Source of the DNA: Bacteroidota bacterium
GTDB lineage: Bacteria; Bacteroidota; Bacteroidia; Bacteroidales; UBA12077
DNA: 64,000 nucleotides
NCBI GenBank assembly: GCA_020444275.1
Contig: JAHLLG010000002.1
Location: forward strand, 481,991 to 545,990
Reading direction: 5' to 3'
Below, in pieces: positions 1 to 64,000 of the stretch (the stretch's first letter is position 1; each line of letters opens with the position of its first letter). Made by a program: the position numbers and the translations under genes. The notes under the pieces were generated by a model. That model did no database searches and was not told the DNA's origin. It saw only the letters and a program-made list of their open reading frames with translations.

Positions 1-570
1 GAAGCATACCAGTCTGGTCATAGAGTGTATGGCGAAAATAAAGTACAAGAGCTGGTTACAAAATACGAACAGTTACCGAAAGATATCGAATGGCATATGA
101 TTGGACATATGCAAAGTAATAAAGTAAAATATATTGCTCCGTTTGTGTCATTAATTCATGGTGTTGATACTTTTAAACTCTTAAAAGTAATTAATAAGGA
201 AGGTAGAAAAAACAATCGAAAATTGGATTGTTTATTACAATTTCACATTGCAAAAGAAGAGACAAAATTCGGATTAGATATGGATGAAGCTATCGAGTTT
301 TTAAAGTCTGATGTTTTTAAAAATTTAGAACATGTAAACATTTGTGGGGTAATGGGTATGGCAACTTTTACAGAAAATGAGGCTACAATTCGTGCTGAAT
401 TTAAAGAATTAGTTCATATCTTTAATGAGTTGAAAAAAACGTTCTTTTCAGATAACGAAGATTTTAAAGAAATATCCATGGGAATGTCGAATGATTATAA
501 GATTGCTATTGAAGAAGGAGCAACCATGGTTCGTATCGGAAGTATATTGTTTGGTGCACGTAATTATTAA
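1..570 (+). CDS. yggS: YggS-family pyridoxal-phosphate homeostasis protein (PLPBP), 5-prime end cut by the window edge
   Basis: Frame 1 is open from base 1 (EAYQSGHRVYGENKVQE...). The HMIGHMQSNK and C-terminal MGMSNDY...GATMVRIGSILFG motifs are typical of the YggS/PROSC family. Confidence 0.85.
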   Translation, partial: EAYQSGHRVYGENKVQELVTKYEQLPKDIEWHMIGHMQSNKVKYIAPFVSLIHGVDTFKLLKVINKEGRKNNRKLDCLLQFHIAKEETKFGLDMDEAIEFLKSDVFKNLEHVNICGVMGMATFTENEATIRAEFKELVHIFNELKKTFFSDNEDFKEISMGMSNDYKIAIEEGATMVRIGSILFGARNY

Positions 571-594
571 AATAATTTAAATAAAATAACTATC

Positions 595-1563
595 ATGAGT
601 CAATTAGAAACCACTTATTTGGGACTAAAACTTAAAAATCCTGTAATAGTTGGAAGTTCAGGTTTAGCAAGTTCAATTGAAAAAATAAAACAGATTGAGA
701 AAAAGGGGGCCGGAGCAATTGTACTAAAATCAATTTTTGAAGAACAGATTAAATTTGAAGCTGGAAACCTTGCCAAGGGTTCAGATTCGCCAGAAGCCTG
801 GGATTATGTAAATCAGTATGTAAAGCATAGTACCGTTCAGGAATACCTGGATTTAATTAAGAAAGCAAAAGAAGAGGTTAAAATTCCAATTATTGCAAGT
901 ATTAACTGCGTATCTGCTAAGGAGTGGATAGGATTTGCAAAAAGCATTGAAGAAGCCGGAGCTGATGCTATTGAGATTAATGTTTTTGTGCTACCAAACG
1001 ATAAAAGCGCACCGGGTGAAAAATACGAACATTTATATTATGACCTTGCAGAAAAGCTGCAGGAAATTTTAACTATTCCTTTTGCATTTAAATTGGGATC
1101 TCATTTTTCAAATTTAGTTGGATTTTTACAAAAATTACGTGTTCCGGGTGTTGTATTATTTAATCGTTTTTATGCACCTGATATTGATATAGATAATTTG
1201 AAGTTTACCTCTTCGGAAGTGTTCAGTTCTCCTGCTGATATTCGTAATTCGTTACGATGGGTAGGAATAACTTCTTCAAAAATTACAGGTATGGACATTG
1301 CTGCTTCGACTGGAATTCACGATGGTAAAGCTGTCATAAAACAAATTTTGGCAGGTGCAACTGTAGTTCAGGTTTGTTCAACATTATATAAAAATGGAAT
1401 TGATCATTTAGAAAATATAATTAAGGAAGTTGAAGAGTGGATGACAAAACATGGATATGACCATATTGAGGAGTTTAGAGGTAAAATGAGTTATTCGAAG
1501 ATTGAAGATCCGTTGGTGTATGAACGATCACAGTTTATGAAATATTTTTCAAATGTTGACTAA
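595..1563 (+). CDS. dihydroorotate dehydrogenase-like (class-1 DHOD/DPD-fold TIM barrel) protein, probably not a true DHOD
   Basis: 322 aa. N-terminal TxYLGLKLKNPVIVGSSGL and C-terminal GATVVQVCSTLY are typical of the PyrD/PreA fold. The position of the N-x-S-C-P-N active-site loop reads EINVFVLPND, with no Cys/Ser base. It lies 24 bp after yggS. Confidence 0.75.
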   Translation: MSQLETTYLGLKLKNPVIVGSSGLASSIEKIKQIEKKGAGAIVLKSIFEEQIKFEAGNLAKGSDSPEAWDYVNQYVKHSTVQEYLDLIKKAKEEVKIPIIASINCVSAKEWIGFAKSIEEAGADAIEINVFVLPNDKSAPGEKYEHLYYDLAEKLQEILTIPFAFKLGSHFSNLVGFLQKLRVPGVVLFNRFYAPDIDIDNLKFTSSEVFSSPADIRNSLRWVGITSSKITGMDIAASTGIHDGKAVIKQILAGATVVQVCSTLYKNGIDHLENIIKEVEEWMTKHGYDHIEEFRGKMSYSKIEDPLVYERSQFMKYFSNVD

Positions 1564-1565
1564 AT

Positions 1566-1599
1566 AAAAATCCCGCTATCAGGCGGGATTTTCTTTTTT
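1566..1599. terminator. bidirectional rho-independent terminator between convergent genes
   Basis: aaaATCCCGC-tatcag-GCGGGATttt stem. It is flanked by an A-run on the 5-prime side and TTTTCTTTTTT on the 3-prime side, so it reads as hairpin plus U-run on both strands. Confidence 0.8.
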
Positions 1600-2091
1600 A
1601 TCGTTGATGATATTAATTAGTTCAAAATAGAGTGGTTTTTTATCATCTTTAATATCTTCAATAGCGTTTTCTAATCGAAAAATTGAAGCTTCGGCTACTT
1701 TGGAATCTATAGCTTCCAGATTGTCGATAACCGTAAATGCATCAAAAGCAAGTTGAAACTCCGATTTGATAAAAACATCAGTAAATGTTTCAACATGCAT
1801 ACTGAAATCCAAACTGTTTTTCCAGCTAGCCGAAACCAGTAAAGCCAAAATATCTTGATAATCCGGATTTTCAATGGCATGAACCATTACAGGAGTGCAG
1901 TCTGGTTCTCGCAGATTCTCTAATATTTTTATGATGTGATCACGAATAATAGTTTCCTGAGTGGTTAACAATAGCTCAATAACTTCTCCCAAAATGTCTT
2001 TATTCCCCTCTTTTGATACATAATTTAACGTTTCTAAAACAACTGAGTTATTCTTTGATTTGAGATTTTTGATAATTTCTTTATTTGTCAT
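1579..2091 (-). CDS. hypothetical cytoplasmic alpha-helical protein
   Basis: 170-aa ORF with no signal peptide and no catalytic motif recognised. A GGAG lies 8 nt upstream of the ATG. The stop codon sits inside the bidirectional terminator hairpin. Confidence 0.6.
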   Translation of the reverse strand: MTNKEIIKNLKSKNNSVVLETLNYVSKEGNKDILGEVIELLLTTQETIIRDHIIKILENLREPDCTPVMVHAIENPDYQDILALLVSASWKNSLDFSMHVETFTDVFIKSEFQLAFDAFTVIDNLEAIDSKVAEASIFRLENAIEDIKDDKKPLYFELINIINDKKENPA

Positions 2092-2275
2092 TGGTTACTC
2101 CACTTTATTATTAGAATTGCATAGCTTCTACAAAATTAGAACAATTCAAGTTAAATATTCGTTATTCAGATTATTATTTCCTATATTAGTTCTGAAAATT
2201 ACTCGGATTTATAAAACATAATTGAAAGAGCAACCGTACAAAAGGTTATATTTTCTAGTATTAGCGAAATGGTCT

Positions 2276-2283
2276 TAATTTTG
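2276..2283 (+). promoter_or_regulatory. candidate Bacteroidota -7 promoter box (TAnnTTTG)
   Basis: TAATTTTG about 70 nt upstream of the lipoprotein gene start. Confidence 0.35.
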
Positions 2284-2353
2284 TTTTTTAAAAAAAAGTG
2301 TTAATTTTACTACAAATTGTGATATATTGGTAACAATTAATAGATAGCTAATT

Positions 2354-3286
2354 ATGAATATTAAATTATTGTATCGTAAATCTTTATTTGTTTGTGCAGT
2401 TATTATTGCATCTGGATTAATAATAAGTTGTTCATCAGATAAAGACAAAAGCAAAGATTCTGATGACATGGTAACCATTGACTCTCTTGAAATTGACGAA
2501 CAATTAATTCAGGATGTTAAAACGGTTAAGGAGATTTTCTATTCATTACCATCACCATTAGAAACAGCAATGATTCTTAAGCAGGCAGGAGCCAAATATA
2601 ACGAAGAGTTGCTTAATCCTACCGATAATGTTTCAAAATATGTTACCAATAAAAGTATGGCATTAAACTTAGGTATCTATACTACTGATTTAAGTTATGC
2701 CAGCTTATTTGATCAAACACAGGCTACCATAAATTATATGAATGCAGCCAAAAAAATGGCCGAAGGATTAGGTATACTAAATGCAATCGACGAAGATATT
2801 GTTGAAAGACTAGAAGCAAATATAAATAACAGAGATGTTATTATGGATATTATCTCTGAAACCATTATGAATTCAAGCTCTTTCTTTGAAGAAAACGACA
2901 GACAGGCCATGTCGACAATTGTTTTAGTAGGAGGATGGGTAGAAGGTTTATATATTGCTACAAACCTGGTTGGACCGGAAGTTGATTTTAACAGTAATGA
3001 GTTAATAAATCGTATTATCGATCAGAAACTAACATTAACTACTATATTTAGCCTTTTGGAAGAAAACAACGATAGTCAGGATGTACAAGATATAATGGCT
3101 GATGTAAATGAACTTAAAGCTATTTTTGATAAAATTGAAATTACATCATCGAAAATAGAACCGGTTAAAGATGAAGAAACCAACGTTACAACTCTAAAGT
3201 CAGAGACTTCAATATCTATGAGTCCTGCTACTTATAATAAACTAAAAGAAAAAGTTAAGGTAATACGAAGTAATTATATATTATAA
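2354..3286 (+). CDS. lipoprotein of unknown function
   Basis: The signal peptide ends in a lipobox-like GLIISC followed by SSDKDKSKD. A TAATTTTG box lies about 70 nt upstream. The stop is 1 nt before the next ATG. Confidence 0.7.
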   Translation: MNIKLLYRKSLFVCAVIIASGLIISCSSDKDKSKDSDDMVTIDSLEIDEQLIQDVKTVKEIFYSLPSPLETAMILKQAGAKYNEELLNPTDNVSKYVTNKSMALNLGIYTTDLSYASLFDQTQATINYMNAAKKMAEGLGILNAIDEDIVERLEANINNRDVIMDIISETIMNSSSFFEENDRQAMSTIVLVGGWVEGLYIATNLVGPEVDFNSNELINRIIDQKLTLTTIFSLLEENNDSQDVQDIMADVNELKAIFDKIEITSSKIEPVKDEETNVTTLKSETSISMSPATYNKLKEKVKVIRSNYIL

Positions 3287-3287
3287 A

Positions 3288-3746
3288 ATGACCTCTGTTA
3301 TGAAAAAATTATACCAGGTATTTATTATACTAACAGTATTGGCTTTAGTGCCACTTTATGGTAATGCGCAATGTAAAAGTTTTGCTAAAAAAGTTTGTAA
3401 ACTAGAGTTAACACCTTATATACATGATGGTAATTATAATGCTGCAATTTTAACAGAAGGTGAGGATGCAGAATTATATAAAACATTTTATGCCGGACAA
3501 AACTATCGAATTTATATTTGCGGTTCCGATGCACTTCCTGAAATAGAGTTTCAGGTACTTGATGTAAATCGAAATGTATTGTATGATAACAGAAAAAATG
3601 ACTATTCAAGAATTTGGGACTTTAAGTTACAGGCCAGTCAACAATTAATTATTTCGTTACGCGTAAAAAACAGCGAGGAAGAAACAGATGAGTTGGTTAG
3701 TGGATGTGTTGCCATTATGTTTGGTATAAAAGAAGATAAGAACTAA
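3288..3746 (+). CDS. small exported Cys-containing protein of unknown function
   Basis: 152 aa with a Sec-type signal peptide (…LVPLYGNAQ). It is translationally coupled to the upstream lipoprotein gene and followed by a strong terminator. Confidence 0.65.
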   Translation: MTSVMKKLYQVFIILTVLALVPLYGNAQCKSFAKKVCKLELTPYIHDGNYNAAILTEGEDAELYKTFYAGQNYRIYICGSDALPEIEFQVLDVNRNVLYDNRKNDYSRIWDFKLQASQQLIISLRVKNSEEETDELVSGCVAIMFGIKEDKN

Positions 3747-3769
3747 AATAATTTATCATAAAAATATAG

Positions 3770-3798
3770 AGGCTTGTAAATTTTACAAGCCTTTTTTG
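3770..3798. terminator. rho-independent terminator (serves the + operon, possibly also the convergent - gene)
   Basis: GGCTTGTAAA / TTTACAAGCC perfect inverted repeat followed by TTTTTTG. Confidence 0.8.
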
Positions 3799-3847
3799 TT
3801 TTAGTAATTAAGTTTACAAAAAACCAACTAAAATGTGAAGATCCTTC

Positions 3848-4846
3848 TTATATCAGTTTTACAATTGTTCTTCTTTTCAGATTCCCTTTTAGCATCATTG
3901 TAATTTTTTGTTGAAGCTGATCAAGAGATATTTCGTTGTACGTGTTTTCTAATCGTTCGGGTTTCCATTGCTTTGCAAGCATTTCCCAAACTTTTTTCCT
4001 GTATTTCATTGGGTAGTTTTGTGAATCAATACCGATAAGTGCAACGCCTCTTAAAATAAATGGAAAAACTGTTAATTCGAGTTTAGGTGAAGCTACATTT
4101 CCACAGCAAGTTATTATTCCTGTTGATTTTGTGGCTTTAATAGTGTTTTCCAATATAACTCCTCCAACCGTGTCAATTGCTCCTGCAAACAAAGGTTTTA
4201 ATAGCGGTTTTTTATCATAATTTTCTATTTCGTTACGAAGTAATATTTCATTTGCTCCAATATCAGTTAAATAATTACGTTCAGATTCCTTTCCTGTAAT
4301 TGCAACAACAGAATATCCTAACTTACTCAAGATTGAAATACTTAGAGACCCGACGCCGCCTGTTGCTCCCGAAACTGCTATCTTGCCATCTTCTGGTTTT
4401 ACTAATTCGGTAAGCCTTAAAACAGACATTCCTGCTGTTAAACCGGCAGTACCATAAATCATTGCCTCTTTCATTTCCATATTTTCAGGTAATTTAACGG
4501 CCCAATCTGATGGTACTTTTATATATTCAGCAAAACCACCGTCTGTATTCATACCTAAATCATAACTGGTAACAATGACTTCTTCTCCTGATTTAAACTT
4601 ATCGTTTGTCGATTTTTCGACTACTCCAACTGCATCAATGCCGGGAGTGTGAGGATAATTCTTTGTTACTCCTTTATTTCCTGCAGCTGACAATGCATCT
4701 TTGTAATTTAATGAACTATAATGAACTTTAACCAGTAGCTCATTTTTGCCTAAAGGGCTAAATTTCATCTCCTTTATTGAGCTTGTATAGTTTCCATTGT
4801 TTTCTTCAACTCTAAAGGCTTTAAAAGTAGTTTTATGCTGTGTCAT
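3848..4846 (-). CDS. YhdH/YhfP (AcuI-like) family medium-chain quinone/enoyl oxidoreductase
   Basis: Motifs seen: FKAFRVEE...SSLNYKDAL..G.....YPHTPGIDAVG and SGATGGVGS. The ORF-track start at 4876 is a TTG, so I prefer the ATG at 4846 (MTQHKTTFKAF), which gives about 332 aa. Confidence 0.85.
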   Translation of the reverse strand: MTQHKTTFKAFRVEENNGNYTSSIKEMKFSPLGKNELLVKVHYSSLNYKDALSAAGNKGVTKNYPHTPGIDAVGVVEKSTNDKFKSGEEVIVTSYDLGMNTDGGFAEYIKVPSDWAVKLPENMEMKEAMIYGTAGLTAGMSVLRLTELVKPEDGKIAVSGATGGVGSLSISILSKLGYSVVAITGKESERNYLTDIGANEILLRNEIENYDKKPLLKPLFAGAIDTVGGVILENTIKATKSTGIITCCGNVASPKLELTVFPFILRGVALIGIDSQNYPMKYRKKVWEMLAKQWKPERLENTYNEISLDQLQQKITMMLKGNLKRRTIVKLI

Positions 4847-4890
4847 ATCATGTTTTTGTTTAGTGCAAATATCCAATTAAAAAAATGACT

Positions 4891-4906
4891 TGGCAAACGT
4901 TTACCA
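4891..4906. promoter_or_regulatory. LacI-family-type palindromic operator candidate
   Basis: TGGCAAACGTTTACCA, 7 of 8 half-site positions symmetric about a central CG. It lies 45 nt upstream of the oxidoreductase ATG at 4846. Confidence 0.45.
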
Positions 4907-4997
4907 TACACTCTAACAGCTAAACTTAGTAATTGTTGGAATAATACGATAACAAAAATGAGCTTAATATCTCAATTCATTACTATTTTAATTCATT

Positions 4998-7796
4998 TTA
5001 ATTGTTAAGTTTATCATTTAGGTATTGCCCCGTATAAGATTCTTTAACTTTAACTAAATCTTCTGGAGTGCCTTCAAAAATAATATGTCCACCATTCTTT
5101 CCTCCTTCAGGTCCTAAATCAATAATCCAGTCGGCTGACTTGATGATTTCCAGGTTATGTTCTATAATAAGTACAGAGTTTCCTCTGGCAATTAAAGCAT
5201 TAAATGCTTCAAGAAGTTTTTTAATATCATGAAAATGTAATCCTGTTGTAGGTTCATCGAAAATAAACAGGGTGGACTGCTTGCTATTTTCTTTACTTAG
5301 GAATGATGCCAGTTTAACACGTTGACTTTCACCTCCACTTAGTGTGCTGGAAGACTGGCCCAGCTTGATGTAACCTAATCCGACTTCAGCTAGGGGAGAA
5401 AGTTTATCCACTATTCTCTTTTCAGTAGCACCTTTCCCTTCAGTGAAAAACTCAATAGCTTCATTTACCGTCATTTCTAACACGTCGTATATGTTTTTAT
5501 TGCGGTACTTTACTTCCAGAATTTCATCTTTAAAACGTTTTCCCTGGCAATGATCACAAACTAAAGTTACATCGGCCATAAATTGCATTTCAACCTTTAT
5601 AACACCTTCGCCCTGACACTCTTCGCATCTTCCGCCGTCAATATTAAAGGAATAGTGAGAAGGTTTGAAATTGTTAATTTTAGATGCTTGCTGAGCTGCA
5701 TATAACTTTCTGATTTCATCGTAAGCTTTTAAGTAGGTTACAGGATTTGATCTGGATGATTTTCCAATGGGATTCTGATCAACAAATTCAATACTGTTTA
5801 AGCTTTTGATATCGCCATGGAGCTTATCATATTTACCGGTTTTTTCTCCCGTGCCTAAAAGAATTTTACTTAAAGCAGGAGAGAGGATATTTTTAACCAG
5901 GGAGGATTTACCTGAACCACTTACTCCAGTAATTACAGTTAAAACGTTTAATGGAAATTTTACATCGATATTCTTCAGGTTATTTTCTCTTGCTCCGGTA
6001 AGTTCAATGTAATTGTTCCACTTTCTTCTTTGTGTCGGAACCTTTATATATTCCTTTCCTGTAAGATATTTCGCGGTTAAACTGTCTTTGCTTTTAATGA
6101 GTTGGGTTTTGTTTCCCTGAAATATTATTTCACCTCCCAATCGGCCTGCAAAAGGACCAATATCTATGATCTCATCTGCCGATTTAATAATATCTTCATC
6201 ATGTTCAACAACAATAACAGTATTCCCAATCTTTTGTAATTGTTTTAATACGTGTATTAATCGATCGTTATCTCTGGAGTGTAAGCCAATACTTGGTTCG
6301 TCGAGAATATATAAGGATCCTACCAAACTGCTGCCCAATGATGTTGCCAGATTTATTCGTTGCGATTCGCCACCCGAAAGGGTAGAAGATAACCTGTTTA
6401 ATGTCAGGTAGCTTAATCCTACGTTCATTAAGAAATCTAACCGGCTATTAATTTCAATAAGAATTCGTTTCGAAACATCTTTTTCGTAAGCTGTAAGTTT
6501 TAGCTTTTTAAAATAATCCTGCAACTCATCTACTGGTAAAAGAACAAGATCTTGCAACGATTTTTTACCAACCTTTACGTACGATGCCTCTTTTTTTAAC
6601 CGAGTTCCTCTACAATCCGGGCATGTTGTTTTTCCTCTGTATCGCGAAAGCATCACCCTGTATTGGATTTTATATTTCTTTTCTTCCAGATGCTCAAAAA
6701 AAGCGTTTAAACCCCAGAAATATCTATTCCCGGTCCAAAGAAGTTGTTTTTGGTCTTCAGTCAGTTCAATAAATGGCTTATGAATAGGAAAATTAAACTT
6801 ATCGGCATTGTAAACGAGCCTGTTTTTCCATTCCTGCATTTTTTCTCCACGCCAGCAGGCAATGGCGTCTTCATAAATGGACAATCCTTTATTGGGAACC
6901 ACAAGATCTTCATCAATACCTATAATTTTTCCATAACCTTCACAACGCGGACACGCACCAACCGGATTATTAAAGCTGAATGTATGCACGTTGGGTTCTT
7001 CAAATTCAATTCCATCAGCTTCGAACTTATTCGAAAAGTGCTCTTCCGGTTTGGTATCACCAAATTCTTTAATTATACAGTATCCTTTCCCTTCAGAGAA
7101 AGCGGTTTGAACCGAATCGGCAAATCTGCTTAATGAATCTTCATCATTGCTAACACTAATACGATCAACTACAATATTAAATTCTTTTTTGGCAAGGAAA
7201 TCCTGATGATCACTAATTAAATCGCTGATTTTATAAATCTGATTATTTTGCTCAATTCTGGAAATTCCTTCATTTTGCAATTGTTTTAAATAATCGCCGA
7301 TTGGTTTTCCATTCTTTTTATCATGAGGAGCAAGTATTAGTAGTTTTGTTTTACTTTCAAAGCTGGTAATATGATTTACTACATCGGTAACGGAGTGCCT
7401 TTTAACAATTTTTCCTGAAACAGGAGAATATGTTTTTCCAATTCTGGCAAAAAGAAGTTTTAAATAATCGTAAACCTCTGTAGAAGTTCCAACTGTTGAG
7501 CGCGGATTTCGGGTGTTTACTTTTTGCTCAATAGCAATAGCAGGTGGAATGCCATGGATAAATTCAACATTGGGCTTGTTAATTTTTCCTAAAAACTGCC
7601 GTGCATAAGATGATAAACTTTCTACATAACGTCGTTGTCCTTCTGCATAGATCGTATCAAATGCTAAGGACGATTTTCCGGAACCGGAAACACCTGTTAT
7701 TACAACAAATTTATTGCGAGGGATATTTACATTAATGTTTTTTAGGTTATGTACTTTTGCTCCCTTTATTTCTATATATTTTTGATTATCTGGCAT
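4998..7796 (-). CDS. uvrA: excinuclease ABC subunit A
   Basis: 932 aa. Two Walker A motifs ([10 protein letters not shown] twice), two LSGGE signatures and CxxC zinc modules (CPRCEG, CPDCRG, CEECQG, CDHCQG). Confidence 0.97.
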
Positions 7797-7971
7797 AAAA
7801 ATTGAAACTAAAACAATTAAAGAATGTTAACAAAACTTAAATGGTTTTGATAAAAAAATAAATTTTACTTAAATTGCACTAAATTACTAATAAATTTCTA
7901 ACCTAAAACTCGGAGGATTGTTTATCGATTAGACTTCTACCTTTTTTTAATACATAAAAAAGGAGGTTGTT

Positions 7972-8562
7972 TTGAAAAAAACACAACTAACCGACTATGA
8001 ACTGGTTAACCGGTTTGTAAATGGTGAACAATCGAGTTTCGAAATCCTGGTAAAACGGCACAAAGATAAAGTTTATACTTATATCTTACTAATGGTAAAA
8101 AACGAGCATTTAGCTCATGATATCTTTCAGGATACATTTATAAAAGTAGTTAAGTCATTGAAATCCGGAAAGTATCAGGAAAACGGTAAATTTATTTCGT
8201 GGGTAGTGCGTATCGCGCATAATTTAATCATTGATCACTTTAGAAAAGAAAAACAGATGAAGACCTACTCTAACGATGAGTATGAAATGGATATTTTCAA
8301 TTCATCGAAGTTTTCCGATAAAACGGTTGAGGAGGATTTAATCAATGATCAAATTATGAGTGATGTGAGGGCATTAGTCGAATTCCTGCCGGATGAACAA
8401 AAGGAAGTTATCGTTCTGCGACATTTTATGGGACTAAGTTTTAAAGAGATTGCAGAACAAACAGATGTAAGTATTAATACTGCATTAGGTAGAATGCGAT
8501 ATGCCTTAATTAATTTAAGAAAAATGGTAGAGGAGAAAAATCTGAGTTTAACGCATCACTAA
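7972..8562 (+). CDS. ECF-type sigma-70 family RNA polymerase sigma factor
   Basis: Region 2 (DIFQDTFIKV, WVVRIAHNLIIDHFRK) and a region 4 HTH (GLSFKEIAEQTDVSINTALGRMRYA). TTG start at 7972, preceded by AGGAGG at 7961-7966. An upstream in-frame stop lies at 7948. Confidence 0.9.
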   Translation: MKKTQLTDYELVNRFVNGEQSSFEILVKRHKDKVYTYILLMVKNEHLAHDIFQDTFIKVVKSLKSGKYQENGKFISWVVRIAHNLIIDHFRKEKQMKTYSNDEYEMDIFNSSKFSDKTVEEDLINDQIMSDVRALVEFLPDEQKEVIVLRHFMGLSFKEIAEQTDVSINTALGRMRYALINLRKMVEEKNLSLTHH

Positions 8563-8630
8563 ATCTTAAAAAAAGTTAAATAATATATAATAAAAGATTT
8601 CCTTAAAGCGTTGTTAAGAAAAACAAACTA

Positions 8631-8828
8631 ATGATGCCTATGGGAAATACCTCTACTTTAATTTACCTTTTTAGTAATTTTGATGACAGTGAACTTATTC
8701 TTGATGATTTATGGAGTGATGAATTAGAGAGAATAAACGAAATGTTCGATTTTATAGATAAAAATTCCAAGAAGGTACCTGACCATTTAATAGATCATGT
8801 GATAAGTTTTGCTAATGATTACACATAA
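8631..8828 (+). CDS. small acidic hypothetical protein downstream of the ECF sigma gene
   Basis: 65-aa ORF on the same strand, 68 bp after the sigma gene and followed by a strong terminator. No TM segment or zinc-finger anti-sigma motif is visible. Confidence 0.45.
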   Translation: MMPMGNTSTLIYLFSNFDDSELILDDLWSDELERINEMFDFIDKNSKKVPDHLIDHVISFANDYT

Positions 8829-8850
8829 GGTCAGTAAATACAGTGTTTGT

Positions 8851-8886
8851 AAGAGATGATATTAACTTATCATCTCTTTTTTTTTG
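8851..8886 (+). terminator. rho-independent terminator after the sigma-factor/small-ORF unit
   Basis: AAGAGATGATA-ttaact-TATCATCTCTT stem (11 bp) followed by a run of about 9 T. Confidence 0.8.
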
Positions 8887-8970
8887 TCTAAAAATTTGAT
8901 TTGTATTTATTAAAATAGTATTATTGTGATATCAAAATGATATCAAACGTTTAATTTAATAATTACGATT

Positions 8971-9825
8971 ATGAAAAATGAAAAAGTTTATTCCGGCACA
9001 TCAGGATTTTTAATGTTATTCCTTGATCTTATTTTATTAATTATAGGAGTTGCAGGATTAATAATATTGCATAACCCATGGTTAATTATACTATTAGTGA
9101 TTAGTATCTTTTTAATGATTGGATTTATTGTTGTTAATCCAAACGAATCTGCTGTTCTGGTTTTATTCGGTGCATATAAGGGTACTATAAAACAAAATGG
9201 TTTCTTCTGGGTAAATCCATTTTTTACAAGGAAAAAGATTTCATTAAGAGCCCGAAATTTCGATAGTGACCCCATTAAAGTAAACGATAAAGTGGGTAAT
9301 CCTATTAAAATTGGAGTTGTATTAGTGTGGAAAGTAGAAGAGACTTTTAAAGCTGCTTTTGAAGTAGATCAGTATGAACATTTTGTTGTTGTGCAAAGCG
9401 AAGCAGCATTACGAAAATTAGCAGGTCAGTATCCTTATGATAATTTTGAGGATGAGGATGCAGAAATTACATTACGATCGGGTGTTGAGGAAGTAAATGA
9501 CGAATTAGAAAAAGAAATTGTTGAACGCCTAGCCATAGCTGGAATTCATGTTATTGAAGCGCGAATAAACTATATCGCATATGCTGAAGAAATTGCCAGT
9601 GCAATGTTAAGACGACAACAGGCAACGGCTGTAGTTGCAGCACGCCATAAAATTGTTGAGGGTGCTGTAAGTATGGTTGAAATGGCATTGGAGCAATTAG
9701 CAGGTAAAGAAATTGTTGAAATGGATCAGGATGATAAAGCAGCAATGGTTAGCAATTTAATGGTTGTATTATGTTCTGACGAATCGGCAAGGCCTGTTGT
9801 GAATGCAGGAACTCTAAATCACTAA
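8971..9825 (+). CDS. SPFH/band-7 (stomatin/flotillin-like) membrane protein
   Basis: 284 aa. Two N-terminal hydrophobic helices, then SPFH-type sequence (NESAVLVLFGAYKGT...VNDKVGNPI...), then an Ala-rich coiled C-terminal part (RRQQATAVVAARHKIVEGAV). Confidence 0.85.
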   Translation: MKNEKVYSGTSGFLMLFLDLILLIIGVAGLIILHNPWLIILLVISIFLMIGFIVVNPNESAVLVLFGAYKGTIKQNGFFWVNPFFTRKKISLRARNFDSDPIKVNDKVGNPIKIGVVLVWKVEETFKAAFEVDQYEHFVVVQSEAALRKLAGQYPYDNFEDEDAEITLRSGVEEVNDELEKEIVERLAIAGIHVIEARINYIAYAEEIASAMLRRQQATAVVAARHKIVEGAVSMVEMALEQLAGKEIVEMDQDDKAAMVSNLMVVLCSDESARPVVNAGTLNH

Positions 9826-9830
9826 AAAAT

Positions 9831-10007
9831 ATGTCAAAAAAGAAATCTTTTGTACTTAGACTGAACGAGGAAAAGATGCAAGCACTTGAAAAGTGGGCTG
9901 CCGATGAATTTCGTAGTACCAACGGACAATTGGAGTGGATAATTACTAAGGCATTAAAAGATTCCGGACGACTTAAAAAATCTAAATCATCTGATAACGA
10001 CCAGTAA
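9831..10007 (+). CDS. Arc/MetJ-type ribbon-helix-helix DNA-binding protein (58 aa, below the ORF-track cutoff)
   Basis: My translation: MSKKKSFVLRLNEEKMQALEKWAADEFRSTNGQLEWIITKALKDSGRLKKSKSSDNDQ. It shows the beta-strand (SFVLRL) plus two-helix pattern of RHH proteins. It starts 5 nt after the SPFH stop, and its stop is 2 nt before the next ATG. Confidence 0.65.
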   Translation: MSKKKSFVLRLNEEKMQALEKWAADEFRSTNGQLEWIITKALKDSGRLKKSKSSDNDQ

Positions 10008-10009
10008 TT

Positions 10010-10603
10010 ATGGAAAAATCTTCAATTGATATATTAAAAGAAATTGCTAAAAGCGAACACTGGGATATACAAGTTGCTGAAAAAGAACATGGCAGACTTG
10101 GTCGCAGATATGGATATAGTCGCAGAGAGATAATAGTTAAAAATCCTGATTTTCCGAATTCTTATTTAATTTATGTTCAAAATCCGAACTACAATAAATA
10201 CAATCTTTATAGCGGTGTTTTTTTTCCGGTGAATATACCGGAGAATTTTCATCTTTTATTAAGAAATCGGAATCCTTTAGATAAACTGAGCTTTAGAAAA
10301 AATATACTGCGGTTTAAAATAGGAAGCAGCAAATTTGACTCAAAAATAAATATAGTTACTAATAACGATATTGAAACACATAAGTTATTGAGCAGTGCTA
10401 ATATTCAGCATGAGATAATGGTATTTATGAAACAAGGTTTTAATTTACACATTGGGATTAATGAGATAAACCCAGCATTTAAACATGAGTTGAAAGGTCA
10501 TAATTATCTTTCAATATTTAATTCGATGGAATGGATGGTGGAGAAAGAATTGATAATGGATGCATTTAAATTAGGAGCAATACTTAATGAAAAAATTAAA
10601 TAA
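10010..10603 (+). CDS. hypothetical protein (no recognisable domain)
   Basis: 197-aa ORF tightly packed between the RHH gene and the Zn-ribbon gene. No signal peptide or TM segment seen. Confidence 0.6.
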   Translation: MEKSSIDILKEIAKSEHWDIQVAEKEHGRLGRRYGYSRREIIVKNPDFPNSYLIYVQNPNYNKYNLYSGVFFPVNIPENFHLLLRNRNPLDKLSFRKNILRFKIGSSKFDSKINIVTNNDIETHKLLSSANIQHEIMVFMKQGFNLHIGINEINPAFKHELKGHNYLSIFNSMEWMVEKELIMDAFKLGAILNEKIK

Positions 10604-10609
10604 AATACT

Positions 10610-10822
10610 ATGTATAAGAATTATAAATATACGTGCCCAAAATGTGGCGGTAAACATTACGAATTAAGCGAAATTAGAACAACAGGTAGTTTTTTAATGA
10701 AATTGTTCAATATCCAGAATGTAAAATTTACAACAGTGAGTTGTTCGCGATGTCAATACACAGAATTGTATAAAACTGCAAGCAACAAATTTGGCAATGT
10801 AGTTGATTTTTTTACCAATTAA
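10610..10822 (+). CDS. zinc-ribbon protein (DUF2082/PF09855-like)
   Basis: 70 aa with CPKCG...(34 aa)...CSRCQYTELY, a two-CxxC-knuckle pattern I recognise from the Zn-ribbon nucleic-acid-binding family. It starts 6 nt after the preceding stop. Confidence 0.7.
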   Translation: MYKNYKYTCPKCGGKHYELSEIRTTGSFLMKLFNIQNVKFTTVSCSRCQYTELYKTASNKFGNVVDFFTN

Positions 10823-10860
10823 ACTATCCTTGTATAGTTAATATTAATCTTCAAAATGCT

Positions 10861-10900
10861 ATACCGAACCTCTATTTTATGAATAGGTTCGGTATATTTT
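10861..10900 (+). terminator. probable terminator after the SPFH/RHH/unknown/Zn-ribbon operon
   Basis: ATACCGAACCT … AGGTTCGGTAT 11-bp inverted repeat with a 13-nt loop, followed by ATTTT. Confidence 0.55.
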
Positions 10901-10960
10901 ACGACTGCTTGGATTTACATGGCTTATCAAAGTTTATTTTATATGTGTGATTAACTTTTA

Positions 10961-11731
10961 ATGAAAAGTATGAAAAATAAGAAACTATATGTTGCCATAA
11001 TTCTATTTGTATTAGGACTCATTGGTATATTATCGATGTTAACAACCAATATGCCAATGCCACAGGATATTAGAGAACTTTTAGAAGTTCAGTATTCTTC
11101 GTTTCAGATTAAGTTGCTTCTTTTAATAAATCCAACCTTTTTGTTGATAGTTGCTATTACCATCGGTATATTTACCTATGATAGAGTGAATCTTAGTTTA
11201 CCTGTTATCGAGTCTTTTATTGATAGTAGAGTTAAAGCTGAATTCAAAAATATTATAATTTTTGGTTTTGTAGGCGGAATAATTGCGGGATTATTAATGA
11301 TTTTGGTGGGAGAGTCGTTTAGTAAAATTTTACCGGATGATCTTTCTCATTTGAGCCAGGATGTAAAACCAACCATTGTATTAAGATTATTGTATGGAGG
11401 ACTAACAGAAGAAATATTGATGCGATTTGGCGTGATGACCTTAATGGTATGGTCACTATCGCTGCTAATCAATAAAAAATATACCATAGTTTATTGGCTT
11501 GGAATTATTTTATCATCATTCATATTCGCTTTAGGCCACTTTCCAATTGTATTTAATACTATGGAGAATCCGTCCTTTTTACTACTGACCTACATTTTGG
11601 TTGGAAACTCAGCCGGTGGAATCATTTTTGGCTGGCTTTATTGGAAAAAAGGACTGGAGAGTGCTTTTATTGCACATATGTTTGCACACATAACCATGAT
11701 AATAGGAGAATATCTGTTTTATATCTTGTGA
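10961..11731 (+). CDS. CPBP (CAAX/Abi, PF02517-type) intramembrane glutamic endopeptidase
   Basis: Multi-pass membrane protein with motif 1 (EEILMRFG), motif 2 (FALGHFP) and motif 3 (AHMFAH). Confidence 0.8.
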   Translation: MKSMKNKKLYVAIILFVLGLIGILSMLTTNMPMPQDIRELLEVQYSSFQIKLLLLINPTFLLIVAITIGIFTYDRVNLSLPVIESFIDSRVKAEFKNIIIFGFVGGIIAGLLMILVGESFSKILPDDLSHLSQDVKPTIVLRLLYGGLTEEILMRFGVMTLMVWSLSLLINKKYTIVYWLGIILSSFIFALGHFPIVFNTMENPSFLLLTYILVGNSAGGIIFGWLYWKKGLESAFIAHMFAHITMIIGEYLFYIL

Positions 11732-11762
11732 TATTCTCCAGGTTAATTACAATTAACTATCT

Positions 11763-12227
11763 TTATTTGAAATGGTACAGGAAGGTTACCAAGCCTTCAA
11801 ATGCAGGTTTCTTTTTATCTTCAATTTCCATTCTGACTTTCAATTGTAGTTTTGAAATTCCTCTTAAATCTGAAAGTGAATGTAACGAAACGCGCACTCT
11901 TACTTTACTTCCAACTGTAACCGGTTCGCCAAACTTAAATTTGTCAATTCCGTAATTGATAACCGCTTTGGTGTTTTGTACTTCTACTATATCATCCCAG
12001 AAGTGTTTTAACAGTGATACCGTTAAATAGCCGTGTGCAATGGTTGTTTGAAAAGGTGATTCAACTTTTGCACGTTCCGGATCGGTATGTATCCACTGGT
12101 GATCCAATGTAGCATCTGCAAACTGATTAACCTGTTCTTGCGTGATCTCTAAATAGTCCGATACACCTATTTCTTTTCCCAGATAGTTTTCAAAATCCTG
12201 ATAACTTTTAATAATTACTTGCGCCAT
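11763..12227 (-). CDS. MaoC-family (R-specific enoyl-CoA hydratase-like, hot-dog fold) dehydratase
   Basis: 154 aa. FADATLDHQWIHTDPERA...TIAHGYLT is the classic MaoC dehydratase motif. Confidence 0.85.
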   Translation of the reverse strand: MAQVIIKSYQDFENYLGKEIGVSDYLEITQEQVNQFADATLDHQWIHTDPERAKVESPFQTTIAHGYLTVSLLKHFWDDIVEVQNTKAVINYGIDKFKFGEPVTVGSKVRVRVSLHSLSDLRGISKLQLKVRMEIEDKKKPAFEGLVTFLYHFK

Positions 12228-12238
12228 TTGAGTTGGTT

Positions 12239-12940
12239 TTATTCGTTCAATAAATTTATAGTATGACAGGCTACAACACCTGCAGTTTCTGTTCTTAATC
12301 TGCTTTCACCTAAACTAATTTCCTGAAAATTGTTTTCTTTGGCTAGAGCAATTTCATTTGGATCAAAATCTCCTTCGGGACCAATTAAAACAAGTGCACT
12401 ATTGCCCTGTTTATACGCTGTTTTTAGAGCTGCTTTTTCATCTTCTTCGCAATGGGCAATAAATTTATCGCCTTGAAACTCCGATGCAATAAAATCCTGA
12501 TAGGATATAATATTATTTAGCTTCGGTTTATATGCTTTTATCGATTGTTTAACTGCAGAGATAATAATTTTTTCCAAACGTTCCGGTTTAATCACCTTTC
12601 TTTCTGAGTGCTCACAAATGATCGGTGTAATTTCATCAATACCTATTTCTGTGGCTTTTTCAAGAAACCATTCAAAACGATCATTATTTTTGGTTGGAGC
12701 AATAGCTATGTGAAGGTAATGATTACGTTTACCAAACTCCTTTACTTCTTTGATAATTTCTACCGAACATCTTTTGGGATTTGCTTCAGATATTTGCGCC
12801 GTATAAAATCCTCCTTTTCCATCGATAAGCTGAACCTGGTCATTAACTGATAGTCTGAGTACTTTAATACAATGTTTCGATTCACTTTCGTTGAGTGTAT
12901 ATATTTTTCCACTTAAATCTGGAGTATAAAATAAATGCAT
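12239..12940 (-). CDS. rsmE: 16S rRNA (uracil1498-N3)-methyltransferase
   Basis: 233 aa. MHLFYTP...ESKHCIKVLRL N-terminus and GPEGDF...E...A...F..ISLG..RLRTETAG C-terminus, typical of RsmE. Confidence 0.9.
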   Translation of the reverse strand: MHLFYTPDLSGKIYTLNESESKHCIKVLRLSVNDQVQLIDGKGGFYTAQISEANPKRCSVEIIKEVKEFGKRNHYLHIAIAPTKNNDRFEWFLEKATEIGIDEITPIICEHSERKVIKPERLEKIIISAVKQSIKAYKPKLNNIISYQDFIASEFQGDKFIAHCEEDEKAALKTAYKQGNSALVLIGPEGDFDPNEIALAKENNFQEISLGESRLRTETAGVVACHTINLLNE

Positions 12941-12941
12941 C

Positions 12942-12949
12942 TATCTTTG
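12942..12949 (+). promoter_or_regulatory. candidate Bacteroidota -7 promoter box (TAnnTTTG)
   Basis: TATCTTTG 27 nt upstream of the 12976 ATG, in the divergent rsmE/phosphoesterase gap. Confidence 0.45.
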
Positions 12950-12975
12950 TGTTTAATCACAAAAATAAACATTGA

Positions 12976-13482
12976 ATGCAAATTACGATGAAAAAGATTG
13001 GATTATTATCAGATACCCACACATACCTTGATGAAAAAATAGTGGATTTCCTTAAAGATTGTGATGAGATTTGGCATGCAGGTGATATAGGAAATATAGA
13101 GGTTGCAGATAAAATTGCCTCAATAAAAAAGTTAAGAGCCGTGTACGGTAATATTGATGGACAAGATGTTCGGATAGTTCATCCCAAAATTCAATCGTTT
13201 AAATGTGAAGGTGTTCAGGTATTAATGACTCATATTGGTGGTTATCCCGGAAAATATGAGAAAGATATGAAAGAGTTAATTCAAAAGTTAAAACCACAGT
13301 TGTTTATTTCAGGGCACTCACATATTTTAAAGGTGATGTATGATGATAAAAATGAGTTGCTACATATAAATCCGGGAGCTGCAGGAAAATCGGGTTTACA
13401 TAAACATCAAACTGCTGTTCGCTTTGTGATAGAACAAAGCGAAATAAAAGATTTGGAAGTATTTGAAAAAAAGAGAGGTTAA
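12976..13482 (+). CDS. YfcE-family metallophosphoesterase
   Basis: Motifs seen: GLLSDTH, HAGD, GNIDG, SGHSH. The true start may be the ATG at 12988 (MKKIGLLSDTH). A TATCTTTG box lies at 12942-12949. Confidence 0.85.
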   Translation: MQITMKKIGLLSDTHTYLDEKIVDFLKDCDEIWHAGDIGNIEVADKIASIKKLRAVYGNIDGQDVRIVHPKIQSFKCEGVQVLMTHIGGYPGKYEKDMKELIQKLKPQLFISGHSHILKVMYDDKNELLHINPGAAGKSGLHKHQTAVRFVIEQSEIKDLEVFEKKRG

Positions 13483-14075
13483 TTTTTTTCTGCAATCATT
13501 CTAAGTACCGATGCTTTTCCCTGGTGATGTGTGCCTTCACTATGATAAATTTCTTCCTGAATGAGTAGTTGTATTTTTAATTCCTGAAAATCGTTTTTAA
13601 GAAGCTCTTTGCTGTACAATAAATCAATACTCTTAGGTCCGCCTGTTTTATGTGCCAGTTGCTCTTTGGCGTAACATTCAAGAATCATTTTACCACCTGG
13701 TTTTAAGTGATGTATTAAATTGCGGTGTGCTAAAGAGCGTAAATCGGGTGGTAAATGAAGAAATATGATTGAAATAAGATCGAACTTAGTTTCAAGAGAA
13801 AAGGTTTCTATATCTGACACAAAATAATTGATTTTAACATGCTCCTTTTTTGCTAGTTTTTCTGCCTTTTCTTTTGCAGTAGTGCTATAATCAAAGGCAG
13901 TAACCTGCCAACCTTTTTTAGCAGCATAAACGGCATTTCGTCCTTCACCATCGCCCGGTAATAAAATACTACCGGGTTTATAGTTATCTAATAAAGATTT
14001 AAAATATGCATTGGGTTCTGTACCGTAAATATATTCTTCAGTGCTGTACTTTGAGTTCCAGAATTCTTTCGCCAT
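13479..14075 (-). CDS. class I SAM-dependent methyltransferase (TehB-like by eye)
   Basis: 198 aa. LLPGDGEGRNAVYAAKKGWQVTAFDYS is a motif I/II arrangement. The start is 2 nt after the stop of the giant upstream ORF. Confidence 0.8.
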   Translation of the reverse strand: MAKEFWNSKYSTEEYIYGTEPNAYFKSLLDNYKPGSILLPGDGEGRNAVYAAKKGWQVTAFDYSTTAKEKAEKLAKKEHVKINYFVSDIETFSLETKFDLISIIFLHLPPDLRSLAHRNLIHHLKPGGKMILECYAKEQLAHKTGGPKSIDLLYSKELLKNDFQELKIQLLIQEEIYHSEGTHHQGKASVLRMIAEKN

Positions 14076-14077
14076 GT

Positions 14078-17000
14078 TTAGTTTTCATTTTCCTCTTCAC
14101 CTAAACCTTCTTCTTCACTCTTTTGTTCACTTTGATCAGGTTGTTCTTCTTTTTGAACATCTTCTACCTCAGGTTCGGGTTCTTCAGTTTGCTGATCCCA
14201 TTGCTCCAGTTTCTTCTGCTCTTGTTCAAGGCGTTTTCGTTCCTCTTCTTTTGCCGCTTGTTCCTCTTCAAATAAACGTATGTTTCTTAAAAACTGAACT
14301 TTATTCTGCTCTGTAGCAATAATATAACGATAAGGTGTTTCTCTACGACTGGTTTTAAGCTTACGTTTACGTTTTTTTATTGCCTGTATTGCATTAACAT
14401 AATCTTCATTGTTCGATAATGTTTGCATTACACCTCTTGTATATGAGAAGTAGTAATAATCTTTATTAGGTAACTCAAAATAGAACTTTAAGATATCGCC
14501 ACTGCGTCTTTTAAATATTTGCACATAACCTTCCACATATTTGTTAATTGGTTTGTTATTTATTGTGGTAATACCAATTTTTCCATAGTTAAGGTACATA
14601 CCTTGTTCGGTGTACCATTTGAATTTAATATTCCCCAGAAGCATGGTGTGCTGTGTGGAATTAGGCAATTTTGCTTCATTTGCATAAAGCATTAACTGAT
14701 TGTTGAATTCGTTATAATTAGCTTTGCCTACCAGTTCGGTCATATTTTTTTCAAAAAAATCTGAGGTTAAACTTATCGCGTCCAGTCCACGAGCGGCTTG
14801 TAGTTCGCTTGCTAACGAGTCAAGTGCTGCATCAGAGAAAAAGAAATCCAGCGCCATTACCAGTTCAGTTTTCACTTCATTTTCGTTTAGCAAGTGATTT
14901 ACAGAACCTGCAGGTGATAATTTAATTTGTCCTAAATCAACACCAAGATTAACCAATCCTTCGCCATGTTGTAAACAGAAATCGCGTTGTAAACTAACCA
15001 ATCTTCCCGTTGTATCAGGTTTCAGATGTTTCTCTTCACTGGTAACAGTATATTTATTTGAATTTTTATCAAAGAATAGATAGCCTGTTGCACTTACCAA
15101 AGCAACATCGTTAGGGTCTCTTCTTCTATCCAAAAAACGAGAATAGATATGCGAAGAATCTTTTGTTATGAATGTGGCTGCATGCAATCCTCTGCCATTT
15201 ATACTTTGTGTTGTACTGGTTATTGGAATATAGATGCTATCCGGATTAATTTCACTTTCAAATTGCACGAATTGTGTTTCTTTTCGCGGACAGTCGTACG
15301 CAAGTTTTACTCCGCCATTGAACGTGAGGTGCTTACGACTGGCCTTTAAGATAACATCACCCTGGTAATGATAAACCGGACTTAATGTAAATTCTTCATC
15401 CATGGTAATTGAACTTTTACCAATGGTTTGACGGGTTGTATCTACATAAATATCAGTAAAATGAATAATTTGCGTTTCCTTATTTTCATCGATGTAGTCG
15501 TAATCTCCTGTGGCCAAATATTTAAACCTTCCTTTAACGTTAATTTTCGAATTGTAAATACGATGGAACCTGTCTTCTGTGTTTGCTATGATTTCTGAGT
15601 TTGTTAAGGTTTTAAATTCTGCTGTATGACCAATAGTTACATCATTTTCATCTGGAAAAATAAGTGCATCTGCCACTCTAACATATTCAACTTCGGTAGC
15701 ATTTATGGTACTGTCTTTTAATCGATAAACAGCATGTGTTGATGCAAATCGCAAAGAATCCTGGCTTCTGTGGATCGACATAAATAAAGCGCCCGGTAAA
15801 TTGTCATCTTTCAAACGTGCCAGTTGTTTTACTTCATCGGAAGCATCCGTTGTATCAATTTGTGGGCTTGATTCTATACTTATTTCGTCGTTTAATATAC
15901 TCCAGTCAAATTTATCTAAATAACTTACATAAAGATTTTTAGGAAAACGTGCCAGAGTAAACGATTCGTTCGAATTAAATGTACCCGATTGCGTTGTGAA
16001 ATCAACTTCGCCCTTTAGGTTTTCTGTAAGGAAATTAAAATCCGATTTATCCAAAGATTTGAGATTAAAAGATGTAGTGTCTGATCTGAATGAGTTGGCA
16101 CTAAAATGAAACAGGTTGGATTTTAGTTCAGCTTTTTCAAGATTCATGATTCCTTTTCCACTTAACCCGGTAGGTTTAACAATTAACGATCCGGATAGTA
16201 AGGAATTATTTCCATACATATTAAACGGATCTTTCGTTTGGTGAGCATGTAAAATATCATCGTAAGGATACCAGACCAGGTCTACTTCATTGGATTTCAA
16301 TTCGGGAAATTCTATTCCTGACATGCGTTTATCGAGCGTAAAATCAATGGCATGTATTTTTGTTGAGTCCGGAAAGAAAAGGATACTATCTGTGTTGGCA
16401 CTGGATGTTAAATACTCCAGTGTACCTGAACCTTTTAATCCTTGATTACTTAAATCTATTGTTTTATAATAAGCTCCTTTCCCTGCATAAAGAGGAAACC
16501 CTTCCGGTGGAGTTTCTCTTCTAAACCCTAAAGAATAGTCCGGTCGCATGTAAATGGCATCTTCGAAAGGAGGAAATATATTAGTGGAGTAGAAAGTGCC
16601 ATCAAAAACAAGTCCTTTTACACTAAAATTATCTAAACTATCAATAACGAATGGATCGAGCTCGAAGTAAAAACTATCTCGTTTATAAACGCCATTAAAA
16701 ATATTAGAAGCATCATAATATACATACGAGTTTTCGTTACTTTTAAAAACAGGATATTCCGGGAAGTTTTCTAAACCAGATTTATTATTAGGAGCATCTA
16801 TAAGTAATTCTCCCGTAATAATCTCAACCGTATTTTTAATATGAGCAAGTACCGGATTGTTATACATATCCCGCTCTTCGGTAGGTACTTTAATTCTAAG
16901 TGAATCGATGTTGTGCAAGTTAATTTTGAAGGTATCATAGTTAAAATCAAAATCCTGTCCATAGAAAGTAAATAACCCTGCTTCAATAATACCTCCAAAA

Positions 17001-18760
17001 TCAAAATCACGATCTTTTTTCATTACAATTTGCTGATGTTTAGGATATATAGCCACATTTTGCGAGTCGGAAAGAAATATTTGTGGTACACCATTAATTT
17101 CTAAATCGTACGATTTTAAATCTAACACAGCATTATGAACCATATCTTCAGTTGCTGAATTGAACCTAATCACATCATAATCTATTTTCCCAAATCGGGC
17201 ATCAATAAAATCATATAACTTATTTTTTATGATAGCTTCATCATTATCAGGATCATAAAAAATGTATCCATCAACACTTAAAAACATGAGCATTTGCTTA
17301 ATCTGGTAGGTGTCATATTTCATAAACCGGGCAAGTTCTTCAGCTGAAAATACCTCAGAATTGATCTTATTAGAAAAGTTGCGAAGCACAAGCAGAGGGT
17401 GATACTGATCTCTTAACATTAATCTATCAAATTCTATAAGACTGTAATAGTTTGCAGATGTAAATGTTGCATTCCCAATGGCAGCAGCTCTTCGTTTAGT
17501 CATGTAAATTTTATCATCATCTAATTTCCATACAAGTCGATCAAAACTCAATGAAATATTATGATACGAATTAAAATATGGTCCTTTGGATATAATCCTG
17601 TCCGATGGTGTTAAAGTAACTTCTTTTATATAAGGAGTATAATGAAACGATATACCCGGATGGTAAATGGAATCATTTTTAAGATGAATGGTTATTTGTG
17701 AATTATTCGAAACTACTTTACCATTACCAAACATATAAGCATCTGAAGTTGATGTGATAATTGTAGTATCATTTTTTTGAATGGTAAGTACCGCATCATT
17801 ATTTGCGTCGCCACTACCAATAAGATTCGCTCCTTTCATGTAAAAACCACCATCATAATTTATATCAGGATAGATATCTTCAATCTGAAAACGTTTCTTA
17901 TATGAATTAAATTCGGGATATATAGCTCTGTCTGGTTTTATGATATGCACAACCTGGTCGGTTAGTTGACCTAAAATAGGTTCATCGAAATAGAGTTTAT
18001 TTATAAAAATTGCAGAGTCAGCTTTATATCCCGATTTCGAGAAATCAACGGTATATTTGTTTAATTCTGCTTTTACATCTTTAGGGTTATAGTCGGCCCT
18101 TTCCCAAGTCACATAACCTTTTTTCCCTTTCCATTGATGCGTTATAGGATAAAATACTCCTGATGTTTCAAATATATTGATAGAATCTTCTTTGATTTTA
18201 CACGTTAGATCTGTTTTTTCAAAAATGATCTTAAAGTTATCGTCAATAACGAACTTAAAATCGGATGTACTAACATACCAATTGGTTGAATAGGTGCTGT
18301 AAATTAAATTCTTTTCGATCAGATTTTTTGAATTTTTAAAATAATCGGTAATAACACGCAGGGGATATTTTTCATTTTCGAAAATAAAGTAAATTCCTTT
18401 CTCCCAATCATCGTAATGTTTCATTGCGTTTTCAGAACGATGAAAGGCCATAACAATATCGAAATATGAAGTAAAATGAGGATTCCGGCGTGCTTTATTA
18501 TGTAGCATAAAATTGCAAACATCTACAAAACGGCCTTTCACATCTTCGTTAAAGTAGCCAGTGTTCCATTTCTCAATAAAAGATTCCAGGCTGTCTTTTT
18601 GATCATCAGGCAGGTTTCTACTGACAAACTCTTCAAACTGCTCAATGAATTGCGTTGAATCGTTTTGAAACTCTTTTAAATCTTGACCTCTAGCATTTGA
18701 AGAAATGATAAAGAAGCTAAGAAATGCAATGGTAAGACCTTTGAACAGATGTTTATTCAT
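14078..18760 (-). CDS. very large (1560 aa) exported protein of unknown function with a basic patch and an acidic low-complexity C-terminal tail
   Basis: One uninterrupted ORF. N-terminal signal peptide (…FFIISSNARGQD). The C-terminus has KKRKRKLKTSRR followed by an E/Q/K-rich tail (…EEEQAAKEEERKRLEQEQKK…EEENEN). No T9SS CTD recognised. Confidence 0.8.
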   Translation of the reverse strand: MNKHLFKGLTIAFLSFFIISSNARGQDLKEFQNDSTQFIEQFEEFVSRNLPDDQKDSLESFIEKWNTGYFNEDVKGRFVDVCNFMLHNKARRNPHFTSYFDIVMAFHRSENAMKHYDDWEKGIYFIFENEKYPLRVITDYFKNSKNLIEKNLIYSTYSTNWYVSTSDFKFVIDDNFKIIFEKTDLTCKIKEDSINIFETSGVFYPITHQWKGKKGYVTWERADYNPKDVKAELNKYTVDFSKSGYKADSAIFINKLYFDEPILGQLTDQVVHIIKPDRAIYPEFNSYKKRFQIEDIYPDINYDGGFYMKGANLIGSGDANNDAVLTIQKNDTTIITSTSDAYMFGNGKVVSNNSQITIHLKNDSIYHPGISFHYTPYIKEVTLTPSDRIISKGPYFNSYHNISLSFDRLVWKLDDDKIYMTKRRAAAIGNATFTSANYYSLIEFDRLMLRDQYHPLLVLRNFSNKINSEVFSAEELARFMKYDTYQIKQMLMFLSVDGYIFYDPDNDEAIIKNKLYDFIDARFGKIDYDVIRFNSATEDMVHNAVLDLKSYDLEINGVPQIFLSDSQNVAIYPKHQQIVMKKDRDFDFGGIIEAGLFTFYGQDFDFNYDTFKINLHNIDSLRIKVPTEERDMYNNPVLAHIKNTVEIITGELLIDAPNNKSGLENFPEYPVFKSNENSYVYYDASNIFNGVYKRDSFYFELDPFVIDSLDNFSVKGLVFDGTFYSTNIFPPFEDAIYMRPDYSLGFRRETPPEGFPLYAGKGAYYKTIDLSNQGLKGSGTLEYLTSSANTDSILFFPDSTKIHAIDFTLDKRMSGIEFPELKSNEVDLVWYPYDDILHAHQTKDPFNMYGNNSLLSGSLIVKPTGLSGKGIMNLEKAELKSNLFHFSANSFRSDTTSFNLKSLDKSDFNFLTENLKGEVDFTTQSGTFNSNESFTLARFPKNLYVSYLDKFDWSILNDEISIESSPQIDTTDASDEVKQLARLKDDNLPGALFMSIHRSQDSLRFASTHAVYRLKDSTINATEVEYVRVADALIFPDENDVTIGHTAEFKTLTNSEIIANTEDRFHRIYNSKINVKGRFKYLATGDYDYIDENKETQIIHFTDIYVDTTRQTIGKSSITMDEEFTLSPVYHYQGDVILKASRKHLTFNGGVKLAYDCPRKETQFVQFESEINPDSIYIPITSTTQSINGRGLHAATFITKDSSHIYSRFLDRRRDPNDVALVSATGYLFFDKNSNKYTVTSEEKHLKPDTTGRLVSLQRDFCLQHGEGLVNLGVDLGQIKLSPAGSVNHLLNENEVKTELVMALDFFFSDAALDSLASELQAARGLDAISLTSDFFEKNMTELVGKANYNEFNNQLMLYANEAKLPNSTQHTMLLGNIKFKWYTEQGMYLNYGKIGITTINNKPINKYVEGYVQIFKRRSGDILKFYFELPNKDYYYFSYTRGVMQTLSNNEDYVNAIQAIKKRKRKLKTSRRETPYRYIIATEQNKVQFLRNIRLFEEEQAAKEEERKRLEQEQKKLEQWDQQTEEPEPEVEDVQKEEQPDQSEQKSEEEGLGEEENEN

Positions 18761-18773
18761 ACGTTTGAACTAT

Positions 18774-19613
18774 TTATTTTTTATAAAATTTAGCAGCAAC
18801 CCAGTCATGCTTTTCATAATGACTGATATATTCGATATTGTTTTCTAATGCTTCCTTTTTGATCATGGCTAAATCTTTCTGGTACAGACCACTTAATAGC
18901 AATGTTCCATCCTGCTTAAGTACTTTTGCATAATGTTTAATATCATCCATTAAAATATTCCTGTTGATATTTGCAATGATTACATCGAATTGTTGTTTTT
19001 GTAATAATCCGGCATCACCTCGTAAGACCTTAATATGAGAACAGTTATTTTTTTCAATATTCTCCAGCGTGTTGTTATAGGCCCACTCGTCAATATCAAT
19101 TGCGGTAATTTCTTTAGCCTCTTTAAAGCATGCCAAAATAGCCAGTACTCCGGTACCACAGCCCATATCCAGCACATTTTTATCATTAAAATCCATTTCG
19201 AGCATGGTTTTTAGCATCAGGTAAGTTGTTTCGTGATGCCCGGTGCCAAATGACATTTTTGGCTCAATAATTATTTCGTACGTTGTTTTTGGTGTATTCT
19301 TATGAAACGGAGCACGTATTAAACATTGATCTTCAACAATAATAGGCTCAAAGTTTTTTTCCCAAACCTGGTTCCAATTTTGTGTTTTTATGGTAGCGTA
19401 GGAGTAATCAATCTCCACATTCGGTATTTTATTTACCTGCAGTAGTTTTACTTTCTCCAGGTCGAAAAATTTCTCTAGTATATATGCATGAAGACCATCT
19501 TCACTTTCATCGTAACTTTCGTAACCAATTTGGTTTAGTTGAGCAATTAGAATGTCGTTAATTTCCTGAATATTTTCAGCAGAAATTGAGCAAATTAGTT
19601 CAATATAATCCAT
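18774..19613 (-). CDS. prmA: ribosomal protein L11 methyltransferase
   Basis: 279 aa. FGTGHHETT and VLDMGCGTGVLAI motifs, with the NI..N motif near ANINRN. Confidence 0.92.
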   Translation of the reverse strand: MDYIELICSISAENIQEINDILIAQLNQIGYESYDESEDGLHAYILEKFFDLEKVKLLQVNKIPNVEIDYSYATIKTQNWNQVWEKNFEPIIVEDQCLIRAPFHKNTPKTTYEIIIEPKMSFGTGHHETTYLMLKTMLEMDFNDKNVLDMGCGTGVLAILACFKEAKEITAIDIDEWAYNNTLENIEKNNCSHIKVLRGDAGLLQKQQFDVIIANINRNILMDDIKHYAKVLKQDGTLLLSGLYQKDLAMIKKEALENNIEYISHYEKHDWVAAKFYKK

Positions 19614-19621
19614 TGTTGTAT

Positions 19622-20374
19622 TTAAAATGAGTTAGCAATAGCAATAAAATCATCTGCTTTTAAAGAAGCACCACCGATTAAGCCACCATCAACATCGGGA
19701 TTGGCAAAAAGCTCTTTGGCATTACCAGGCTTACAGCTACCACCATATAAAATAGAAAGGTTGGAGGCTATTTCCGAGCCATACGAGTTTTTAATGGTTT
19801 CGCGGATAAACTGGTGCATTTCCTGTGCTTGTTCCGGAGTAGCAGTTTTTCCGGTGCCAATTGCCCAAACGGGTTCGTAAGCTAGGATAACTTGTTTGAA
19901 ATCATCTGAGCTAATACTATCAAACATGCCTTTTATTTGTTTTGCAACAACCTGAAAGTGCTCGTTATTTTCTCTTTCTTTTAATACTTCGCCACAACAA
20001 ACAATGGGCACTAAATTATTTTCTAAGCTTATTTTAATTTTTTCATTAATTAATTCATCGGTTTCATGGTAATATGCTCTTCGCTCGGAATGCCCCAGAA
20101 TAACAAAATTTGCTCCTACAGATTTAACCATTTGTGCTGAAACTTCTCCTGTAAAGGCACCTTCTGGTTTATTCGAACAGTTTTGTGTTGCTACACCAAT
20201 ATTTGTGTCTTTGAGCATTTTAACTGCTTCGGTTGTTAAAATAAAAGGAGGAGCAACCACAAGTAGGGTTTGGTTTACAGTTCCTGCTTTTTGTTTTATT
20301 TCATTGATTAGTTCGATACCTTCGGAAAAGATTTTATTCATTTTCCAGTTACCTGCTACAATTTGTTTTCTCAT
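19622..20374 (-). CDS. tpiA: triose-phosphate isomerase
   Basis: 250 aa. VAGNWKMN, ILGHSERR and AYEPVWAIGTG signatures. Confidence 0.97.
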   Translation of the reverse strand: MRKQIVAGNWKMNKIFSEGIELINEIKQKAGTVNQTLLVVAPPFILTTEAVKMLKDTNIGVATQNCSNKPEGAFTGEVSAQMVKSVGANFVILGHSERRAYYHETDELINEKIKISLENNLVPIVCCGEVLKERENNEHFQVVAKQIKGMFDSISSDDFKQVILAYEPVWAIGTGKTATPEQAQEMHQFIRETIKNSYGSEIASNLSILYGGSCKPGNAKELFANPDVDGGLIGGASLKADDFIAIANSF

Positions 20375-20407
20375 GATGAATAATATTATGGATTTTCAAT
20401 GTATTAT

Positions 20408-20415
20408 CAAAAATA
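20408..20415 (-). promoter_or_regulatory. candidate -7 promoter box for tpiA
   Basis: The minus strand reads TATTTTTG, 34 nt upstream of the tpiA ATG. Confidence 0.4.
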
Positions 20416-20493
20416 AGAAATAATAAGCTTAGCACTTACTATTTTTTAGTAAAAGTTACGTTTTATAATAATCTAAGATTTAAAAAAGAATTA

Positions 20494-21573
20494 TTAGCTT
20501 ATTCTAACCCTTGGATCAAATATTCCATAAAGGATATCAACCAGGGTATTAATAATAATGAAAAGAACTGAGATGGTAAGCACACATCCAATAATTACCG
20601 GAAAATCATATTTGTTGAGAGAATCTACAATAACAAAACCTAAACCTTTCCAACCGAATATATACTCAATAAATACTACTCCGGCCATTAACGAAGCAAA
20701 CCATCCTGATATTGCAGTTATTACGGGACTAAGCGAGTTTTTTAAAGCATGTTTCCATATGATTCTTTTAAATGGTAATCCTTTTGCTTTTGCGGTTCTG
20801 ATATAATCTTGAGAAAGAACATCGAGCATTGAATTTCGTGAAAGCTGAATTACAATTGCCAGAGGTCTTATGCCTAGTGTAAAGGCCGGAAGAATTAAAT
20901 TTTTAAGTTGTAAATGAACACCTTCTCCAAAATCATCTATTTCGTAAAGATTTCCAGTTAAGTTAAGGCCTGTAATATCTCCCAGGACAAATGCAAATAT
21001 CCAACCGATAAGTATTGCAGCAAAAAACGAAGGTAGCGACATACCAAATGCTGAGAAAAATAGCGATGCCCTGTCAAATAAACTATCTTTTTTAATTGCT
21101 GCTATTACACCTAAAAAAACTCCAAGAATACTTGCAAACAGAATGGAAACTACAGCCAAAATAAATGTGTTCGGTAGGGTTTCAGCAATAATGTCGGATA
21201 CCTGTTTTTTACTTTGATAGGAGCGACGGAGATATGGCATTTTGGCAACAAGCACATTTTCTCCAGTTACATTTATTAACGGAGTTGCTTTATACTTAGC
21301 GGAATCAAGATAAAAGTAACTCTCTTTGTTCTTATTGTTATGAATAGAAAGGGGGCTAAGATCATTCAAGTATTTTACATACTGTAATGCTTTGGATTTA
21401 TCCAACCCTAACTCTTTTCGAATAGATTCAACAGTAGAAATATCTGAACGTTGGCCGAGCATCATTTTGGCCGGATCTCCTGGCAAGATGTTGAAAAGAA
21501 AAAAAACAACGGTTATTACTCCCCACAAAATAAGGAAAGCATATAATAACCGTTTGAGTAGAAAATTTATCAC
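20494..21573 (-). CDS. ABC transporter permease subunit (DppB/OppB-type), no partner subunits in the window
   Basis: 359 aa, GTG start. N-terminal …LPGDPAKMMLG and the EAA-loop region (DYIRTAKAKGL) are typical of binding-protein-dependent peptide/nickel permeases. Confidence 0.85.
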   Translation of the reverse strand: MINFLLKRLLYAFLILWGVITVVFFLFNILPGDPAKMMLGQRSDISTVESIRKELGLDKSKALQYVKYLNDLSPLSIHNNKNKESYFYLDSAKYKATPLINVTGENVLVAKMPYLRRSYQSKKQVSDIIAETLPNTFILAVVSILFASILGVFLGVIAAIKKDSLFDRASLFFSAFGMSLPSFFAAILIGWIFAFVLGDITGLNLTGNLYEIDDFGEGVHLQLKNLILPAFTLGIRPLAIVIQLSRNSMLDVLSQDYIRTAKAKGLPFKRIIWKHALKNSLSPVITAISGWFASLMAGVVFIEYIFGWKGLGFVIVDSLNKYDFPVIIGCVLTISVLFIIINTLVDILYGIFDPRVRIS

Positions 21574-21580
21574 AAGATAG

Positions 21581-22753
21581 TTAGTTCAGTTCAGCTAATA
21601 CTTCGTCTTTCTCAGCCGGGTTATCATTATACTCCGGATTATTTATAAAATTCTCTTCGATTTCTTCAATTGAAGGTGTGTTGTTATGATGCCATTTTCC
21701 CAAGATTGTACCTTTCTTTAATAATACAATTCCCGGATTTGCCCGAATAATTGTTTTAAGTGTAATTTCATCGGTATTAAAAAACATGAAAGGAGCATTT
21801 GTTTCTTGTTTAAAGTCTTCTATTTCAGACTCTAAAGAAGATGTTAGACAGATAAAGTTGCAGTTTCCGGCATCTATTGCAAATTCAGCTAATTTATTTA
21901 TTTCGTCTATATTTTTTGTGCTCGTTTTATTCAAATCATATGCGACAAGTAAAAATGTAAATTTATTATCGTTTAAGATAATTTCAGTAATATCATTTCC
22001 TATAGGTGTAGAAATGGTAAAATCATGAATTGGAGGCACATAACCTTCCGAGATTTGAATGTTTTCTGTAGAAACCCACTCCCAGGTTGAATCGGGTAAA
22101 TTCTCCATAGTAAATTCTTTTTCAACTCCATCTTTCTGGTATACCAGCACAGTTTCATATTCAGCTTTTGGAGCGTCTTCCGGAATAATCATTTTTTCAG
22201 GAATAAAAGTGCCAATGCTATATGGTCTGAAATCTATAATAGGTAGATTTCTATAGCAATAAACTGATAATAAAATACTAAACAAAAGAGGAATCATCAT
22301 GAAACTCCATTGTGATTTTACTTTCCAGTTGGTTTCAAATTTATTTCTGTTAATAAAAAGAATTATTGTGAAAATCATTAAAAATACATTTTTCCAGAAA
22401 GTTTGCCAGTTAGTCATAATTATGGCATCGCCAAAACAACCACAGTCGGTAACAGGGTTATAAATGGCAAGGATTAGTGTGAGAATAGTGAAAAAGCTCA
22501 TAAAAACAAGCAATGCCCAACTGGTAAGCTTCTTGCGTGTTGCAAACAAAAGGGAAAAACCAATCACAAATTCAAGTGAGCTCAATAAAATGGCAAGCGG
22601 TAATGCTAATACCGATAAAGAGTCTAAACCAAAAGCTTCAAAATAATCAACAAATTTATACGTAGAACCAAGCGGGTCAATTGCTTTTACAAATCCCGAG
22701 AAAATAAATACGATACCTACAATAAATCGGCTAATATTATTTAAAGTTTTCAT
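21581..22753 (-). CDS. BT_3928-type DoxX/MauE-like membrane protein with a C-terminal thioredoxin-like domain
   Basis: 390 aa. N-terminal multi-TM part with the DCGCFGD motif, then a soluble C-terminal domain resembling TlpA/thioredoxin-like proteins but without CxxC (CNFIC instead). Confidence 0.7.
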   Translation of the reverse strand: MKTLNNISRFIVGIVFIFSGFVKAIDPLGSTYKFVDYFEAFGLDSLSVLALPLAILLSSLEFVIGFSLLFATRKKLTSWALLVFMSFFTILTLILAIYNPVTDCGCFGDAIIMTNWQTFWKNVFLMIFTIILFINRNKFETNWKVKSQWSFMMIPLLFSILLSVYCYRNLPIIDFRPYSIGTFIPEKMIIPEDAPKAEYETVLVYQKDGVEKEFTMENLPDSTWEWVSTENIQISEGYVPPIHDFTISTPIGNDITEIILNDNKFTFLLVAYDLNKTSTKNIDEINKLAEFAIDAGNCNFICLTSSLESEIEDFKQETNAPFMFFNTDEITLKTIIRANPGIVLLKKGTILGKWHHNNTPSIEEIEENFINNPEYNDNPAEKDEVLAELN

Positions 22754-22775
22754 GCTATTAATTTTTGAAATGTTT

Positions 22776-23462
22776 TTATATAATGTTTTCTTGTTTTAAT
22801 AGTTCAATTATTTTTGAAAATATCTCTTCCGCTTTCGACATTTCATCATTTTCATCTGCACAATTAATGATTTTTAAGTGGTCATCTTTTTTTACTTCGT
22901 GCAAGTATACGTTTCTTACCCGATTTTGAAAATCAATGTCTTTTTCGTGAATGTCTTCTTTTCCATTCAGATAATTTCGGTCATCACCAGATCTGCTATT
23001 GGTTAAATTTTTACGTGTAAAATTAAACGGTACATTTAAAAAAATGTTGAGGGCTGGTTTAGGAATTTTAAAATAGTTGTACTCCAAATCCTTAATCCAT
23101 GCGCTCAGCTTTTCAATTTCATCTTGCGAGTTTAACTTAGCACACTGAAAAGCAATATTAGAATAAACATAACGATCGACAATAACCAGTTTGTCTTCTG
23201 TTAACCATTGGTTTATTTTTTCTTTGGCATCGTTTCTGTCACCTGCATAAATCAGTGCAATTAAATATGGATTTACTGTATTAATATCGCCTAATTCTCC
23301 GCGAAGGAAGCTTGCAATTAAACCTCCATAAATTCTTGAATCAGTTCTTGGGAAATGTAGATATTCATAATCAATTTGATGATCTTCAAGATATTTACGT
23401 AACATTTTGAGCTGTGTTGATTTGCCCGATCCATCCAATCCTTCAATTACAATAAAACGCAT
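22776..23462 (-). CDS. tmk: dTMP (thymidylate) kinase
   Basis: MRFIVIEGLDGSGKSTQ P-loop, DRY motif (VDRYVYS). The ORF-track start at 23474 is a TTG, so the ATG at 23462 is preferred. Confidence 0.85.
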   Translation of the reverse strand: MRFIVIEGLDGSGKSTQLKMLRKYLEDHQIDYEYLHFPRTDSRIYGGLIASFLRGELGDINTVNPYLIALIYAGDRNDAKEKINQWLTEDKLVIVDRYVYSNIAFQCAKLNSQDEIEKLSAWIKDLEYNYFKIPKPALNIFLNVPFNFTRKNLTNSRSGDDRNYLNGKEDIHEKDIDFQNRVRNVYLHEVKKDDHLKIINCADENDEMSKAEEIFSKIIELLKQENII

Positions 23463-23535
23463 ATGTTTGTACAATTAACTAAATTAAAATTATTTACTGG
23501 TTTTGCAGCATAATGCTGACTTCATACAATTTTAT

Positions 23536-23543
23536 TACATTTG
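23536..23543 (+). promoter_or_regulatory. candidate -7 promoter box for folP
   Basis: TACATTTG 27 nt upstream of the folP ATG. It is embedded in the 17-nt block AATTTTATTACATTTGT, which recurs upstream of cdaA. Confidence 0.55.
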
Positions 23544-23569
23544 TGTACTTAATGATAACGTACTGAAAA

Positions 23570-24454
23570 ATGCAGCCTAAAGATACATTTTTTTCAAGAA
23601 AACAAACCATCAACTGTGGTGGAGAATTAATAGATCTGTCGGAACCAAAAATCATGGCGATTTTAAATATTACTCCCGATTCGTTTTATGATGGTGGCAA
23701 GCATGTTTCTCTGAAAGATATCAAATCACATATTAATAATTTAATTCAAGAAGGTGCTGATATTATTGATGTTGGTGCATATTCATCAAGACCGGGAGCA
23801 AAGGATGTTTCGGCAGAAGAAGAACTTGAGAGGTTAAGTCCGGTATTAGAAATGTTAAGAAAAGATTTTTCCAAACTTATTATTTCGGTTGATACGTTTA
23901 GATCTGAAGTTGCACAACGAGTAGTTGAGGATTTTAATGTGGATATTATTAATGACATTTCGGCTGGTGATCTTGACAAAGATATGTTCAAGACAATGGC
24001 AAAATTGCAGGTTCCATATATAATGATGCATATGCAGGGAACACCTCAAACGATGCAGAAAGATCCCCAATATAAGAATGTTGTTCAGGAGATCATGGAA
24101 TACTTCTCAAAAAAGATTGATGCATTGAAGTTGTCAGGAGTAAATGATGTGATTCTTGACCCGGGGTTTGGATTTGGAAAAACGGTTGATCATAACTTTC
24201 AGCTTTTAAAACATTTAAGCGATTTTAAATTGTTTGAACTTCCGGTTTTAGTAGGTGTATCCAGAAAATCGATGATTAATAAAGTACTTGAAATATCTCC
24301 GGATAAGGCACTTAATGGAACTACTATTGTTCATACAATGGCTTTATTAAACGGAGCAAATATCTTACGAGTACATGATGTTAAAGAAGCTAAGGAAGCT
24401 ATCCTCTTAACCTCAAAATATAAACAGACCTGTATTGATAATTGGTACGAATAG
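23570..24454 (+). CDS. folP: dihydropteroate synthase
   Basis: 294 aa. Motifs seen: IMAILNITPDSFYDGG, DIIDVGAYSSRPGA, SVDT, DPGFGFGKT, GVSRKS. Confidence 0.95.
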   Translation: MQPKDTFFSRKQTINCGGELIDLSEPKIMAILNITPDSFYDGGKHVSLKDIKSHINNLIQEGADIIDVGAYSSRPGAKDVSAEEELERLSPVLEMLRKDFSKLIISVDTFRSEVAQRVVEDFNVDIINDISAGDLDKDMFKTMAKLQVPYIMMHMQGTPQTMQKDPQYKNVVQEIMEYFSKKIDALKLSGVNDVILDPGFGFGKTVDHNFQLLKHLSDFKLFELPVLVGVSRKSMINKVLEISPDKALNGTTIVHTMALLNGANILRVHDVKEAKEAILLTSKYKQTCIDNWYE

Positions 24455-24497
24455 TATTATGTGTTGTGTGGTAGTGAAAACTTAGCACTAATTTTAT

Positions 24498-24505
24498 TAC
24501 ATTTG
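24498..24505 (+). promoter_or_regulatory. candidate -7 promoter box for cdaA
   Basis: TACATTTG 34 nt upstream of the cdaA ATG, within the same 17-nt block as upstream of folP. Confidence 0.55.
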
Positions 24506-24538
24506 TTATAATTAAGAAACTAATTCCAATAGATTTAT

Positions 24539-25324
24539 ATGTTTACTGCTTTTATTACCATACGGATTTTAGATATTATTGATATACTGCTTGTAGCTTT
24601 TCTGTTATATCAAATTTATAACCTTATTCGTGGTACTACAGCAATAAATATCTTTATAGGAATATTTCTATTATATCTATTGTGGCTTATTGTTAAGGCA
24701 TTAAACATGGACTTGCTGGGAAGTATTCTGGGGCAAGTGATTGGTGTCGGTGTAATTGCTTTAATCATAGTATTCCAGCAAGAAATCAGGAGGTTTTTAC
24801 TTATTATTAGTACACGATATATTACCAGTCGTGGGTTCTCATTTGAAAAGTTATTTTCATTTGGCGAAAAGAAACAAGATCATATCAATATAGATGCCAT
24901 TGTAAATGCATGTTCCAATATGTCGGCTTTCAAAACAGGCGCTTTAATTGCGGTTACTAAAAGATCAGACTTGCTAAGCTTTATACGAACCGGTGATATG
25001 ATTAATGCAGATACATCAAGTAGATTACTGGAAAGTATTTTCTTTAAAAACAGTCCTTTACATGATGGTGCCGTAATTATTAAACAGGATAAAATAGCAG
25101 CAGCACGCTGTGTGTTGCCTACTACCGAAAGAATCGATTTGCCACCACAATATGGAATGAGACACAGAGCAGCACTCGGAATAACAGAAAAAACAGATGC
25201 TGTGGTTATTATCGTCTCAGAAGAAACCGGAGCTATTTCCTTTGCCAAGCAAGAAAGTATTGAACGAAATATTGGACCAAACAGGCTTCGACAGCTTTTA
25301 CAAAAAGAATTTGCAAACGAATAG
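24539..25324 (+). CDS. cdaA: diadenylate cyclase CdaA (membrane-anchored DAC/DisA_N domain)
   Basis: Three N-terminal TM helices, then GALIAV, HDGAVII and the RHRAALGITE..DA..IIVSEETG signature of c-di-AMP synthases. Confidence 0.92.
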   Translation: MFTAFITIRILDIIDILLVAFLLYQIYNLIRGTTAINIFIGIFLLYLLWLIVKALNMDLLGSILGQVIGVGVIALIIVFQQEIRRFLLIISTRYITSRGFSFEKLFSFGEKKQDHINIDAIVNACSNMSAFKTGALIAVTKRSDLLSFIRTGDMINADTSSRLLESIFFKNSPLHDGAVIIKQDKIAAARCVLPTTERIDLPPQYGMRHRAALGITEKTDAVVIIVSEETGAISFAKQESIERNIGPNRLRQLLQKEFANE

Positions 25325-25339
25325 AAGTAACTTAAACTT

Positions 25340-26173
25340 ATGAAATTCAAAGAAATACTAGAATACTCACTTGTCAATACTGAGAATTTTAATATTACAG
25401 TATATAACCTGATGGCTACTATAGTTATATTGGTTATTACGCGTATTCTAATCGGAATTATTCATAAGATATTCAGAAGAAAAATTTTTACCAATAATAA
25501 TATTGATGTTGGTAAAAGTCACAGTATATATCAGCTCACAAAATATATTTTGTGGGTTATTGCTATAGTTCTTAGTTTAGAAACGGTAGGAATAAAAATC
25601 ACTTTTCTATTAGCCGGTTCAGCTGCTTTGTTGGTGGGTTTAGGCCTTGGGCTTCAACAGGTATTTAAAGATATTGTATCAGGACTATTTTTGCTATTCG
25701 AAGGAAATCTTAAAATAAATGATGTAGTTGAGCTGGATGATGGTGAAATAGGAAGGGTAAAGGAAATAACATTTAGAACTACAAAAATTGAAACTCGCGA
25801 TAATATTATCTTGGTTGTACCTAACTCTAAATTTATTGATAGTAATGTAATTAACTGGAGTCATATTCAAAAACGAACCCGATTTTATGTTCAGGTAGGT
25901 GTGGCTTACGGTTCGGATGTTAACCTGGTTAAAAAAGTATTATTAGATTGCGCAGATAAGCATAAAGACATCTCCAAATCGCCCAAACCATTTGTTAGAT
26001 TTAATGATTTTGGTAACTCTTCACTGGATTTTCAAATCTACTTTTGGACCGATAGATCATTTGAGGTAGAAAATACTAAAAGCGATTTACGTTTTGAGAT
26101 TGATAAACAATTTCGAGAAAATAAAATTCAAATTCCTTTCCCACAAAGAGATATTCACATTAGAACGAAGTAG
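25340..26173 (+). CDS. MscS-family mechanosensitive ion channel
   Basis: 277 aa. TM helices followed by the beta-domain pattern (KINDVVELDDGEIGRVKEITFRTTKIETRDNIILVVPNSKF). It starts 15 nt after the cdaA stop. Confidence 0.88.
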   Translation: MKFKEILEYSLVNTENFNITVYNLMATIVILVITRILIGIIHKIFRRKIFTNNNIDVGKSHSIYQLTKYILWVIAIVLSLETVGIKITFLLAGSAALLVGLGLGLQQVFKDIVSGLFLLFEGNLKINDVVELDDGEIGRVKEITFRTTKIETRDNIILVVPNSKFIDSNVINWSHIQKRTRFYVQVGVAYGSDVNLVKKVLLDCADKHKDISKSPKPFVRFNDFGNSSLDFQIYFWTDRSFEVENTKSDLRFEIDKQFRENKIQIPFPQRDIHIRTK

Positions 26174-26271
26174 TTCTATCTGATTATTTCGTAACACAAG
26201 ATTCGTTCAAATTTAGTTGGTTAAAGGTTTTTATGTATCTTTAGTTATCTTTTTAACCTTACAATAATAAG

Positions 26272-26694
26272 ATGAGCGATATTAGTATTTTTCCTGACAA
26301 GGCAGTTATGCCAACCGAAAATGATTTAGTTGAAAGACTTGAAGATAGCTATTATATTTGGAAACAAATTCACGATTTCGTTTTAAGTAAATATCCTAAT
26401 GGGGTGATGGAATGGAATTACCCGGGCAAAAAATATGGATGGAGTTATCGAATAAAAGATAAAAAGCGTGCAATAATCTATTTTCTTCCACGAGATAAGT
26501 ATTTTAAGGTGGCTTTTGTATTCGGTCAAAAAGCCTATGACACTATTATGAAAAGTAAGATTGATGAACAAATTAAAAATGACTTACAGAATGCTAAAAA
26601 ATATGCTGAAGGAAGAGGTGTAAGCATAGAAGTAAGAGATGAATCAGTTTTTTCTGACATCAAACAACTTACTGAAATTAAACTGAATTTTTAA
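26272..26694 (+). CDS. DUF3788-like protein
   Basis: 140 aa. The pattern P.E.DL...L......W......V...YP.....EW.Y.GKKYGWSYR.KDKKRAI.Y..P....F.VAFVFG.KA matches my memory of DUF3788. Confidence 0.6.
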   Translation: MSDISIFPDKAVMPTENDLVERLEDSYYIWKQIHDFVLSKYPNGVMEWNYPGKKYGWSYRIKDKKRAIIYFLPRDKYFKVAFVFGQKAYDTIMKSKIDEQIKNDLQNAKKYAEGRGVSIEVRDESVFSDIKQLTEIKLNF

Positions 26695-26701
26695 GAATCA
26701 A

Positions 26702-27358
26702 CTAATCCTCTTTATCAGGTTTATTCTTTTTCTTAATTTTTAGATTGGCCTTATTTTCTTCTTTACGAAGTAATCTTTCAATATTCTTCTGATGTGTAAA
26801 TAACATTAGAATAGCAATTATCAGCGAGAAAATTACCAGTGATGGGGTTGTTTCTTTAAAAACTACAACAATTAATACAGGAAAAGACAGCCCTGCCATC
26901 ATAGATCCTAAAGAAACATATCTCGTAAGAATAAGCGTTACGAAGAAAATTCCAGCCATGATTAAAGTAGGATAGAAGCTTATTGCACAGATCACACCAA
27001 ATAATGTTGCAACACCTTTCCCTCCTTTAAATCCAACATAAACGGGAAAAATATGACCCAGCATAGCAGCAACTCCAAGCAGCAATTGAATGTTGATATA
27101 GTTACTGCCATCAGGAATATAATAATTGGTAAAGTGAATTAAATTAACGGCTGCAAATCCTTTTAGAATATCAACAGCAAAAACCACGAGCCCGGCTTTT
27201 ACTCCTAAAACTCTGAATGTATTCGTTGCGCCGGCATTTCCGCTACCATGATCTCTAATGTCAATATTGTAAAACGAACGACTAATCCATACAGAAGTTG
27301 GAATAGATCCCAAAAGATAAGCAACGATTATTATAATGATATTAACAATAATATGCAT
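26702..27358 (-). CDS. plsY: glycerol-3-phosphate acyltransferase PlsY
   Basis: YLLGSIPTSVW, GSGNAGATN and the FKGGKGVAT motifs. The likely start is the ATG at 27358 (MHIIVNII…) rather than the ORF-track start at 27409. Lys-rich C-terminal tail. Confidence 0.9.
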   Translation of the reverse strand: MHIIVNIIIIIVAYLLGSIPTSVWISRSFYNIDIRDHGSGNAGATNTFRVLGVKAGLVVFAVDILKGFAAVNLIHFTNYYIPDGSNYINIQLLLGVAAMLGHIFPVYVGFKGGKGVATLFGVICAISFYPTLIMAGIFFVTLILTRYVSLGSMMAGLSFPVLIVVVFKETTPSLVIFSLIIAILMLFTHQKNIERLLRKEENKANLKIKKKNKPDKED

Positions 27359-27440
27359 ATGTATATTTTTAAGAACAAGCAAAATAACAAATAATTTATT
27401 AGCTATCAAAGAATTCCATTGTTGAGATAGTGATTCTAAG

Positions 27441-27478
27441 AAAATAAAACCGCCTTTTGTTTTTAAAATAAAGGCGGT
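27441..27478 (-). terminator. rho-independent terminator of pckA
   Basis: On the minus strand: AACCGCCTTT-loop-AAAGGCGGTT followed by TTTATTTT. Confidence 0.75.
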
Positions 27479-27505
27479 TAGATCGTTTATTTAAATTAAA
27501 TCTAA

Positions 27506-29170
27506 TTATTTTCCAGGACACATATTTTTAACTTCGTCCTTGATGTTTTTGTCACCATATGCTTCGTCAAATGCAGCACTAAACTTATTGGCTAAACGAG
27601 TTGCTGTCAACTGATATTCCTCTTTTTCAATCCACATATTTTCTGGAGTTAAAATTTTATTCGGAACACCCGGACAGGTTTTTGGAACATTTAGATGAAA
27701 TAATTCATTGTAAGTATATTCTACATTTTCCAATTCTCCGTTTAACGCAGCATTTACCATTGCCCTGGTTAGTTTAAGGTCAATGCGTTTACCAACGCCA
27801 TATACACCGCCAAACCAACCGGTATTAACCAGGTAAACTTTTGTGTTAAACTGCTGCATTTTATCACCTAACATCGTTGAATAGAATTCAGGATTAAGCG
27901 GCATAAATGGCTGACCAAAGAATCTTGAAAACGTTGCTTGTGGTTCAGTTACACCGGTTTCTGTTCCTGCCAATTTACTTGTATATCCCATTAAAAACCA
28001 CAATCTTGCCTGATTTGGGTCAAGTTTAGATATTGGAGGTAATACTCCATAAGCATCTGCTGTCAAAAATAATATAGTTGTGGGGTGACCCGAAATTGAA
28101 GATTCTTTGATATTTTTTAAGAACTTTAGCGGGTAAGATGCTCTCGAATTTTCTGTTATTCGGCTGTCATTAAAATCGAATTCACCTGACGGATAAACCA
28201 TTGCATTCTCTATTATGGCACCATGATTTAGAGGATCAGCTTTGTGCATCACAGCATCGTAAATTTCAGGTTCCTTATCAGGATTAATATTGATCATTTT
28301 TGCATAACAACCATTTTCAAAGTTTGCAATACCATCGGCACTCCAACCATGTTCATCATCACCTAAAAGGGATCGCTCCGGATCTGCAGATAAGGTAGTT
28401 TTTCCTGTTCCCGACAAACCCAACAGTAGTGCTGAGTTTCCATCTTTATCTTCATTAGCCGAACAATGTAATGGCAATACTCCGCCAAATGGCAAGTAGT
28501 AGTTCATTACGGTAAACATCAATTTTTTAACAGAACCTAAATATGCAGATCCGACAATTACTCCTAATCTTCGGTCAAAATCCATGATTACAGCGATGTC
28601 TGATGTATCTCCGTTAGGTAATATACGTAATAGACTTTTATATTTTATGCTATTTAATTTATCAAAAGGAACCGTTAATAACTGAAAACCTCTTTCAAAA
28701 AATACACTTTTCTTAATATCCTTAGGTACTTCTCTGAACATATTATCAGTAAATAATGCAGTAAGTGCCTGGCTGGTAATCGTTCTAACAGGCAGTGCAT
28801 ATTTAGAATCGGCACCAATTATTCGATCGGTAATATAAATATTCTTTTTTCTCACCAAGAAATCCAGCGCATCCGAGAACACCATATCAAATACATCTTC
28901 TTTTATAGGGATGTTATTTGGTGATGACCAGTCGATATTTTTTTCGCTTGTAGATCGCTTTACAATATACGTGTCTTTTGGTCTTCGGCCTGTTGATTCC
29001 GGGGCTGTCCATGTTGCCAGCGCTCCATTTTTAGAAGCCATCGCTTCCCGGTTATCCAAAACGTGTTGAATTAACTCTTTCCTTTTAAGATTTACCAGTA
29101 CATTATCGTGCCCTTCGATAATGTCAATAATTGACTGATTAAAAGAGGATTCGAGTATTGTCGTGTCCAT
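27506..29170 (-). CDS. pckA: phosphoenolpyruvate carboxykinase (ATP)
   Basis: 554 aa. LLGLSGTGKTTLS kinase-1a motif, GDDEHGW, FENGCYAK. Confidence 0.95.
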   Translation of the reverse strand: MDTTILESSFNQSIIDIIEGHDNVLVNLKRKELIQHVLDNREAMASKNGALATWTAPESTGRRPKDTYIVKRSTSEKNIDWSSPNNIPIKEDVFDMVFSDALDFLVRKKNIYITDRIIGADSKYALPVRTITSQALTALFTDNMFREVPKDIKKSVFFERGFQLLTVPFDKLNSIKYKSLLRILPNGDTSDIAVIMDFDRRLGVIVGSAYLGSVKKLMFTVMNYYLPFGGVLPLHCSANEDKDGNSALLLGLSGTGKTTLSADPERSLLGDDEHGWSADGIANFENGCYAKMININPDKEPEIYDAVMHKADPLNHGAIIENAMVYPSGEFDFNDSRITENSRASYPLKFLKNIKESSISGHPTTILFLTADAYGVLPPISKLDPNQARLWFLMGYTSKLAGTETGVTEPQATFSRFFGQPFMPLNPEFYSTMLGDKMQQFNTKVYLVNTGWFGGVYGVGKRIDLKLTRAMVNAALNGELENVEYTYNELFHLNVPKTCPGVPNKILTPENMWIEKEEYQLTATRLANKFSAAFDEAYGDKNIKDEVKNMCPGK

Positions 29171-29202
29171 AGTAGTTTTATTAGATGTTTTTTAATAAAC
29201 GG

Positions 29203-29210
29203 CAAATTTA
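29203..29210 (-). promoter_or_regulatory. candidate -7 promoter box for pckA
   Basis: The minus strand reads TAAATTTG, 33 nt upstream of the pckA ATG. Confidence 0.45.
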
Positions 29211-29290
29211 ACAAATTATTAATATTAAAACTATACACATAATTTAATATTTACCCTTAAAGTTTAAATAGTAATTTAGTTACAATATAT

Positions 29291-29326
29291 AAACAAAAAA
29301 AGCTGCCTCAAGAATGAAGCAGCTTT
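29291..29326 (-). terminator. rho-independent terminator of ppdK
   Basis: On the minus strand: AAAGCTGC-ttcattcttgag-GCAGCTTT followed by TTTTTGTTT. Confidence 0.75.
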
Positions 29327-29351
29327 GCACTATTTTAGTATGCTATTATAT

Positions 29352-32069
29352 TTATCGTAAGTTTGCTTGTGCAGCAGCCAAACGTGCAATCGGCACTCTG
29401 AATGGAGAACATGAAACATAGTCCATTCCGGTTCTATGGCAGAACTCAACTGACGAAGGATCTCCACCGTGCTCACCACAGATTCCAACTTTTAATTCTG
29501 GACGAGCAGATCTACCTTTTTGGGTTCCCATTTCAACTAACTGACCAACACCTGTTTGATCTAATTGCTGGAACGGATCATTCTTTAATAAACCTTTCTT
29601 TAAGTAGATAGGTAAGAATTTACCTGCATCGTCACGAGAGTAACCAAAAGTCATCTGTGTTAGGTCGTTTGTACCAAATGAGAAGAATTCAGCATGCTCA
29701 GCAACTTCGTTTGCTGTTAATGCAGCACGAGGAATCTCAATCATTGTACCTACAAGATAATCTACTTTTGTTCCCTTTTCTTCGAATACTTGTTCAGCTA
29801 CAGAACGAATGATTTCTTCCTGCATTTTAAACTCTTTTACAGTACCAATTAATGGAACCATAATTTCTGGTTTAGGATCTAATCCTTTTGCTTTTAAGTT
29901 ACAAGCAGCTTCGATAATAGCTCTGGCTTGCATCTCTGTAATTTCAGGATATGTATTTCCTAAACGACAACCACGATGTCCTAACATAGGGTTGAATTCG
30001 TGTAACGATTCAACTTTATCTTTTACAACATTCACATCAACACCAAGTTTTTGGGCCATTTCTTTTTGTGATTCATCATCATTTGGAGTAAACTCATGTA
30101 ATGGTGGATCAAGTAAACGAATGGTAACACCGTATCCGTCCATTGCTTCAAGTATTCCTTCGAAATCGCCACGTTGCATTGGTAATAGTTTATCTAGTGC
30201 TTTTCTACGTCCTGCTTCATCTTCTGCAAGAATCATTTCACGAATTGCCCAAATACGATCTCCTTCAAAGAACATATGCTCTGTACGACACAGACCGATA
30301 CCTTTTGCTCCAAAATCACGCGCTGTTTTTGCATCAGCAGGAGTATCAGCATTAGTTCTAACATACATCTTAGTGTGCTTTTCGGCAAGTTCCATAATCT
30401 TACCAAAGTTACCATGTAATGATGGCGTAATCGTAGCAACTTTTCCTTCATAAACTTCACCTGTTGATCCGTTCAATGAAATGAAATCACCTTTTTTAAA
30501 TTCAACGCCATTAATCTTTAATGCTGTATGCGAAACAGAAATACCAGCAGCAGAAGAAACACAACATTTACCCATACCACGAGCAACAACAGCTGCGTGC
30601 GATGTCATACCACCTCGTTCAGTTAAAATACCTTCAGCAGCATACATTCCTTTTAAATCTTCAGGAGAAGTCTCGCGACGAACCAAAATTACTTTTTCAC
30701 CGTTAGCAGCTTCAATTTCAGCATCCTCAGCTGTGAAAACAATTCTACCCGTAGCAGCACCTGGCGATGCAGGTAAGCCTTTGGAAAGAACATTTGCTGA
30801 TTTTATAGCTTCTTTATCAAATACAGGGTGTAATAACTCATCTAGTTTGCTTGGTTGCTGACGTAATACAGCTGTTTTTTCATCAATTAAACCTTCTTCC
30901 AACATATCTACAGCCATTTTAACCATCGCTGCACCAGTACGTTTACCATTACGTGTTTGCAACATCCAAAGTTTGCCATCCTGGATAGTAAACTCCATAT
31001 CTTGCATATCGTGGTAATGTAGTTCTAATTTCTTCTGAACGTCGAACAGTTCTTTGTATATTTCAGGCATTGCTTCTTCTAAAGAAGGGAATTTAGCTTT
31101 ACGAACATCTTCTGGTGTTCCGTTACGCTCAGCCCAACGTTTTGATCCTTCCAATGTTATTTCTTGTGGAGTACGAACACCTGCAACAACATCTTCACCT
31201 TGTGCATCAATTAAGTACTCACCATTAAAAATATTTTCTCCGGTAGCGGCATCACGAGAGAAAGCAACTCCAGTAGCTGAAGTGTTACCCATATTACCAT
31301 ACACCATTGCCTGAACATTTACTGCAGTTCCCCATTCGTCAGGAATTTGTTCCATTCTTCTGTAAAGAATTGCTCTTTCAGTGTTCCATGAGTCAAATAC
31401 AGCTGTAATTGCTCCCCATAACTGATCCCATGGATTTGTTGGGAATTCCATACCAGCTTTATCTTTAACTACTTTTTTATACTCTTCAACCACAAATTTT
31501 AAGTCTTCTACATTCATTTCAGCGTCAGAAGCATATCCTTTTTCTTCTTTTATTTTATCCAATACGATTTCGAAAGGATCATGCTGACCTGATTCTGCTT
31601 CAACTCCCATGACAACATTTCCGTACATGTGAATGAATCGTCGATATGAATCGTAAGCAAATTTCTCGTTTCCTGATTTTTCTGCAACGATTTTAACAGC
31701 ATGGTCGTTCATACCAAGGTTTAAAACAGTATCCATCATACCCGGCATAGATACTCTTGCTCCGGAACGAACTGATAATAGTAGTGGAAATGCTTCACCA
31801 GTTGATCCGAACTTAGCGTTCATCGCTTTTTCTGTAGCAGCAATACCAGCTTCAACTTCAGCTTTCATTAACTCAACAACAGCATCTCTGCCTTTTTGGT
31901 TATATTCTGTACAAACATCAGTAGTAATTGTGAATCCAGCAGGAACAGGTACTCCAATAAGATTCATTTCGGCAAGGTTAGCACCTTTTCCACCTAGAAG
32001 GTTTTTCATAGAGGCATTACCTTCTGCTTTTCTATCTCCAAAAGTATAAACTCTTTTTACGTTTGACAT
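29352..32069 (-). CDS. ppdK: pyruvate, phosphate dikinase
   Basis: 905 aa. KGANLAEM, the phospho-His loop GGMTSHAAVVARG, and the C-terminal PEP-utilising motifs (GLCRTEHMF, FSFGTNDLTQ). Confidence 0.97.
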   Translation of the reverse strand: MSNVKRVYTFGDRKAEGNASMKNLLGGKGANLAEMNLIGVPVPAGFTITTDVCTEYNQKGRDAVVELMKAEVEAGIAATEKAMNAKFGSTGEAFPLLLSVRSGARVSMPGMMDTVLNLGMNDHAVKIVAEKSGNEKFAYDSYRRFIHMYGNVVMGVEAESGQHDPFEIVLDKIKEEKGYASDAEMNVEDLKFVVEEYKKVVKDKAGMEFPTNPWDQLWGAITAVFDSWNTERAILYRRMEQIPDEWGTAVNVQAMVYGNMGNTSATGVAFSRDAATGENIFNGEYLIDAQGEDVVAGVRTPQEITLEGSKRWAERNGTPEDVRKAKFPSLEEAMPEIYKELFDVQKKLELHYHDMQDMEFTIQDGKLWMLQTRNGKRTGAAMVKMAVDMLEEGLIDEKTAVLRQQPSKLDELLHPVFDKEAIKSANVLSKGLPASPGAATGRIVFTAEDAEIEAANGEKVILVRRETSPEDLKGMYAAEGILTERGGMTSHAAVVARGMGKCCVSSAAGISVSHTALKINGVEFKKGDFISLNGSTGEVYEGKVATITPSLHGNFGKIMELAEKHTKMYVRTNADTPADAKTARDFGAKGIGLCRTEHMFFEGDRIWAIREMILAEDEAGRRKALDKLLPMQRGDFEGILEAMDGYGVTIRLLDPPLHEFTPNDDESQKEMAQKLGVDVNVVKDKVESLHEFNPMLGHRGCRLGNTYPEITEMQARAIIEAACNLKAKGLDPKPEIMVPLIGTVKEFKMQEEIIRSVAEQVFEEKGTKVDYLVGTMIEIPRAALTANEVAEHAEFFSFGTNDLTQMTFGYSRDDAGKFLPIYLKKGLLKNDPFQQLDQTGVGQLVEMGTQKGRSARPELKVGICGEHGGDPSSVEFCHRTGMDYVSCSPFRVPIARLAAAQANLR

Positions 32070-32135
32070 CTTTATATTTTTTAAATTTATAATTAATTGA
32101 TAATGATTATTTTAACAAAAATTCTTAGCAGGATA

Positions 32136-32143
32136 CAAATATA
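32136..32143 (-). promoter_or_regulatory. candidate -7 promoter box for ppdK
   Basis: The minus strand reads TATATTTG, 67 nt upstream of the ppdK ATG. Confidence 0.35.
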
Positions 32144-32233
32144 TTCAAAAAATAGCAAATCCGTGACTTTTATGGAATTAATTTATCGTAAAATTAGAGC
32201 ATTAAAGTTGGTAATATTTGAAATTACTTTTTG

Positions 32234-32243
32234 CAAACGTTTG
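32234..32243. promoter_or_regulatory. second copy of the CAAACGTTTG palindrome (operator candidate) in the ppdK/putP divergent region
   Basis: TTGCAAACGTTTGTGA contains a perfect 10-bp palindrome and shares GCAAACGTTT with the site at 4891. Confidence 0.35.
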
Positions 32244-32422
32244 TGAAAAACTTAGATTTAAATTGTAGTTTTAAGATCACTGACCATTCTTACTTTTCTT
32301 TCGTTAAGTACATTTTTTATAATTTTAAATATGAAACAACTATTTTGAAACCATATGAATCTTTTTGAACTTTACTTTTTTTGATTAATTTTCTGAGTTA
32401 AAACTCGAAACCTATACACAAT

Positions 32423-33877
32423 ATGAACACTGCAACGCTTATATCTTTTAGTATATATATACTCGGAATGCTCGCTATTGGATTTTACTTTTATTATCGC
32501 ACCAAAAATATATCAGATTACGTTTTAGGAGGGCGTGGATTGAATCCGGTTGTAGCTGCATTATCGGCAGGTGCTTCGGATATGAGCGGATGGCTTTTAT
32601 TAGGATTGCCCGGTTTAATGTACACAACTGGAATTAGTGGCAGCTGGATAGCCATAGGGTTAACCATTGGTGCATTTTTAAACTGGCACTATATTGCTCG
32701 TCCGTTGAGGATATTTACTGAAAAGTTAGATGATTCTATAACAATCCCTGGATTTCTAGCCAATCGGTTTAAAGACGGTAAGTTAAGAATTGTTTCAGCT
32801 GTTGTAATTTTGGTTTTTTATACACTATATGCTTCATCAGGTTTAGTGGGCGGTGCTAAATTGTTCGAGGCAACGTTTAATTTAGATTATCAAGCAGCAT
32901 TGATTGTAGGTGCTGTTGTTATTGTTTCATATACATTCTTGGGTGGATATAATGCTGTTTCATGGACTGATTTTTTTCAGGGTACCTTAATGATGTTGGC
33001 ATTACTGGTTGTTCCAATTGTTGTAATTCATGATATAGGAAGTCTTAGTAAAACAGTGCATACCATACGAATGATTGATGTTGATTATTTGAATATCTGG
33101 ACCGGTACAACTATTATTGGTGCAATTTCTTTAATGGCCTGGGGGCTAGGATATTTTGGTCAGCCGCATATACTGGTTCGTTTTATGTCGATTAATAAAC
33201 CTGAAAATGTTCGATCAGCAAAGCGGGTAGGAATGAGCTGGATGATTATTTCTATTATAGGATCATTAATGGTAGGTTTCTTCGGTATTGCATATGTTGC
33301 AGCGCATAATGTTAATTTGGAAGATAGTGAAAAGATCTTTATTACACTTTCTGATTTATTGCTTAATCCATGGATAGCCGGTTTTGTTCTGGCAGCAATT
33401 TTAGCTGCAATAATGAGTACAATAGACTCACAACTGTTAGTTTCATCTTCATGTTTGACCCGCGATATTTACGAAAAAGCGATTAAACAAAATGCCACGG
33501 ATAAAGAATTAGTTTGGATCGGTCGGGTAACCGTTTTTGTTATTGCTTTAATTGCTTACTTTATTTCAAGAGATCAAAATTCAACTGTATTATCGTTAGT
33601 AGCTTATGCCTGGGCTGGATTTGGTGCCGCATTTGGTCCCTTAATTATTCTTTCGCTTTATAATAAGAATATCTCATCGACAGGTGCCATTGTAGGAATG
33701 GTTACTGGGGCTTCGACTGTTCTTATTTGGAAGCAGCTTGAAGGCGGGCTATTTGATCTTTATGAGTTATTACCGGGTTTTGTATTTGCTTTTATAGCTA
33801 TTGTAGTTTTTAGTAAGATTTTTCCAGTAAAAAAGAATATTAAAGAAATGTATGAAAACATTAGGAGCACTAATTAA
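32423..33877 (+). CDS. putP: sodium/proline symporter (SSS family)
   Basis: 484 aa. DYVLGGRGLNPVVAALSAGASDMSGWLLLGLPG and downstream SSS-family TM pattern. Confidence 0.9.
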   Translation: MNTATLISFSIYILGMLAIGFYFYYRTKNISDYVLGGRGLNPVVAALSAGASDMSGWLLLGLPGLMYTTGISGSWIAIGLTIGAFLNWHYIARPLRIFTEKLDDSITIPGFLANRFKDGKLRIVSAVVILVFYTLYASSGLVGGAKLFEATFNLDYQAALIVGAVVIVSYTFLGGYNAVSWTDFFQGTLMMLALLVVPIVVIHDIGSLSKTVHTIRMIDVDYLNIWTGTTIIGAISLMAWGLGYFGQPHILVRFMSINKPENVRSAKRVGMSWMIISIIGSLMVGFFGIAYVAAHNVNLEDSEKIFITLSDLLLNPWIAGFVLAAILAAIMSTIDSQLLVSSSCLTRDIYEKAIKQNATDKELVWIGRVTVFVIALIAYFISRDQNSTVLSLVAYAWAGFGAAFGPLIILSLYNKNISSTGAIVGMVTGASTVLIWKQLEGGLFDLYELLPGFVFAFIAIVVFSKIFPVKKNIKEMYENIRSTN

Positions 33878-34773
33878 GACCTGGGATGATACTGAATAAT
33901 AGCATCGCGCAGATATTCACGGTCTAGATGCGTATATATTTCGGTGGTAATAATTGATTCGTGCCCCAGCATTTCTTGCACTGCTCTAAGGTCAGCACCG
34001 CCATCAATTAAATGCGTTGCAAAGGAGTGTCGAAAAGTATGCGGACTCACATTTTTATTGATTTTGGCTTTTTCCACCAAGCGTTTTATGATCGTAAAAA
34101 TCATTACGCGTGTAAGTTGTTTCCCTCGTCGGTTTAAGAATACAATATTTTCACTGTTTTTATCAATATTGGTCATTAGGTTTCGATCCTGGAAATAATA
34201 CCGGATTTCTTTCATGGCTTTTTGTCCGATAGGAACTAGTCGCTCTTTATCTCCTTTTCCAACCACACGAATAAAACCATCATCAAAATAAAGATTGGAT
34301 ATTTTTAAGTTAATCAATTCAGACACACGAAGTCCGCAACTATAAAGTGTTTCTATAATGGCTTTATTGCGTTGTCCTTCTGGTTGACTCAGATCGATTG
34401 CTGCCATAATTTGATCAATTTCATCAATGGAAAGTACTTCGGGTAATTTCCTGCCTAATCGTGGCGATTCCAGTAAGCTACTTGGATCGTTATCAATAGT
34501 ATCTTCCAGAATCAGGTATTTAAAGAAAGCTTTTAGACCAGAAATAATGCGTGCTTGTGAACGAGCGCTTAAGCCAAGTTCATTTATCCAGTATATAAAA
34601 TCTTTTAAATGTTGCAGTGTAATAGTAATAGGAGACACATTTATCTTGTTCATTTCGAGATAAGTAACCAGTTTTCGCATATCAGTTTCATATGCTTCAA
34701 TGGAGTTATCAGAGAGTGATCGTTCCAGTTTAAGGTAGCTTCTGAATTGTATGATACTTGTTTCCCAGTCCAT
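33874..34773 (-). CDS. xerD: site-specific tyrosine recombinase XerD
   Basis: SLSDNSIEAY core-binding domain, catalytic R (GLRVSEL), the HTFRHSFATHL..GGADLR.VQEMLGH box and the terminal Y (EIYTHL). The ORF-track start is a TTG; the ATG at 34773 gives about 299 aa. Confidence 0.85.
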   Translation of the reverse strand: MDWETSIIQFRSYLKLERSLSDNSIEAYETDMRKLVTYLEMNKINVSPITITLQHLKDFIYWINELGLSARSQARIISGLKAFFKYLILEDTIDNDPSSLLESPRLGRKLPEVLSIDEIDQIMAAIDLSQPEGQRNKAIIETLYSCGLRVSELINLKISNLYFDDGFIRVVGKGDKERLVPIGQKAMKEIRYYFQDRNLMTNIDKNSENIVFLNRRGKQLTRVMIFTIIKRLVEKAKINKNVSPHTFRHSFATHLIDGGADLRAVQEMLGHESIITTEIYTHLDREYLRDAIIQYHPRS

Positions 34774-34825
34774 TAATTTTAGATTAATAAATCGAATACC
34801 ATATTTCAAAGTTAATGTTTATGTG

Positions 34826-34833
34826 TAAATTTG
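34826..34833 (+). promoter_or_regulatory. candidate -7 promoter box for aroQ-pyk
   Basis: TAAATTTG 24 nt upstream of the aroQ ATG. Confidence 0.45.
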
Positions 34834-34856
34834 TATGAGCTTTTAAACAAAGAAAT

Positions 34857-35294
34857 ATGAACATTCAAATAATTAATGGTCCAAATCTCAATTTATTGGG
34901 AAAAAGAGAAAAAGAAGTTTACGGTGAAATCAGTTTTGAAGAATATCTAAAATTGTTGAAAGAACATTTTCAGGATATCACGATAGATTATTACCAATCG
35001 AATGTTGAAGGAGAGATTATCAATAAAATTCACGAAGTAGGATTTGATTACGATGGTATTGTGCTGAATGCAGGAGGTTACACGCATACTTCAGTAGCTA
35101 TTTCTGATGCTATTGCAGCCATTGAAAAACCTGTTGTTGAAGTGCATATATCCAATGTTTTTGCCCGCGAGGAATTTCGTCATGAATCATTAATTGCAGC
35201 GAATTGTATGGGGTCAATTTCAGGATTTGGATTAGATAGTTATCGCTTGGCCATAGAGAGTTTACGAGTTTTACAAAATAAGAGTAATAAGTAA
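34857..35294 (+). CDS. aroQ: type II 3-dehydroquinate dehydratase
   Basis: 145 aa. INGPNLNLLGKRE..VYG, QSN.EGE.I..IH, NAGGYTHTSVA and VEVHISN motifs. Confidence 0.95.
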   Translation: MNIQIINGPNLNLLGKREKEVYGEISFEEYLKLLKEHFQDITIDYYQSNVEGEIINKIHEVGFDYDGIVLNAGGYTHTSVAISDAIAAIEKPVVEVHISNVFAREEFRHESLIAANCMGSISGFGLDSYRLAIESLRVLQNKSNK

Positions 35295-35345
35295 TTATAC
35301 ACGATTAAGTGTGTTGATGCAAAAGAAGTAACCTAAAATAAAGAC

Positions 35346-36767
35346 ATGATTAAGAAAACGAAGATTGTTGCCACAATATCGGATAAAACCTGCACACCTG
35401 AATTTATTCAGTCACTTTATGATGAAGGAATGGATGTAGTTCGCATGAATACGGCACATCAAACAAGAGAAGGAGCCTTAAAAGTGATCAAGGATGTTCG
35501 ACAAGTGTCGGATAAAATTGCATTGCTAATTGATACCAAAGGTCCTGAAGTTAGAACATCAAAAACAGAGAATGTTGTTGAGTTAACTAAAGGTCAGCAG
35601 ATTTTAATAAAGGGAGATCCATTACAGGAATCAACTCAGGATTGCATCTATGTTTCACATACCGATTTTGTGAAAGATGTTCCTGATCAATCGTGCATTT
35701 TAATTGATGATGGATATATTGAGCTAAAGGTTATTAAAAAGAACGATGATTCTCTATTGTGTGAAGCTCAAAACGAAGGTTTGGTAAAAGGCAAAAAAAG
35801 TGTGAATGTCCCCAACGTTTCTTTTAATTTACCATCTATAAGTGCCAGGGATAAAGAATTTATTCAGTTAGCTATTGAACAAGATTTGGATTTTATCGCA
35901 CATTCATTTGTTCGCAGTAAAGAGGATGTGTTAGCCATTCAGAAAATGCTGGATGCAAAGAAAAGCGATATCAAAATAGTTGCTAAAATTGAGAACCAGC
36001 AGGGAATTGATAATATTGATGAAATTCTGGAGTATGCTTATGGAGTAATGGTAGCGAGAGGTGATTTAGCTGTAGAAATTCCGTACGAGAAGATTCCGGG
36101 TATGCAACGCTTTTTAATTGATAAATGCATAGAGGTACGCAAACCTGTAATTATTGCTACGCAGATGCTTCATACTATGATTGATAACCCAAGGCCAACA
36201 CGTGCCGAGGTGAATGATGTAGCAAGTGCTGTGTATAGAAATACCGATGCTGTAATGCTAAGCGGCGAAACGGCAACTGGAGATTATCCTGTTGAATCTG
36301 TGCGAACCATGTCAAAGATTGCCAAGGAGGTAGAAAGCACCAAAAAACCATTTAATGATATTCCTTCTGTAATTATTAATAATCCAATTTCGGCTTATTT
36401 GTGCAAAGCTGCTGTAAAAGGATCCATACGTTTAGATGCTAAAGCTATTATTGCCGATTCTACTTCGGGTAGAACATTAAGGAGTTTAGCAGCTTACCGC
36501 GGATCAAAACCAATTTTTGCACAATGCTATTCTAAACGTACAATGCGAGAAATGGCATTGAGTTATGGTGTTATTGCCAATTATATGGAACCGAAGGAAA
36601 CATCGCACGAGTTTTTGTCTGAAGCTTTAACTAATCTTATTGAAAATTATACGTTTACCAAAGATGACTTGCTTGTTGTAGCTGCCGGTAATTTCGGAAG
36701 AAGTGTAGGCGTATCATTTACAGAAATTGGTACCTTAGAAAATTTGATGGGAAATTTAGTGCGGTAG
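35346..36767 (+). CDS. pyk: pyruvate kinase
   Basis: 473 aa. KTKIVATI, RMNTAH, DTKGPE.RT, VARGDL..EIP and MLSGETA motifs. Confidence 0.96.
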   Translation: MIKKTKIVATISDKTCTPEFIQSLYDEGMDVVRMNTAHQTREGALKVIKDVRQVSDKIALLIDTKGPEVRTSKTENVVELTKGQQILIKGDPLQESTQDCIYVSHTDFVKDVPDQSCILIDDGYIELKVIKKNDDSLLCEAQNEGLVKGKKSVNVPNVSFNLPSISARDKEFIQLAIEQDLDFIAHSFVRSKEDVLAIQKMLDAKKSDIKIVAKIENQQGIDNIDEILEYAYGVMVARGDLAVEIPYEKIPGMQRFLIDKCIEVRKPVIIATQMLHTMIDNPRPTRAEVNDVASAVYRNTDAVMLSGETATGDYPVESVRTMSKIAKEVESTKKPFNDIPSVIINNPISAYLCKAAVKGSIRLDAKAIIADSTSGRTLRSLAAYRGSKPIFAQCYSKRTMREMALSYGVIANYMEPKETSHEFLSEALTNLIENYTFTKDDLLVVAAGNFGRSVGVSFTEIGTLENLMGNLVR

Positions 36768-36806
36768 TGCAACATTAAACTTGTTCTTCAATTCTTTGTT
36801 AAACAG

Positions 36807-37523
36807 ATGAACACCAACAAAGAAAGTATGAAAAAAACAGTTTTAATTACAGGATCAAATAAAGGAATTGGTTTTGAAACTTCACGTCAGTTAGGACATA
36901 AAGGATTTCATGTAATCATCTCGGGCAGAGATCAATTGAAAATCAAAAAGGCTTTAGAAAAGTTGCAAGAAGAAGGAATTGAGGCTAATATGTTACTTAT
37001 GGATGTAAGTAACCACGAGAACATTTTACAAGCTTCAAACGAATTTAAAAAGTTAAATATTTCGTTGGATGTGCTTATTAATAATGCAGCAATATTATTA
37101 AAAGAGGATAGGAGCCTCATAACAAATTCTCCTTCGATAATAGAAAATACAATACAAACAAATTCATTTAGCATTATAAATGTAACCAGGGAGTTTCTTC
37201 AGTTTATTCCTAATGGAGGCAGAATTATAAATATGTCGAGTGGTGGTGGATCAATGACCGATCCGGTTGGAGGATGGTCGCCAGCATATTGTGTTTCCAA
37301 AACCACAATAAATGCAATAACCCGACAGTTGTCTTTTGAATTATTAAGCAAAAATATATCTGTAAACTCTGTTTGTCCGGGTTGGGTAAAAACCGATATG
37401 GGAGGACAGGGCGCAATGAGACCAGTTGAAAAAGGAGCAGAAACACCCGTTTGGTTAGCCTCAGAAGCACCACAAAGTTTAAGTGGTAAATTTTTTAGGG
37501 ACAAGAAAGAGATTCCGTGGTAA
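36807..37523 (+). CDS. SDR-family NAD(P)-dependent oxidoreductase (carbonyl-reductase-like)
   Basis: 238 aa. TGSNKGIGFE Rossmann motif, NNAA, YCVSK catalytic tetrad element. Confidence 0.85.
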   Translation: MNTNKESMKKTVLITGSNKGIGFETSRQLGHKGFHVIISGRDQLKIKKALEKLQEEGIEANMLLMDVSNHENILQASNEFKKLNISLDVLINNAAILLKEDRSLITNSPSIIENTIQTNSFSIINVTREFLQFIPNGGRIINMSSGGGSMTDPVGGWSPAYCVSKTTINAITRQLSFELLSKNISVNSVCPGWVKTDMGGQGAMRPVEKGAETPVWLASEAPQSLSGKFFRDKKEIPW

Positions 37524-37545
37524 CATTTTTAATAATTGATTCAAT

Positions 37546-38499
37546 ATGTTAATACAGATAGCACTTTTAATATTTGGATTTGTATTACTAATATTAGGGG
37601 CAAATTGGCTTGTAGATGGAGCTTCCTCTTTAGCCAAAAGATTTCATGTTTCTGATTTAGCCATTGGGTTAACTATTGTTGCCTTTGGTACTTCAGCGCC
37701 TGAATTAGTTGTGAATATAATAGCTTCTTACAAGGATTACTCCGATATCGTTTTCGGGAATATAATTGGAAGTAATAATTTTAATCTATTTATTATACTT
37801 GGATTAACAGGGATAATTGCACCTATAACCGTTCAATCAAGTACCGTTTGGAAAGAAATACCGTTATCATTAATTGCTGTTCTTGTTCTTTTTATTTTAG
37901 TAAGTAACTTTTTTATACCGGGAGATTTAATTTTATCTCGTATGGATGGTGTGATTTTATTGATGTTGTTTTTTGCATTTCTTTATTACGTATATAAACA
38001 GTTAAAATCTGATACTACAGATTCGGATACAATAGAAAAATCATTGTCGGGATTTAAAATCTGGATTTTTCTTATAGTAGGATTAGCCGGGTTAATAATT
38101 GGCGGGCGAATACTTGTGAATAGCGCTGTTGATGTAGCAACTTTATTAGGCGTGAGCGAAAAGGTTATTGGATTAACAATAGTAGCAGCAGGCACATCTA
38201 TGCCGGAACTAGCGACATCAATTGTTGCTGCGATCAGAAAAAACAATGATATTGCTGTTGGAAATATTATAGGGTCAAATATATTTAATATCTTTCTGAT
38301 ACTCGCAATTAGCTCATTTGTAAAACCATTGCACTACAATATCAAGTTTAATTTTGATTTATTGATTTTAGCAGGTGGAACATTATTTTTATTTATAGCT
38401 ATGTTTACCGGACAAAAGAAAAAACTGGATCGTTGGGAAGCCGCTTTAATTTTTGCCACTTTTATAATATATTCTATATTTTTAATTATGAGTAATTAA
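37546..38499 (+). CDS. calcium/sodium (CaCA, YrbG-type) antiporter
   Basis: 317 aa, about 10 TM. Duplicated alpha-repeats (GTSAPELVV…GNIIGSNNFN and GTSMPELATS…GNIIGSNIFN). Confidence 0.9.
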   Translation: MLIQIALLIFGFVLLILGANWLVDGASSLAKRFHVSDLAIGLTIVAFGTSAPELVVNIIASYKDYSDIVFGNIIGSNNFNLFIILGLTGIIAPITVQSSTVWKEIPLSLIAVLVLFILVSNFFIPGDLILSRMDGVILLMLFFAFLYYVYKQLKSDTTDSDTIEKSLSGFKIWIFLIVGLAGLIIGGRILVNSAVDVATLLGVSEKVIGLTIVAAGTSMPELATSIVAAIRKNNDIAVGNIIGSNIFNIFLILAISSFVKPLHYNIKFNFDLLILAGGTLFLFIAMFTGQKKKLDRWEAALIFATFIIYSIFLIMSN

Positions 38500-39830
38500 A
38501 AATACTCCCTCAAATTCCACTCAATAAATTCGTTCTTCCATAATGAAAACAGATCCTGGTCATCAGGAATTTCTTTTCCGTGATTATTAAAAAGATTTAG
38601 AAACTCTGTAAGCTTATGGTTTTCCAAAATACTTGTGTTTTGGGTTAATCCTGTTCTCAGGAAAAAAGCTTTATTCCCAATGATAACCTTTTTTAAATAG
38701 TATTGATTTTCCAAATGATCGTCCAGTAATAATCCTTTGTAGGATATTTCCAATTTATCCGGAATATTGTTATGCTGGCTGTCATCTCTCGATTGAATTT
38801 GATTGTCTTTTATTATGTAAGATGAACCATTAAATGAAATGTTTCTTATATAACCATTTTCGGTTAATTGTGTATTATGATCTAGAAATTTTGAAGCAAT
38901 TTTTCGACGGAATCCCGCTTTTTGAAACCTGTTCTTAAAGTTAAAAGTACAATAATTTAATCCAATATCTAACTTATTTTCAGCGATATATTCAATAATT
39001 TTCAGTGCTGTTAGTTCTGATTCTAATACTGTAGCTTGCTCTCCATGCAGATAGGTGTAATCTCTTTTTAAAAGCCTGGGTGCATTGTAATTGGTTAATC
39101 GCAACTGATGCAAGTTTAAATTAGTTACACCCAGTTTGATCAGTTCAGGAATTGCTTGTTTTATTTTTTCAAAATCTTCGGGCACAGCCGGAATTTCGAC
39201 GGTTAAATTAGGAATTATTCCACTTGCCAGTTGAATGTATTTTAAATTATAACCTGTAGCACCTATATCAAAACGTACTTCATCAATTCCTGCGTCAGCT
39301 AATTTCTGGTAGATTTCTTCTGAACCTAATAGTCCGTTGGTGTACATCCATAAATAAATTTCATCTCCAAGTTCTTTGCGAATGGTTTGAATATAGTTTA
39401 ATGTTCGTTCAAATACCAGTAAAGGCTCACCACCACTTAAGCTGGCACCTTTAAAACCAAAATATTTTAGGTAGGCAACATAGTCTTCAGGATTATCGAA
39501 ACTGGTTAACTGGGTAGATGGAATTCCATCCTGATCCTGAGATGTTGGGCAATAGAAACATTTGGCATTGCACTTTCCGGTAACAAATAAACACGACCAT
39601 TCTCCCTGTCCACACAACTGGCATCCTTTCGATAATCTATTAATCCAGGGTTTGGTATTTTTAAACGACCACTGCAGTTTCTGCTCCATTCGTTGAAGAA
39701 TCTGATTGCGTTCCTCTTCTTTTTCTGCTGCTTCGTAATATCCAATCCACTTAATCTGGTCACTGTACTCGGGATATTGCGATCGGTTTTTGTTGGTTAA
39801 GCTATTTAAATAATTGATATATGCGCTCAT
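38496..39830 (-). CDS. radical SAM protein of unknown function with an additional upstream Cys cluster
   Basis: 444 aa. GKCNAKCFYCP (CxxxCxxC) is preceded by CQLCGQGEWSC, and SGGEPLL is a SAM-binding motif. The roughly 170-aa C-terminal region has no motif I recognise. Confidence 0.8.
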   Translation of the reverse strand: MSAYINYLNSLTNKNRSQYPEYSDQIKWIGYYEAAEKEEERNQILQRMEQKLQWSFKNTKPWINRLSKGCQLCGQGEWSCLFVTGKCNAKCFYCPTSQDQDGIPSTQLTSFDNPEDYVAYLKYFGFKGASLSGGEPLLVFERTLNYIQTIRKELGDEIYLWMYTNGLLGSEEIYQKLADAGIDEVRFDIGATGYNLKYIQLASGIIPNLTVEIPAVPEDFEKIKQAIPELIKLGVTNLNLHQLRLTNYNAPRLLKRDYTYLHGEQATVLESELTALKIIEYIAENKLDIGLNYCTFNFKNRFQKAGFRRKIASKFLDHNTQLTENGYIRNISFNGSSYIIKDNQIQSRDDSQHNNIPDKLEISYKGLLLDDHLENQYYLKKVIIGNKAFFLRTGLTQNTSILENHKLTEFLNLFNNHGKEIPDDQDLFSLWKNEFIEWNLREYF

Positions 39831-40076
39831 CTTGGTTTAATGGTAATAAAATAATAAACTAGGAGTAATTAAATCCTATAGGTAGGATTATCTTTATTTC
39901 AAAAGACAAGCATGCTTACAGTTCGGAAAAGATGTACAAACAGATAAGTATCTTGTAAATGTTGTTAAATCCCTTTAGGATACTCAACTTAAGGAAATCA
40001 TAATATGAAGTATAACTTTTTTGCATCCTGTAATAAAGGATGTAAAAATAGTTAAATTTTAAATAGAAATTCCTAA

Positions 40077-42269
40077 TTATTCAATTTCCAGATTTACATT
40101 TTCAGTTGTTACCTCATAATCGTATTCAGGATACTCATAAATAGGAACTCGAGGTTCTGTTTCTCCTATGGAATATCCCCAAATACTTTCATAATCAGTA
40201 ATATCTTCTCCAATACTTTCCAGTTGTTCTAAATATTCACTTATTGATTTGGATTCGATAATAATTACTTTGCCCATTTTCTCAATAATAGGACTATGTG
40301 TTCGATTGATATCGTGATCAAATTCAAGTATTCTGCGGCCATAACGCGTAATTCCAATGGTTCTGAATGTTAAGCTCTTTCCAACACCAGGTAAGTTTAA
40401 AACATTTCTGTCGGTTCCTAAAAACGGAAGGTTTGCTTTATTGCGCAATTCTGTAATGTTTTCAACCAATGATTCTGAATGATTTGGAAAATCTTTGATG
40501 GTATCATAATATTCTTCAGGGATTTTGCCATAAATTTTTTCTTCCATCTGTTCTTGAACAGCTCGTTCGTTGGTCGCAAAATTGAAATTGTTTTCCATAT
40601 AACCTTTTACACTGAATGTGTAGTAATTAATAATTCCAATATCATTCAGAACTTTTCGAAGTTTCGAAGAATGTCCTCGGCGCGATGCAGCAGCTGTGAA
40701 AACCAGCTGATTGGTTACGGTCCAGCCGGCATTGATTAATTTGCGAATTCCCTCTCGAGCTTCCGGAGTAACTTCCATAGGCGATTCGAAGTGTGTTTGA
40801 ATTACAAATTGTTTAATACCAATTTTCGAGGCTTTTTCTTTAAAATCTTTAAGGATTTGCGTTAAGTTATGGGTAATTCTCTGTGGTAAGTATACCGGTA
40901 ATCTTGTTCCCAGTCTTACACGCACAATTTCTGCATATTTTTCTCCATCAATGCGATTTTCATTGGCTTTCTTTTTGCGCAAAGCCATTTCAAAAATTTC
41001 ATTGAGCATTTTCTGAAGAGATTTGTCCGAACTCATTAAAGCATCACCACCGGTAATCAATATATCTCGCAGTTGAGGATCGTTTTCAAAATAATGAATA
41101 AGCTCTTCAAGTCTTTCTTCCCAGGTCTGCTTTGGTTTTAATTTTTCGAGGTTAAAGTTCAGATTACCTTTCTGAAAATCGTACATACGTTGACAAGACG
41201 AACATAAGCCACCACATGCTCGTCCCATTGTATCAGGTATTAATATGGCTACTTCTGGATATCTCCTGTGAATATTATGTTCGTTTGGTAATAACCAACC
41301 TGCTGCATTAGGTTTTCCGGGCTCTACTTTGTCTTCTTTTTCCCAGGCAATAATATGGCCATATTCATCAAGTAATTGTTTGCTGTAAATTACATAATGC
41401 CGTATTGCTAAATCAGCACCTACTGCGAAGTAAGGTACGCGAACATGAAGTAGTGAAAGATAATAAGGATTAACAAAAAATGGTATTCCCATTTCTTTTG
41501 CTTCGTATAAAAGTTTCATTGTATCCGGATCGAGTGAATTACCTAATAATTCATTGAGTAATTCGGGTGTTCGTACGGCGAAACGCAAGTGAAAAACACT
41601 TTCGTCCCACCATTCAAGCATTTTCAGATACTTTTGCTCTTGCGACATTGCTTTCTCGAAAAAATATTTCGAATCTGTTATTTCGCCTGAATCTATTTTA
41701 GAAATTAATATTTTAATTATTCGTTCACGATTCTCTTCACGAAGTTTTGCAATTCTTGGATCTAAGCCGTGACACCAGCGATCCATCCACTGCTCAACCT
41801 GTTCTATTGTTGGAATCTCGCGTTTTAATTTTCCGGTAAACTGCCTGAAAAGTTGCAACATATCTTCAAAAAAGAATGGTTTTGCACCACCTGTGCCATA
41901 GGTTACGGCTAACCAAATTAATGCTATTGGATTACTAATTGCTTTTTCGCCTCGTAAATTCAAATCATCAAATTCGCGCCCTGCATTATCAATATAATCA
42001 AGAATGCGGATAGCTGCGAAGTCCTGCCATTTTAATTTTTCAAAGGCTTCGCGACCAACAGCTTCACGTTTGTAGAACTTATATGCGTCGTTATGTTTTT
42101 TTAGTTCTTCAAGGATCCAGTTTCTTACGCCTACCAATGCTTCTGTTTCGTTTCGTGCATTCCGCATAATTTCATCAAGCATAGGGTTTTCTTTGAGTAG
42201 TTTTCGCAAAAGCATATGCGATTTAACTGATATGGCTATTTGATCTAATTCGTGAACTATTGTTGACAT
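40077..42269 (-). CDS. KamA-family (2,3-aminomutase-like) radical SAM protein with large N- and C-terminal extensions
   Basis: 730 aa. HRRYPEVAILIPDTMGRACGGLCSSCQRMY (CxxxCxxC), ILITGGDALM, RLGTRLPVYLPQRI, QTHFESPMEVT, NLPGVGKS (candidate PLP lysine). About 330 aa precede the KamA core. Confidence 0.85.
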   Translation of the reverse strand: MSTIVHELDQIAISVKSHMLLRKLLKENPMLDEIMRNARNETEALVGVRNWILEELKKHNDAYKFYKREAVGREAFEKLKWQDFAAIRILDYIDNAGREFDDLNLRGEKAISNPIALIWLAVTYGTGGAKPFFFEDMLQLFRQFTGKLKREIPTIEQVEQWMDRWCHGLDPRIAKLREENRERIIKILISKIDSGEITDSKYFFEKAMSQEQKYLKMLEWWDESVFHLRFAVRTPELLNELLGNSLDPDTMKLLYEAKEMGIPFFVNPYYLSLLHVRVPYFAVGADLAIRHYVIYSKQLLDEYGHIIAWEKEDKVEPGKPNAAGWLLPNEHNIHRRYPEVAILIPDTMGRACGGLCSSCQRMYDFQKGNLNFNLEKLKPKQTWEERLEELIHYFENDPQLRDILITGGDALMSSDKSLQKMLNEIFEMALRKKKANENRIDGEKYAEIVRVRLGTRLPVYLPQRITHNLTQILKDFKEKASKIGIKQFVIQTHFESPMEVTPEAREGIRKLINAGWTVTNQLVFTAAASRRGHSSKLRKVLNDIGIINYYTFSVKGYMENNFNFATNERAVQEQMEEKIYGKIPEEYYDTIKDFPNHSESLVENITELRNKANLPFLGTDRNVLNLPGVGKSLTFRTIGITRYGRRILEFDHDINRTHSPIIEKMGKVIIIESKSISEYLEQLESIGEDITDYESIWGYSIGETEPRVPIYEYPEYDYEVTTENVNLEIE

Positions 42270-42304
42270 AATATATGATGGTTTGATTTGATCTTAAAAT
42301 ATAC

Positions 42305-42331
42305 AAAAAATGCGGTTGTTTTGCAACCGCA
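42305..42331 (-). terminator. rho-independent terminator of the caspase-family gene, insulating it from the KamA-like gene
   Basis: On the minus strand: TGCGGTTG-caaaa-CAACCGCA followed by TTTTTTG. Confidence 0.8.
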
Positions 42332-42356
42332 ATTCGTATTTTGTACAAGAATGAAT

Positions 42357-44234
42357 TTAGTTCCGTTTTACAAATATAAAATCACCGCCCTCATCTCCGG
42401 TATCTTTAATTTCGCCATATAAAGGTGTGTTTGGACTGTTATTTAAAACAGCATTTTTAAAGCTGCTGAATAGTTCTTCTGCAGATATGTAAGGCCTTGT
42501 ATTTTCTTGTAGTCTTTTATTCAAATACAGAAGGAAAACACTTTTATCGGGTACTTCTTTTAGTGATCCACTTGTCATCGCTTTACGACTTGGATATACA
42601 TATAATTCCTGTATTGGTTTCGGAGCATAATTAAATGCTTTCCGGCTTTTAAATATTCCTCCACTAAAACAGGCATCAGCAATTAGCAAAGTATGTTTTG
42701 TGTTTACTGTACGCAGATAATCTCTTATAGTGCTGTTTCTCATCCAGTTTGCGGTGTTGGTTTTTTTTGCATCGGAAGGCAACCAGTAACCCGCTTCATC
42801 TTCATTATCCCAGTATCCATGACCGGCATAAAAAACCAGTAAATTATCGTCCTCAGTAACTACTTTGTTTAAGTGATCAAGATGAGAAATAATTTCTTCG
42901 CGTGTAGGGCTTTTAAGAAAAGTGACATTCTCATTATCAAAAGTGTAATATTGAGTTATTGTTTTAAGAAGCTTTTCAGCATCTACAACAGGTTGTTCAA
43001 GGTTCATTATTTCCGGATCGCTATATTCACTCACCCCAATAAAGAGAGCATAATACTTTCCTTCTTTTGATGATTTTTTTTCCATAGCTGAATGATCAGC
43101 CATATTTGACTGCCTCTGACCTTGTTTATTTTCAGGAGTGTAATTTATGGTATATGTTTCTTCAATAGTATTATCAAAATTATCTACCGCCCGAACAAAA
43201 ACCGTATTGCCACCTTCGGCCAAATAAATATCAGTATCAAATTCTCCATTTTCCTTTAAATTCGTATACATACCATTCACGGTAAGTTCATATATACTAT
43301 TCTCATCACTTACTTTTCCTTTTAGTACAATCTCTTCCGATTTTACATTGATCGGTTTTTCTTTGGTTAAAACAGGATCTGTAAATGTAATTTGAGGCGG
43401 AGTTGTGTCCGTTTTTTTTGTAGTTTCTGCGCCAATGTTGAGAGAAATTAATCCGGAACTATTTTCTGTTCGTGCTACTTGTTCATTATTAGAGTAAGAG
43501 ATATCTCTAAATTGAATATTTCCAATTTTAAGATCTAACCCATAGGTTATTTCCAGCACTTCAACGCCAAATTCGATCATTTTAATTCGATCTGAAAAAT
43601 CGTAAGGCATATCAAAACTAAACATGGCTACATCCGATTGTCCGGGCTGAAATGTTAAAGTAGGTGTTGCGTATCGTGCATTTCCGGTTACTCTTCCCAA
43701 TTTTGAATAATTCGATTCTAATCTTTTTCCATTAAAATCGTATACACGGGCTAATCGATTGATCATTTTAAGATCGCGCCTTTTGCCATTGTTTTTTATT
43801 TTTAAAATACAGATAAGTTTTCGATCCTTTTTATAACATTCGGCTAACTCAAACTCAAATTTCTCAACATGATCAGACGGATTTATTGTTTTACCTGGTG
43901 TAGCAACAACTTTAAAAACGTAATTATCACCCTGAAGTGTTTTTTGATCTTCTAAAACATCCCAAATAATAATTTTATTATTTCCTCCCTCAATATCTTT
44001 ACCACAATCTCCTGAAACAGCTTTAACCGGAACGTCAAAACTTTGACCTCCATTATTGGAACAAAGCAATTTTACATCAAACAGTTGTCCTGCTTTTTCA
44101 TGTGTTAAGTTATAAACAACATTAACTTTGTCTTCAAATGTTTTAATCTGAAGATTCTCAATTTGTTGTGCATTTACATGGTTGAATATGCTTATCCATG
44201 CAAAAATGATGAGAAAAGATTTAAATGTTTTCAT
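42357..44234 (-). CDS. exported caspase-family (peptidase C14) protein with N-terminal beta-rich/Ig-like domains
   Basis: 625 aa. Signal peptide (…FNHVNAQQ). The C-terminal caspase fold has YALFIGVSEY, the catalytic His in LLVFYAGHGYW and the catalytic Cys in LLIADACFSGG. Confidence 0.85.
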   Translation of the reverse strand: MKTFKSFLIIFAWISIFNHVNAQQIENLQIKTFEDKVNVVYNLTHEKAGQLFDVKLLCSNNGGQSFDVPVKAVSGDCGKDIEGGNNKIIIWDVLEDQKTLQGDNYVFKVVATPGKTINPSDHVEKFEFELAECYKKDRKLICILKIKNNGKRRDLKMINRLARVYDFNGKRLESNYSKLGRVTGNARYATPTLTFQPGQSDVAMFSFDMPYDFSDRIKMIEFGVEVLEITYGLDLKIGNIQFRDISYSNNEQVARTENSSGLISLNIGAETTKKTDTTPPQITFTDPVLTKEKPINVKSEEIVLKGKVSDENSIYELTVNGMYTNLKENGEFDTDIYLAEGGNTVFVRAVDNFDNTIEETYTINYTPENKQGQRQSNMADHSAMEKKSSKEGKYYALFIGVSEYSDPEIMNLEQPVVDAEKLLKTITQYYTFDNENVTFLKSPTREEIISHLDHLNKVVTEDDNLLVFYAGHGYWDNEDEAGYWLPSDAKKTNTANWMRNSTIRDYLRTVNTKHTLLIADACFSGGIFKSRKAFNYAPKPIQELYVYPSRKAMTSGSLKEVPDKSVFLLYLNKRLQENTRPYISAEELFSSFKNAVLNNSPNTPLYGEIKDTGDEGGDFIFVKRN

Positions 44235-44391
44235 AGTTCTTTATGCAATTTCATTGATGGAACCTGTAAGTTATTTTGTACTAGTTAAGTTGACAAGCCT
44301 AATTTACTAAATTAGCCTGTAGAATAAAAATTAATTGATAATTGATTTAATTATAGTTATACTTCATCATAAAAAGTAGTATTTTTATCAG

Positions 44392-44895
44392 ATGCATTAT
44401 ACCTTGCTGTACATTAGTGTTTTTTGGAGTTGCGTTGCGAGTTTTTTTCATCCTGTACATTACTCCATTACGAATATGGATTATTCAATATCTGAAAAAA
44501 AAGTTGAGATTTCTTCAAAAATTTTTAAAGACGATTTTAGATTAGTTCTATTCCATTTGTTTGAAAAAGATATAGATATAGATAATCCTGAAAAGTTAGA
44601 TCAAAATTTAAAGCTAATTCATGACTATTACGTATCTCATGTAATAATAAGTGATGGAGATATAAAAATCAACTTGCAACGAAATAGTATAAAAACAGAT
44701 AAAGAATATATTAACTTTAATTATTATTTTGAGCTTAAAAATGAATCAGATCAATTAGAAATCGTAAACACAATTCTGTTAGATTTGTATTTTGATCAAA
44801 AAAATATGTTGATATTTGGATCTGAGAATAAAGAAAAAGGGTATCTTTTTAATCTCAGGGAAACAAAACACAAAGTGCTTTTAGATGAGTTTTAA
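44392..44895 (+). CDS. small exported protein, DUF6702-like
   Basis: 167 aa. A hydrophobic N-terminus is followed by HPVHYSITNMDYSISEKKVEISSKIF, which resembles the N-terminal signature I associate with DUF6702. It overlaps the next gene by 11 nt. Confidence 0.55.
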   Translation: MHYTLLYISVFWSCVASFFHPVHYSITNMDYSISEKKVEISSKIFKDDFRLVLFHLFEKDIDIDNPEKLDQNLKLIHDYYVSHVIISDGDIKINLQRNSIKTDKEYINFNYYFELKNESDQLEIVNTILLDLYFDQKNMLIFGSENKEKGYLFNLRETKHKVLLDEF

Positions 44896-47497
44896 ATCCG
44901 GAAGAAATATACTAAGTTGCTTACTGTTTATGTTGTTAGCAATCAATCTATTTGCTACGCATAATCGAGCAGGAGAAATAACGTATACTCAAATTTCAGA
45001 CCTGACCTATGAAATTACAGTAACTACTTACACTTATACACTAAGCAATGTAGACAGAGAAGAGCTAGAGGTAGAGTGGGGAGATGGTACATTTTCTACT
45101 GTTCAACGTTACGATTTACTCGAATTACCCGACTATTATCAACGTAACAGATATGTGGCGCAGCATACATTCCCGGGTCCCGGAGTGTATACTGTTTTAG
45201 TTCAGGATCCCAACCGGAATTTTGGAGTTGAAAATATACCGAACTCTGTAAACACAGTTTTTTCGGTAAAGACAACTATTTTTGTGAATCCTGATTTAGG
45301 GAGAAATAATACTCCCGTTTTATTGAATCCACCGATTAATCAGGCTGCTCAGTTCAGAACCTTTGTGCATAATCCCGGTGCGTACGATCCCGATGGCGAT
45401 AGCCTTGCCTACAAGTTAACAACTTGTACCGGAGAAGATGGTGAGCCTATTAGTGGTTATTCTTTACCACCGGCAACATCTTTTCTTGAAATGAATGAAC
45501 TAACCGGCGATTTAATTTGGAAAACGCCGCCGGATACAGGAAAGTATAATCTGGCCATTCAGATTGATGAGTGGAGACATGGTGTGAAAATTGGTTCTAT
45601 TGTCAGAGATATGCAAATTGATGTGTTTCCAACGGAGAATCATCCTCCGCAAGTTGATTCCATTGGAGAAATTTGTGTGCTAGTTGGCGATACGGCCGAA
45701 GCTATAATAAGAAGCACCGATGAGGATTTGGATAATATAGAGATTACAGCTTCAGGAGGTCCATTCCTTTACGAAAACAGTCCGGCAGTACTTGAAGAAA
45801 TATCCAGTACTGAAGGTGAAACTGTATCTAAATTCAGTTGGATAACCAAATGTAATCACATTCGGAAAGAACCATATCTTGTAATTATTTCGGCTAAAGA
45901 TGATCATCCCGATGTAAATTTGGTAGGGTTGCAACGTTTGTTAGTAAAAGTAATTGGGCCGGCGCCTAAAGGGTTGGTTGCCGAAGCGGGCAATGCATTT
46001 ATACGATTAAACTGGGAATCTCCCGACAATTGTGATCCGGCAAAATATTTAATTTACAGAAAAATAGGTTCGCAAAATTATATGCACGATAGTTGCACCA
46101 CAGGATTAGAAGATTCAGAATATGAATTTGTTGATGAAACAACAGATACAGCTTATATTGATAACGACAATGGTGAGGGATTGGTGCAAGGATTCGACTA
46201 TTGTTACCGAATTGTAGCCGAATATGATGATGGGGCCCAAAGTTTCCCATCTGAAGAAATATGTGCTTCTATAGCACCCGGGTTTCCTATCATGACGAAT
46301 GTTAGTGTAGAAACCACAGAACCAAATACTGGAGAAATAATGGTGCGTTGGGCACAACCAGATCGGTTAGATACCATACCTGATGCAACAGGTCCGTTTA
46401 AGTATTTAATATACCGATCGGAAGATGAATTTGGCATGTATCTGAGTATACTTGATTCTCTTGATAATTTAGCTGATACAACATTTTATGATTCAGGTTT
46501 AAACACAGAGGAAAACCAGTATTCATATGAAGTAGCGCTATACAATACAGCCCCGGGAAATCGATTTAAAGTTGGTAATCCGCAGTTAGCATCTTCAATA
46601 TTTTTAGATTTAGTACCCGCAGACAATCAGGTGCAGATTAACATTCAGAAAAATACACCTTGGTTGGATAATGAATATGTTATTTACCGATTAAATAATG
46701 TGAGTGGACTGTATGATTCAATTGCTTATACAACAAATCGTTCATATACAGATACAAAGTTGAAAAACGGTAATACATATTGTTATAAAGTAAAGAGTAT
46801 TGGAACTTATAAAATTGATACCGTTGAGCATCCAACCATAAACTGGTCGCACGAGAATTGTCAGATACCCGAAGACTATCAGCGACCTTGTCCTCCTGCG
46901 TTAAATGTGAGATCGGCATGCGATAGTTTGAAAAATATTTTAACATGGAACAATCCGAACTTAACTTGTGCCGATGATGTTATTGCTTACAAGGTATACT
47001 ATTCGAATAATACAGAGCAAAACCTTGATTCTATTTTAAGGATTGAAGGTGCAGAGAATACGTTTTTCGACCATTTCCCGGAAGAATCACTTGGAGCGTG
47101 TTATGCAGTTACGGCAGTTGATTCGTTTAATAACGAGAGTGAGTTATCTTATGTAAAATGCGTAGATGATTGTTCCTATTACATTTTACCGAACGTTTTT
47201 TCTCCTAACGGCGATGGAATCAATGATATGTATGTTGCTGATAATCCGTCAGGTTTTGTAAAACGTGTGGATATGAGAATATTTGACCGTTGGGGAGAAC
47301 TGGTTTATCATACGGTAAATCCCGATATTGAATGGGATGGAAGAGATGAGAATACCAGTAAAATTGTCTCATCAGGTGTTTACTATTACATTTGTGATGT
47401 GTGGGAACCCAGAATATCAGGTGTAGAAGTTAGAAATATGGTAGGTTTTATACATGTATATTCCGATAAATCAGAAGGTCAGTTTAGTAATGAATAA
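44885..47497 (+). CDS. T9SS type-B C-terminal sorting domain protein (large cell-surface adhesin-like protein)
   Basis: 870 aa. Signal peptide, THNRAGEITYTQ N-terminal module, DPDGDSLAYKL cadherin-like motif and several FN3-like repeats. The C-terminus reads YYILPNVFSPNGDGINDMY…FDRWGELVY…WDGR…SSGVYYY, the gliding-motility/CHU_C type-B CTD. Confidence 0.88.
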   Translation: MSFKSGRNILSCLLFMLLAINLFATHNRAGEITYTQISDLTYEITVTTYTYTLSNVDREELEVEWGDGTFSTVQRYDLLELPDYYQRNRYVAQHTFPGPGVYTVLVQDPNRNFGVENIPNSVNTVFSVKTTIFVNPDLGRNNTPVLLNPPINQAAQFRTFVHNPGAYDPDGDSLAYKLTTCTGEDGEPISGYSLPPATSFLEMNELTGDLIWKTPPDTGKYNLAIQIDEWRHGVKIGSIVRDMQIDVFPTENHPPQVDSIGEICVLVGDTAEAIIRSTDEDLDNIEITASGGPFLYENSPAVLEEISSTEGETVSKFSWITKCNHIRKEPYLVIISAKDDHPDVNLVGLQRLLVKVIGPAPKGLVAEAGNAFIRLNWESPDNCDPAKYLIYRKIGSQNYMHDSCTTGLEDSEYEFVDETTDTAYIDNDNGEGLVQGFDYCYRIVAEYDDGAQSFPSEEICASIAPGFPIMTNVSVETTEPNTGEIMVRWAQPDRLDTIPDATGPFKYLIYRSEDEFGMYLSILDSLDNLADTTFYDSGLNTEENQYSYEVALYNTAPGNRFKVGNPQLASSIFLDLVPADNQVQINIQKNTPWLDNEYVIYRLNNVSGLYDSIAYTTNRSYTDTKLKNGNTYCYKVKSIGTYKIDTVEHPTINWSHENCQIPEDYQRPCPPALNVRSACDSLKNILTWNNPNLTCADDVIAYKVYYSNNTEQNLDSILRIEGAENTFFDHFPEESLGACYAVTAVDSFNNESELSYVKCVDDCSYYILPNVFSPNGDGINDMYVADNPSGFVKRVDMRIFDRWGELVYHTVNPDIEWDGRDENTSKIVSSGVYYYICDVWEPRISGVEVRNMVGFIHVYSDKSEGQFSNE

Positions 47498-48686
47498 AAG
47501 TTGGTTGATATACATACTAGTTTTAATTCCGGGCGTTTTGTTTTCTCAGAATATCAATCTGCGAGAACTACGTGCTTTTACTGATATTGAGCAAAAGAAT
47601 TTTAAACGTGCTGAAGATACTATCCATGTATTACTTCAGGAAAATCCTTCATCTGAATTATATGTGGCTAAAGCACAAATACTTTTTGAGTTAAATGATT
47701 TACAACAAGCTTTGGAATACTGCGATCGTGCGAACAAGCTGAAACCTCAGTTGGCCAGTGAATTGAAAGTTAAGATCTACTTAAAAAATAATTCAAAAGC
47801 TGGCGTTGAAGAATCGTTAAATGAAAATCTGAGATCGAAATATAAAATTTCACTCTTTGAACTGCTAGAATCACCAGAATTTGCAGGAATTTATACCATG
47901 GAACTGGATCAATATGTTTTATCTGAGAATTACTATTCGCAAACAGAAAAGCAAATTTACCAGGTTGAACGAATGATTGCGAACCAGAAAAATAATCAGG
48001 CCCTGTTTTTACTTAACGAGATTGTATTTCGGAATGATAAAGTTGCTGAGGCTCATTATTTAAAAAGCAAGTTGCTTTACGAAAGTGGTAATATGGGTGA
48101 GGCATTAGATGAAATTTCTTTGGCTATTCAGTTGAAAAGTTCTAACGCCGATTATCTAAAACAAAGAATCAAAATCAACAATGTGTTAAACAATTTTGAT
48201 CAGGCATTACAGGATGCAGAGAAACTTGTACGGGTTGAATCAGTTGAGATTCAGAATTATATTCTAAAGGCTCAGATGCTCTTTAAAACAAAGCAATTCG
48301 AAGATGCGATTCATTTAACATCATCACTCCTTAATATAAAGCCAAATGATGCTGATCTACTTTTCTTAAGTAGTAAATCTTATTTTATGAAGAAAGATTA
48401 CTTTGAAGCATTAAAGGCGATCAATCAATCCATGCAGCAAATGAAAACGAAGGAGTCTTACGAATTAAGAGGTGATATTTATGCTGCAACAGAGACTTAT
48501 ACGTATGCTATTCGTGATTATTCCATGTATCTAGATATTGAACCTTACAATGGTGATATTTATGCTAAAAAAGGTTTCGCACGCTTAAAATCAGGAGATA
48601 AAAAAGGAGCATGCTCAGATTGGGCAAAAGGAACCAGATATGGCAGTTATCAGGCGAAAAAATACCTGGATCAATATTGCAAATAA
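47490..48686 (+). CDS. exported tetratricopeptide-repeat protein
   Basis: Start taken at the ATG at 47490 (MNKSWLIYILVLIPGVLFSQ signal). It overlaps the preceding stop in ATGAATAA. Multiple TPR-like A..A/Y…P repeats run through the protein. Confidence 0.75.
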   Translation: MNKSWLIYILVLIPGVLFSQNINLRELRAFTDIEQKNFKRAEDTIHVLLQENPSSELYVAKAQILFELNDLQQALEYCDRANKLKPQLASELKVKIYLKNNSKAGVEESLNENLRSKYKISLFELLESPEFAGIYTMELDQYVLSENYYSQTEKQIYQVERMIANQKNNQALFLLNEIVFRNDKVAEAHYLKSKLLYESGNMGEALDEISLAIQLKSSNADYLKQRIKINNVLNNFDQALQDAEKLVRVESVEIQNYILKAQMLFKTKQFEDAIHLTSSLLNIKPNDADLLFLSSKSYFMKKDYFEALKAINQSMQQMKTKESYELRGDIYAATETYTYAIRDYSMYLDIEPYNGDIYAKKGFARLKSGDKKGACSDWAKGTRYGSYQAKKYLDQYCK

Positions 48687-49445
48687 TTAAAAGCCGTAAA
48701 TAGTAAATCCACCATCAACGCTAATACATTGTCCGGTTATGTGGGCTGCTGCCGGCATACATAAAAAAGCTACGGCTGCTGAAACATCTTCCGGATTTCC
48801 GATTCTTTTTATTGGTGTACGGCTGATTACTTCGTTATAATAATCTTTATTTTTTAGTACCGTTTGAGCCAGTGGAGTATTAATATACCAGGGCGATACT
48901 GCATTAACCCGAATATTATCCTCTGCCCACTCTCCGGCTAAATTTTTGGTTAACTGAATCAGGGCAGCTTTAGTCATACCATAAATAGAACCTGTTCTTA
49001 GGTGCATTAGTCCTGCAACCGATGATATATTTACAATATTTCCCTGTGATGCCTTTAGCAATAGGTAAAATTGCTTGCTTAGTTCAAAAGCTGACCGTAG
49101 GTTGGTATTCAAAATCTGATCATATTCTTCTGAAGAATATTCAAGAGTTTTTTTACGGATATTCATGCCCACATTATTTACCAAAATATCTAAAGCATTC
49201 CACTTGTTTTCGGTCTGCTCTATTACTTTTTGAATATCTTCTGCTTTACTTAAATCTGCTTGTAAGAAATCAATTTTGTCTGATTTGATTTCACTTTTTA
49301 GTGTTAAAAAATCTGCTTCATTTCTGGCAACAACGAGTACATCCGCACCAAGTTCTATAAACTCTTGTGTAATGGCCTTCCCAATACCTTTGGTTCCACC
49401 TGTTACCAATGCTTTTTTATTCTTTAAATTCCAACGATTAGTCAT
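48687..49445 (-). CDS. SDR-family oxidoreductase (tropinone-reductase-like)
   Basis: 252 aa. TGGTKGIGKAI, NNVG, S…YGMTKAA catalytic motif. It overlaps the upstream gene by 8 nt. Confidence 0.85.
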   Translation of the reverse strand: MTNRWNLKNKKALVTGGTKGIGKAITQEFIELGADVLVVARNEADFLTLKSEIKSDKIDFLQADLSKAEDIQKVIEQTENKWNALDILVNNVGMNIRKKTLEYSSEEYDQILNTNLRSAFELSKQFYLLLKASQGNIVNISSVAGLMHLRTGSIYGMTKAALIQLTKNLAGEWAEDNIRVNAVSPWYINTPLAQTVLKNKDYYNEVISRTPIKRIGNPEDVSAAVAFLCMPAAAHITGQCISVDGGFTIYGF

Positions 49446-49932
49446 TATTTAGTTCTTTTGTAGGTCGGTAAAAATAAGTTTGTCCTTTAACAATATGGTT
49501 TAAATTCAGTGTACTAATTCCAACTTTTCTTCCAGAAAACTGGGTGTTTTGATGGGCAATTTCATAAATACCCTGATCAATAACTTTATAAACAATAGCT
49601 GTATGATGAGTCATTACCTCGGTATAGGTTGTATTACCTTCCGTATATTGCACTTTTACGTTTTCAAACTGAACTAAATCTCCTGGAAATACCTGGTCTT
49701 TCAAAGGATTAATTCTATTACCATAAACATAGGCTCTGTCCCAATCGGCACCCACACGAATTAAAGCCTGATTAGCCAAATCCCAGCATTCACCACGATC
49801 TACTTTCTTTCCTGTTACAGATTTTACATATTTTACTATTTCTTTATTTAATTCAGGTATACGTTGAGCAAATAAGCTTGAATTTATGGAAATAATTAGA
49901 ATGCTAAGTAATGTAATCTTCAGTATTCTCAT
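49438..49932 (-). CDS. small secreted papain-fold (CHAP/NlpC-P60-like) protein
   Basis: Start taken at the ATG at 49932 (MRILKITLLSILIISINSSLFAQ signal); the ORF-track start is a TTG. It has a candidate nucleophile in GKKVDRGECWDLANQAL and a candidate His in MTHHTAIVYKV. Confidence 0.55.
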   Translation of the reverse strand: MRILKITLLSILIISINSSLFAQRIPELNKEIVKYVKSVTGKKVDRGECWDLANQALIRVGADWDRAYVYGNRINPLKDQVFPGDLVQFENVKVQYTEGNTTYTEVMTHHTAIVYKVIDQGIYEIAHQNTQFSGRKVGISTLNLNHIVKGQTYFYRPTKELNND

Positions 49933-49981
49933 TTTTGTAATTAATTGATTTAATACAAAACGCAAGAGTTATTAAATTGTT

Positions 49982-52198
49982 TTATCTTTTTAATACCGTT
50001 ATTAAACCATTGCCTTTTTTTATGCAGTTCCCAATATGCGTTGCAAATTCAATTCCGGCATCTTTGAGTTTCGATAACGCTTCATCTTTTTGATCCTGAG
50101 GAACCGTGAATAGCAAACCACCTGAGGTTTGTGCATCAGATAATATTATTTTTTCGACATCCGAAAGGTTTTCGTTCCACTCAATGTATTTTCCAAAATG
50201 ATTCAAATTATTTATTGACCCTCCAGGGATTACATTACTAGCAGCAAATTCCCAGGTTTCTTCAATAACCGGTACTTTTTTCGAAAATATCTCAACATCT
50301 ACTTTACTTGCCAGGGTTATTTCACTCAAGTGCCCTAATAAGCCGAAGCCGGTAACATCAGTGCAGGCATTCACATTAAAACCTTTAATAATATCGGCAG
50401 CATATTTATTTAACTCCGACATGGTTTTAATTGCAAATTCTTCTGTTTTCTTTTCAACCAGTCCACGCTTTAGTGCCGTTGCAATAATTCCCAGGCCAAT
50501 AGGTTTAGTTAAAATAATAGCATCACCTTCTTTTGCTCTGGAGTTGGCCAAAATATTATTAGGATGTGCAATACCACTTACCACCATACCGAATTTAGGT
50601 TCCGGATCATCTATGGTATGTCCTCCTAAAATGCTTATACCCGCTTCACTGGCTTTATCCTGTGCGCCTTTTAATATTTGTTTCAATACCTCCATTGGCA
50701 AACGATTTGAAGGAAAACCCACAATATTCAATGCAAAAATAGGAGTGGCTCCCATAGCATAAATATCGCTTAACGCATTAGCAGCTGCAATTGCACCGAA
50801 ATCATACGGATTATCCACAACAGGTGTGAAAAAATCAACAGTTTGTACCAGTGCAGTATCATTATTTATTTTATAAACAGCAGCATCGTCGGAATGATTT
50901 GTATCAATAAGAATATTAGGGTTTTGAATAACCGGAATATCTTTTAAAATCTTTTCTAATTCTTGTGGTCTTAATTTACATGCACATCCGAGGCCCTGAG
51001 TATATTTGGTTAATTTAATATCAGAAATATCTTTATCCGAGGTAGATTTTAGTTCTTTATCTGACACATTAAATTGCTTAACCGTTTCGATGATAATTTT
51101 TGATGCTCTGTTAATTTCGTGTTCAGTTGTGGTTTTACCTACTGAGAATCGAATGGTTCCCATAGCATAGTCAGTATTTAACTTAATTGCGGTTAATACC
51201 GGCGATACATCAACCGAATCGGTATGGCATGCCGCTCCGGCAGATGCTGCAATACCTTTACTTTCTAACTCATTTAGTAAGATATTTGCTTCGATACGAG
51301 GAAAACTAACATTAAGTGTGTTTGGTAACCGGTGTTCAGGATGACCATTGAGTTTAATGTTTGGAATCGCTTCTTTAAGCTTTGTGTATAATAAATTGCG
51401 AACCGACTGCATGTGTGTAATATTTCTATACAAATATCGATGTGCTATTTCACACGCTTTACCCAGTCCAACAATCTCTAGTACATTTTCAGTTCCGGCT
51501 CGTTTGTTTTGCTCATGATCTGCACCGTGAATTAGTTTTTCTAATTGAATACCTTCTTTAATGTACAAAGCTCCAATTCCTTTAGGGGCATATAACTTGT
51601 GGCCGGCAATAGAAAGAAGATCAACACCCAGCTCTTTCACATCAACCGGGTACTTTCCTGTAGATTGGGCAGCATCGGTATGAAAATAGATACCGTGTTT
51701 TTGTGCAATCTTGGATATCTCCGAAACAGGTTGAATACTTCCAATTTCATTGTTGGCATGCATAATGGTAATCAGGATGGTTTGCTTGGTAATAGCCTGT
51801 TCTAATTTATGTGTGTCAACTATACCATGCTCATCAACCGGAATATATGTAATATTAAACCCTTTTCGTTCCAGGTATTTACACACCTCAATAACAGCAG
51901 GATGTTCAATGGTTGATGTGATGATATGATTTCCTCTGTTCTCATATGCATAGGCAATACCTTTAATGGCATAGTTATTCGATTCTGAGCCACCACTGGT
52001 AAATATTATTTCGTGTGGTTTGCAATTGATTAGGTTTGCAAGCTGTTTACGGGCATTTTCAACTGCTTTTTTGGTTTCTATACCAAAGCTGTGTGAGCTG
52101 GAAGGATTTCCAAAATAATCTGCCAAATAGGGTTGCATAGCTTGTGCTACTTCTTTATCAATTGGCGTAGTGGCATTATAGTCAAGATATATTTTCAT
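49982..52198 (-). CDS. selD: fusion protein: NifS/IscS-like cysteine desulfurase (selenocysteine lyase-like) plus selenide, water dikinase (selenophosphate synthetase)
   Basis: N-terminal half: MKIYLDYNATTP, GNPSSSHSFG, the PLP lysine in SIAGHKLYAPKGIG and the active-site Cys in SAGAACH. C-terminal half: KLTKYTQGLGCACKLRPQELEKIL (SelD Cys/Lys loop), DDAAVY, GGHTIDD, TDVTGFGLLGH. I prefer the ATG at 52198; an alternative ATG lies at 52258. Confidence 0.9.
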   Translation of the reverse strand: MKIYLDYNATTPIDKEVAQAMQPYLADYFGNPSSSHSFGIETKKAVENARKQLANLINCKPHEIIFTSGGSESNNYAIKGIAYAYENRGNHIITSTIEHPAVIEVCKYLERKGFNITYIPVDEHGIVDTHKLEQAITKQTILITIMHANNEIGSIQPVSEISKIAQKHGIYFHTDAAQSTGKYPVDVKELGVDLLSIAGHKLYAPKGIGALYIKEGIQLEKLIHGADHEQNKRAGTENVLEIVGLGKACEIAHRYLYRNITHMQSVRNLLYTKLKEAIPNIKLNGHPEHRLPNTLNVSFPRIEANILLNELESKGIAASAGAACHTDSVDVSPVLTAIKLNTDYAMGTIRFSVGKTTTEHEINRASKIIIETVKQFNVSDKELKSTSDKDISDIKLTKYTQGLGCACKLRPQELEKILKDIPVIQNPNILIDTNHSDDAAVYKINNDTALVQTVDFFTPVVDNPYDFGAIAAANALSDIYAMGATPIFALNIVGFPSNRLPMEVLKQILKGAQDKASEAGISILGGHTIDDPEPKFGMVVSGIAHPNNILANSRAKEGDAIILTKPIGLGIIATALKRGLVEKKTEEFAIKTMSELNKYAADIIKGFNVNACTDVTGFGLLGHLSEITLASKVDVEIFSKKVPVIEETWEFAASNVIPGGSINNLNHFGKYIEWNENLSDVEKIILSDAQTSGGLLFTVPQDQKDEALSKLKDAGIEFATHIGNCIKKGNGLITVLKR

Positions 52199-52444
52199 GG
52201 TATTGATTTTATAAAATGTAAATGTACAAAAGTTAAGCGAATTCGGACTTGTAAACATTTCTAATTGTATATTAAAATAAAATGATAAAATGACAGATAT
52301 ACCTTGCTGTGCTTTGCCAGAATGACCTAAAGAAGAGTTTGTTAGCTGACATAATTTCAGTTATTTTGATTGGTATAACCTTTGTAATAATATGCTTGAA
52401 AACGAAACAAAATGTCTAACTAAAATTTATAGGAGGGCCAAATT

Positions 52445-52876
52445 ATGATACCAATGTTAAGAAACACAAGATTTTTGCCAAGCTTTACTGATGATTTTTT
52501 CGGAAAAGACTTTATGGCTGATGTTTTTGATTCTTCTGTAAATAAAACTATTCCAGAGGTAAATGTAATTGAAAATGCAGAAGCATTTAAAATTGAAGTA
52601 GCAGCACCCGGATTAGATAAAAAAGATTTCAAAATCGACGTGAATAACAATGTGCTAACTATTTCGTCAGAAAAGGAAGCAAAAAATGTTGATGAGAAAG
52701 AGAAATTTATAAGAAGAGAATTTAGCTATAGTTCATTCCAACGATCATTCAGTTTGCCAGAAAGTGTTGATCAGGACAAGATTAACGCAAAACACAAGGA
52801 TGGAATTTTAATGGTTGAAATTCCAAAACGCGATGAGGCAAAAGAGAAACCAAAACGTGAAATAAAGATTTCATAA
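52445..52876 (+). CDS. Hsp20/alpha-crystallin family small heat-shock protein
   Basis: 143 aa. Alpha-crystallin domain (PEVNVIENAEAFKIEVAAPGLDKKDFKIDV…F.R.F.LPE.VD…I.A….GIL.V.IPK). AGGAGG lies 8 nt upstream of the ATG. Confidence 0.92.
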   Translation: MIPMLRNTRFLPSFTDDFFGKDFMADVFDSSVNKTIPEVNVIENAEAFKIEVAAPGLDKKDFKIDVNNNVLTISSEKEAKNVDEKEKFIRREFSYSSFQRSFSLPESVDQDKINAKHKDGILMVEIPKRDEAKEKPKREIKIS

Positions 52877-52884
52877 GATAGATG

Positions 52885-52908
52885 AGCGGGTGAGAGCCCG
52901 CTTTTTTA
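52885..52908 (+). terminator. rho-independent terminator of hsp20
   Basis: AGCGGG-tgagag-CCCGCT followed by TTTTTTA. Confidence 0.8.
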
Positions 52909-52933
52909 TTGCAATCTTTTTGGATTTATTTTT

Positions 52934-52941
52934 TACATTTG
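52934..52941 (+). promoter_or_regulatory. candidate -7 promoter box for the GT-C/sulfotransferase operon
   Basis: TACATTTG 26 nt upstream of the 52967 ATG. It shares TTACATTTGTGTA with the folP promoter. Confidence 0.5.
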
Positions 52942-52966
52942 TGTAAACTGAAAATAATCCGGAAAG

Positions 52967-54613
52967 ATGTCAAAACATAAACAAAAACTAAAATCAAAAG
53001 AAAAACCTAAAGATATTTTTGAAAGATTAGATCAATTCTTCGATAAACGAGGAAATGTATTTTTCTGGATATCGCTCTTTTTCACATTACTTTTCTCCTT
53101 TTTACTTTTTAATTTTAGAGTAAGCGAAGCAGGTGATGATTCTGCATATATTTTCAGAGCTTTTTTATTTGTAAAAGAGTTTAAATTTCCATCTTTCCAG
53201 GGGCCGCTATATCCTATATTTATGAGCTTTTTTATTTGGATTTTTGGGTTAAATATTACACTACTCAAATCATTATCATTAGTTTCAATCATATTTCATC
53301 TTTATTTTTTCTATAAAGCCTTTAAAGGAAGAGTTTCTGGATTATTAATGGTATATGTAATGATTATAATATCGTTTAATGCATTTGTATTGTATTATTC
53401 GAGTCAAACCTATTCGGAAGCTTTTTATTTATGTTTGCAAGCCGTATTCTTCTGGTTCTTTTTTAATGCATTTGTTTCAAAAGCTGAGAGTCCCGGAATA
53501 AAAGATAGTTGGGGAGCTTATTTGATATTAGGTATGTTAATTCTTTTTCTCGGATTAACACGTAGCATTGGTTATGGTGCATTTATAGCTGTTTTGTTAT
53601 TTTTTGCTGTTACCAAAAAATGGAAAAGCATGCTATTTACCACGGGAGCTTTTGCCCTGGAGTTTGGACTTTTTAATTTCATTAAAAAGATAGTATTTCA
53701 ATCCTCGGCATCTCAGTTTTCGACGCAATTAACACGCTTAATGCAGGTAGATCCATTTGATGCATCCAAAGGGAGTGAAGATTTTGTAGGCTTTATTGCA
53801 CGCTTTGTTGGTAATTCTAATTTATACTTATCAAAGCACATTTATAAATTCCTGGGCCTGCGGCCTGAAGTTTTGCAGCCCAACGGATTCTTAACGCTAA
53901 TTATTTATGCCTTGTTTTTTGTTGCCATTTATTATGCTTTTAAAAAAAACAAGTATCTTTTGTTTACAGGTATTTACCTGATGGTTTTAATTGGAATTAC
54001 ATTTGTTATTGTACAAACACGTTGGGATCAGGATCGACTAATATTAGTATATTTCCCGTTGATTCTTTTATTTTTATTTTCTGGAATTTATTATTTGGGA
54101 AAGCAGAAATCGGCAAAATTTATTCAGGTTTTATTGCCTGTTCTGTTTATTGTCCTATTTTTCACAAACCTTAATGTAACATCACGTAAAGTAAAAGAAA
54201 ACGATGAATACTTAATGCAATCTCTTGCCGGTAATCAGTTTTATGGTATGACAAACGATTGGATTAACTACATAAAAATGAGCCAATGGGCTGCTAAAAA
54301 TGTTCCACCGGATGTAATGATAGCCTGCAGAAAACCCAGTATATCTTTCATTTATGCCAAGCGTCAGTTTTATGGAATTTACAGATATAGTACAGAAGAT
54401 CCTGATAAATTATTACAACGACTAAAGGATAATAATGTTAAATATGTTATTATGGCTAGTTTGCGTAAATATCCCAAACAAAAAACAGAATATACTATTA
54501 ACACAGTTCAACGATATTTATATTTCATACAGCAGAAGTATCCTGAGAAAATTAAACATGTGCAAACTATAGGTGTAGATGAACCGGCCTATTTATTTGA
54601 AATAGTATATTAG
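52967..54613 (+). CDS. GT-C fold (ArnT/PMT-like, GT39/GT83-type) integral-membrane glycosyltransferase, putative
   Basis: 548 aa, more than 10 predicted TM helices. There is an acidic first-loop motif (SEAGDDSAYIFRAF) where GT-C enzymes carry DE/DD..Y, and a soluble C-terminal domain of about 150 aa. Confidence 0.5.
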   Translation: MSKHKQKLKSKEKPKDIFERLDQFFDKRGNVFFWISLFFTLLFSFLLFNFRVSEAGDDSAYIFRAFLFVKEFKFPSFQGPLYPIFMSFFIWIFGLNITLLKSLSLVSIIFHLYFFYKAFKGRVSGLLMVYVMIIISFNAFVLYYSSQTYSEAFYLCLQAVFFWFFFNAFVSKAESPGIKDSWGAYLILGMLILFLGLTRSIGYGAFIAVLLFFAVTKKWKSMLFTTGAFALEFGLFNFIKKIVFQSSASQFSTQLTRLMQVDPFDASKGSEDFVGFIARFVGNSNLYLSKHIYKFLGLRPEVLQPNGFLTLIIYALFFVAIYYAFKKNKYLLFTGIYLMVLIGITFVIVQTRWDQDRLILVYFPLILLFLFSGIYYLGKQKSAKFIQVLLPVLFIVLFFTNLNVTSRKVKENDEYLMQSLAGNQFYGMTNDWINYIKMSQWAAKNVPPDVMIACRKPSISFIYAKRQFYGIYRYSTEDPDKLLQRLKDNNVKYVIMASLRKYPKQKTEYTINTVQRYLYFIQQKYPEKIKHVQTIGVDEPAYLFEIVY

Positions 54614-54614
54614 C

Positions 54615-55655
54615 ATGAGTAAAGGTGCCGATTTTTCAAGGTTAGGAGTACGATTAAGAAAAGGCGTTTATATTTTCTCAAAAATAATTTTTGCTTTTAA
54701 TTCAGCTGCTTATTATGTGCTATGGTTAAAGTTTTTACAGGTAGTTTTAGCACCATTTGACTTATTCATTAGCTGGATTGAGCATCGTAGATTAAAAAAG
54801 CAAATTAATAAGAACATTCCAGTAATTTTTGTGGTAGGTATTCAACGGACCGGATCAACAATGGTTTCGCAATTTATTGAAAAGAACTTTAGTTTTTTCC
54901 CCATAGGAAACTTCAATTCTATATTTAAACGATCAAATTATTATATTCACAGATGGCTTGCAAAAGTGTATAAACGACCGAATCCATCTTATCAGAATTT
55001 TTATGGTATTTCAAAAGGATTTTTTTCAATCGGCGATTGCTACGAGCTGTGGGATAGGTGGTTTGGTAAAAATCATTATATCATACCGGATTCAATTTCT
55101 GATGAGCAAGAAACTGATATACAGGAGTTTTTCACGTCGCTTTATAGCGCATATAAACGGCCTTTGTTAACAAAAAATAATCGAAATTCACTATTGTTGC
55201 CACTTTTCGAAGATAGTTTTAAAAACGCCTTTTTCGTTGTGGTAAAGCGCGATCCGGTGGCGGTAATTCGGTCAACCATAAAAGCCAGTAAAGATTTCTT
55301 TGGTGATGAAAGTTTGTTATGGGGCTTATATCCTTCTGCAGATTTTGATACCAGCAATTATGAAAATATAATAGAGGCTGCGACGGTTCAATTTTTAATG
55401 CTTGAGCAAATTTTAAATAAACAACTGGAGAAGCTTGATAGGAGTTCGTATTTATTGGTTGATTATAATGATTTTTGTGCTAATCCGTCTGCCTTTCAGG
55501 AGGATTTAATTAAACGCTTATCGGATAAAGAAGGTTACGATGTTAAAAGTGTGCAGGTAAGAACAGAACCTTTTCGTGTTTCAAATCGGTTAAATAATTC
55601 TGATCTGGATGAGCAAATAAATCTATATTTAAATAAATGGCAGGATAAAATCTGA
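54615..55655 (+). CDS. PAPS-dependent sulfotransferase-family protein
   Basis: 346 aa. 5-prime-PSB-like loop VVGIQRTGSTMVSQF and 3-prime-PB-like VVVKRDPVAVIRS. It starts 1 nt after the preceding stop. Confidence 0.6.
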   Translation: MSKGADFSRLGVRLRKGVYIFSKIIFAFNSAAYYVLWLKFLQVVLAPFDLFISWIEHRRLKKQINKNIPVIFVVGIQRTGSTMVSQFIEKNFSFFPIGNFNSIFKRSNYYIHRWLAKVYKRPNPSYQNFYGISKGFFSIGDCYELWDRWFGKNHYIIPDSISDEQETDIQEFFTSLYSAYKRPLLTKNNRNSLLLPLFEDSFKNAFFVVVKRDPVAVIRSTIKASKDFFGDESLLWGLYPSADFDTSNYENIIEAATVQFLMLEQILNKQLEKLDRSSYLLVDYNDFCANPSAFQEDLIKRLSDKEGYDVKSVQVRTEPFRVSNRLNNSDLDEQINLYLNKWQDKI

Positions 55656-55714
55656 CAACCATTTTTTGATATACAAAAATCAATATCTTTACGCTTCGTT
55701 TAAAATAGAGGGTT

Positions 55715-56593
55715 TTGACAAAAGATAAATTAAAGAAAATATTCAATTTTATTTTTAAGCTGGCTATTACCATTCTAGCCATTTACATTGTGGTTCGTAA
55801 GATTAATATTAGTGAGTTGTGGGAATACATCAGGGAAGTAGATTTGTTGTACTTATGTTTGGCGCTTATAACGTTAGGCGTTTCAAAAATAATTGAAGCA
55901 TTTCGTTTAAATATTTTCTTTCGAGCGAAAAATATTGGTCTGGATCATTGGCAAAATCTTAAGCTCTATCTTTTAGGAATGTTTTACAACCTGTTTCTTC
56001 CAGGAGGTATTGGCGGTGATGGATACAAAGTATATTGGCTAAAGAAAAATCAGGGAGCAAAATTAAAAACTGTGATCTGGGCTTCTATTTTAAACAGGGT
56101 TAACGGACTTTTTGGTTTAGTGATATTAATTTGTATTTCTGCTCTTTTTATTTCGTTTAACTTTAAGTACAACCAACTTTTAATATTAACTATTCCTGTT
56201 TTATACCTAATTTACTATTTTGTATTGAAATATTTTTTTAATGATTACACCAAAACTTTACCTAAAACAACTATACAATCAGTTATTATTCAGTTTCTAC
56301 AAGTACTTTCGGCACATTTAATCTTAATAGGTCTAGGCTTAAGTTCATCGTATCCCGATTACTGGTTCTTGTTTTTAATATCAGGAATAATATTCGCTAT
56401 ACCGGTAACATTAGGCGGTTTTGGATCAAGAGAGTTAGTATTTGTTTATGCATCGCAGTTCTTAGCAGTTGATGTTAACCTTGCAGTAGCGTTAGGCCTG
56501 CTTACCTATGTACTGCGGGCCATCTTATCATTTAGTGGCGTTTATTTTGTAGCTTTCCCGGATAAATTAAACAAAATAAATTCAGCAACTTAG
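55715..56593 (+). CDS. UPF0104 / lysyl-PG-synthase-TM (MprF flippase-like) family membrane protein
   Basis: 292 aa, about 8 TM. The motif YNLFLPGGIGGDGYKVYWL is characteristic of the flippase-like family. TTG start. Confidence 0.7.
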   Translation: MTKDKLKKIFNFIFKLAITILAIYIVVRKINISELWEYIREVDLLYLCLALITLGVSKIIEAFRLNIFFRAKNIGLDHWQNLKLYLLGMFYNLFLPGGIGGDGYKVYWLKKNQGAKLKTVIWASILNRVNGLFGLVILICISALFISFNFKYNQLLILTIPVLYLIYYFVLKYFFNDYTKTLPKTTIQSVIIQFLQVLSAHLILIGLGLSSSYPDYWFLFLISGIIFAIPVTLGGFGSRELVFVYASQFLAVDVNLAVALGLLTYVLRAILSFSGVYFVAFPDKLNKINSAT

Positions 56594-56642
56594 ACAGATT
56601 TTTTTAAATTTGTTTGCTTTTTAATATTCTTACAAAACTTAT

Positions 56643-58079
56643 ATGCTTGAAATAAAGTCAAATCGTGCAAAGGAGTTCCATGCTTATTTCGAAAAATTAG
56701 CACCTAAATATACAAAGTACAGAAAGAGATATAATTATTTCTGGAATAATATTATCAAGTATTGTAATTATTATATTCAGGATGAAAATTCCGTATTGGA
56801 AATTGGTTGTGGTAATGGCGATTCTCTTTCTCAGATGAAGGGTAAGCATAAAACGGGGATTGATTTTAGTTCTGCTATGATAGAGATTGCAAAGAAAAAC
56901 CATCCCGAAATAGAATTTCATACGATGCTGGCCGAAGAGATTACATTGGATAAAAAGTACGATGTTGTGCTTTTAACTGGTGTAATGGGGTATTTTGATA
57001 ATGTATTGGAGGTTTTAAATTCTTTAAAAAAGGTGTGTCACCCAAAAACGAGAATTATTATTTCCTATTACAATCATATTTGGGAACCAATTTTAAAGAT
57101 TGGTGAATTTCTAAGAATTAAAAAGAGAACACCACGTAAAAACTGGCTCTCGAAACATGACATTGAGAATTTGTTGTATTTATCAGATTTTGAGTCGTTC
57201 AGAACAACAAGGAGTTTGCTTATACCAATAAATATTCCAATTATCTCTTATTTATTTAACCGCTATATTGCTCGATTACCGTTATTCAACTCGATGTGTG
57301 TTAATAAGTTTATTAATGCTCGTCCGATATTTCATCAAAAAGTGGAAAAGAAACCGGAATTTTCTACAACTGTAGTAATACCTGCCAGAAACGAGAGCGG
57401 TAATATAGAAGATGCTATTAAACGATTACCCAAGTTTGGTAAACATATTGAAATTATTTATGTTGAAGGTAATTCTACTGACGATACCTGGGAAACAATT
57501 CAAAAAATACAAGAGAAATATAAAGATACGCACGATATTAAAATAACTCAGCAGGAGGGCAAAGGTAAGGGAGATGCTGTTAGAAAAGGATATTCGATTG
57601 CAACTGGTGATATATTGATGATTTTGGATGCTGATTTAACGGTGCCACCAGAAGATTTACCAAAATTTTATGAAGCGTTGGCTTCTGGTAAAGGAGAATT
57701 TATTAATGGTTCACGCCTGGTATATCCAATGGAAAAAGAAGCTATGCGTTCATTAAATACTGCCGGAAACAAATTCTTTAGCTGGGTATTTAGCTGGCTG
57801 TTAGAGCAACCAATAAAAGATACACTATGTGGAACAAAGGTAATGTTCCGCGAAGATTATCTTCGTTTACAGGCTAATAGAAAATTCTTTGGAGAGTTTG
57901 ATCCATTTGGAGATTACGACTTGCTGTTTGGAGCGTACAAGTTGAATTTAAAAATAATTGACTTGCCTATTCGATACCGGGAAAGAACGTATGGAGATAC
58001 CAATATTTCTCGTTTCCGACATGGATTTTTATTACTTCGAATGTGTTGGTACGCAGCAGGTAAAATAAAGTTTTGGTAG
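56643..58079 (+). CDS. bifunctional class I SAM-methyltransferase / family-2 glycosyltransferase (polyprenyl-phosphate glycosyltransferase-like)
   Basis: 478 aa. N-terminal VLEIGCGNGDSL MTase motif. C-terminal GT2 domain: TTVVIPARNESGNI, EGNSTDDT, ILDADLT (DxD), plus terminal TM helices. Confidence 0.8.
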   Translation: MLEIKSNRAKEFHAYFEKLAPKYTKYRKRYNYFWNNIIKYCNYYIQDENSVLEIGCGNGDSLSQMKGKHKTGIDFSSAMIEIAKKNHPEIEFHTMLAEEITLDKKYDVVLLTGVMGYFDNVLEVLNSLKKVCHPKTRIIISYYNHIWEPILKIGEFLRIKKRTPRKNWLSKHDIENLLYLSDFESFRTTRSLLIPINIPIISYLFNRYIARLPLFNSMCVNKFINARPIFHQKVEKKPEFSTTVVIPARNESGNIEDAIKRLPKFGKHIEIIYVEGNSTDDTWETIQKIQEKYKDTHDIKITQQEGKGKGDAVRKGYSIATGDILMILDADLTVPPEDLPKFYEALASGKGEFINGSRLVYPMEKEAMRSLNTAGNKFFSWVFSWLLEQPIKDTLCGTKVMFREDYLRLQANRKFFGEFDPFGDYDLLFGAYKLNLKIIDLPIRYRERTYGDTNISRFRHGFLLLRMCWYAAGKIKFW

Positions 58080-58101
58080 AAAAATTAAGCAGTTAACTGT
58101 A

Positions 58102-58120
58102 CGAGAGTTCAAAACTCTCG
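58102..58120. terminator. hairpin between convergent genes (possible terminator, no clear U-run)
   Basis: CGAGAGTT-caa-AACTCTCG perfect 8-bp inverted repeat. Only a weak T-rich tail follows on the + strand. Confidence 0.3.
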
Positions 58121-58148
58121 CGGTTATTTACTTGCTTTTGTAGTTTTT

Positions 58149-58532
58149 TCATTCAAAAAGTCCGTTATCTCTAATGAGCATAAGAATAGCATTGTGTGGA
58201 ACAATTACATACTTTTCATTTTTAAACTCTATTTCCCAGGTATTACTTTGCAGATACACCGCTAAATCTCCTTCGGTTGGTTGTAAAGGAACATATTTCA
58301 CTTCATTGCTTTTATCTTTCCATGGTTCATCAACATCCTGTATAGCCGGAATAGGATAACCGGGGCCAACTTTTAATACATAACCACAATGAATCTTTTC
58401 TTTTTCCTGCACGCCGGGAGGTAAATACAATCCCGACTTTGTTTTTCCTTGTGGAGTTTTGGGTTTGATTAGAACCCGGTCGCCCACCATAATGAACTTC
58501 TCCAGTTCGTGATCATTTATTGATAGTGCCAT
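58149..58532 (-). CDS. GroES/Cpn10-like protein (divergent, with insertion)
   Basis: VGDRVLIKPKTPQGKTKSGLYLP…GYVLKVGPG parallels the GroES mobile-loop region. The ATG at 58532 is preferred (the ORF-track start is a TTG). It lies 27 nt downstream of the histidine kinase gene. Confidence 0.6.
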   Translation of the reverse strand: MALSINDHELEKFIMVGDRVLIKPKTPQGKTKSGLYLPPGVQEKEKIHCGYVLKVGPGYPIPAIQDVDEPWKDKSNEVKYVPLQPTEGDLAVYLQSNTWEIEFKNEKYVIVPHNAILMLIRDNGLFE

Positions 58533-58559
58533 ATTCAACTTTTAGTATAAATTAGTTAT

Positions 58560-59915
58560 TTAAAATTCTAAAATAAATTCTGTTCCTTTTTTTAATTCTG
58601 AGTTAGCACGAATAGCTCCTTTATGTAACCGCATAATCTGACGCGAAAGGCTTAAGCCTATTCCTGAACCTTTCTTTTTTGTTGTGAAAAATGGTATAAA
58701 AATCTTATCCATATCGTCTGGATCAATTCCATTACCGTTATCAGAAATAATTATTCTATGCTTATTTGATGGTTGAGCTTGTATTTTTACTACAATCTTT
58801 GGCTTCTCTTGAGCACTAACTGCATCAATAGCATTGATTAAAAGGTTTATTACAACTTGTTCAATCTGATCGTAATCAGCATGCACATAAACAGCCGAAT
58901 ACGACTTAATCATATCAAATTGAATATTGTTATCTACTATATTCTTCTTTAGCAAAGTATAACAGTGGTTTATGAGCTCAACCAGGTTAACTTCTTTAAA
59001 ATCGGGTTTTGGTATGCGCGTTAACTGCTTGTAAGATGATACAAATTTTAAAAGTCCTTTACTTCGTGTTTCAATAGTTTTCAAGCTCGAAATCATATCC
59101 TCAAAATCATCATCCGATATCTCTGCCAGTTTGGCTTTATTTCCTCCAATTTCACTTAACGAGTCATTCATGGCATTACTTAAGGATGATATCGGGGTTA
59201 CCGAATTCATGATTTCATGCGTAAGAACGCGTATTAACTTTTGCCACGATTCTAGCTCCTGGAATTCCAGTTCCTGTTTAATATTTTGTAAAGAGATTAG
59301 TTTTATTTGTTTATTCTGAATTTTGATTTCGGTTGCATAAATCGATAAGTGCAACAAATCATTATGAATTTTTACCTTAATTAATTCGCTTTCGCCAGAT
59401 TTAAGGCGCAGAACCAGGTTGTATAAATTAACATCAAAAGATTTTAAATGACTAATTTTATTATTTTGATGAATACCAAGTAAATCTGAAGCTGTTTTAT
59501 TAATGAACTGTATATTTCCATTTTGTTCAAATGTAAATAAGGCAACACGAACATGCTCAATCAGGGTTTTAAGGTAGTGGTACTGTACTTCCTTATCGAT
59601 TCGGATATTCTGAAACTCAGTCATGATTATGTTGTAGGCTTCTTTCAGAATGTCTTTTGATTTTTTGTCGGATACCGACGATGATGAACTGATAAAATCA
59701 CGCGATTTTATGGATAATAAAAATTCACTTAGACCTTTTTTATATTTCTCAGCATATTGAATAATACTGATTAAAACTGCAATGGACAAAATTGCACTAA
59801 TTACTGTAGTTACGTACCATTCTTCTTGCTGAAAGGCATAAATTGCACTAAACATAGCCATGCTTAGTACAAGAGAGCGAATGATAATGCCTAATCTAAA
59901 ATTTCTAAAATCCAT
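58560..59915 (-). CDS. sensor histidine kinase (NtrB/AtoS-like, membrane-anchored)
   Basis: 451 aa. Two N-terminal TM helices, a PAS-like region, the H-box LTHEIMNSVTPI, N-box LLINAIDA, and G-boxes DNGNGI and GSGIGL. Confidence 0.9.
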   Translation of the reverse strand: MDFRNFRLGIIIRSLVLSMAMFSAIYAFQQEEWYVTTVISAILSIAVLISIIQYAEKYKKGLSEFLLSIKSRDFISSSSSVSDKKSKDILKEAYNIIMTEFQNIRIDKEVQYHYLKTLIEHVRVALFTFEQNGNIQFINKTASDLLGIHQNNKISHLKSFDVNLYNLVLRLKSGESELIKVKIHNDLLHLSIYATEIKIQNKQIKLISLQNIKQELEFQELESWQKLIRVLTHEIMNSVTPISSLSNAMNDSLSEIGGNKAKLAEISDDDFEDMISSLKTIETRSKGLLKFVSSYKQLTRIPKPDFKEVNLVELINHCYTLLKKNIVDNNIQFDMIKSYSAVYVHADYDQIEQVVINLLINAIDAVSAQEKPKIVVKIQAQPSNKHRIIISDNGNGIDPDDMDKIFIPFFTTKKKGSGIGLSLSRQIMRLHKGAIRANSELKKGTEFILEF

Positions 59916-61269
59916 ATTTTGTCATTTTACGGTACATGGTTGTTCTGCCTAATCCAAGTTCTTTCGCTGCTGCACTAACATTATAATTATGCTTTTTTAG
60001 TGCTTTCTCAATGGTGTTTTTTTCAACTTCTTCCAGATTAAGATTATTTTTATTGATCGCTGAAGTTTCAGAAATGTTCAAAACAATATCCGTAGCATTT
60101 ATTATGTTGCTATTGCTCATGATAACTGTTCGTTCAATGATGTGCTGTAGTTCGCGGATGTTACCGGGCCATGTATATTTTTTTAACTTTTTGATAGCAT
60201 CGGTGCTGAGTTTCATATCTGTTTTCTTATACTTACGTTTATATATTTCTAAGAAATGATTTGAAAGTAACGGAATATCATCAATACGATCGCGCAATGG
60301 TGGAACGTGAATTTCTACGGTATTAATTCTAAAGAACAGGTCCTGACGAAACTCGTTACGGTCTACCATTTCTTTTAGAGGCATATTTGTTGCGCAAACC
60401 AATCTAAGATCAACCGGAATAGGTTGATTTGAACCAACTTTTACAATTTCTTTCTTTTGTATCGATGTGAGTAATTTTGATTGAAGAGGGAGAGAAAGGT
60501 TTCCAATTTCGTCTAAGAAAAGCGTACCCTGATTTGCAATTTCAAAACGTCCTGTGCGATCTTCTTTTGCATCGGTAAAAGATCCTTTCGTATGCCCAAA
60601 GAGTTCCGATTCGAACAATGTTTCCGCAATTGCTCCTAAATCAACATTTACAAAAAGATTTTTTGATCGCTGGGATTTTCTGTGAATGGCTCTTGCGATT
60701 ACTTCTTTACCTGTACCATTTTCTCCAAGTATAAGAATGTTTGCATCGGTATTGGCAACCTTATCAATAATATTTAGCAACTCTTTAATCTGTTCCGACT
60801 CGCCAATAATTTCAGAAAACGTTTGATCAATATCCTGAACCAATACTTCCTGTTTTGATTTAAGTTGTGATATTTCTTTCTTAGATTGGCTTAATTTAAA
60901 TGCTGATAGAATTGTTGCGAGTAACTTTTTATTATCCCAGGGTTTAACTACAAAGTCAACAGCGCCATTTTTCATGGCTTCAATGGCTAAATTAATGTCA
61001 CCATAAGCTGTCATCATGATAACGGTTGCTTTCGGATCAAGTGATAATATTTTTTTTAGCCATGCTAAACCTTCCTTCCCGCTAGTTGCACCCGTAGTAA
61101 AGTTCATGTCTAAAAGAATAATATCAAACAATTGTTTTTCGATGTATGGAACTATATCATCAGGATTAGAAACGGTTTTAATTTCTTTAAATTCTTTTTT
61201 AAGGACCACTTTGGTTGAAAGTAAGATGTCCTTATCATCATCAATAACCAGTATTTTTCCTTTAATCAT
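59905..61269 (-). CDS. sigma-54-dependent Fis-family response regulator (NtrC-type enhancer-binding protein)
   Basis: 454 aa. Receiver domain (ILVIDDD…DMNF), AAA+ domain (GENGTGKE, the GAFTGA-equivalent GHTKGSFTDA, ESELFGH, FRQDLFFR) and a C-terminal HTH (AAAKELGLGRTTMYRKM). Confidence 0.93.
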   Translation of the reverse strand: MIKGKILVIDDDKDILLSTKVVLKKEFKEIKTVSNPDDIVPYIEKQLFDIILLDMNFTTGATSGKEGLAWLKKILSLDPKATVIMMTAYGDINLAIEAMKNGAVDFVVKPWDNKKLLATILSAFKLSQSKKEISQLKSKQEVLVQDIDQTFSEIIGESEQIKELLNIIDKVANTDANILILGENGTGKEVIARAIHRKSQRSKNLFVNVDLGAIAETLFESELFGHTKGSFTDAKEDRTGRFEIANQGTLFLDEIGNLSLPLQSKLLTSIQKKEIVKVGSNQPIPVDLRLVCATNMPLKEMVDRNEFRQDLFFRINTVEIHVPPLRDRIDDIPLLSNHFLEIYKRKYKKTDMKLSTDAIKKLKKYTWPGNIRELQHIIERTVIMSNSNIINATDIVLNISETSAINKNNLNLEEVEKNTIEKALKKHNYNVSAAAKELGLGRTTMYRKMTKYGF

Positions 61270-61294
61270 TAATATTTAATTTAAATTAGATGAT

Positions 61295-61302
61295 CAAAAG
61301 TA
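61295..61302 (-). promoter_or_regulatory. candidate -7 promoter box for the response-regulator/kinase operon
   Basis: The minus strand reads TACTTTTG, 26 nt upstream of the regulator ATG. Confidence 0.4.
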
Positions 61303-61317
61303 CAAAAAAGTTTGATA

Positions 61318-61334
61318 TGTTCCGATATGAAACA
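61318..61334. promoter_or_regulatory. candidate enhancer (UAS) site 1 for the sigma-54 activator
   Basis: TGTTCC-gatat-GAAACA (5 of 6 palindromic), about 100 nt upstream of the -24 element. Confidence 0.5.
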
Positions 61335-61339
61335 CTGAG

Positions 61340-61356
61340 TGTTCCGGATAGGAACA
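61340..61356. promoter_or_regulatory. candidate enhancer (UAS) site 2 for the sigma-54 activator
   Basis: TGTTCC-ggata-GGAACA, a perfect 6+6 inverted repeat 22 nt after site 1 (about two helical turns centre to centre). Confidence 0.55.
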
Positions 61357-61421
61357 ATTCAAACATGTGATACATGCAAAAGTTTATTATAATATAAAGA
61401 AAATCAGAATATTATAAACAA

Positions 61422-61437
61422 TGGCACAGAGATGGCT
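61422..61437 (+). promoter_or_regulatory. sigma-54 (-24/-12) promoter
   Basis: TGGCACagagaTGGCT versus the consensus TGGCAC-N5-TTGCW. GG and GC are at the canonical spacing. It ends 23 nt before the FtsX-permease ATG, and an NtrC-type EBP gene is divergent. Confidence 0.75.
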
Positions 61438-61460
61438 ATACGTATTGAAAATAGGAAATT

Positions 61461-63860
61461 ATGATAAAAAATTATTTTAAAACAGCTTTTAGAATATTAA
61501 CCCGTAACAAAGTATTTTCATTAATTAATATTTTGGGTTTATCTATTGCGCTAACAAGTGTATTAGTTATCTTCCTTTTTATTACTCATGAAATTAATTT
61601 CGATCGATTTCATTCAAATTTTGATCGGATTTATAGAGTGAACAGCAAGCAAATAAAAAATGGGGTTGAAAGTTTCAGTAGTACCGTTCCGGTTCCATTA
61701 GGTACAGCATTAAAGCAAGAGTTGACGGGTCATGATTGTGTAACCCAAATTTATTTTAGAAATGAAGAACTATTAAGAGTTGGTCAAGAGAAATATATGC
61801 AAAAAGGATTACTATTTGCTGATACAAATTACACCAAAGTATTTGATGTTAATTTTATATCGGGTAATCCAAATGATTTAAAAGACCCGAATACCCTATT
61901 TTTATCAGAAGAGTTGGCCAATAAATACTTCGGATCTTTAAATGATGCCTTAGGTGAAGAGATTGTCATTTTTGATTCGATACATTTTACTGTAAAGGGT
62001 GTTTTTGAAGATATACCCAAAAATACACATATTGCTTATAAGTTGTTACTTTCCTGGAGCTCTTTGAGTGAAGATGTTTTCAATTTTAGTTATAATAACT
62101 GGGGCACAAGGTTGTCTGGTTTTGCAACATATCTTACCATTAAAGATGGAGGCTCATTGGATCAAGTACAATTGTTGGTTCAGCAAATTGCCGATAAGGG
62201 AAATGAATCAGCAAATCGAAATGTTGAAGAAATGTATATGCTACAACCGTTGAGTAAAATTCATTTTGATGATCGGTTTGATTCGTTTGATGATACATAC
62301 ATAACGAGTAAAAGGTTTCTGTTTACATTTATTAGTGTTGGGTTAATTATATTAGTAATTGCTTTCATAAATTTTACGAACCTATCTATTGTACAGACCA
62401 TTAAAAGAGCCAAGGAAGTTGGAATACGAAAGGTTTTGGGTGCCGATAGAATTAAATTAATTAAGCAGTTTTTAGGGGAAACATTTTTGCTTCTGCTTAT
62501 TGCTGAGATTATTGCGTTAATCTTAACCGAGATTGTGTTAGATAAGATTAATAGTATTTTAGGTAGAGGAATGGAGTTGGAGTTATATGGTAGTTTATCC
62601 ATCATATCTTTTTTAGTTATTGTTTTAGTTTTATTAACTATTCTTTCGGGAACTTATCCTGCAATGGTTTTATCTAAATACAATCCCATTCGTGCTTTAC
62701 GTTATAACATGAAGCTTGGTCGTAATAAGTCCTTTTCTTTATATAATCTGCTTGTTATCTTTCAATTTTTGATTTCTCAGATTCTAATTATAAGTGCCAT
62801 CGTTATTTCATTGCAGATTAGATACATGCAGAATAAAGATTTAGGTTTTGATAAAGATAATGTAATACTTGTTTGGCTTCCTGGTACCGAGACTTCGAAA
62901 ATTAATGCTTTTACCAACCTGCTTATGCAGAATCCTGATATCAAAAGCACTTCGTTAGGAATAGGTGCACCTATTTCAGGTTCTAATATTACAGCTAGTT
63001 TTTGGGAATATGGTGTGGATGATATTGACTATTATGCTAATATAAAAACAGTAGATTCAAGTTATTACAAGCTATATAATTTAGATATTCTGGCTGGCGA
63101 TTGGTATAAAAGTGAGCAATTTAATGATTCAATATATAATATTGTAGTAAGTAAGAAACTATTAGAAAAAATTGGAATTGAAAGGCCAATTGATGCCATA
63201 GACAAAGATTTAAGAGTATTTGGAAATGTTCGAGGTAGAATTGTTGGTGTAGTTAGTGATTTCCATACATACTCGTTGCGAAGTGAGATTCCACCGGTAA
63301 TATTTATTCCGTTAAGCAGTTACTATTCGCAATTACATATTAAAACCAATGGACAATCTTACGGTGAGTTAAAAGATTACATTACTCAATGTTGGGACAA
63401 AGTATATCCTGAATATATTTATGATTATCAAATTTTGGAGGATACCATTCAGGCACGATATAGCTCAGAGAAACGTACATCAGTAATTATTAAGATATTT
63501 ACTTTTATTGCTATTGTAATTGCCTGTTTGGGTTTGTATGGTTTAGTATCATTTATGCTTGTGCAGCGAACCAAAGAGGTTGGTATAAGAAAAGCTATGG
63601 GAGCATCCGTAATATCTTTGGTAATGCTGGTCTCTAGGCAATTCTTAAAATTAGTGGTTATTTCATGTATTATGGCTTGGCCTATTGCATATTATCTGAT
63701 GAAAAACTGGTTGCAAAATTATGCTTACAAAATTGATTTGCATTTAGGTGTATTTATCCTTGCTGCAATATTATTACTAATTATAACATTTATAACTATT
63801 TTGTATCAATCCATTAAAGTGGCCAAAACAAACCCGGTTAATGTATTAAAATACGAATAA
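61461..63860 (+). CDS. FtsX/MacB-type ABC transporter permease (double FtsX domain)
   Basis: 799 aa. N-terminal MIKNYFKTAFRIL.RNK signature, two four-TM FtsX modules each preceded by a KE.GIRK..GA amphipathic motif, and large periplasmic domains. Confidence 0.9.
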   Translation: MIKNYFKTAFRILTRNKVFSLINILGLSIALTSVLVIFLFITHEINFDRFHSNFDRIYRVNSKQIKNGVESFSSTVPVPLGTALKQELTGHDCVTQIYFRNEELLRVGQEKYMQKGLLFADTNYTKVFDVNFISGNPNDLKDPNTLFLSEELANKYFGSLNDALGEEIVIFDSIHFTVKGVFEDIPKNTHIAYKLLLSWSSLSEDVFNFSYNNWGTRLSGFATYLTIKDGGSLDQVQLLVQQIADKGNESANRNVEEMYMLQPLSKIHFDDRFDSFDDTYITSKRFLFTFISVGLIILVIAFINFTNLSIVQTIKRAKEVGIRKVLGADRIKLIKQFLGETFLLLLIAEIIALILTEIVLDKINSILGRGMELELYGSLSIISFLVIVLVLLTILSGTYPAMVLSKYNPIRALRYNMKLGRNKSFSLYNLLVIFQFLISQILIISAIVISLQIRYMQNKDLGFDKDNVILVWLPGTETSKINAFTNLLMQNPDIKSTSLGIGAPISGSNITASFWEYGVDDIDYYANIKTVDSSYYKLYNLDILAGDWYKSEQFNDSIYNIVVSKKLLEKIGIERPIDAIDKDLRVFGNVRGRIVGVVSDFHTYSLRSEIPPVIFIPLSSYYSQLHIKTNGQSYGELKDYITQCWDKVYPEYIYDYQILEDTIQARYSSEKRTSVIIKIFTFIAIVIACLGLYGLVSFMLVQRTKEVGIRKAMGASVISLVMLVSRQFLKLVVISCIMAWPIAYYLMKNWLQNYAYKIDLHLGVFILAAILLLIITFITILYQSIKVAKTNPVNVLKYE

Positions 63861-63873
63861 AAGAATTATAACG

Positions 63874-64000
63874 ATGATAAAAAATTATTTCAAAATAGCA
63901 TTCAGAATACTTACAAGAAATAAAGTATTTTCTGTAATTAATATCTTTGGATTATCAGTTGCACTGACCTCTGTATTAATTATTTACCTGTTTGTTTCCA
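63874..64000 (+). CDS. second FtsX/MacB-type ABC permease paralogue, 3-prime end cut by the window edge
   Basis: The ATG at 63874 gives MIKNYFKIAFRILTRNKVFSVINIFGLSVALTSVLIIYLFVS, near-identical in pattern to the N-terminus of the preceding gene. The intergenic gap is 13 nt. Confidence 0.85.
   Translation, partial: MIKNYFKIAFRILTRNKVFSVINIFGLSVALTSVLIIYLFVS

Follow-up and report, generated by a model that had tools for sequence, protein, structure and literature searches.

Genes and boundaries of the locus

The stretch of DNA analyzed here (the window, 64,000 nt) contains, within positions 52934-58120, four open reading frames on the plus strand, g1 to g4, that are separated by gaps of 1, 59 and 49 nt (Table 1). 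These frames, a promoter box TACATTTG upstream and a closing hairpin had been proposed from the nucleotide sequence alone to form an operon, and all of them were located as described. The motifs quoted in the original prediction are likewise present in the translations: EAGDDSAY in g1, QRTGSTMV and KRDPVAVIRS in g2, LPGGIGGDGYKVYW in g3, and PARNES and DADL in g4. The operon structure is supported by the short distances between the genes, by conservation of the promoter block and by hairpins at both flanks.

Table 1. Features of the g1-g4 locus, in window coordinates
Feature	Positions	Strand	Description
Terminator hairpin of upstream Hsp20 gene	52884..52903	+	8-bp stem with 5 GC pairs, then TTTTTTATT
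Promoter block CTTTTTGGATTTATTTTTTACATTTGTG	52916..52943	+	28 nt; contains -7 box TACATTTG
Bacteroidota-type -7 box TACATTTG	52934..52941	+	Inside the 28-nt conserved block
g1	52967..54613	+	548 aa; GT-C-fold membrane glycosyltransferase, uncurated family
g2	54615..55655	+	346 aa; PAPS-type sulfotransferase (Sulfotransfer_3), N-terminal hydrophobic anchor
g3	55715..56593	+	292 aa, TTG start; MprF-type flippase-like polytopic membrane protein
Possible internal promoter box TAAATTTG	56605..56612	+	TAnnTTTG type; g3-g4 gap, 31 nt upstream of g4
g4	56643..58079	+	478 aa; class I SAM methyltransferase-GT2 fusion
Hairpin between g4 and convergent Cpn10-like gene	58102..58120	+	8-bp stem, 3-nt loop

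The hairpin on the Hsp20 side, which is also kept in relatives, is a strong terminator and forms the 5' boundary of the unit. The hairpin downstream of g4 has a weak T-tail, yet it was scored as terminator-like and is likely the 3' boundary. The pattern TAnnTTTG is not by itself enriched in the window (106 matches versus 100 expected). In six loci, the complete 28-nt block is retained upstream of g1 although the flanking intergenic DNA is otherwise divergent, and we consider it above chance because it is kept amid such poorly conserved sequence. A second TAnnTTTG box is conserved in the g3-g4 gap, in seven of the eight loci carrying the g2-g3 cassette described below, so g4 may have a separate transcript as well.

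Protein families

The original prediction had assigned g1 to the GT-C enzymes, g2 to the sulfotransferases, g3 to the UPF0104/MprF flippase-like proteins and g4 to a methyltransferase-GT2 fusion, and profile and structure searches agree with each assignment. For g1, profile searches matched no Pfam or NCBIfam family, and only 4 of 40 homologues gave weak PMT_2 matches. However, when its AF2 model (pLDDT 88, pTM 0.87) was compared with the PDB by using Foldseek, the top 24 matches were all GT-C enzymes. The fold was thus as expected, whereas ArnT and PMT, to which g1 had been likened, were not the best matches; these were the oligosaccharyltransferases (OSTs) STT3, AglB and PglB. TM-scores reach only 0.44-0.58 overall, with modest values of 0.5-0.58 for OSTs and similar values for ArnT, ALG12, DPY19 and AftA. 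Hydropathy indicates approximately 11 transmembrane (TM) helices in g1, and its loops, in both sequence and model, agree with the positive-inside rule. In the family alignment, D57-D58 is invariant in the first outward loop, after TM1. The C-terminal alpha/beta domain (residues 430-548), for which a periplasmic location is predicted, begins with an invariant D431-W432 pair, roughly at what we take to be the position of the WWDYG motif of OSTs. Matches to the g1 family come from metagenome-assembled genomes (MAGs), Carboxylicivirga, Saccharicrinis and one Prolixibacteraceae isolate.

The g2 protein scores 44.2 bits against PF13469 (Sulfotransfer_3; cut-off 27) and belongs to a small family of 56 clusters, every one of which matches this profile. 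Both PAPS-binding motifs, the 5'-PSB loop (GxxRTGST) and the Arg...Ser pair of the 3'-PB motif, are invariant across the family (R78-T79-G80-T82 and R212...S220), and TPST1/2 and the CurM sulfotransferase are weak profile matches. The N-terminal anchor spans approximately residues 18-53 and includes a single hydrophobic segment (34-53) with basic residues on either side. Families for PAPS synthesis were absent from the approximately 44 ORFs scanned in the window.

With g3, both relevant thresholds are exceeded: 96 bits against PF03706 (LPG_synthase_TM, formerly UPF0104; threshold 33.4) and 79 bits against TIGR00374 (threshold 43.2). The protein has approximately eight hydrophobic segments, and its nearest named relatives, judged by NCBIfam names, flip modified phosphatidylglycerols. 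These names agree with the known substrates of the MprF family, which are glycerophospholipids rather than polyprenyl-linked sugars.

In g4, Pfam and NCBIfam profiles delimit a class I SAM methyltransferase domain (approximately residues 26-230) and a GT2 domain resembling DPMS, ArnC and AglJ (approximately 240-470). Invariant residues include G55, C56 and D74 of the SAM motifs and D329 and D331 of the DxD motif. The closest solved structures to the GT2 domain are Pyrococcus DPMS (5mlz, 3.8e-17) and then ArnC (1e-11). Among NCBIfam models, AglJ is the best match (107 bits, equivalog cut-off 325), and ArnC scores 44 bits (cut-off 529); every equivalog cut-off lies far above the score of g4. Secondary GT2 matches include glucosyl-3-phosphoglycerate synthase, and the methyltransferase domain resembles PmtA, UbiG and ChlM, which are small-molecule and lipid methyltransferases. 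The g4 model is of poor quality over its C-terminal third (pLDDT < 50). Hydropathy analysis found no hydrophobic window and no TM helix in g4, which is therefore predicted to be peripheral on the membrane; DPMS, GtrB and ArnC, in contrast, have C-terminal TM helices. More than 8000 homologues of g4 were found, and named matches of the g1, g2 and g4 families are MAG entries labeled "hypothetical" or "glycosyltransferase".

A conserved core with a variable slot

At least 10 further loci show the four-gene arrangement. It is not an indivisible unit, however: the conserved unit is g1 plus g4 only, an uncharacterized two-gene module found across the phylum. These genes are adjacent in approximately 58 of 80 related genome loci, and also as far afield as Flavobacteriales and Chitinophagales; adjacency persists in Flavobacteriales and other Bacteroidia MAGs, where identity to the g1 relative is only 36%. 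Genes flanking the module are otherwise unrelated between loci. The module appears to be widespread in environmental Bacteroidota, with the present locus probably a lineage-specific version.

The g2 and g3 genes are a swappable, clade-restricted cassette in a variable slot between g1 and g4. This slot holds the cassette in 9 of the 80 loci and methyltransferase type b in 9, and is empty in approximately 23; methyltransferase type a lies within or beside the module in 16. Slot methyltransferases in relatives amount to one or two extra genes. The sulfotransferase and flippase-like genes always co-occur in the loci examined, and none of the loci lacking the sulfotransferase yielded a g3 homologue by tblastn. 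Because a nearby flippase gene is missing from most instances of the module, g3 is not the generic flippase of the pathway; the flippase-like protein goes with sulfation. Accordingly, in the three-component operon of GT2, flippase and GT-C originally envisaged, the GT2 and GT-C core holds, but the flippase-like gene belongs to the clade-restricted cassette.

The g2-g3 pair resides inside the g1-g4 module in 11 of 12 loci, namely the 9 genome loci, the window and locus L089, which belongs to a lineage with a sulfotransferase of only 43% identity. In the remaining locus, L090, the cassette occurs without g1 or g4, so its products could serve another substrate; there it is followed by a polytopic membrane protein with TPR repeats that may be a GT-C-like enzyme. 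Fucose or another GDP-sugar is hinted at by five close relatives in which gmd and fcl lie next to g1, at a distance of 5-18 nt; three of these five also carry the sulfation cassette.

A proposed pathway and its relation to known systems

On balance, we slightly favor a pathway in which g1-g4 and the cassette together attach a methylated and probably sulfated lipid-linked sugar to an envelope target. Judging from homology and gene pairing, the GT2 domain of g4 would transfer a sugar from its nucleotide to polyprenyl phosphate at the cytoplasmic face. A GDP-sugar is the probable donor, and fucose or a mannose-derived sugar is the leading candidate. The fused methyltransferase would then O-methylate the lipid-linked sugar, the membrane-anchored g2 would sulfate it by using PAPS, and the intermediate, by then strongly anionic, would be moved across the membrane by g3. 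At the periplasmic face, g1, by virtue of its GT-C fold, would presumably move the sugar onto a conserved envelope acceptor. The predicted product is a (deoxy)hexose that bears methyl and sulfate groups and is attached to the cell envelope, and the slot between g1 and g4 would be a variable decoration site. That lipid A is the acceptor is pure speculation. Precedents exist for changing a sugar on its carrier: undecaprenyl phosphate- or decaprenyl phosphate-linked pentoses are epimerized in this state (PMC11127046), and Haloferax has dolichol phosphate charged with sulfated hexose, as well as the methyltransferase AglP (PMC3871713). A bacterial counterpart of the g1-g4 system with sulfation was not found in literature searches, in line with what the original prediction had supposed for Bacteroidota.

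Other explanations were considered. The g2-g3 pair might be an independent sulfolipid module that sulfates a lipid or glycolipid head group and flips it to the outer leaflet, with no substrate common to g1-g4, into whose permissive slot it would simply have inserted. The phosphatidylglycerol-flipping relatives of g3 are in keeping with such a module, as are the isolated pair in L090, a slot that clearly permits insertions and a g4 gene that, beyond the cassette, seems to have kept a promoter box for itself. We nevertheless consider it unlikely, given that the pair sits in the g1-g4 module everywhere but in L090, that the tiny g2 family appears bound to this context, that g2 starts 1 nt past the g1 stop codon, and that the slot is otherwise filled by methyltransferases, which could plausibly decorate the same sugar. 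Even the L090 pair precedes a membrane protein that is perhaps GT-C-like.

Two further readings concern the core. If g1 were an OST- or ligase-type enzyme that transfers polyprenyl-diphosphate glycans en bloc, for example to proteins, then g4, instead of being a polyprenyl-phosphate sugar synthase, could elongate or cap that glycan in the cytoplasm by adding a terminal sugar and methylating it. Its lack of a TM helix would suit this role, and glycans are capped by known methyltransferase-glycosyltransferase fusions, such as WsaE and WbdD-type terminators. The structural matches and D431-W432 of g1 also point in this direction, and no OTase has yet been identified for the O-glycosylation system of Bacteroidota (PMC12871550). 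However, no initiating phosphoglycosyltransferase, Wzx or further glycosyltransferase genes lie beside g1-g4 in any context examined, and the GT2 relatives DPMS, ArnC and AglJ all act on polyprenyl monophosphate. Moreover, OSTs match g1 hardly differently from other GT-C enzymes, and the g1 family was not seen among model Bacteroidota with general O-glycosylation. This reading is therefore improbable. We give still less credence, indeed very little, to a GT2 domain acting on a non-polyprenyl lipid or small molecule (diacylglycerol, ceramide or a phosphoglycerate-type compound) with subsequent methylation of the product and a functionally unrelated g1. The glucosyl-3-phosphoglycerate synthase match and the PmtA-, UbiG- and ChlM-like domain are compatible with it, but g1-g4 adjacency persists across Bacteroidota orders despite changing neighbors, and GT-C enzymes, as far as is known, use lipid-phosphate-linked donors (PMC11127046).

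Among the closest known systems to the favored pathway are the three-component Gtr system for O-antigen glucosylation of Shigella and Salmonella (GtrB GT2, GtrA flippase and GtrC-type GT-C) and the related CsbB/GtcA/YfhO teichoic-acid system. As in Gtr, a GT2 of the polyprenyl-phosphate-sugar-synthase type is paired with an extracytoplasmic GT-C in a small self-contained cluster apart from the main glycan locus (PMC11127046). Unlike Gtr, the window locus has no GtrA/SMR-type flippase, and its sole flippase-like gene is MprF-type and confined to the sulfotransferase variant. In addition, its GT2 carries a fused methyltransferase and no TM helices, its GT-C falls in no curated family, and sulfation and methylation are predicted to be built into the module.

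In the Arn system for lipid A aminoarabinose (ArnC, ArnD, ArnE/F and ArnT), a GT2 close to that of g4 charges undecaprenyl phosphate, and ArnD alters the lipid-linked sugar chemically before flipping and GT-C transfer. However, g4 falls far short of the ArnC equivalog cut-off, g1 is outside the ArnT family by sequence, and the change in Arn is deformylation, whereas methylation and sulfation are proposed here. The Agl pathway for N-glycosylation in Haloferax volcanii (AglJ/AglD, the AglP methyltransferase, flippase candidates AglR/Agl15, and AglS) resembles our proposal in its AglJ enzyme and in a methyltransferase that acts in a dolichol-phosphate glycan pathway; dolichol phosphate charged with a sulfated hexose has been described there, and AglS uses separately charged, flipped DolP-mannose (PMC3871713). 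Agl differs in being archaeal, in producing an N-linked glycan, and in having separate proteins and flippases of different families.

The g3 protein resembles the MprF flippase domain but lacks an aminoacyl-PG synthase domain and reaches only 27 bits against the MprF equivalog cut-off of 600; its proposed substrate, a sulfated polyprenyl-phosphate sugar, would be without precedent in that family. Finally, g2 shares its PAPS-binding motifs with Sulfotransfer_3-type enzymes such as TPST-like proteins and the CurM sulfotransferase domain, a type that among bacterial carbohydrate and protein sulfotransferases also includes NodH and Stf0. It differs from the TPST-like and CurM enzymes in forming a small separate family, in its N-terminal anchor and in its constant pairing with a flippase-like gene.

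A conserved gene pair around a variable slot

The genes for a GT-C-like membrane protein (g1) and for a fusion of a methyltransferase with a family 2 glycosyltransferase (GT2) domain (g4) constitute a conserved genomic pair. When one genome per species was scanned, 210 loci encoding relatives of g1 were obtained, and 80 of them were kept for comparison. In approximately 58 of these 80, g4 adjoins g1, as determined by tblastn and clustering of ORFs. The genes that flank the pair are otherwise unrelated between loci, and the same pairing is found in Flavobacteriales and other Bacteroidia MAGs in which the GT-C protein is 36% identical to g1. By contrast, the two genes that lie between g1 and g4 in the window, coding for a sulfotransferase (g2) and an MprF-type flippase-like protein (g3), are confined to 9 of these 80, always as a pair. 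The features noted in the original prediction are thus confirmed, and its interpretation is partly supported: the g1-g4 core recurs widely, and the full four-gene block in far fewer loci. Neither the profile searches nor the conservation of the block contradicted the prediction.

The position between g1 and g4 behaves as a swappable slot. In nine loci it holds a class I methyltransferase (type b), and in 16 loci a class I methyltransferase unrelated to the former (type a) is located in or beside the module. Approximately 23 loci, such as those of Carboxylicivirga and Saccharicrinis, have nothing in the slot. The g2-g3 cassette is also carried by one locus outside the 80 (L089), and another such locus (L084), which is near-identical, ends after g2. 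Among the loci in which GT2 and GT-C genes occur together, a flippase-like gene accompanies them only in the nine that have the sulfotransferase, and it is of the MprF type, not the GtrA, SMR or MATE type. No GtrA-like small flippase was found near the module in the genomic contexts examined. The g2-g3 pair was found once away from g1 and g4 (locus L090, positions 7001-11036), where it is followed by the gene for a 702-aa protein that is hydrophobic in its N-terminal half and has TPR repeats at its C-terminus. This protein exhibits no profile similarity to g1, and may be a different GT-C-like partner.

In five close relatives, two genes identified from their sequences as gmd (GDP-mannose 4,6-dehydratase) and fcl (GDP-fucose synthase) abut g1 directly upstream, in the same orientation and at a distance of 5 to 18 nt. 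Three of these five loci have the sulfation cassette; neither gmd nor fcl is present in the window. This arrangement suggests that the sugar predicted to be transferred is a GDP-sugar, possibly fucose.

The named carriers of the module are MAGs, Carboxylicivirga, Saccharicrinis and one Prolixibacteraceae isolate, and the names of cluster members are MAG labels only, with no model organism among them. Some loci have other arrangements. One sub-clade of g1 relatives (48-51% identical; L017-L024, L057 and others) lacks g4 within the fetched flanks, and in several of its loci an M14 carboxypeptidase gene adjoins g1 instead. In distant modules (L085/L086, 2460-7431; L087/L088, 2762-7443), an FkbM-type methyltransferase (Methyltransf_21) is encoded upstream of the GT-C protein. 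It is preceded by a 2OG-Fe(II) oxygenase in L085/L086, while L087/L088 have a further class I methyltransferase between the GT-C gene and g4, and the distant modules contain up to three methyltransferase domains each. In a single clade (L032, L036, L038, L040, L042 and L044), a heptosyltransferase-like gene, GT9-like by sequence, lies downstream of g4 and is convergent with it; since ATP synthase genes come next, this proximity probably reflects plain synteny, not a link to LPS. No functional connection emerged from the neighboring M14 peptidase, CoaD, LtaS-like sulfatase and GT9-like genes, which look like lineage-specific synteny.

Layout and signals of the locus

The ORF coordinates confirmed four same-strand genes separated by gaps of 1, 59 and 49 nt, and all peptide motifs quoted in the original prediction were found in the translations. 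The proposed promoter box, TACATTTG, is located at 52934-52941, within a conserved block that is kept in six loci although the surrounding intergenic DNA has otherwise diverged. The pattern TAnnTTTG as such is not enriched across the window (106 found versus 100 expected). A second box of this form, TAAATTTG, is kept in seven of eight cassette-carrying loci, and g4 may therefore have its own promoter in addition. The closing hairpin is likewise present, at 58102-58120, with a weak T-tail, between g4 and a convergent Cpn10-like gene. GC content is uniform throughout the locus (29-36%), and base composition thus gives no support to a recent horizontal acquisition of g2-g3.

Features of the locus in window coordinates, and of gmd-fcl pairs in the coordinates of related loci
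Feature	Sequence	Coordinates	Strand	Details
Strong terminator hairpin of upstream Hsp20 gene	window	52884-52903	+	
Conserved block holding promoter box	window	52916-52943	+	28 nt, upstream of g1
g1, GT-C-like membrane protein	window	52967-54613	+	548 aa
g2, sulfotransferase	window	54615-55655	+	346 aa
g3, MprF-type flippase-like protein	window	55715-56593	+	292 aa, TTG start
Second TAnnTTTG box, TAAATTTG	window	56605-56612	+	between g3 and g4, 31 nt upstream of g4
g4, methyltransferase-GT2 fusion	window	56643-58079	+	478 aa
gmd+fcl	L005	793-2836		
gmd+fcl	L007	580-2630		
gmd+fcl	L009	1214-3254		
gmd+fcl	L010	7940-9995		
gmd+fcl	L014	1980-3767		

Upstream of the Hsp20 gene and divergent from it (49982-52258, minus strand) is a gene for a 758-aa protein in which a NifS-like class V aminotransferase is fused to a selenophosphate-synthetase-like AIRS/AIRS_C domain; it is conserved in close relatives. 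On the other side (58149-61269, minus strand), a stand-alone 129-aa Cpn10 (GroES)-like gene follows a pair coding for a histidine kinase and a sigma-54-type response regulator; these genes are convergent with g4 and syntenic in several relatives. Genes in the region 42357-47497 code for a protein that combines a caspase domain (Peptidase_C14) with a Glucodextran_B domain, for a DUF6702 protein and for one of 870 aa that bears a CHU_C type IX secretion signal.

Folds and motifs of the encoded proteins

As predicted, Pfam resolves g4 into a class I SAM methyltransferase and a fused GT2 domain (PF00535, 93 bits), and NCBI gives the product the name 'bifunctional class I SAM-dependent methyltransferase/glycosyltransferase family 2 protein'. 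Its SAM-binding residues are invariant, as is its DxD motif (D329-A-D331) in 40 homologues. The nearest solved relatives of the GT2 domain are Pyrococcus DPMS (5mlz, 3.8e-17) and ArnC (1e-11), with GtrB at 1e-4. No equivalog-level assignment was reached: the best NCBIfam model, AglJ, is below its cut-off (107.5 versus 325 bits), as are ArnC (44 versus 529) and DPhHxTase (51 versus 375). C-terminal transmembrane helices are present in DPMS, GtrB and ArnC, and are not universal in the subgroup. No such helix was found in g4, in which no 19-residue window reaches a Kyte-Doolittle value of 1.6. In the structural model of g4, only the methyltransferase and the initial half of the GT2 domain are good; the model is poor past residue 355, and the C-terminal third is of low confidence. 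As a means of finding the methyl acceptor, the fold search was uninformative, because only generic class I methyltransferases were returned. More than 8,000 homologues exist, and the best 120, with labels that include Flavobacteriales, Chitinophagales and Vicingaceae MAGs, are still 67-70% identical. Conservation of this degree suggests that environmental and marine Bacteroidota have an important envelope modification that is so far unstudied.

The proposal that g1 is a GT-C enzyme is supported by its fold and by an acidic loop motif, but not by membership in a curated family, as no Pfam or NCBIfam family was matched. An AlphaFold2 model built on 40 homologues (pLDDT 88, pTM 0.87) was compared with the PDB by using Foldseek, and the best 24 matches, with E from 5e-7 to 1.5e-2 and TMq of 0.35-0.58, are without exception GT-C enzymes: STT3, AglB, ALG12, DPY19, ALG9, AftA, PglB, PimE and also ArnT and Pmt4, representing the enzyme types to which g1 had been likened. 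Residues D57 and D58, located in the loop that follows TM1, do not vary among 40 homologues, and this DD is retained in relatives that are 36% identical. Hydropathy indicates approximately 11 hydrophobic helices. The N-terminus is very basic and K/R-rich loops alternate as expected for this number of transmembrane helices. From this pattern, both the DD loop and the alpha/beta domain at the C-terminus (residues 430-548) are predicted to be periplasmic.

Sequence-based searches with the g1 family profile gave no match to PDB sequences, such that only the fold comparison was informative. Weak PMT_2 matches occur in 4 of 40 homologues (best E 2.7e-5). In an exhaustive profile search, the family amounts to approximately 2,400 clusters at 50% identity, and no bridge to a named GT-C family was present among the 150 matches listed, all of which are close. 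Exact-sequence look-ups of the g1 of the window and of P0001 returned no record. The adjoining DPMS/ArnC-like GT2 indirectly suggests that g1 may use a polyprenyl-phosphate-linked donor.

The sulfotransferase assignment of g2 was borne out by PF13469 (Sulfotransfer_3; 44.2 bits versus a cut-off of 27, residues 69-302), which matches every one of the 56 homologue clusters in this small family. Among 30 family members, neither the 5'-phosphosulfate loop (R78, T79, G80, T82) nor the 3'-phosphate pair (R212...S220) varies at these residues. The PSB loop can be aligned with its TPST1 counterpart, and the family profile has weak matches to TPST1/2 and to the CurM sulfotransferase. Hydropathy reveals a single N-terminal hydrophobic segment. 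None of the approximately 44 ORFs within the 64-kb window belongs to a PAPS-synthesis family, a result that applies to the window only. The protein collection lacks the exact g2 protein, and the best match there is 96% identical; g1 and g4 have 100% NCBI matches, both from the same MAG contig (at least 1.28 Mb). The g2 gene may be called differently in the deposited annotation.

Similarly, g3 proved to be MprF-type and flippase-like (PF03706, 96.1 versus 33.4 bits; TIGR00374, 79.3 versus 43.2). It does not qualify as a bifunctional MprF, since NF033480 gives 27 bits versus a cut-off of 600 and the 292-aa protein has no synthase domain.

Possible route and relation to known systems

The best-supported reading, which we regard as slightly more likely than not, comprises a core and an accessory cassette. 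In the core, g4 would charge polyprenyl phosphate with a sugar at the cytoplasmic face and methylate it, and g1 would then move that sugar on the periplasmic face to a probably conserved acceptor. The cassette occupies the variable decoration slot, and in this organism g2 would sulfate the lipid-linked sugar and g3 would flip the resulting anionic intermediate. The analysis demonstrates the folds and family assignments, the invariance of the catalytic and cofactor motifs, the pairing of g1 with g4, the swappable slot and the strict linkage of g2 to g3. The lipid-linked donor, the sugar, the acceptor, the action of methylation and sulfation at the lipid-linked stage and the flipping by g3 are inferred. 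Precedents exist for altering a carrier-bound sugar: polyprenyl-P-pentoses are epimerised while on the carrier (PMC11127046), and Haloferax has a sulfated hexose on dolichol phosphate as well as the methyltransferase AglP (PMC3871713).

Other explanations assign the genes differently. The stray g2-g3 pair in L090 and the substrates known for MprF-family proteins would be consistent with g2 and g3 forming an independent sulfolipid module. However, the two genes are almost always located inside the g1-g4 module, and we consider their independence rather unlikely. Because oligosaccharyltransferase matches are at the top of the fold search, g1 could also be an OTase-like enzyme, with g4 serving as a cytoplasmic capping enzyme; this we judge improbable, given that no phosphoglycosyltransferase, Wzx or further glycosyltransferase genes are nearby and that g4 has an affinity to DPMS and ArnC. 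It is more improbable still that g4 acts on a non-polyprenyl acceptor.

In a more novel reading, to which we give less than an even chance, the g1-g4 pair would be an undescribed Bacteroidota route by which a single sugar, decorated beforehand, reaches a conserved envelope acceptor on a polyprenyl-phosphate carrier, and an MprF-family protein would have been recruited as flippase for a sulfated polyprenyl-P-sugar. The sugar would possibly be a methylated and, in this organism, sulfated fucose. This pre-decorated-sugar route has a bolder sub-case, in which g1 is a protein O-glycosyltransferase tied to the missing core or OTase step of Bacteroidota O-glycosylation; we assign this very little probability. 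According to a 2025 review, the core-glycan machinery, core flippase and OTase of that system are still unidentified (PMC12871550), and any conserved orphan GT-C protein therefore merits testing. Since the module was not seen among the named hits in model species that have the O-glycosylation system, a link between the two is a low-probability possibility.

What is new in these data is a GT-C family that lacks a curated profile and is closely tied to a strongly conserved methyltransferase-GT2 fusion. A hot-swappable slot, occupied by methyltransferases or by a sulfotransferase with a flippase, would offer a compact means of varying a single surface sugar. Should sulfation take place on the lipid carrier, sulfated bacterial glycoconjugates would be made by a new route, and MprF-like proteins would have a new function. 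The pre-decorated-sugar route, if true, would include a sulfated lipid-linked sugar donor, the first in bacteria, and MprF-like flippases would gain a class of substrate new to them. In agreement with the view that this pathway had not been described, we found no description of it in the literature on the g4 product name or on sulfotransferases in GT-C/undecaprenyl-phosphate systems. A paper on Actinoplanes deals with a different cluster, of the Wzx/Wzy type.

The pairing of a GT2 with a GT-C enzyme for glycosylation in the periplasm is a known principle, and the overall logic proposed here is shared with the three-component systems of the Gtr, Arn and CsbB/GtcA/YfhO types. Unlike in those systems, the GT-C protein is outside any curated family, and the GT2 is fused to a methyltransferase and has no transmembrane helices. 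Moreover, the module is without a GtrA-, SMR- or MATE-type flippase, and an MprF-type protein appears solely alongside the sulfotransferase.
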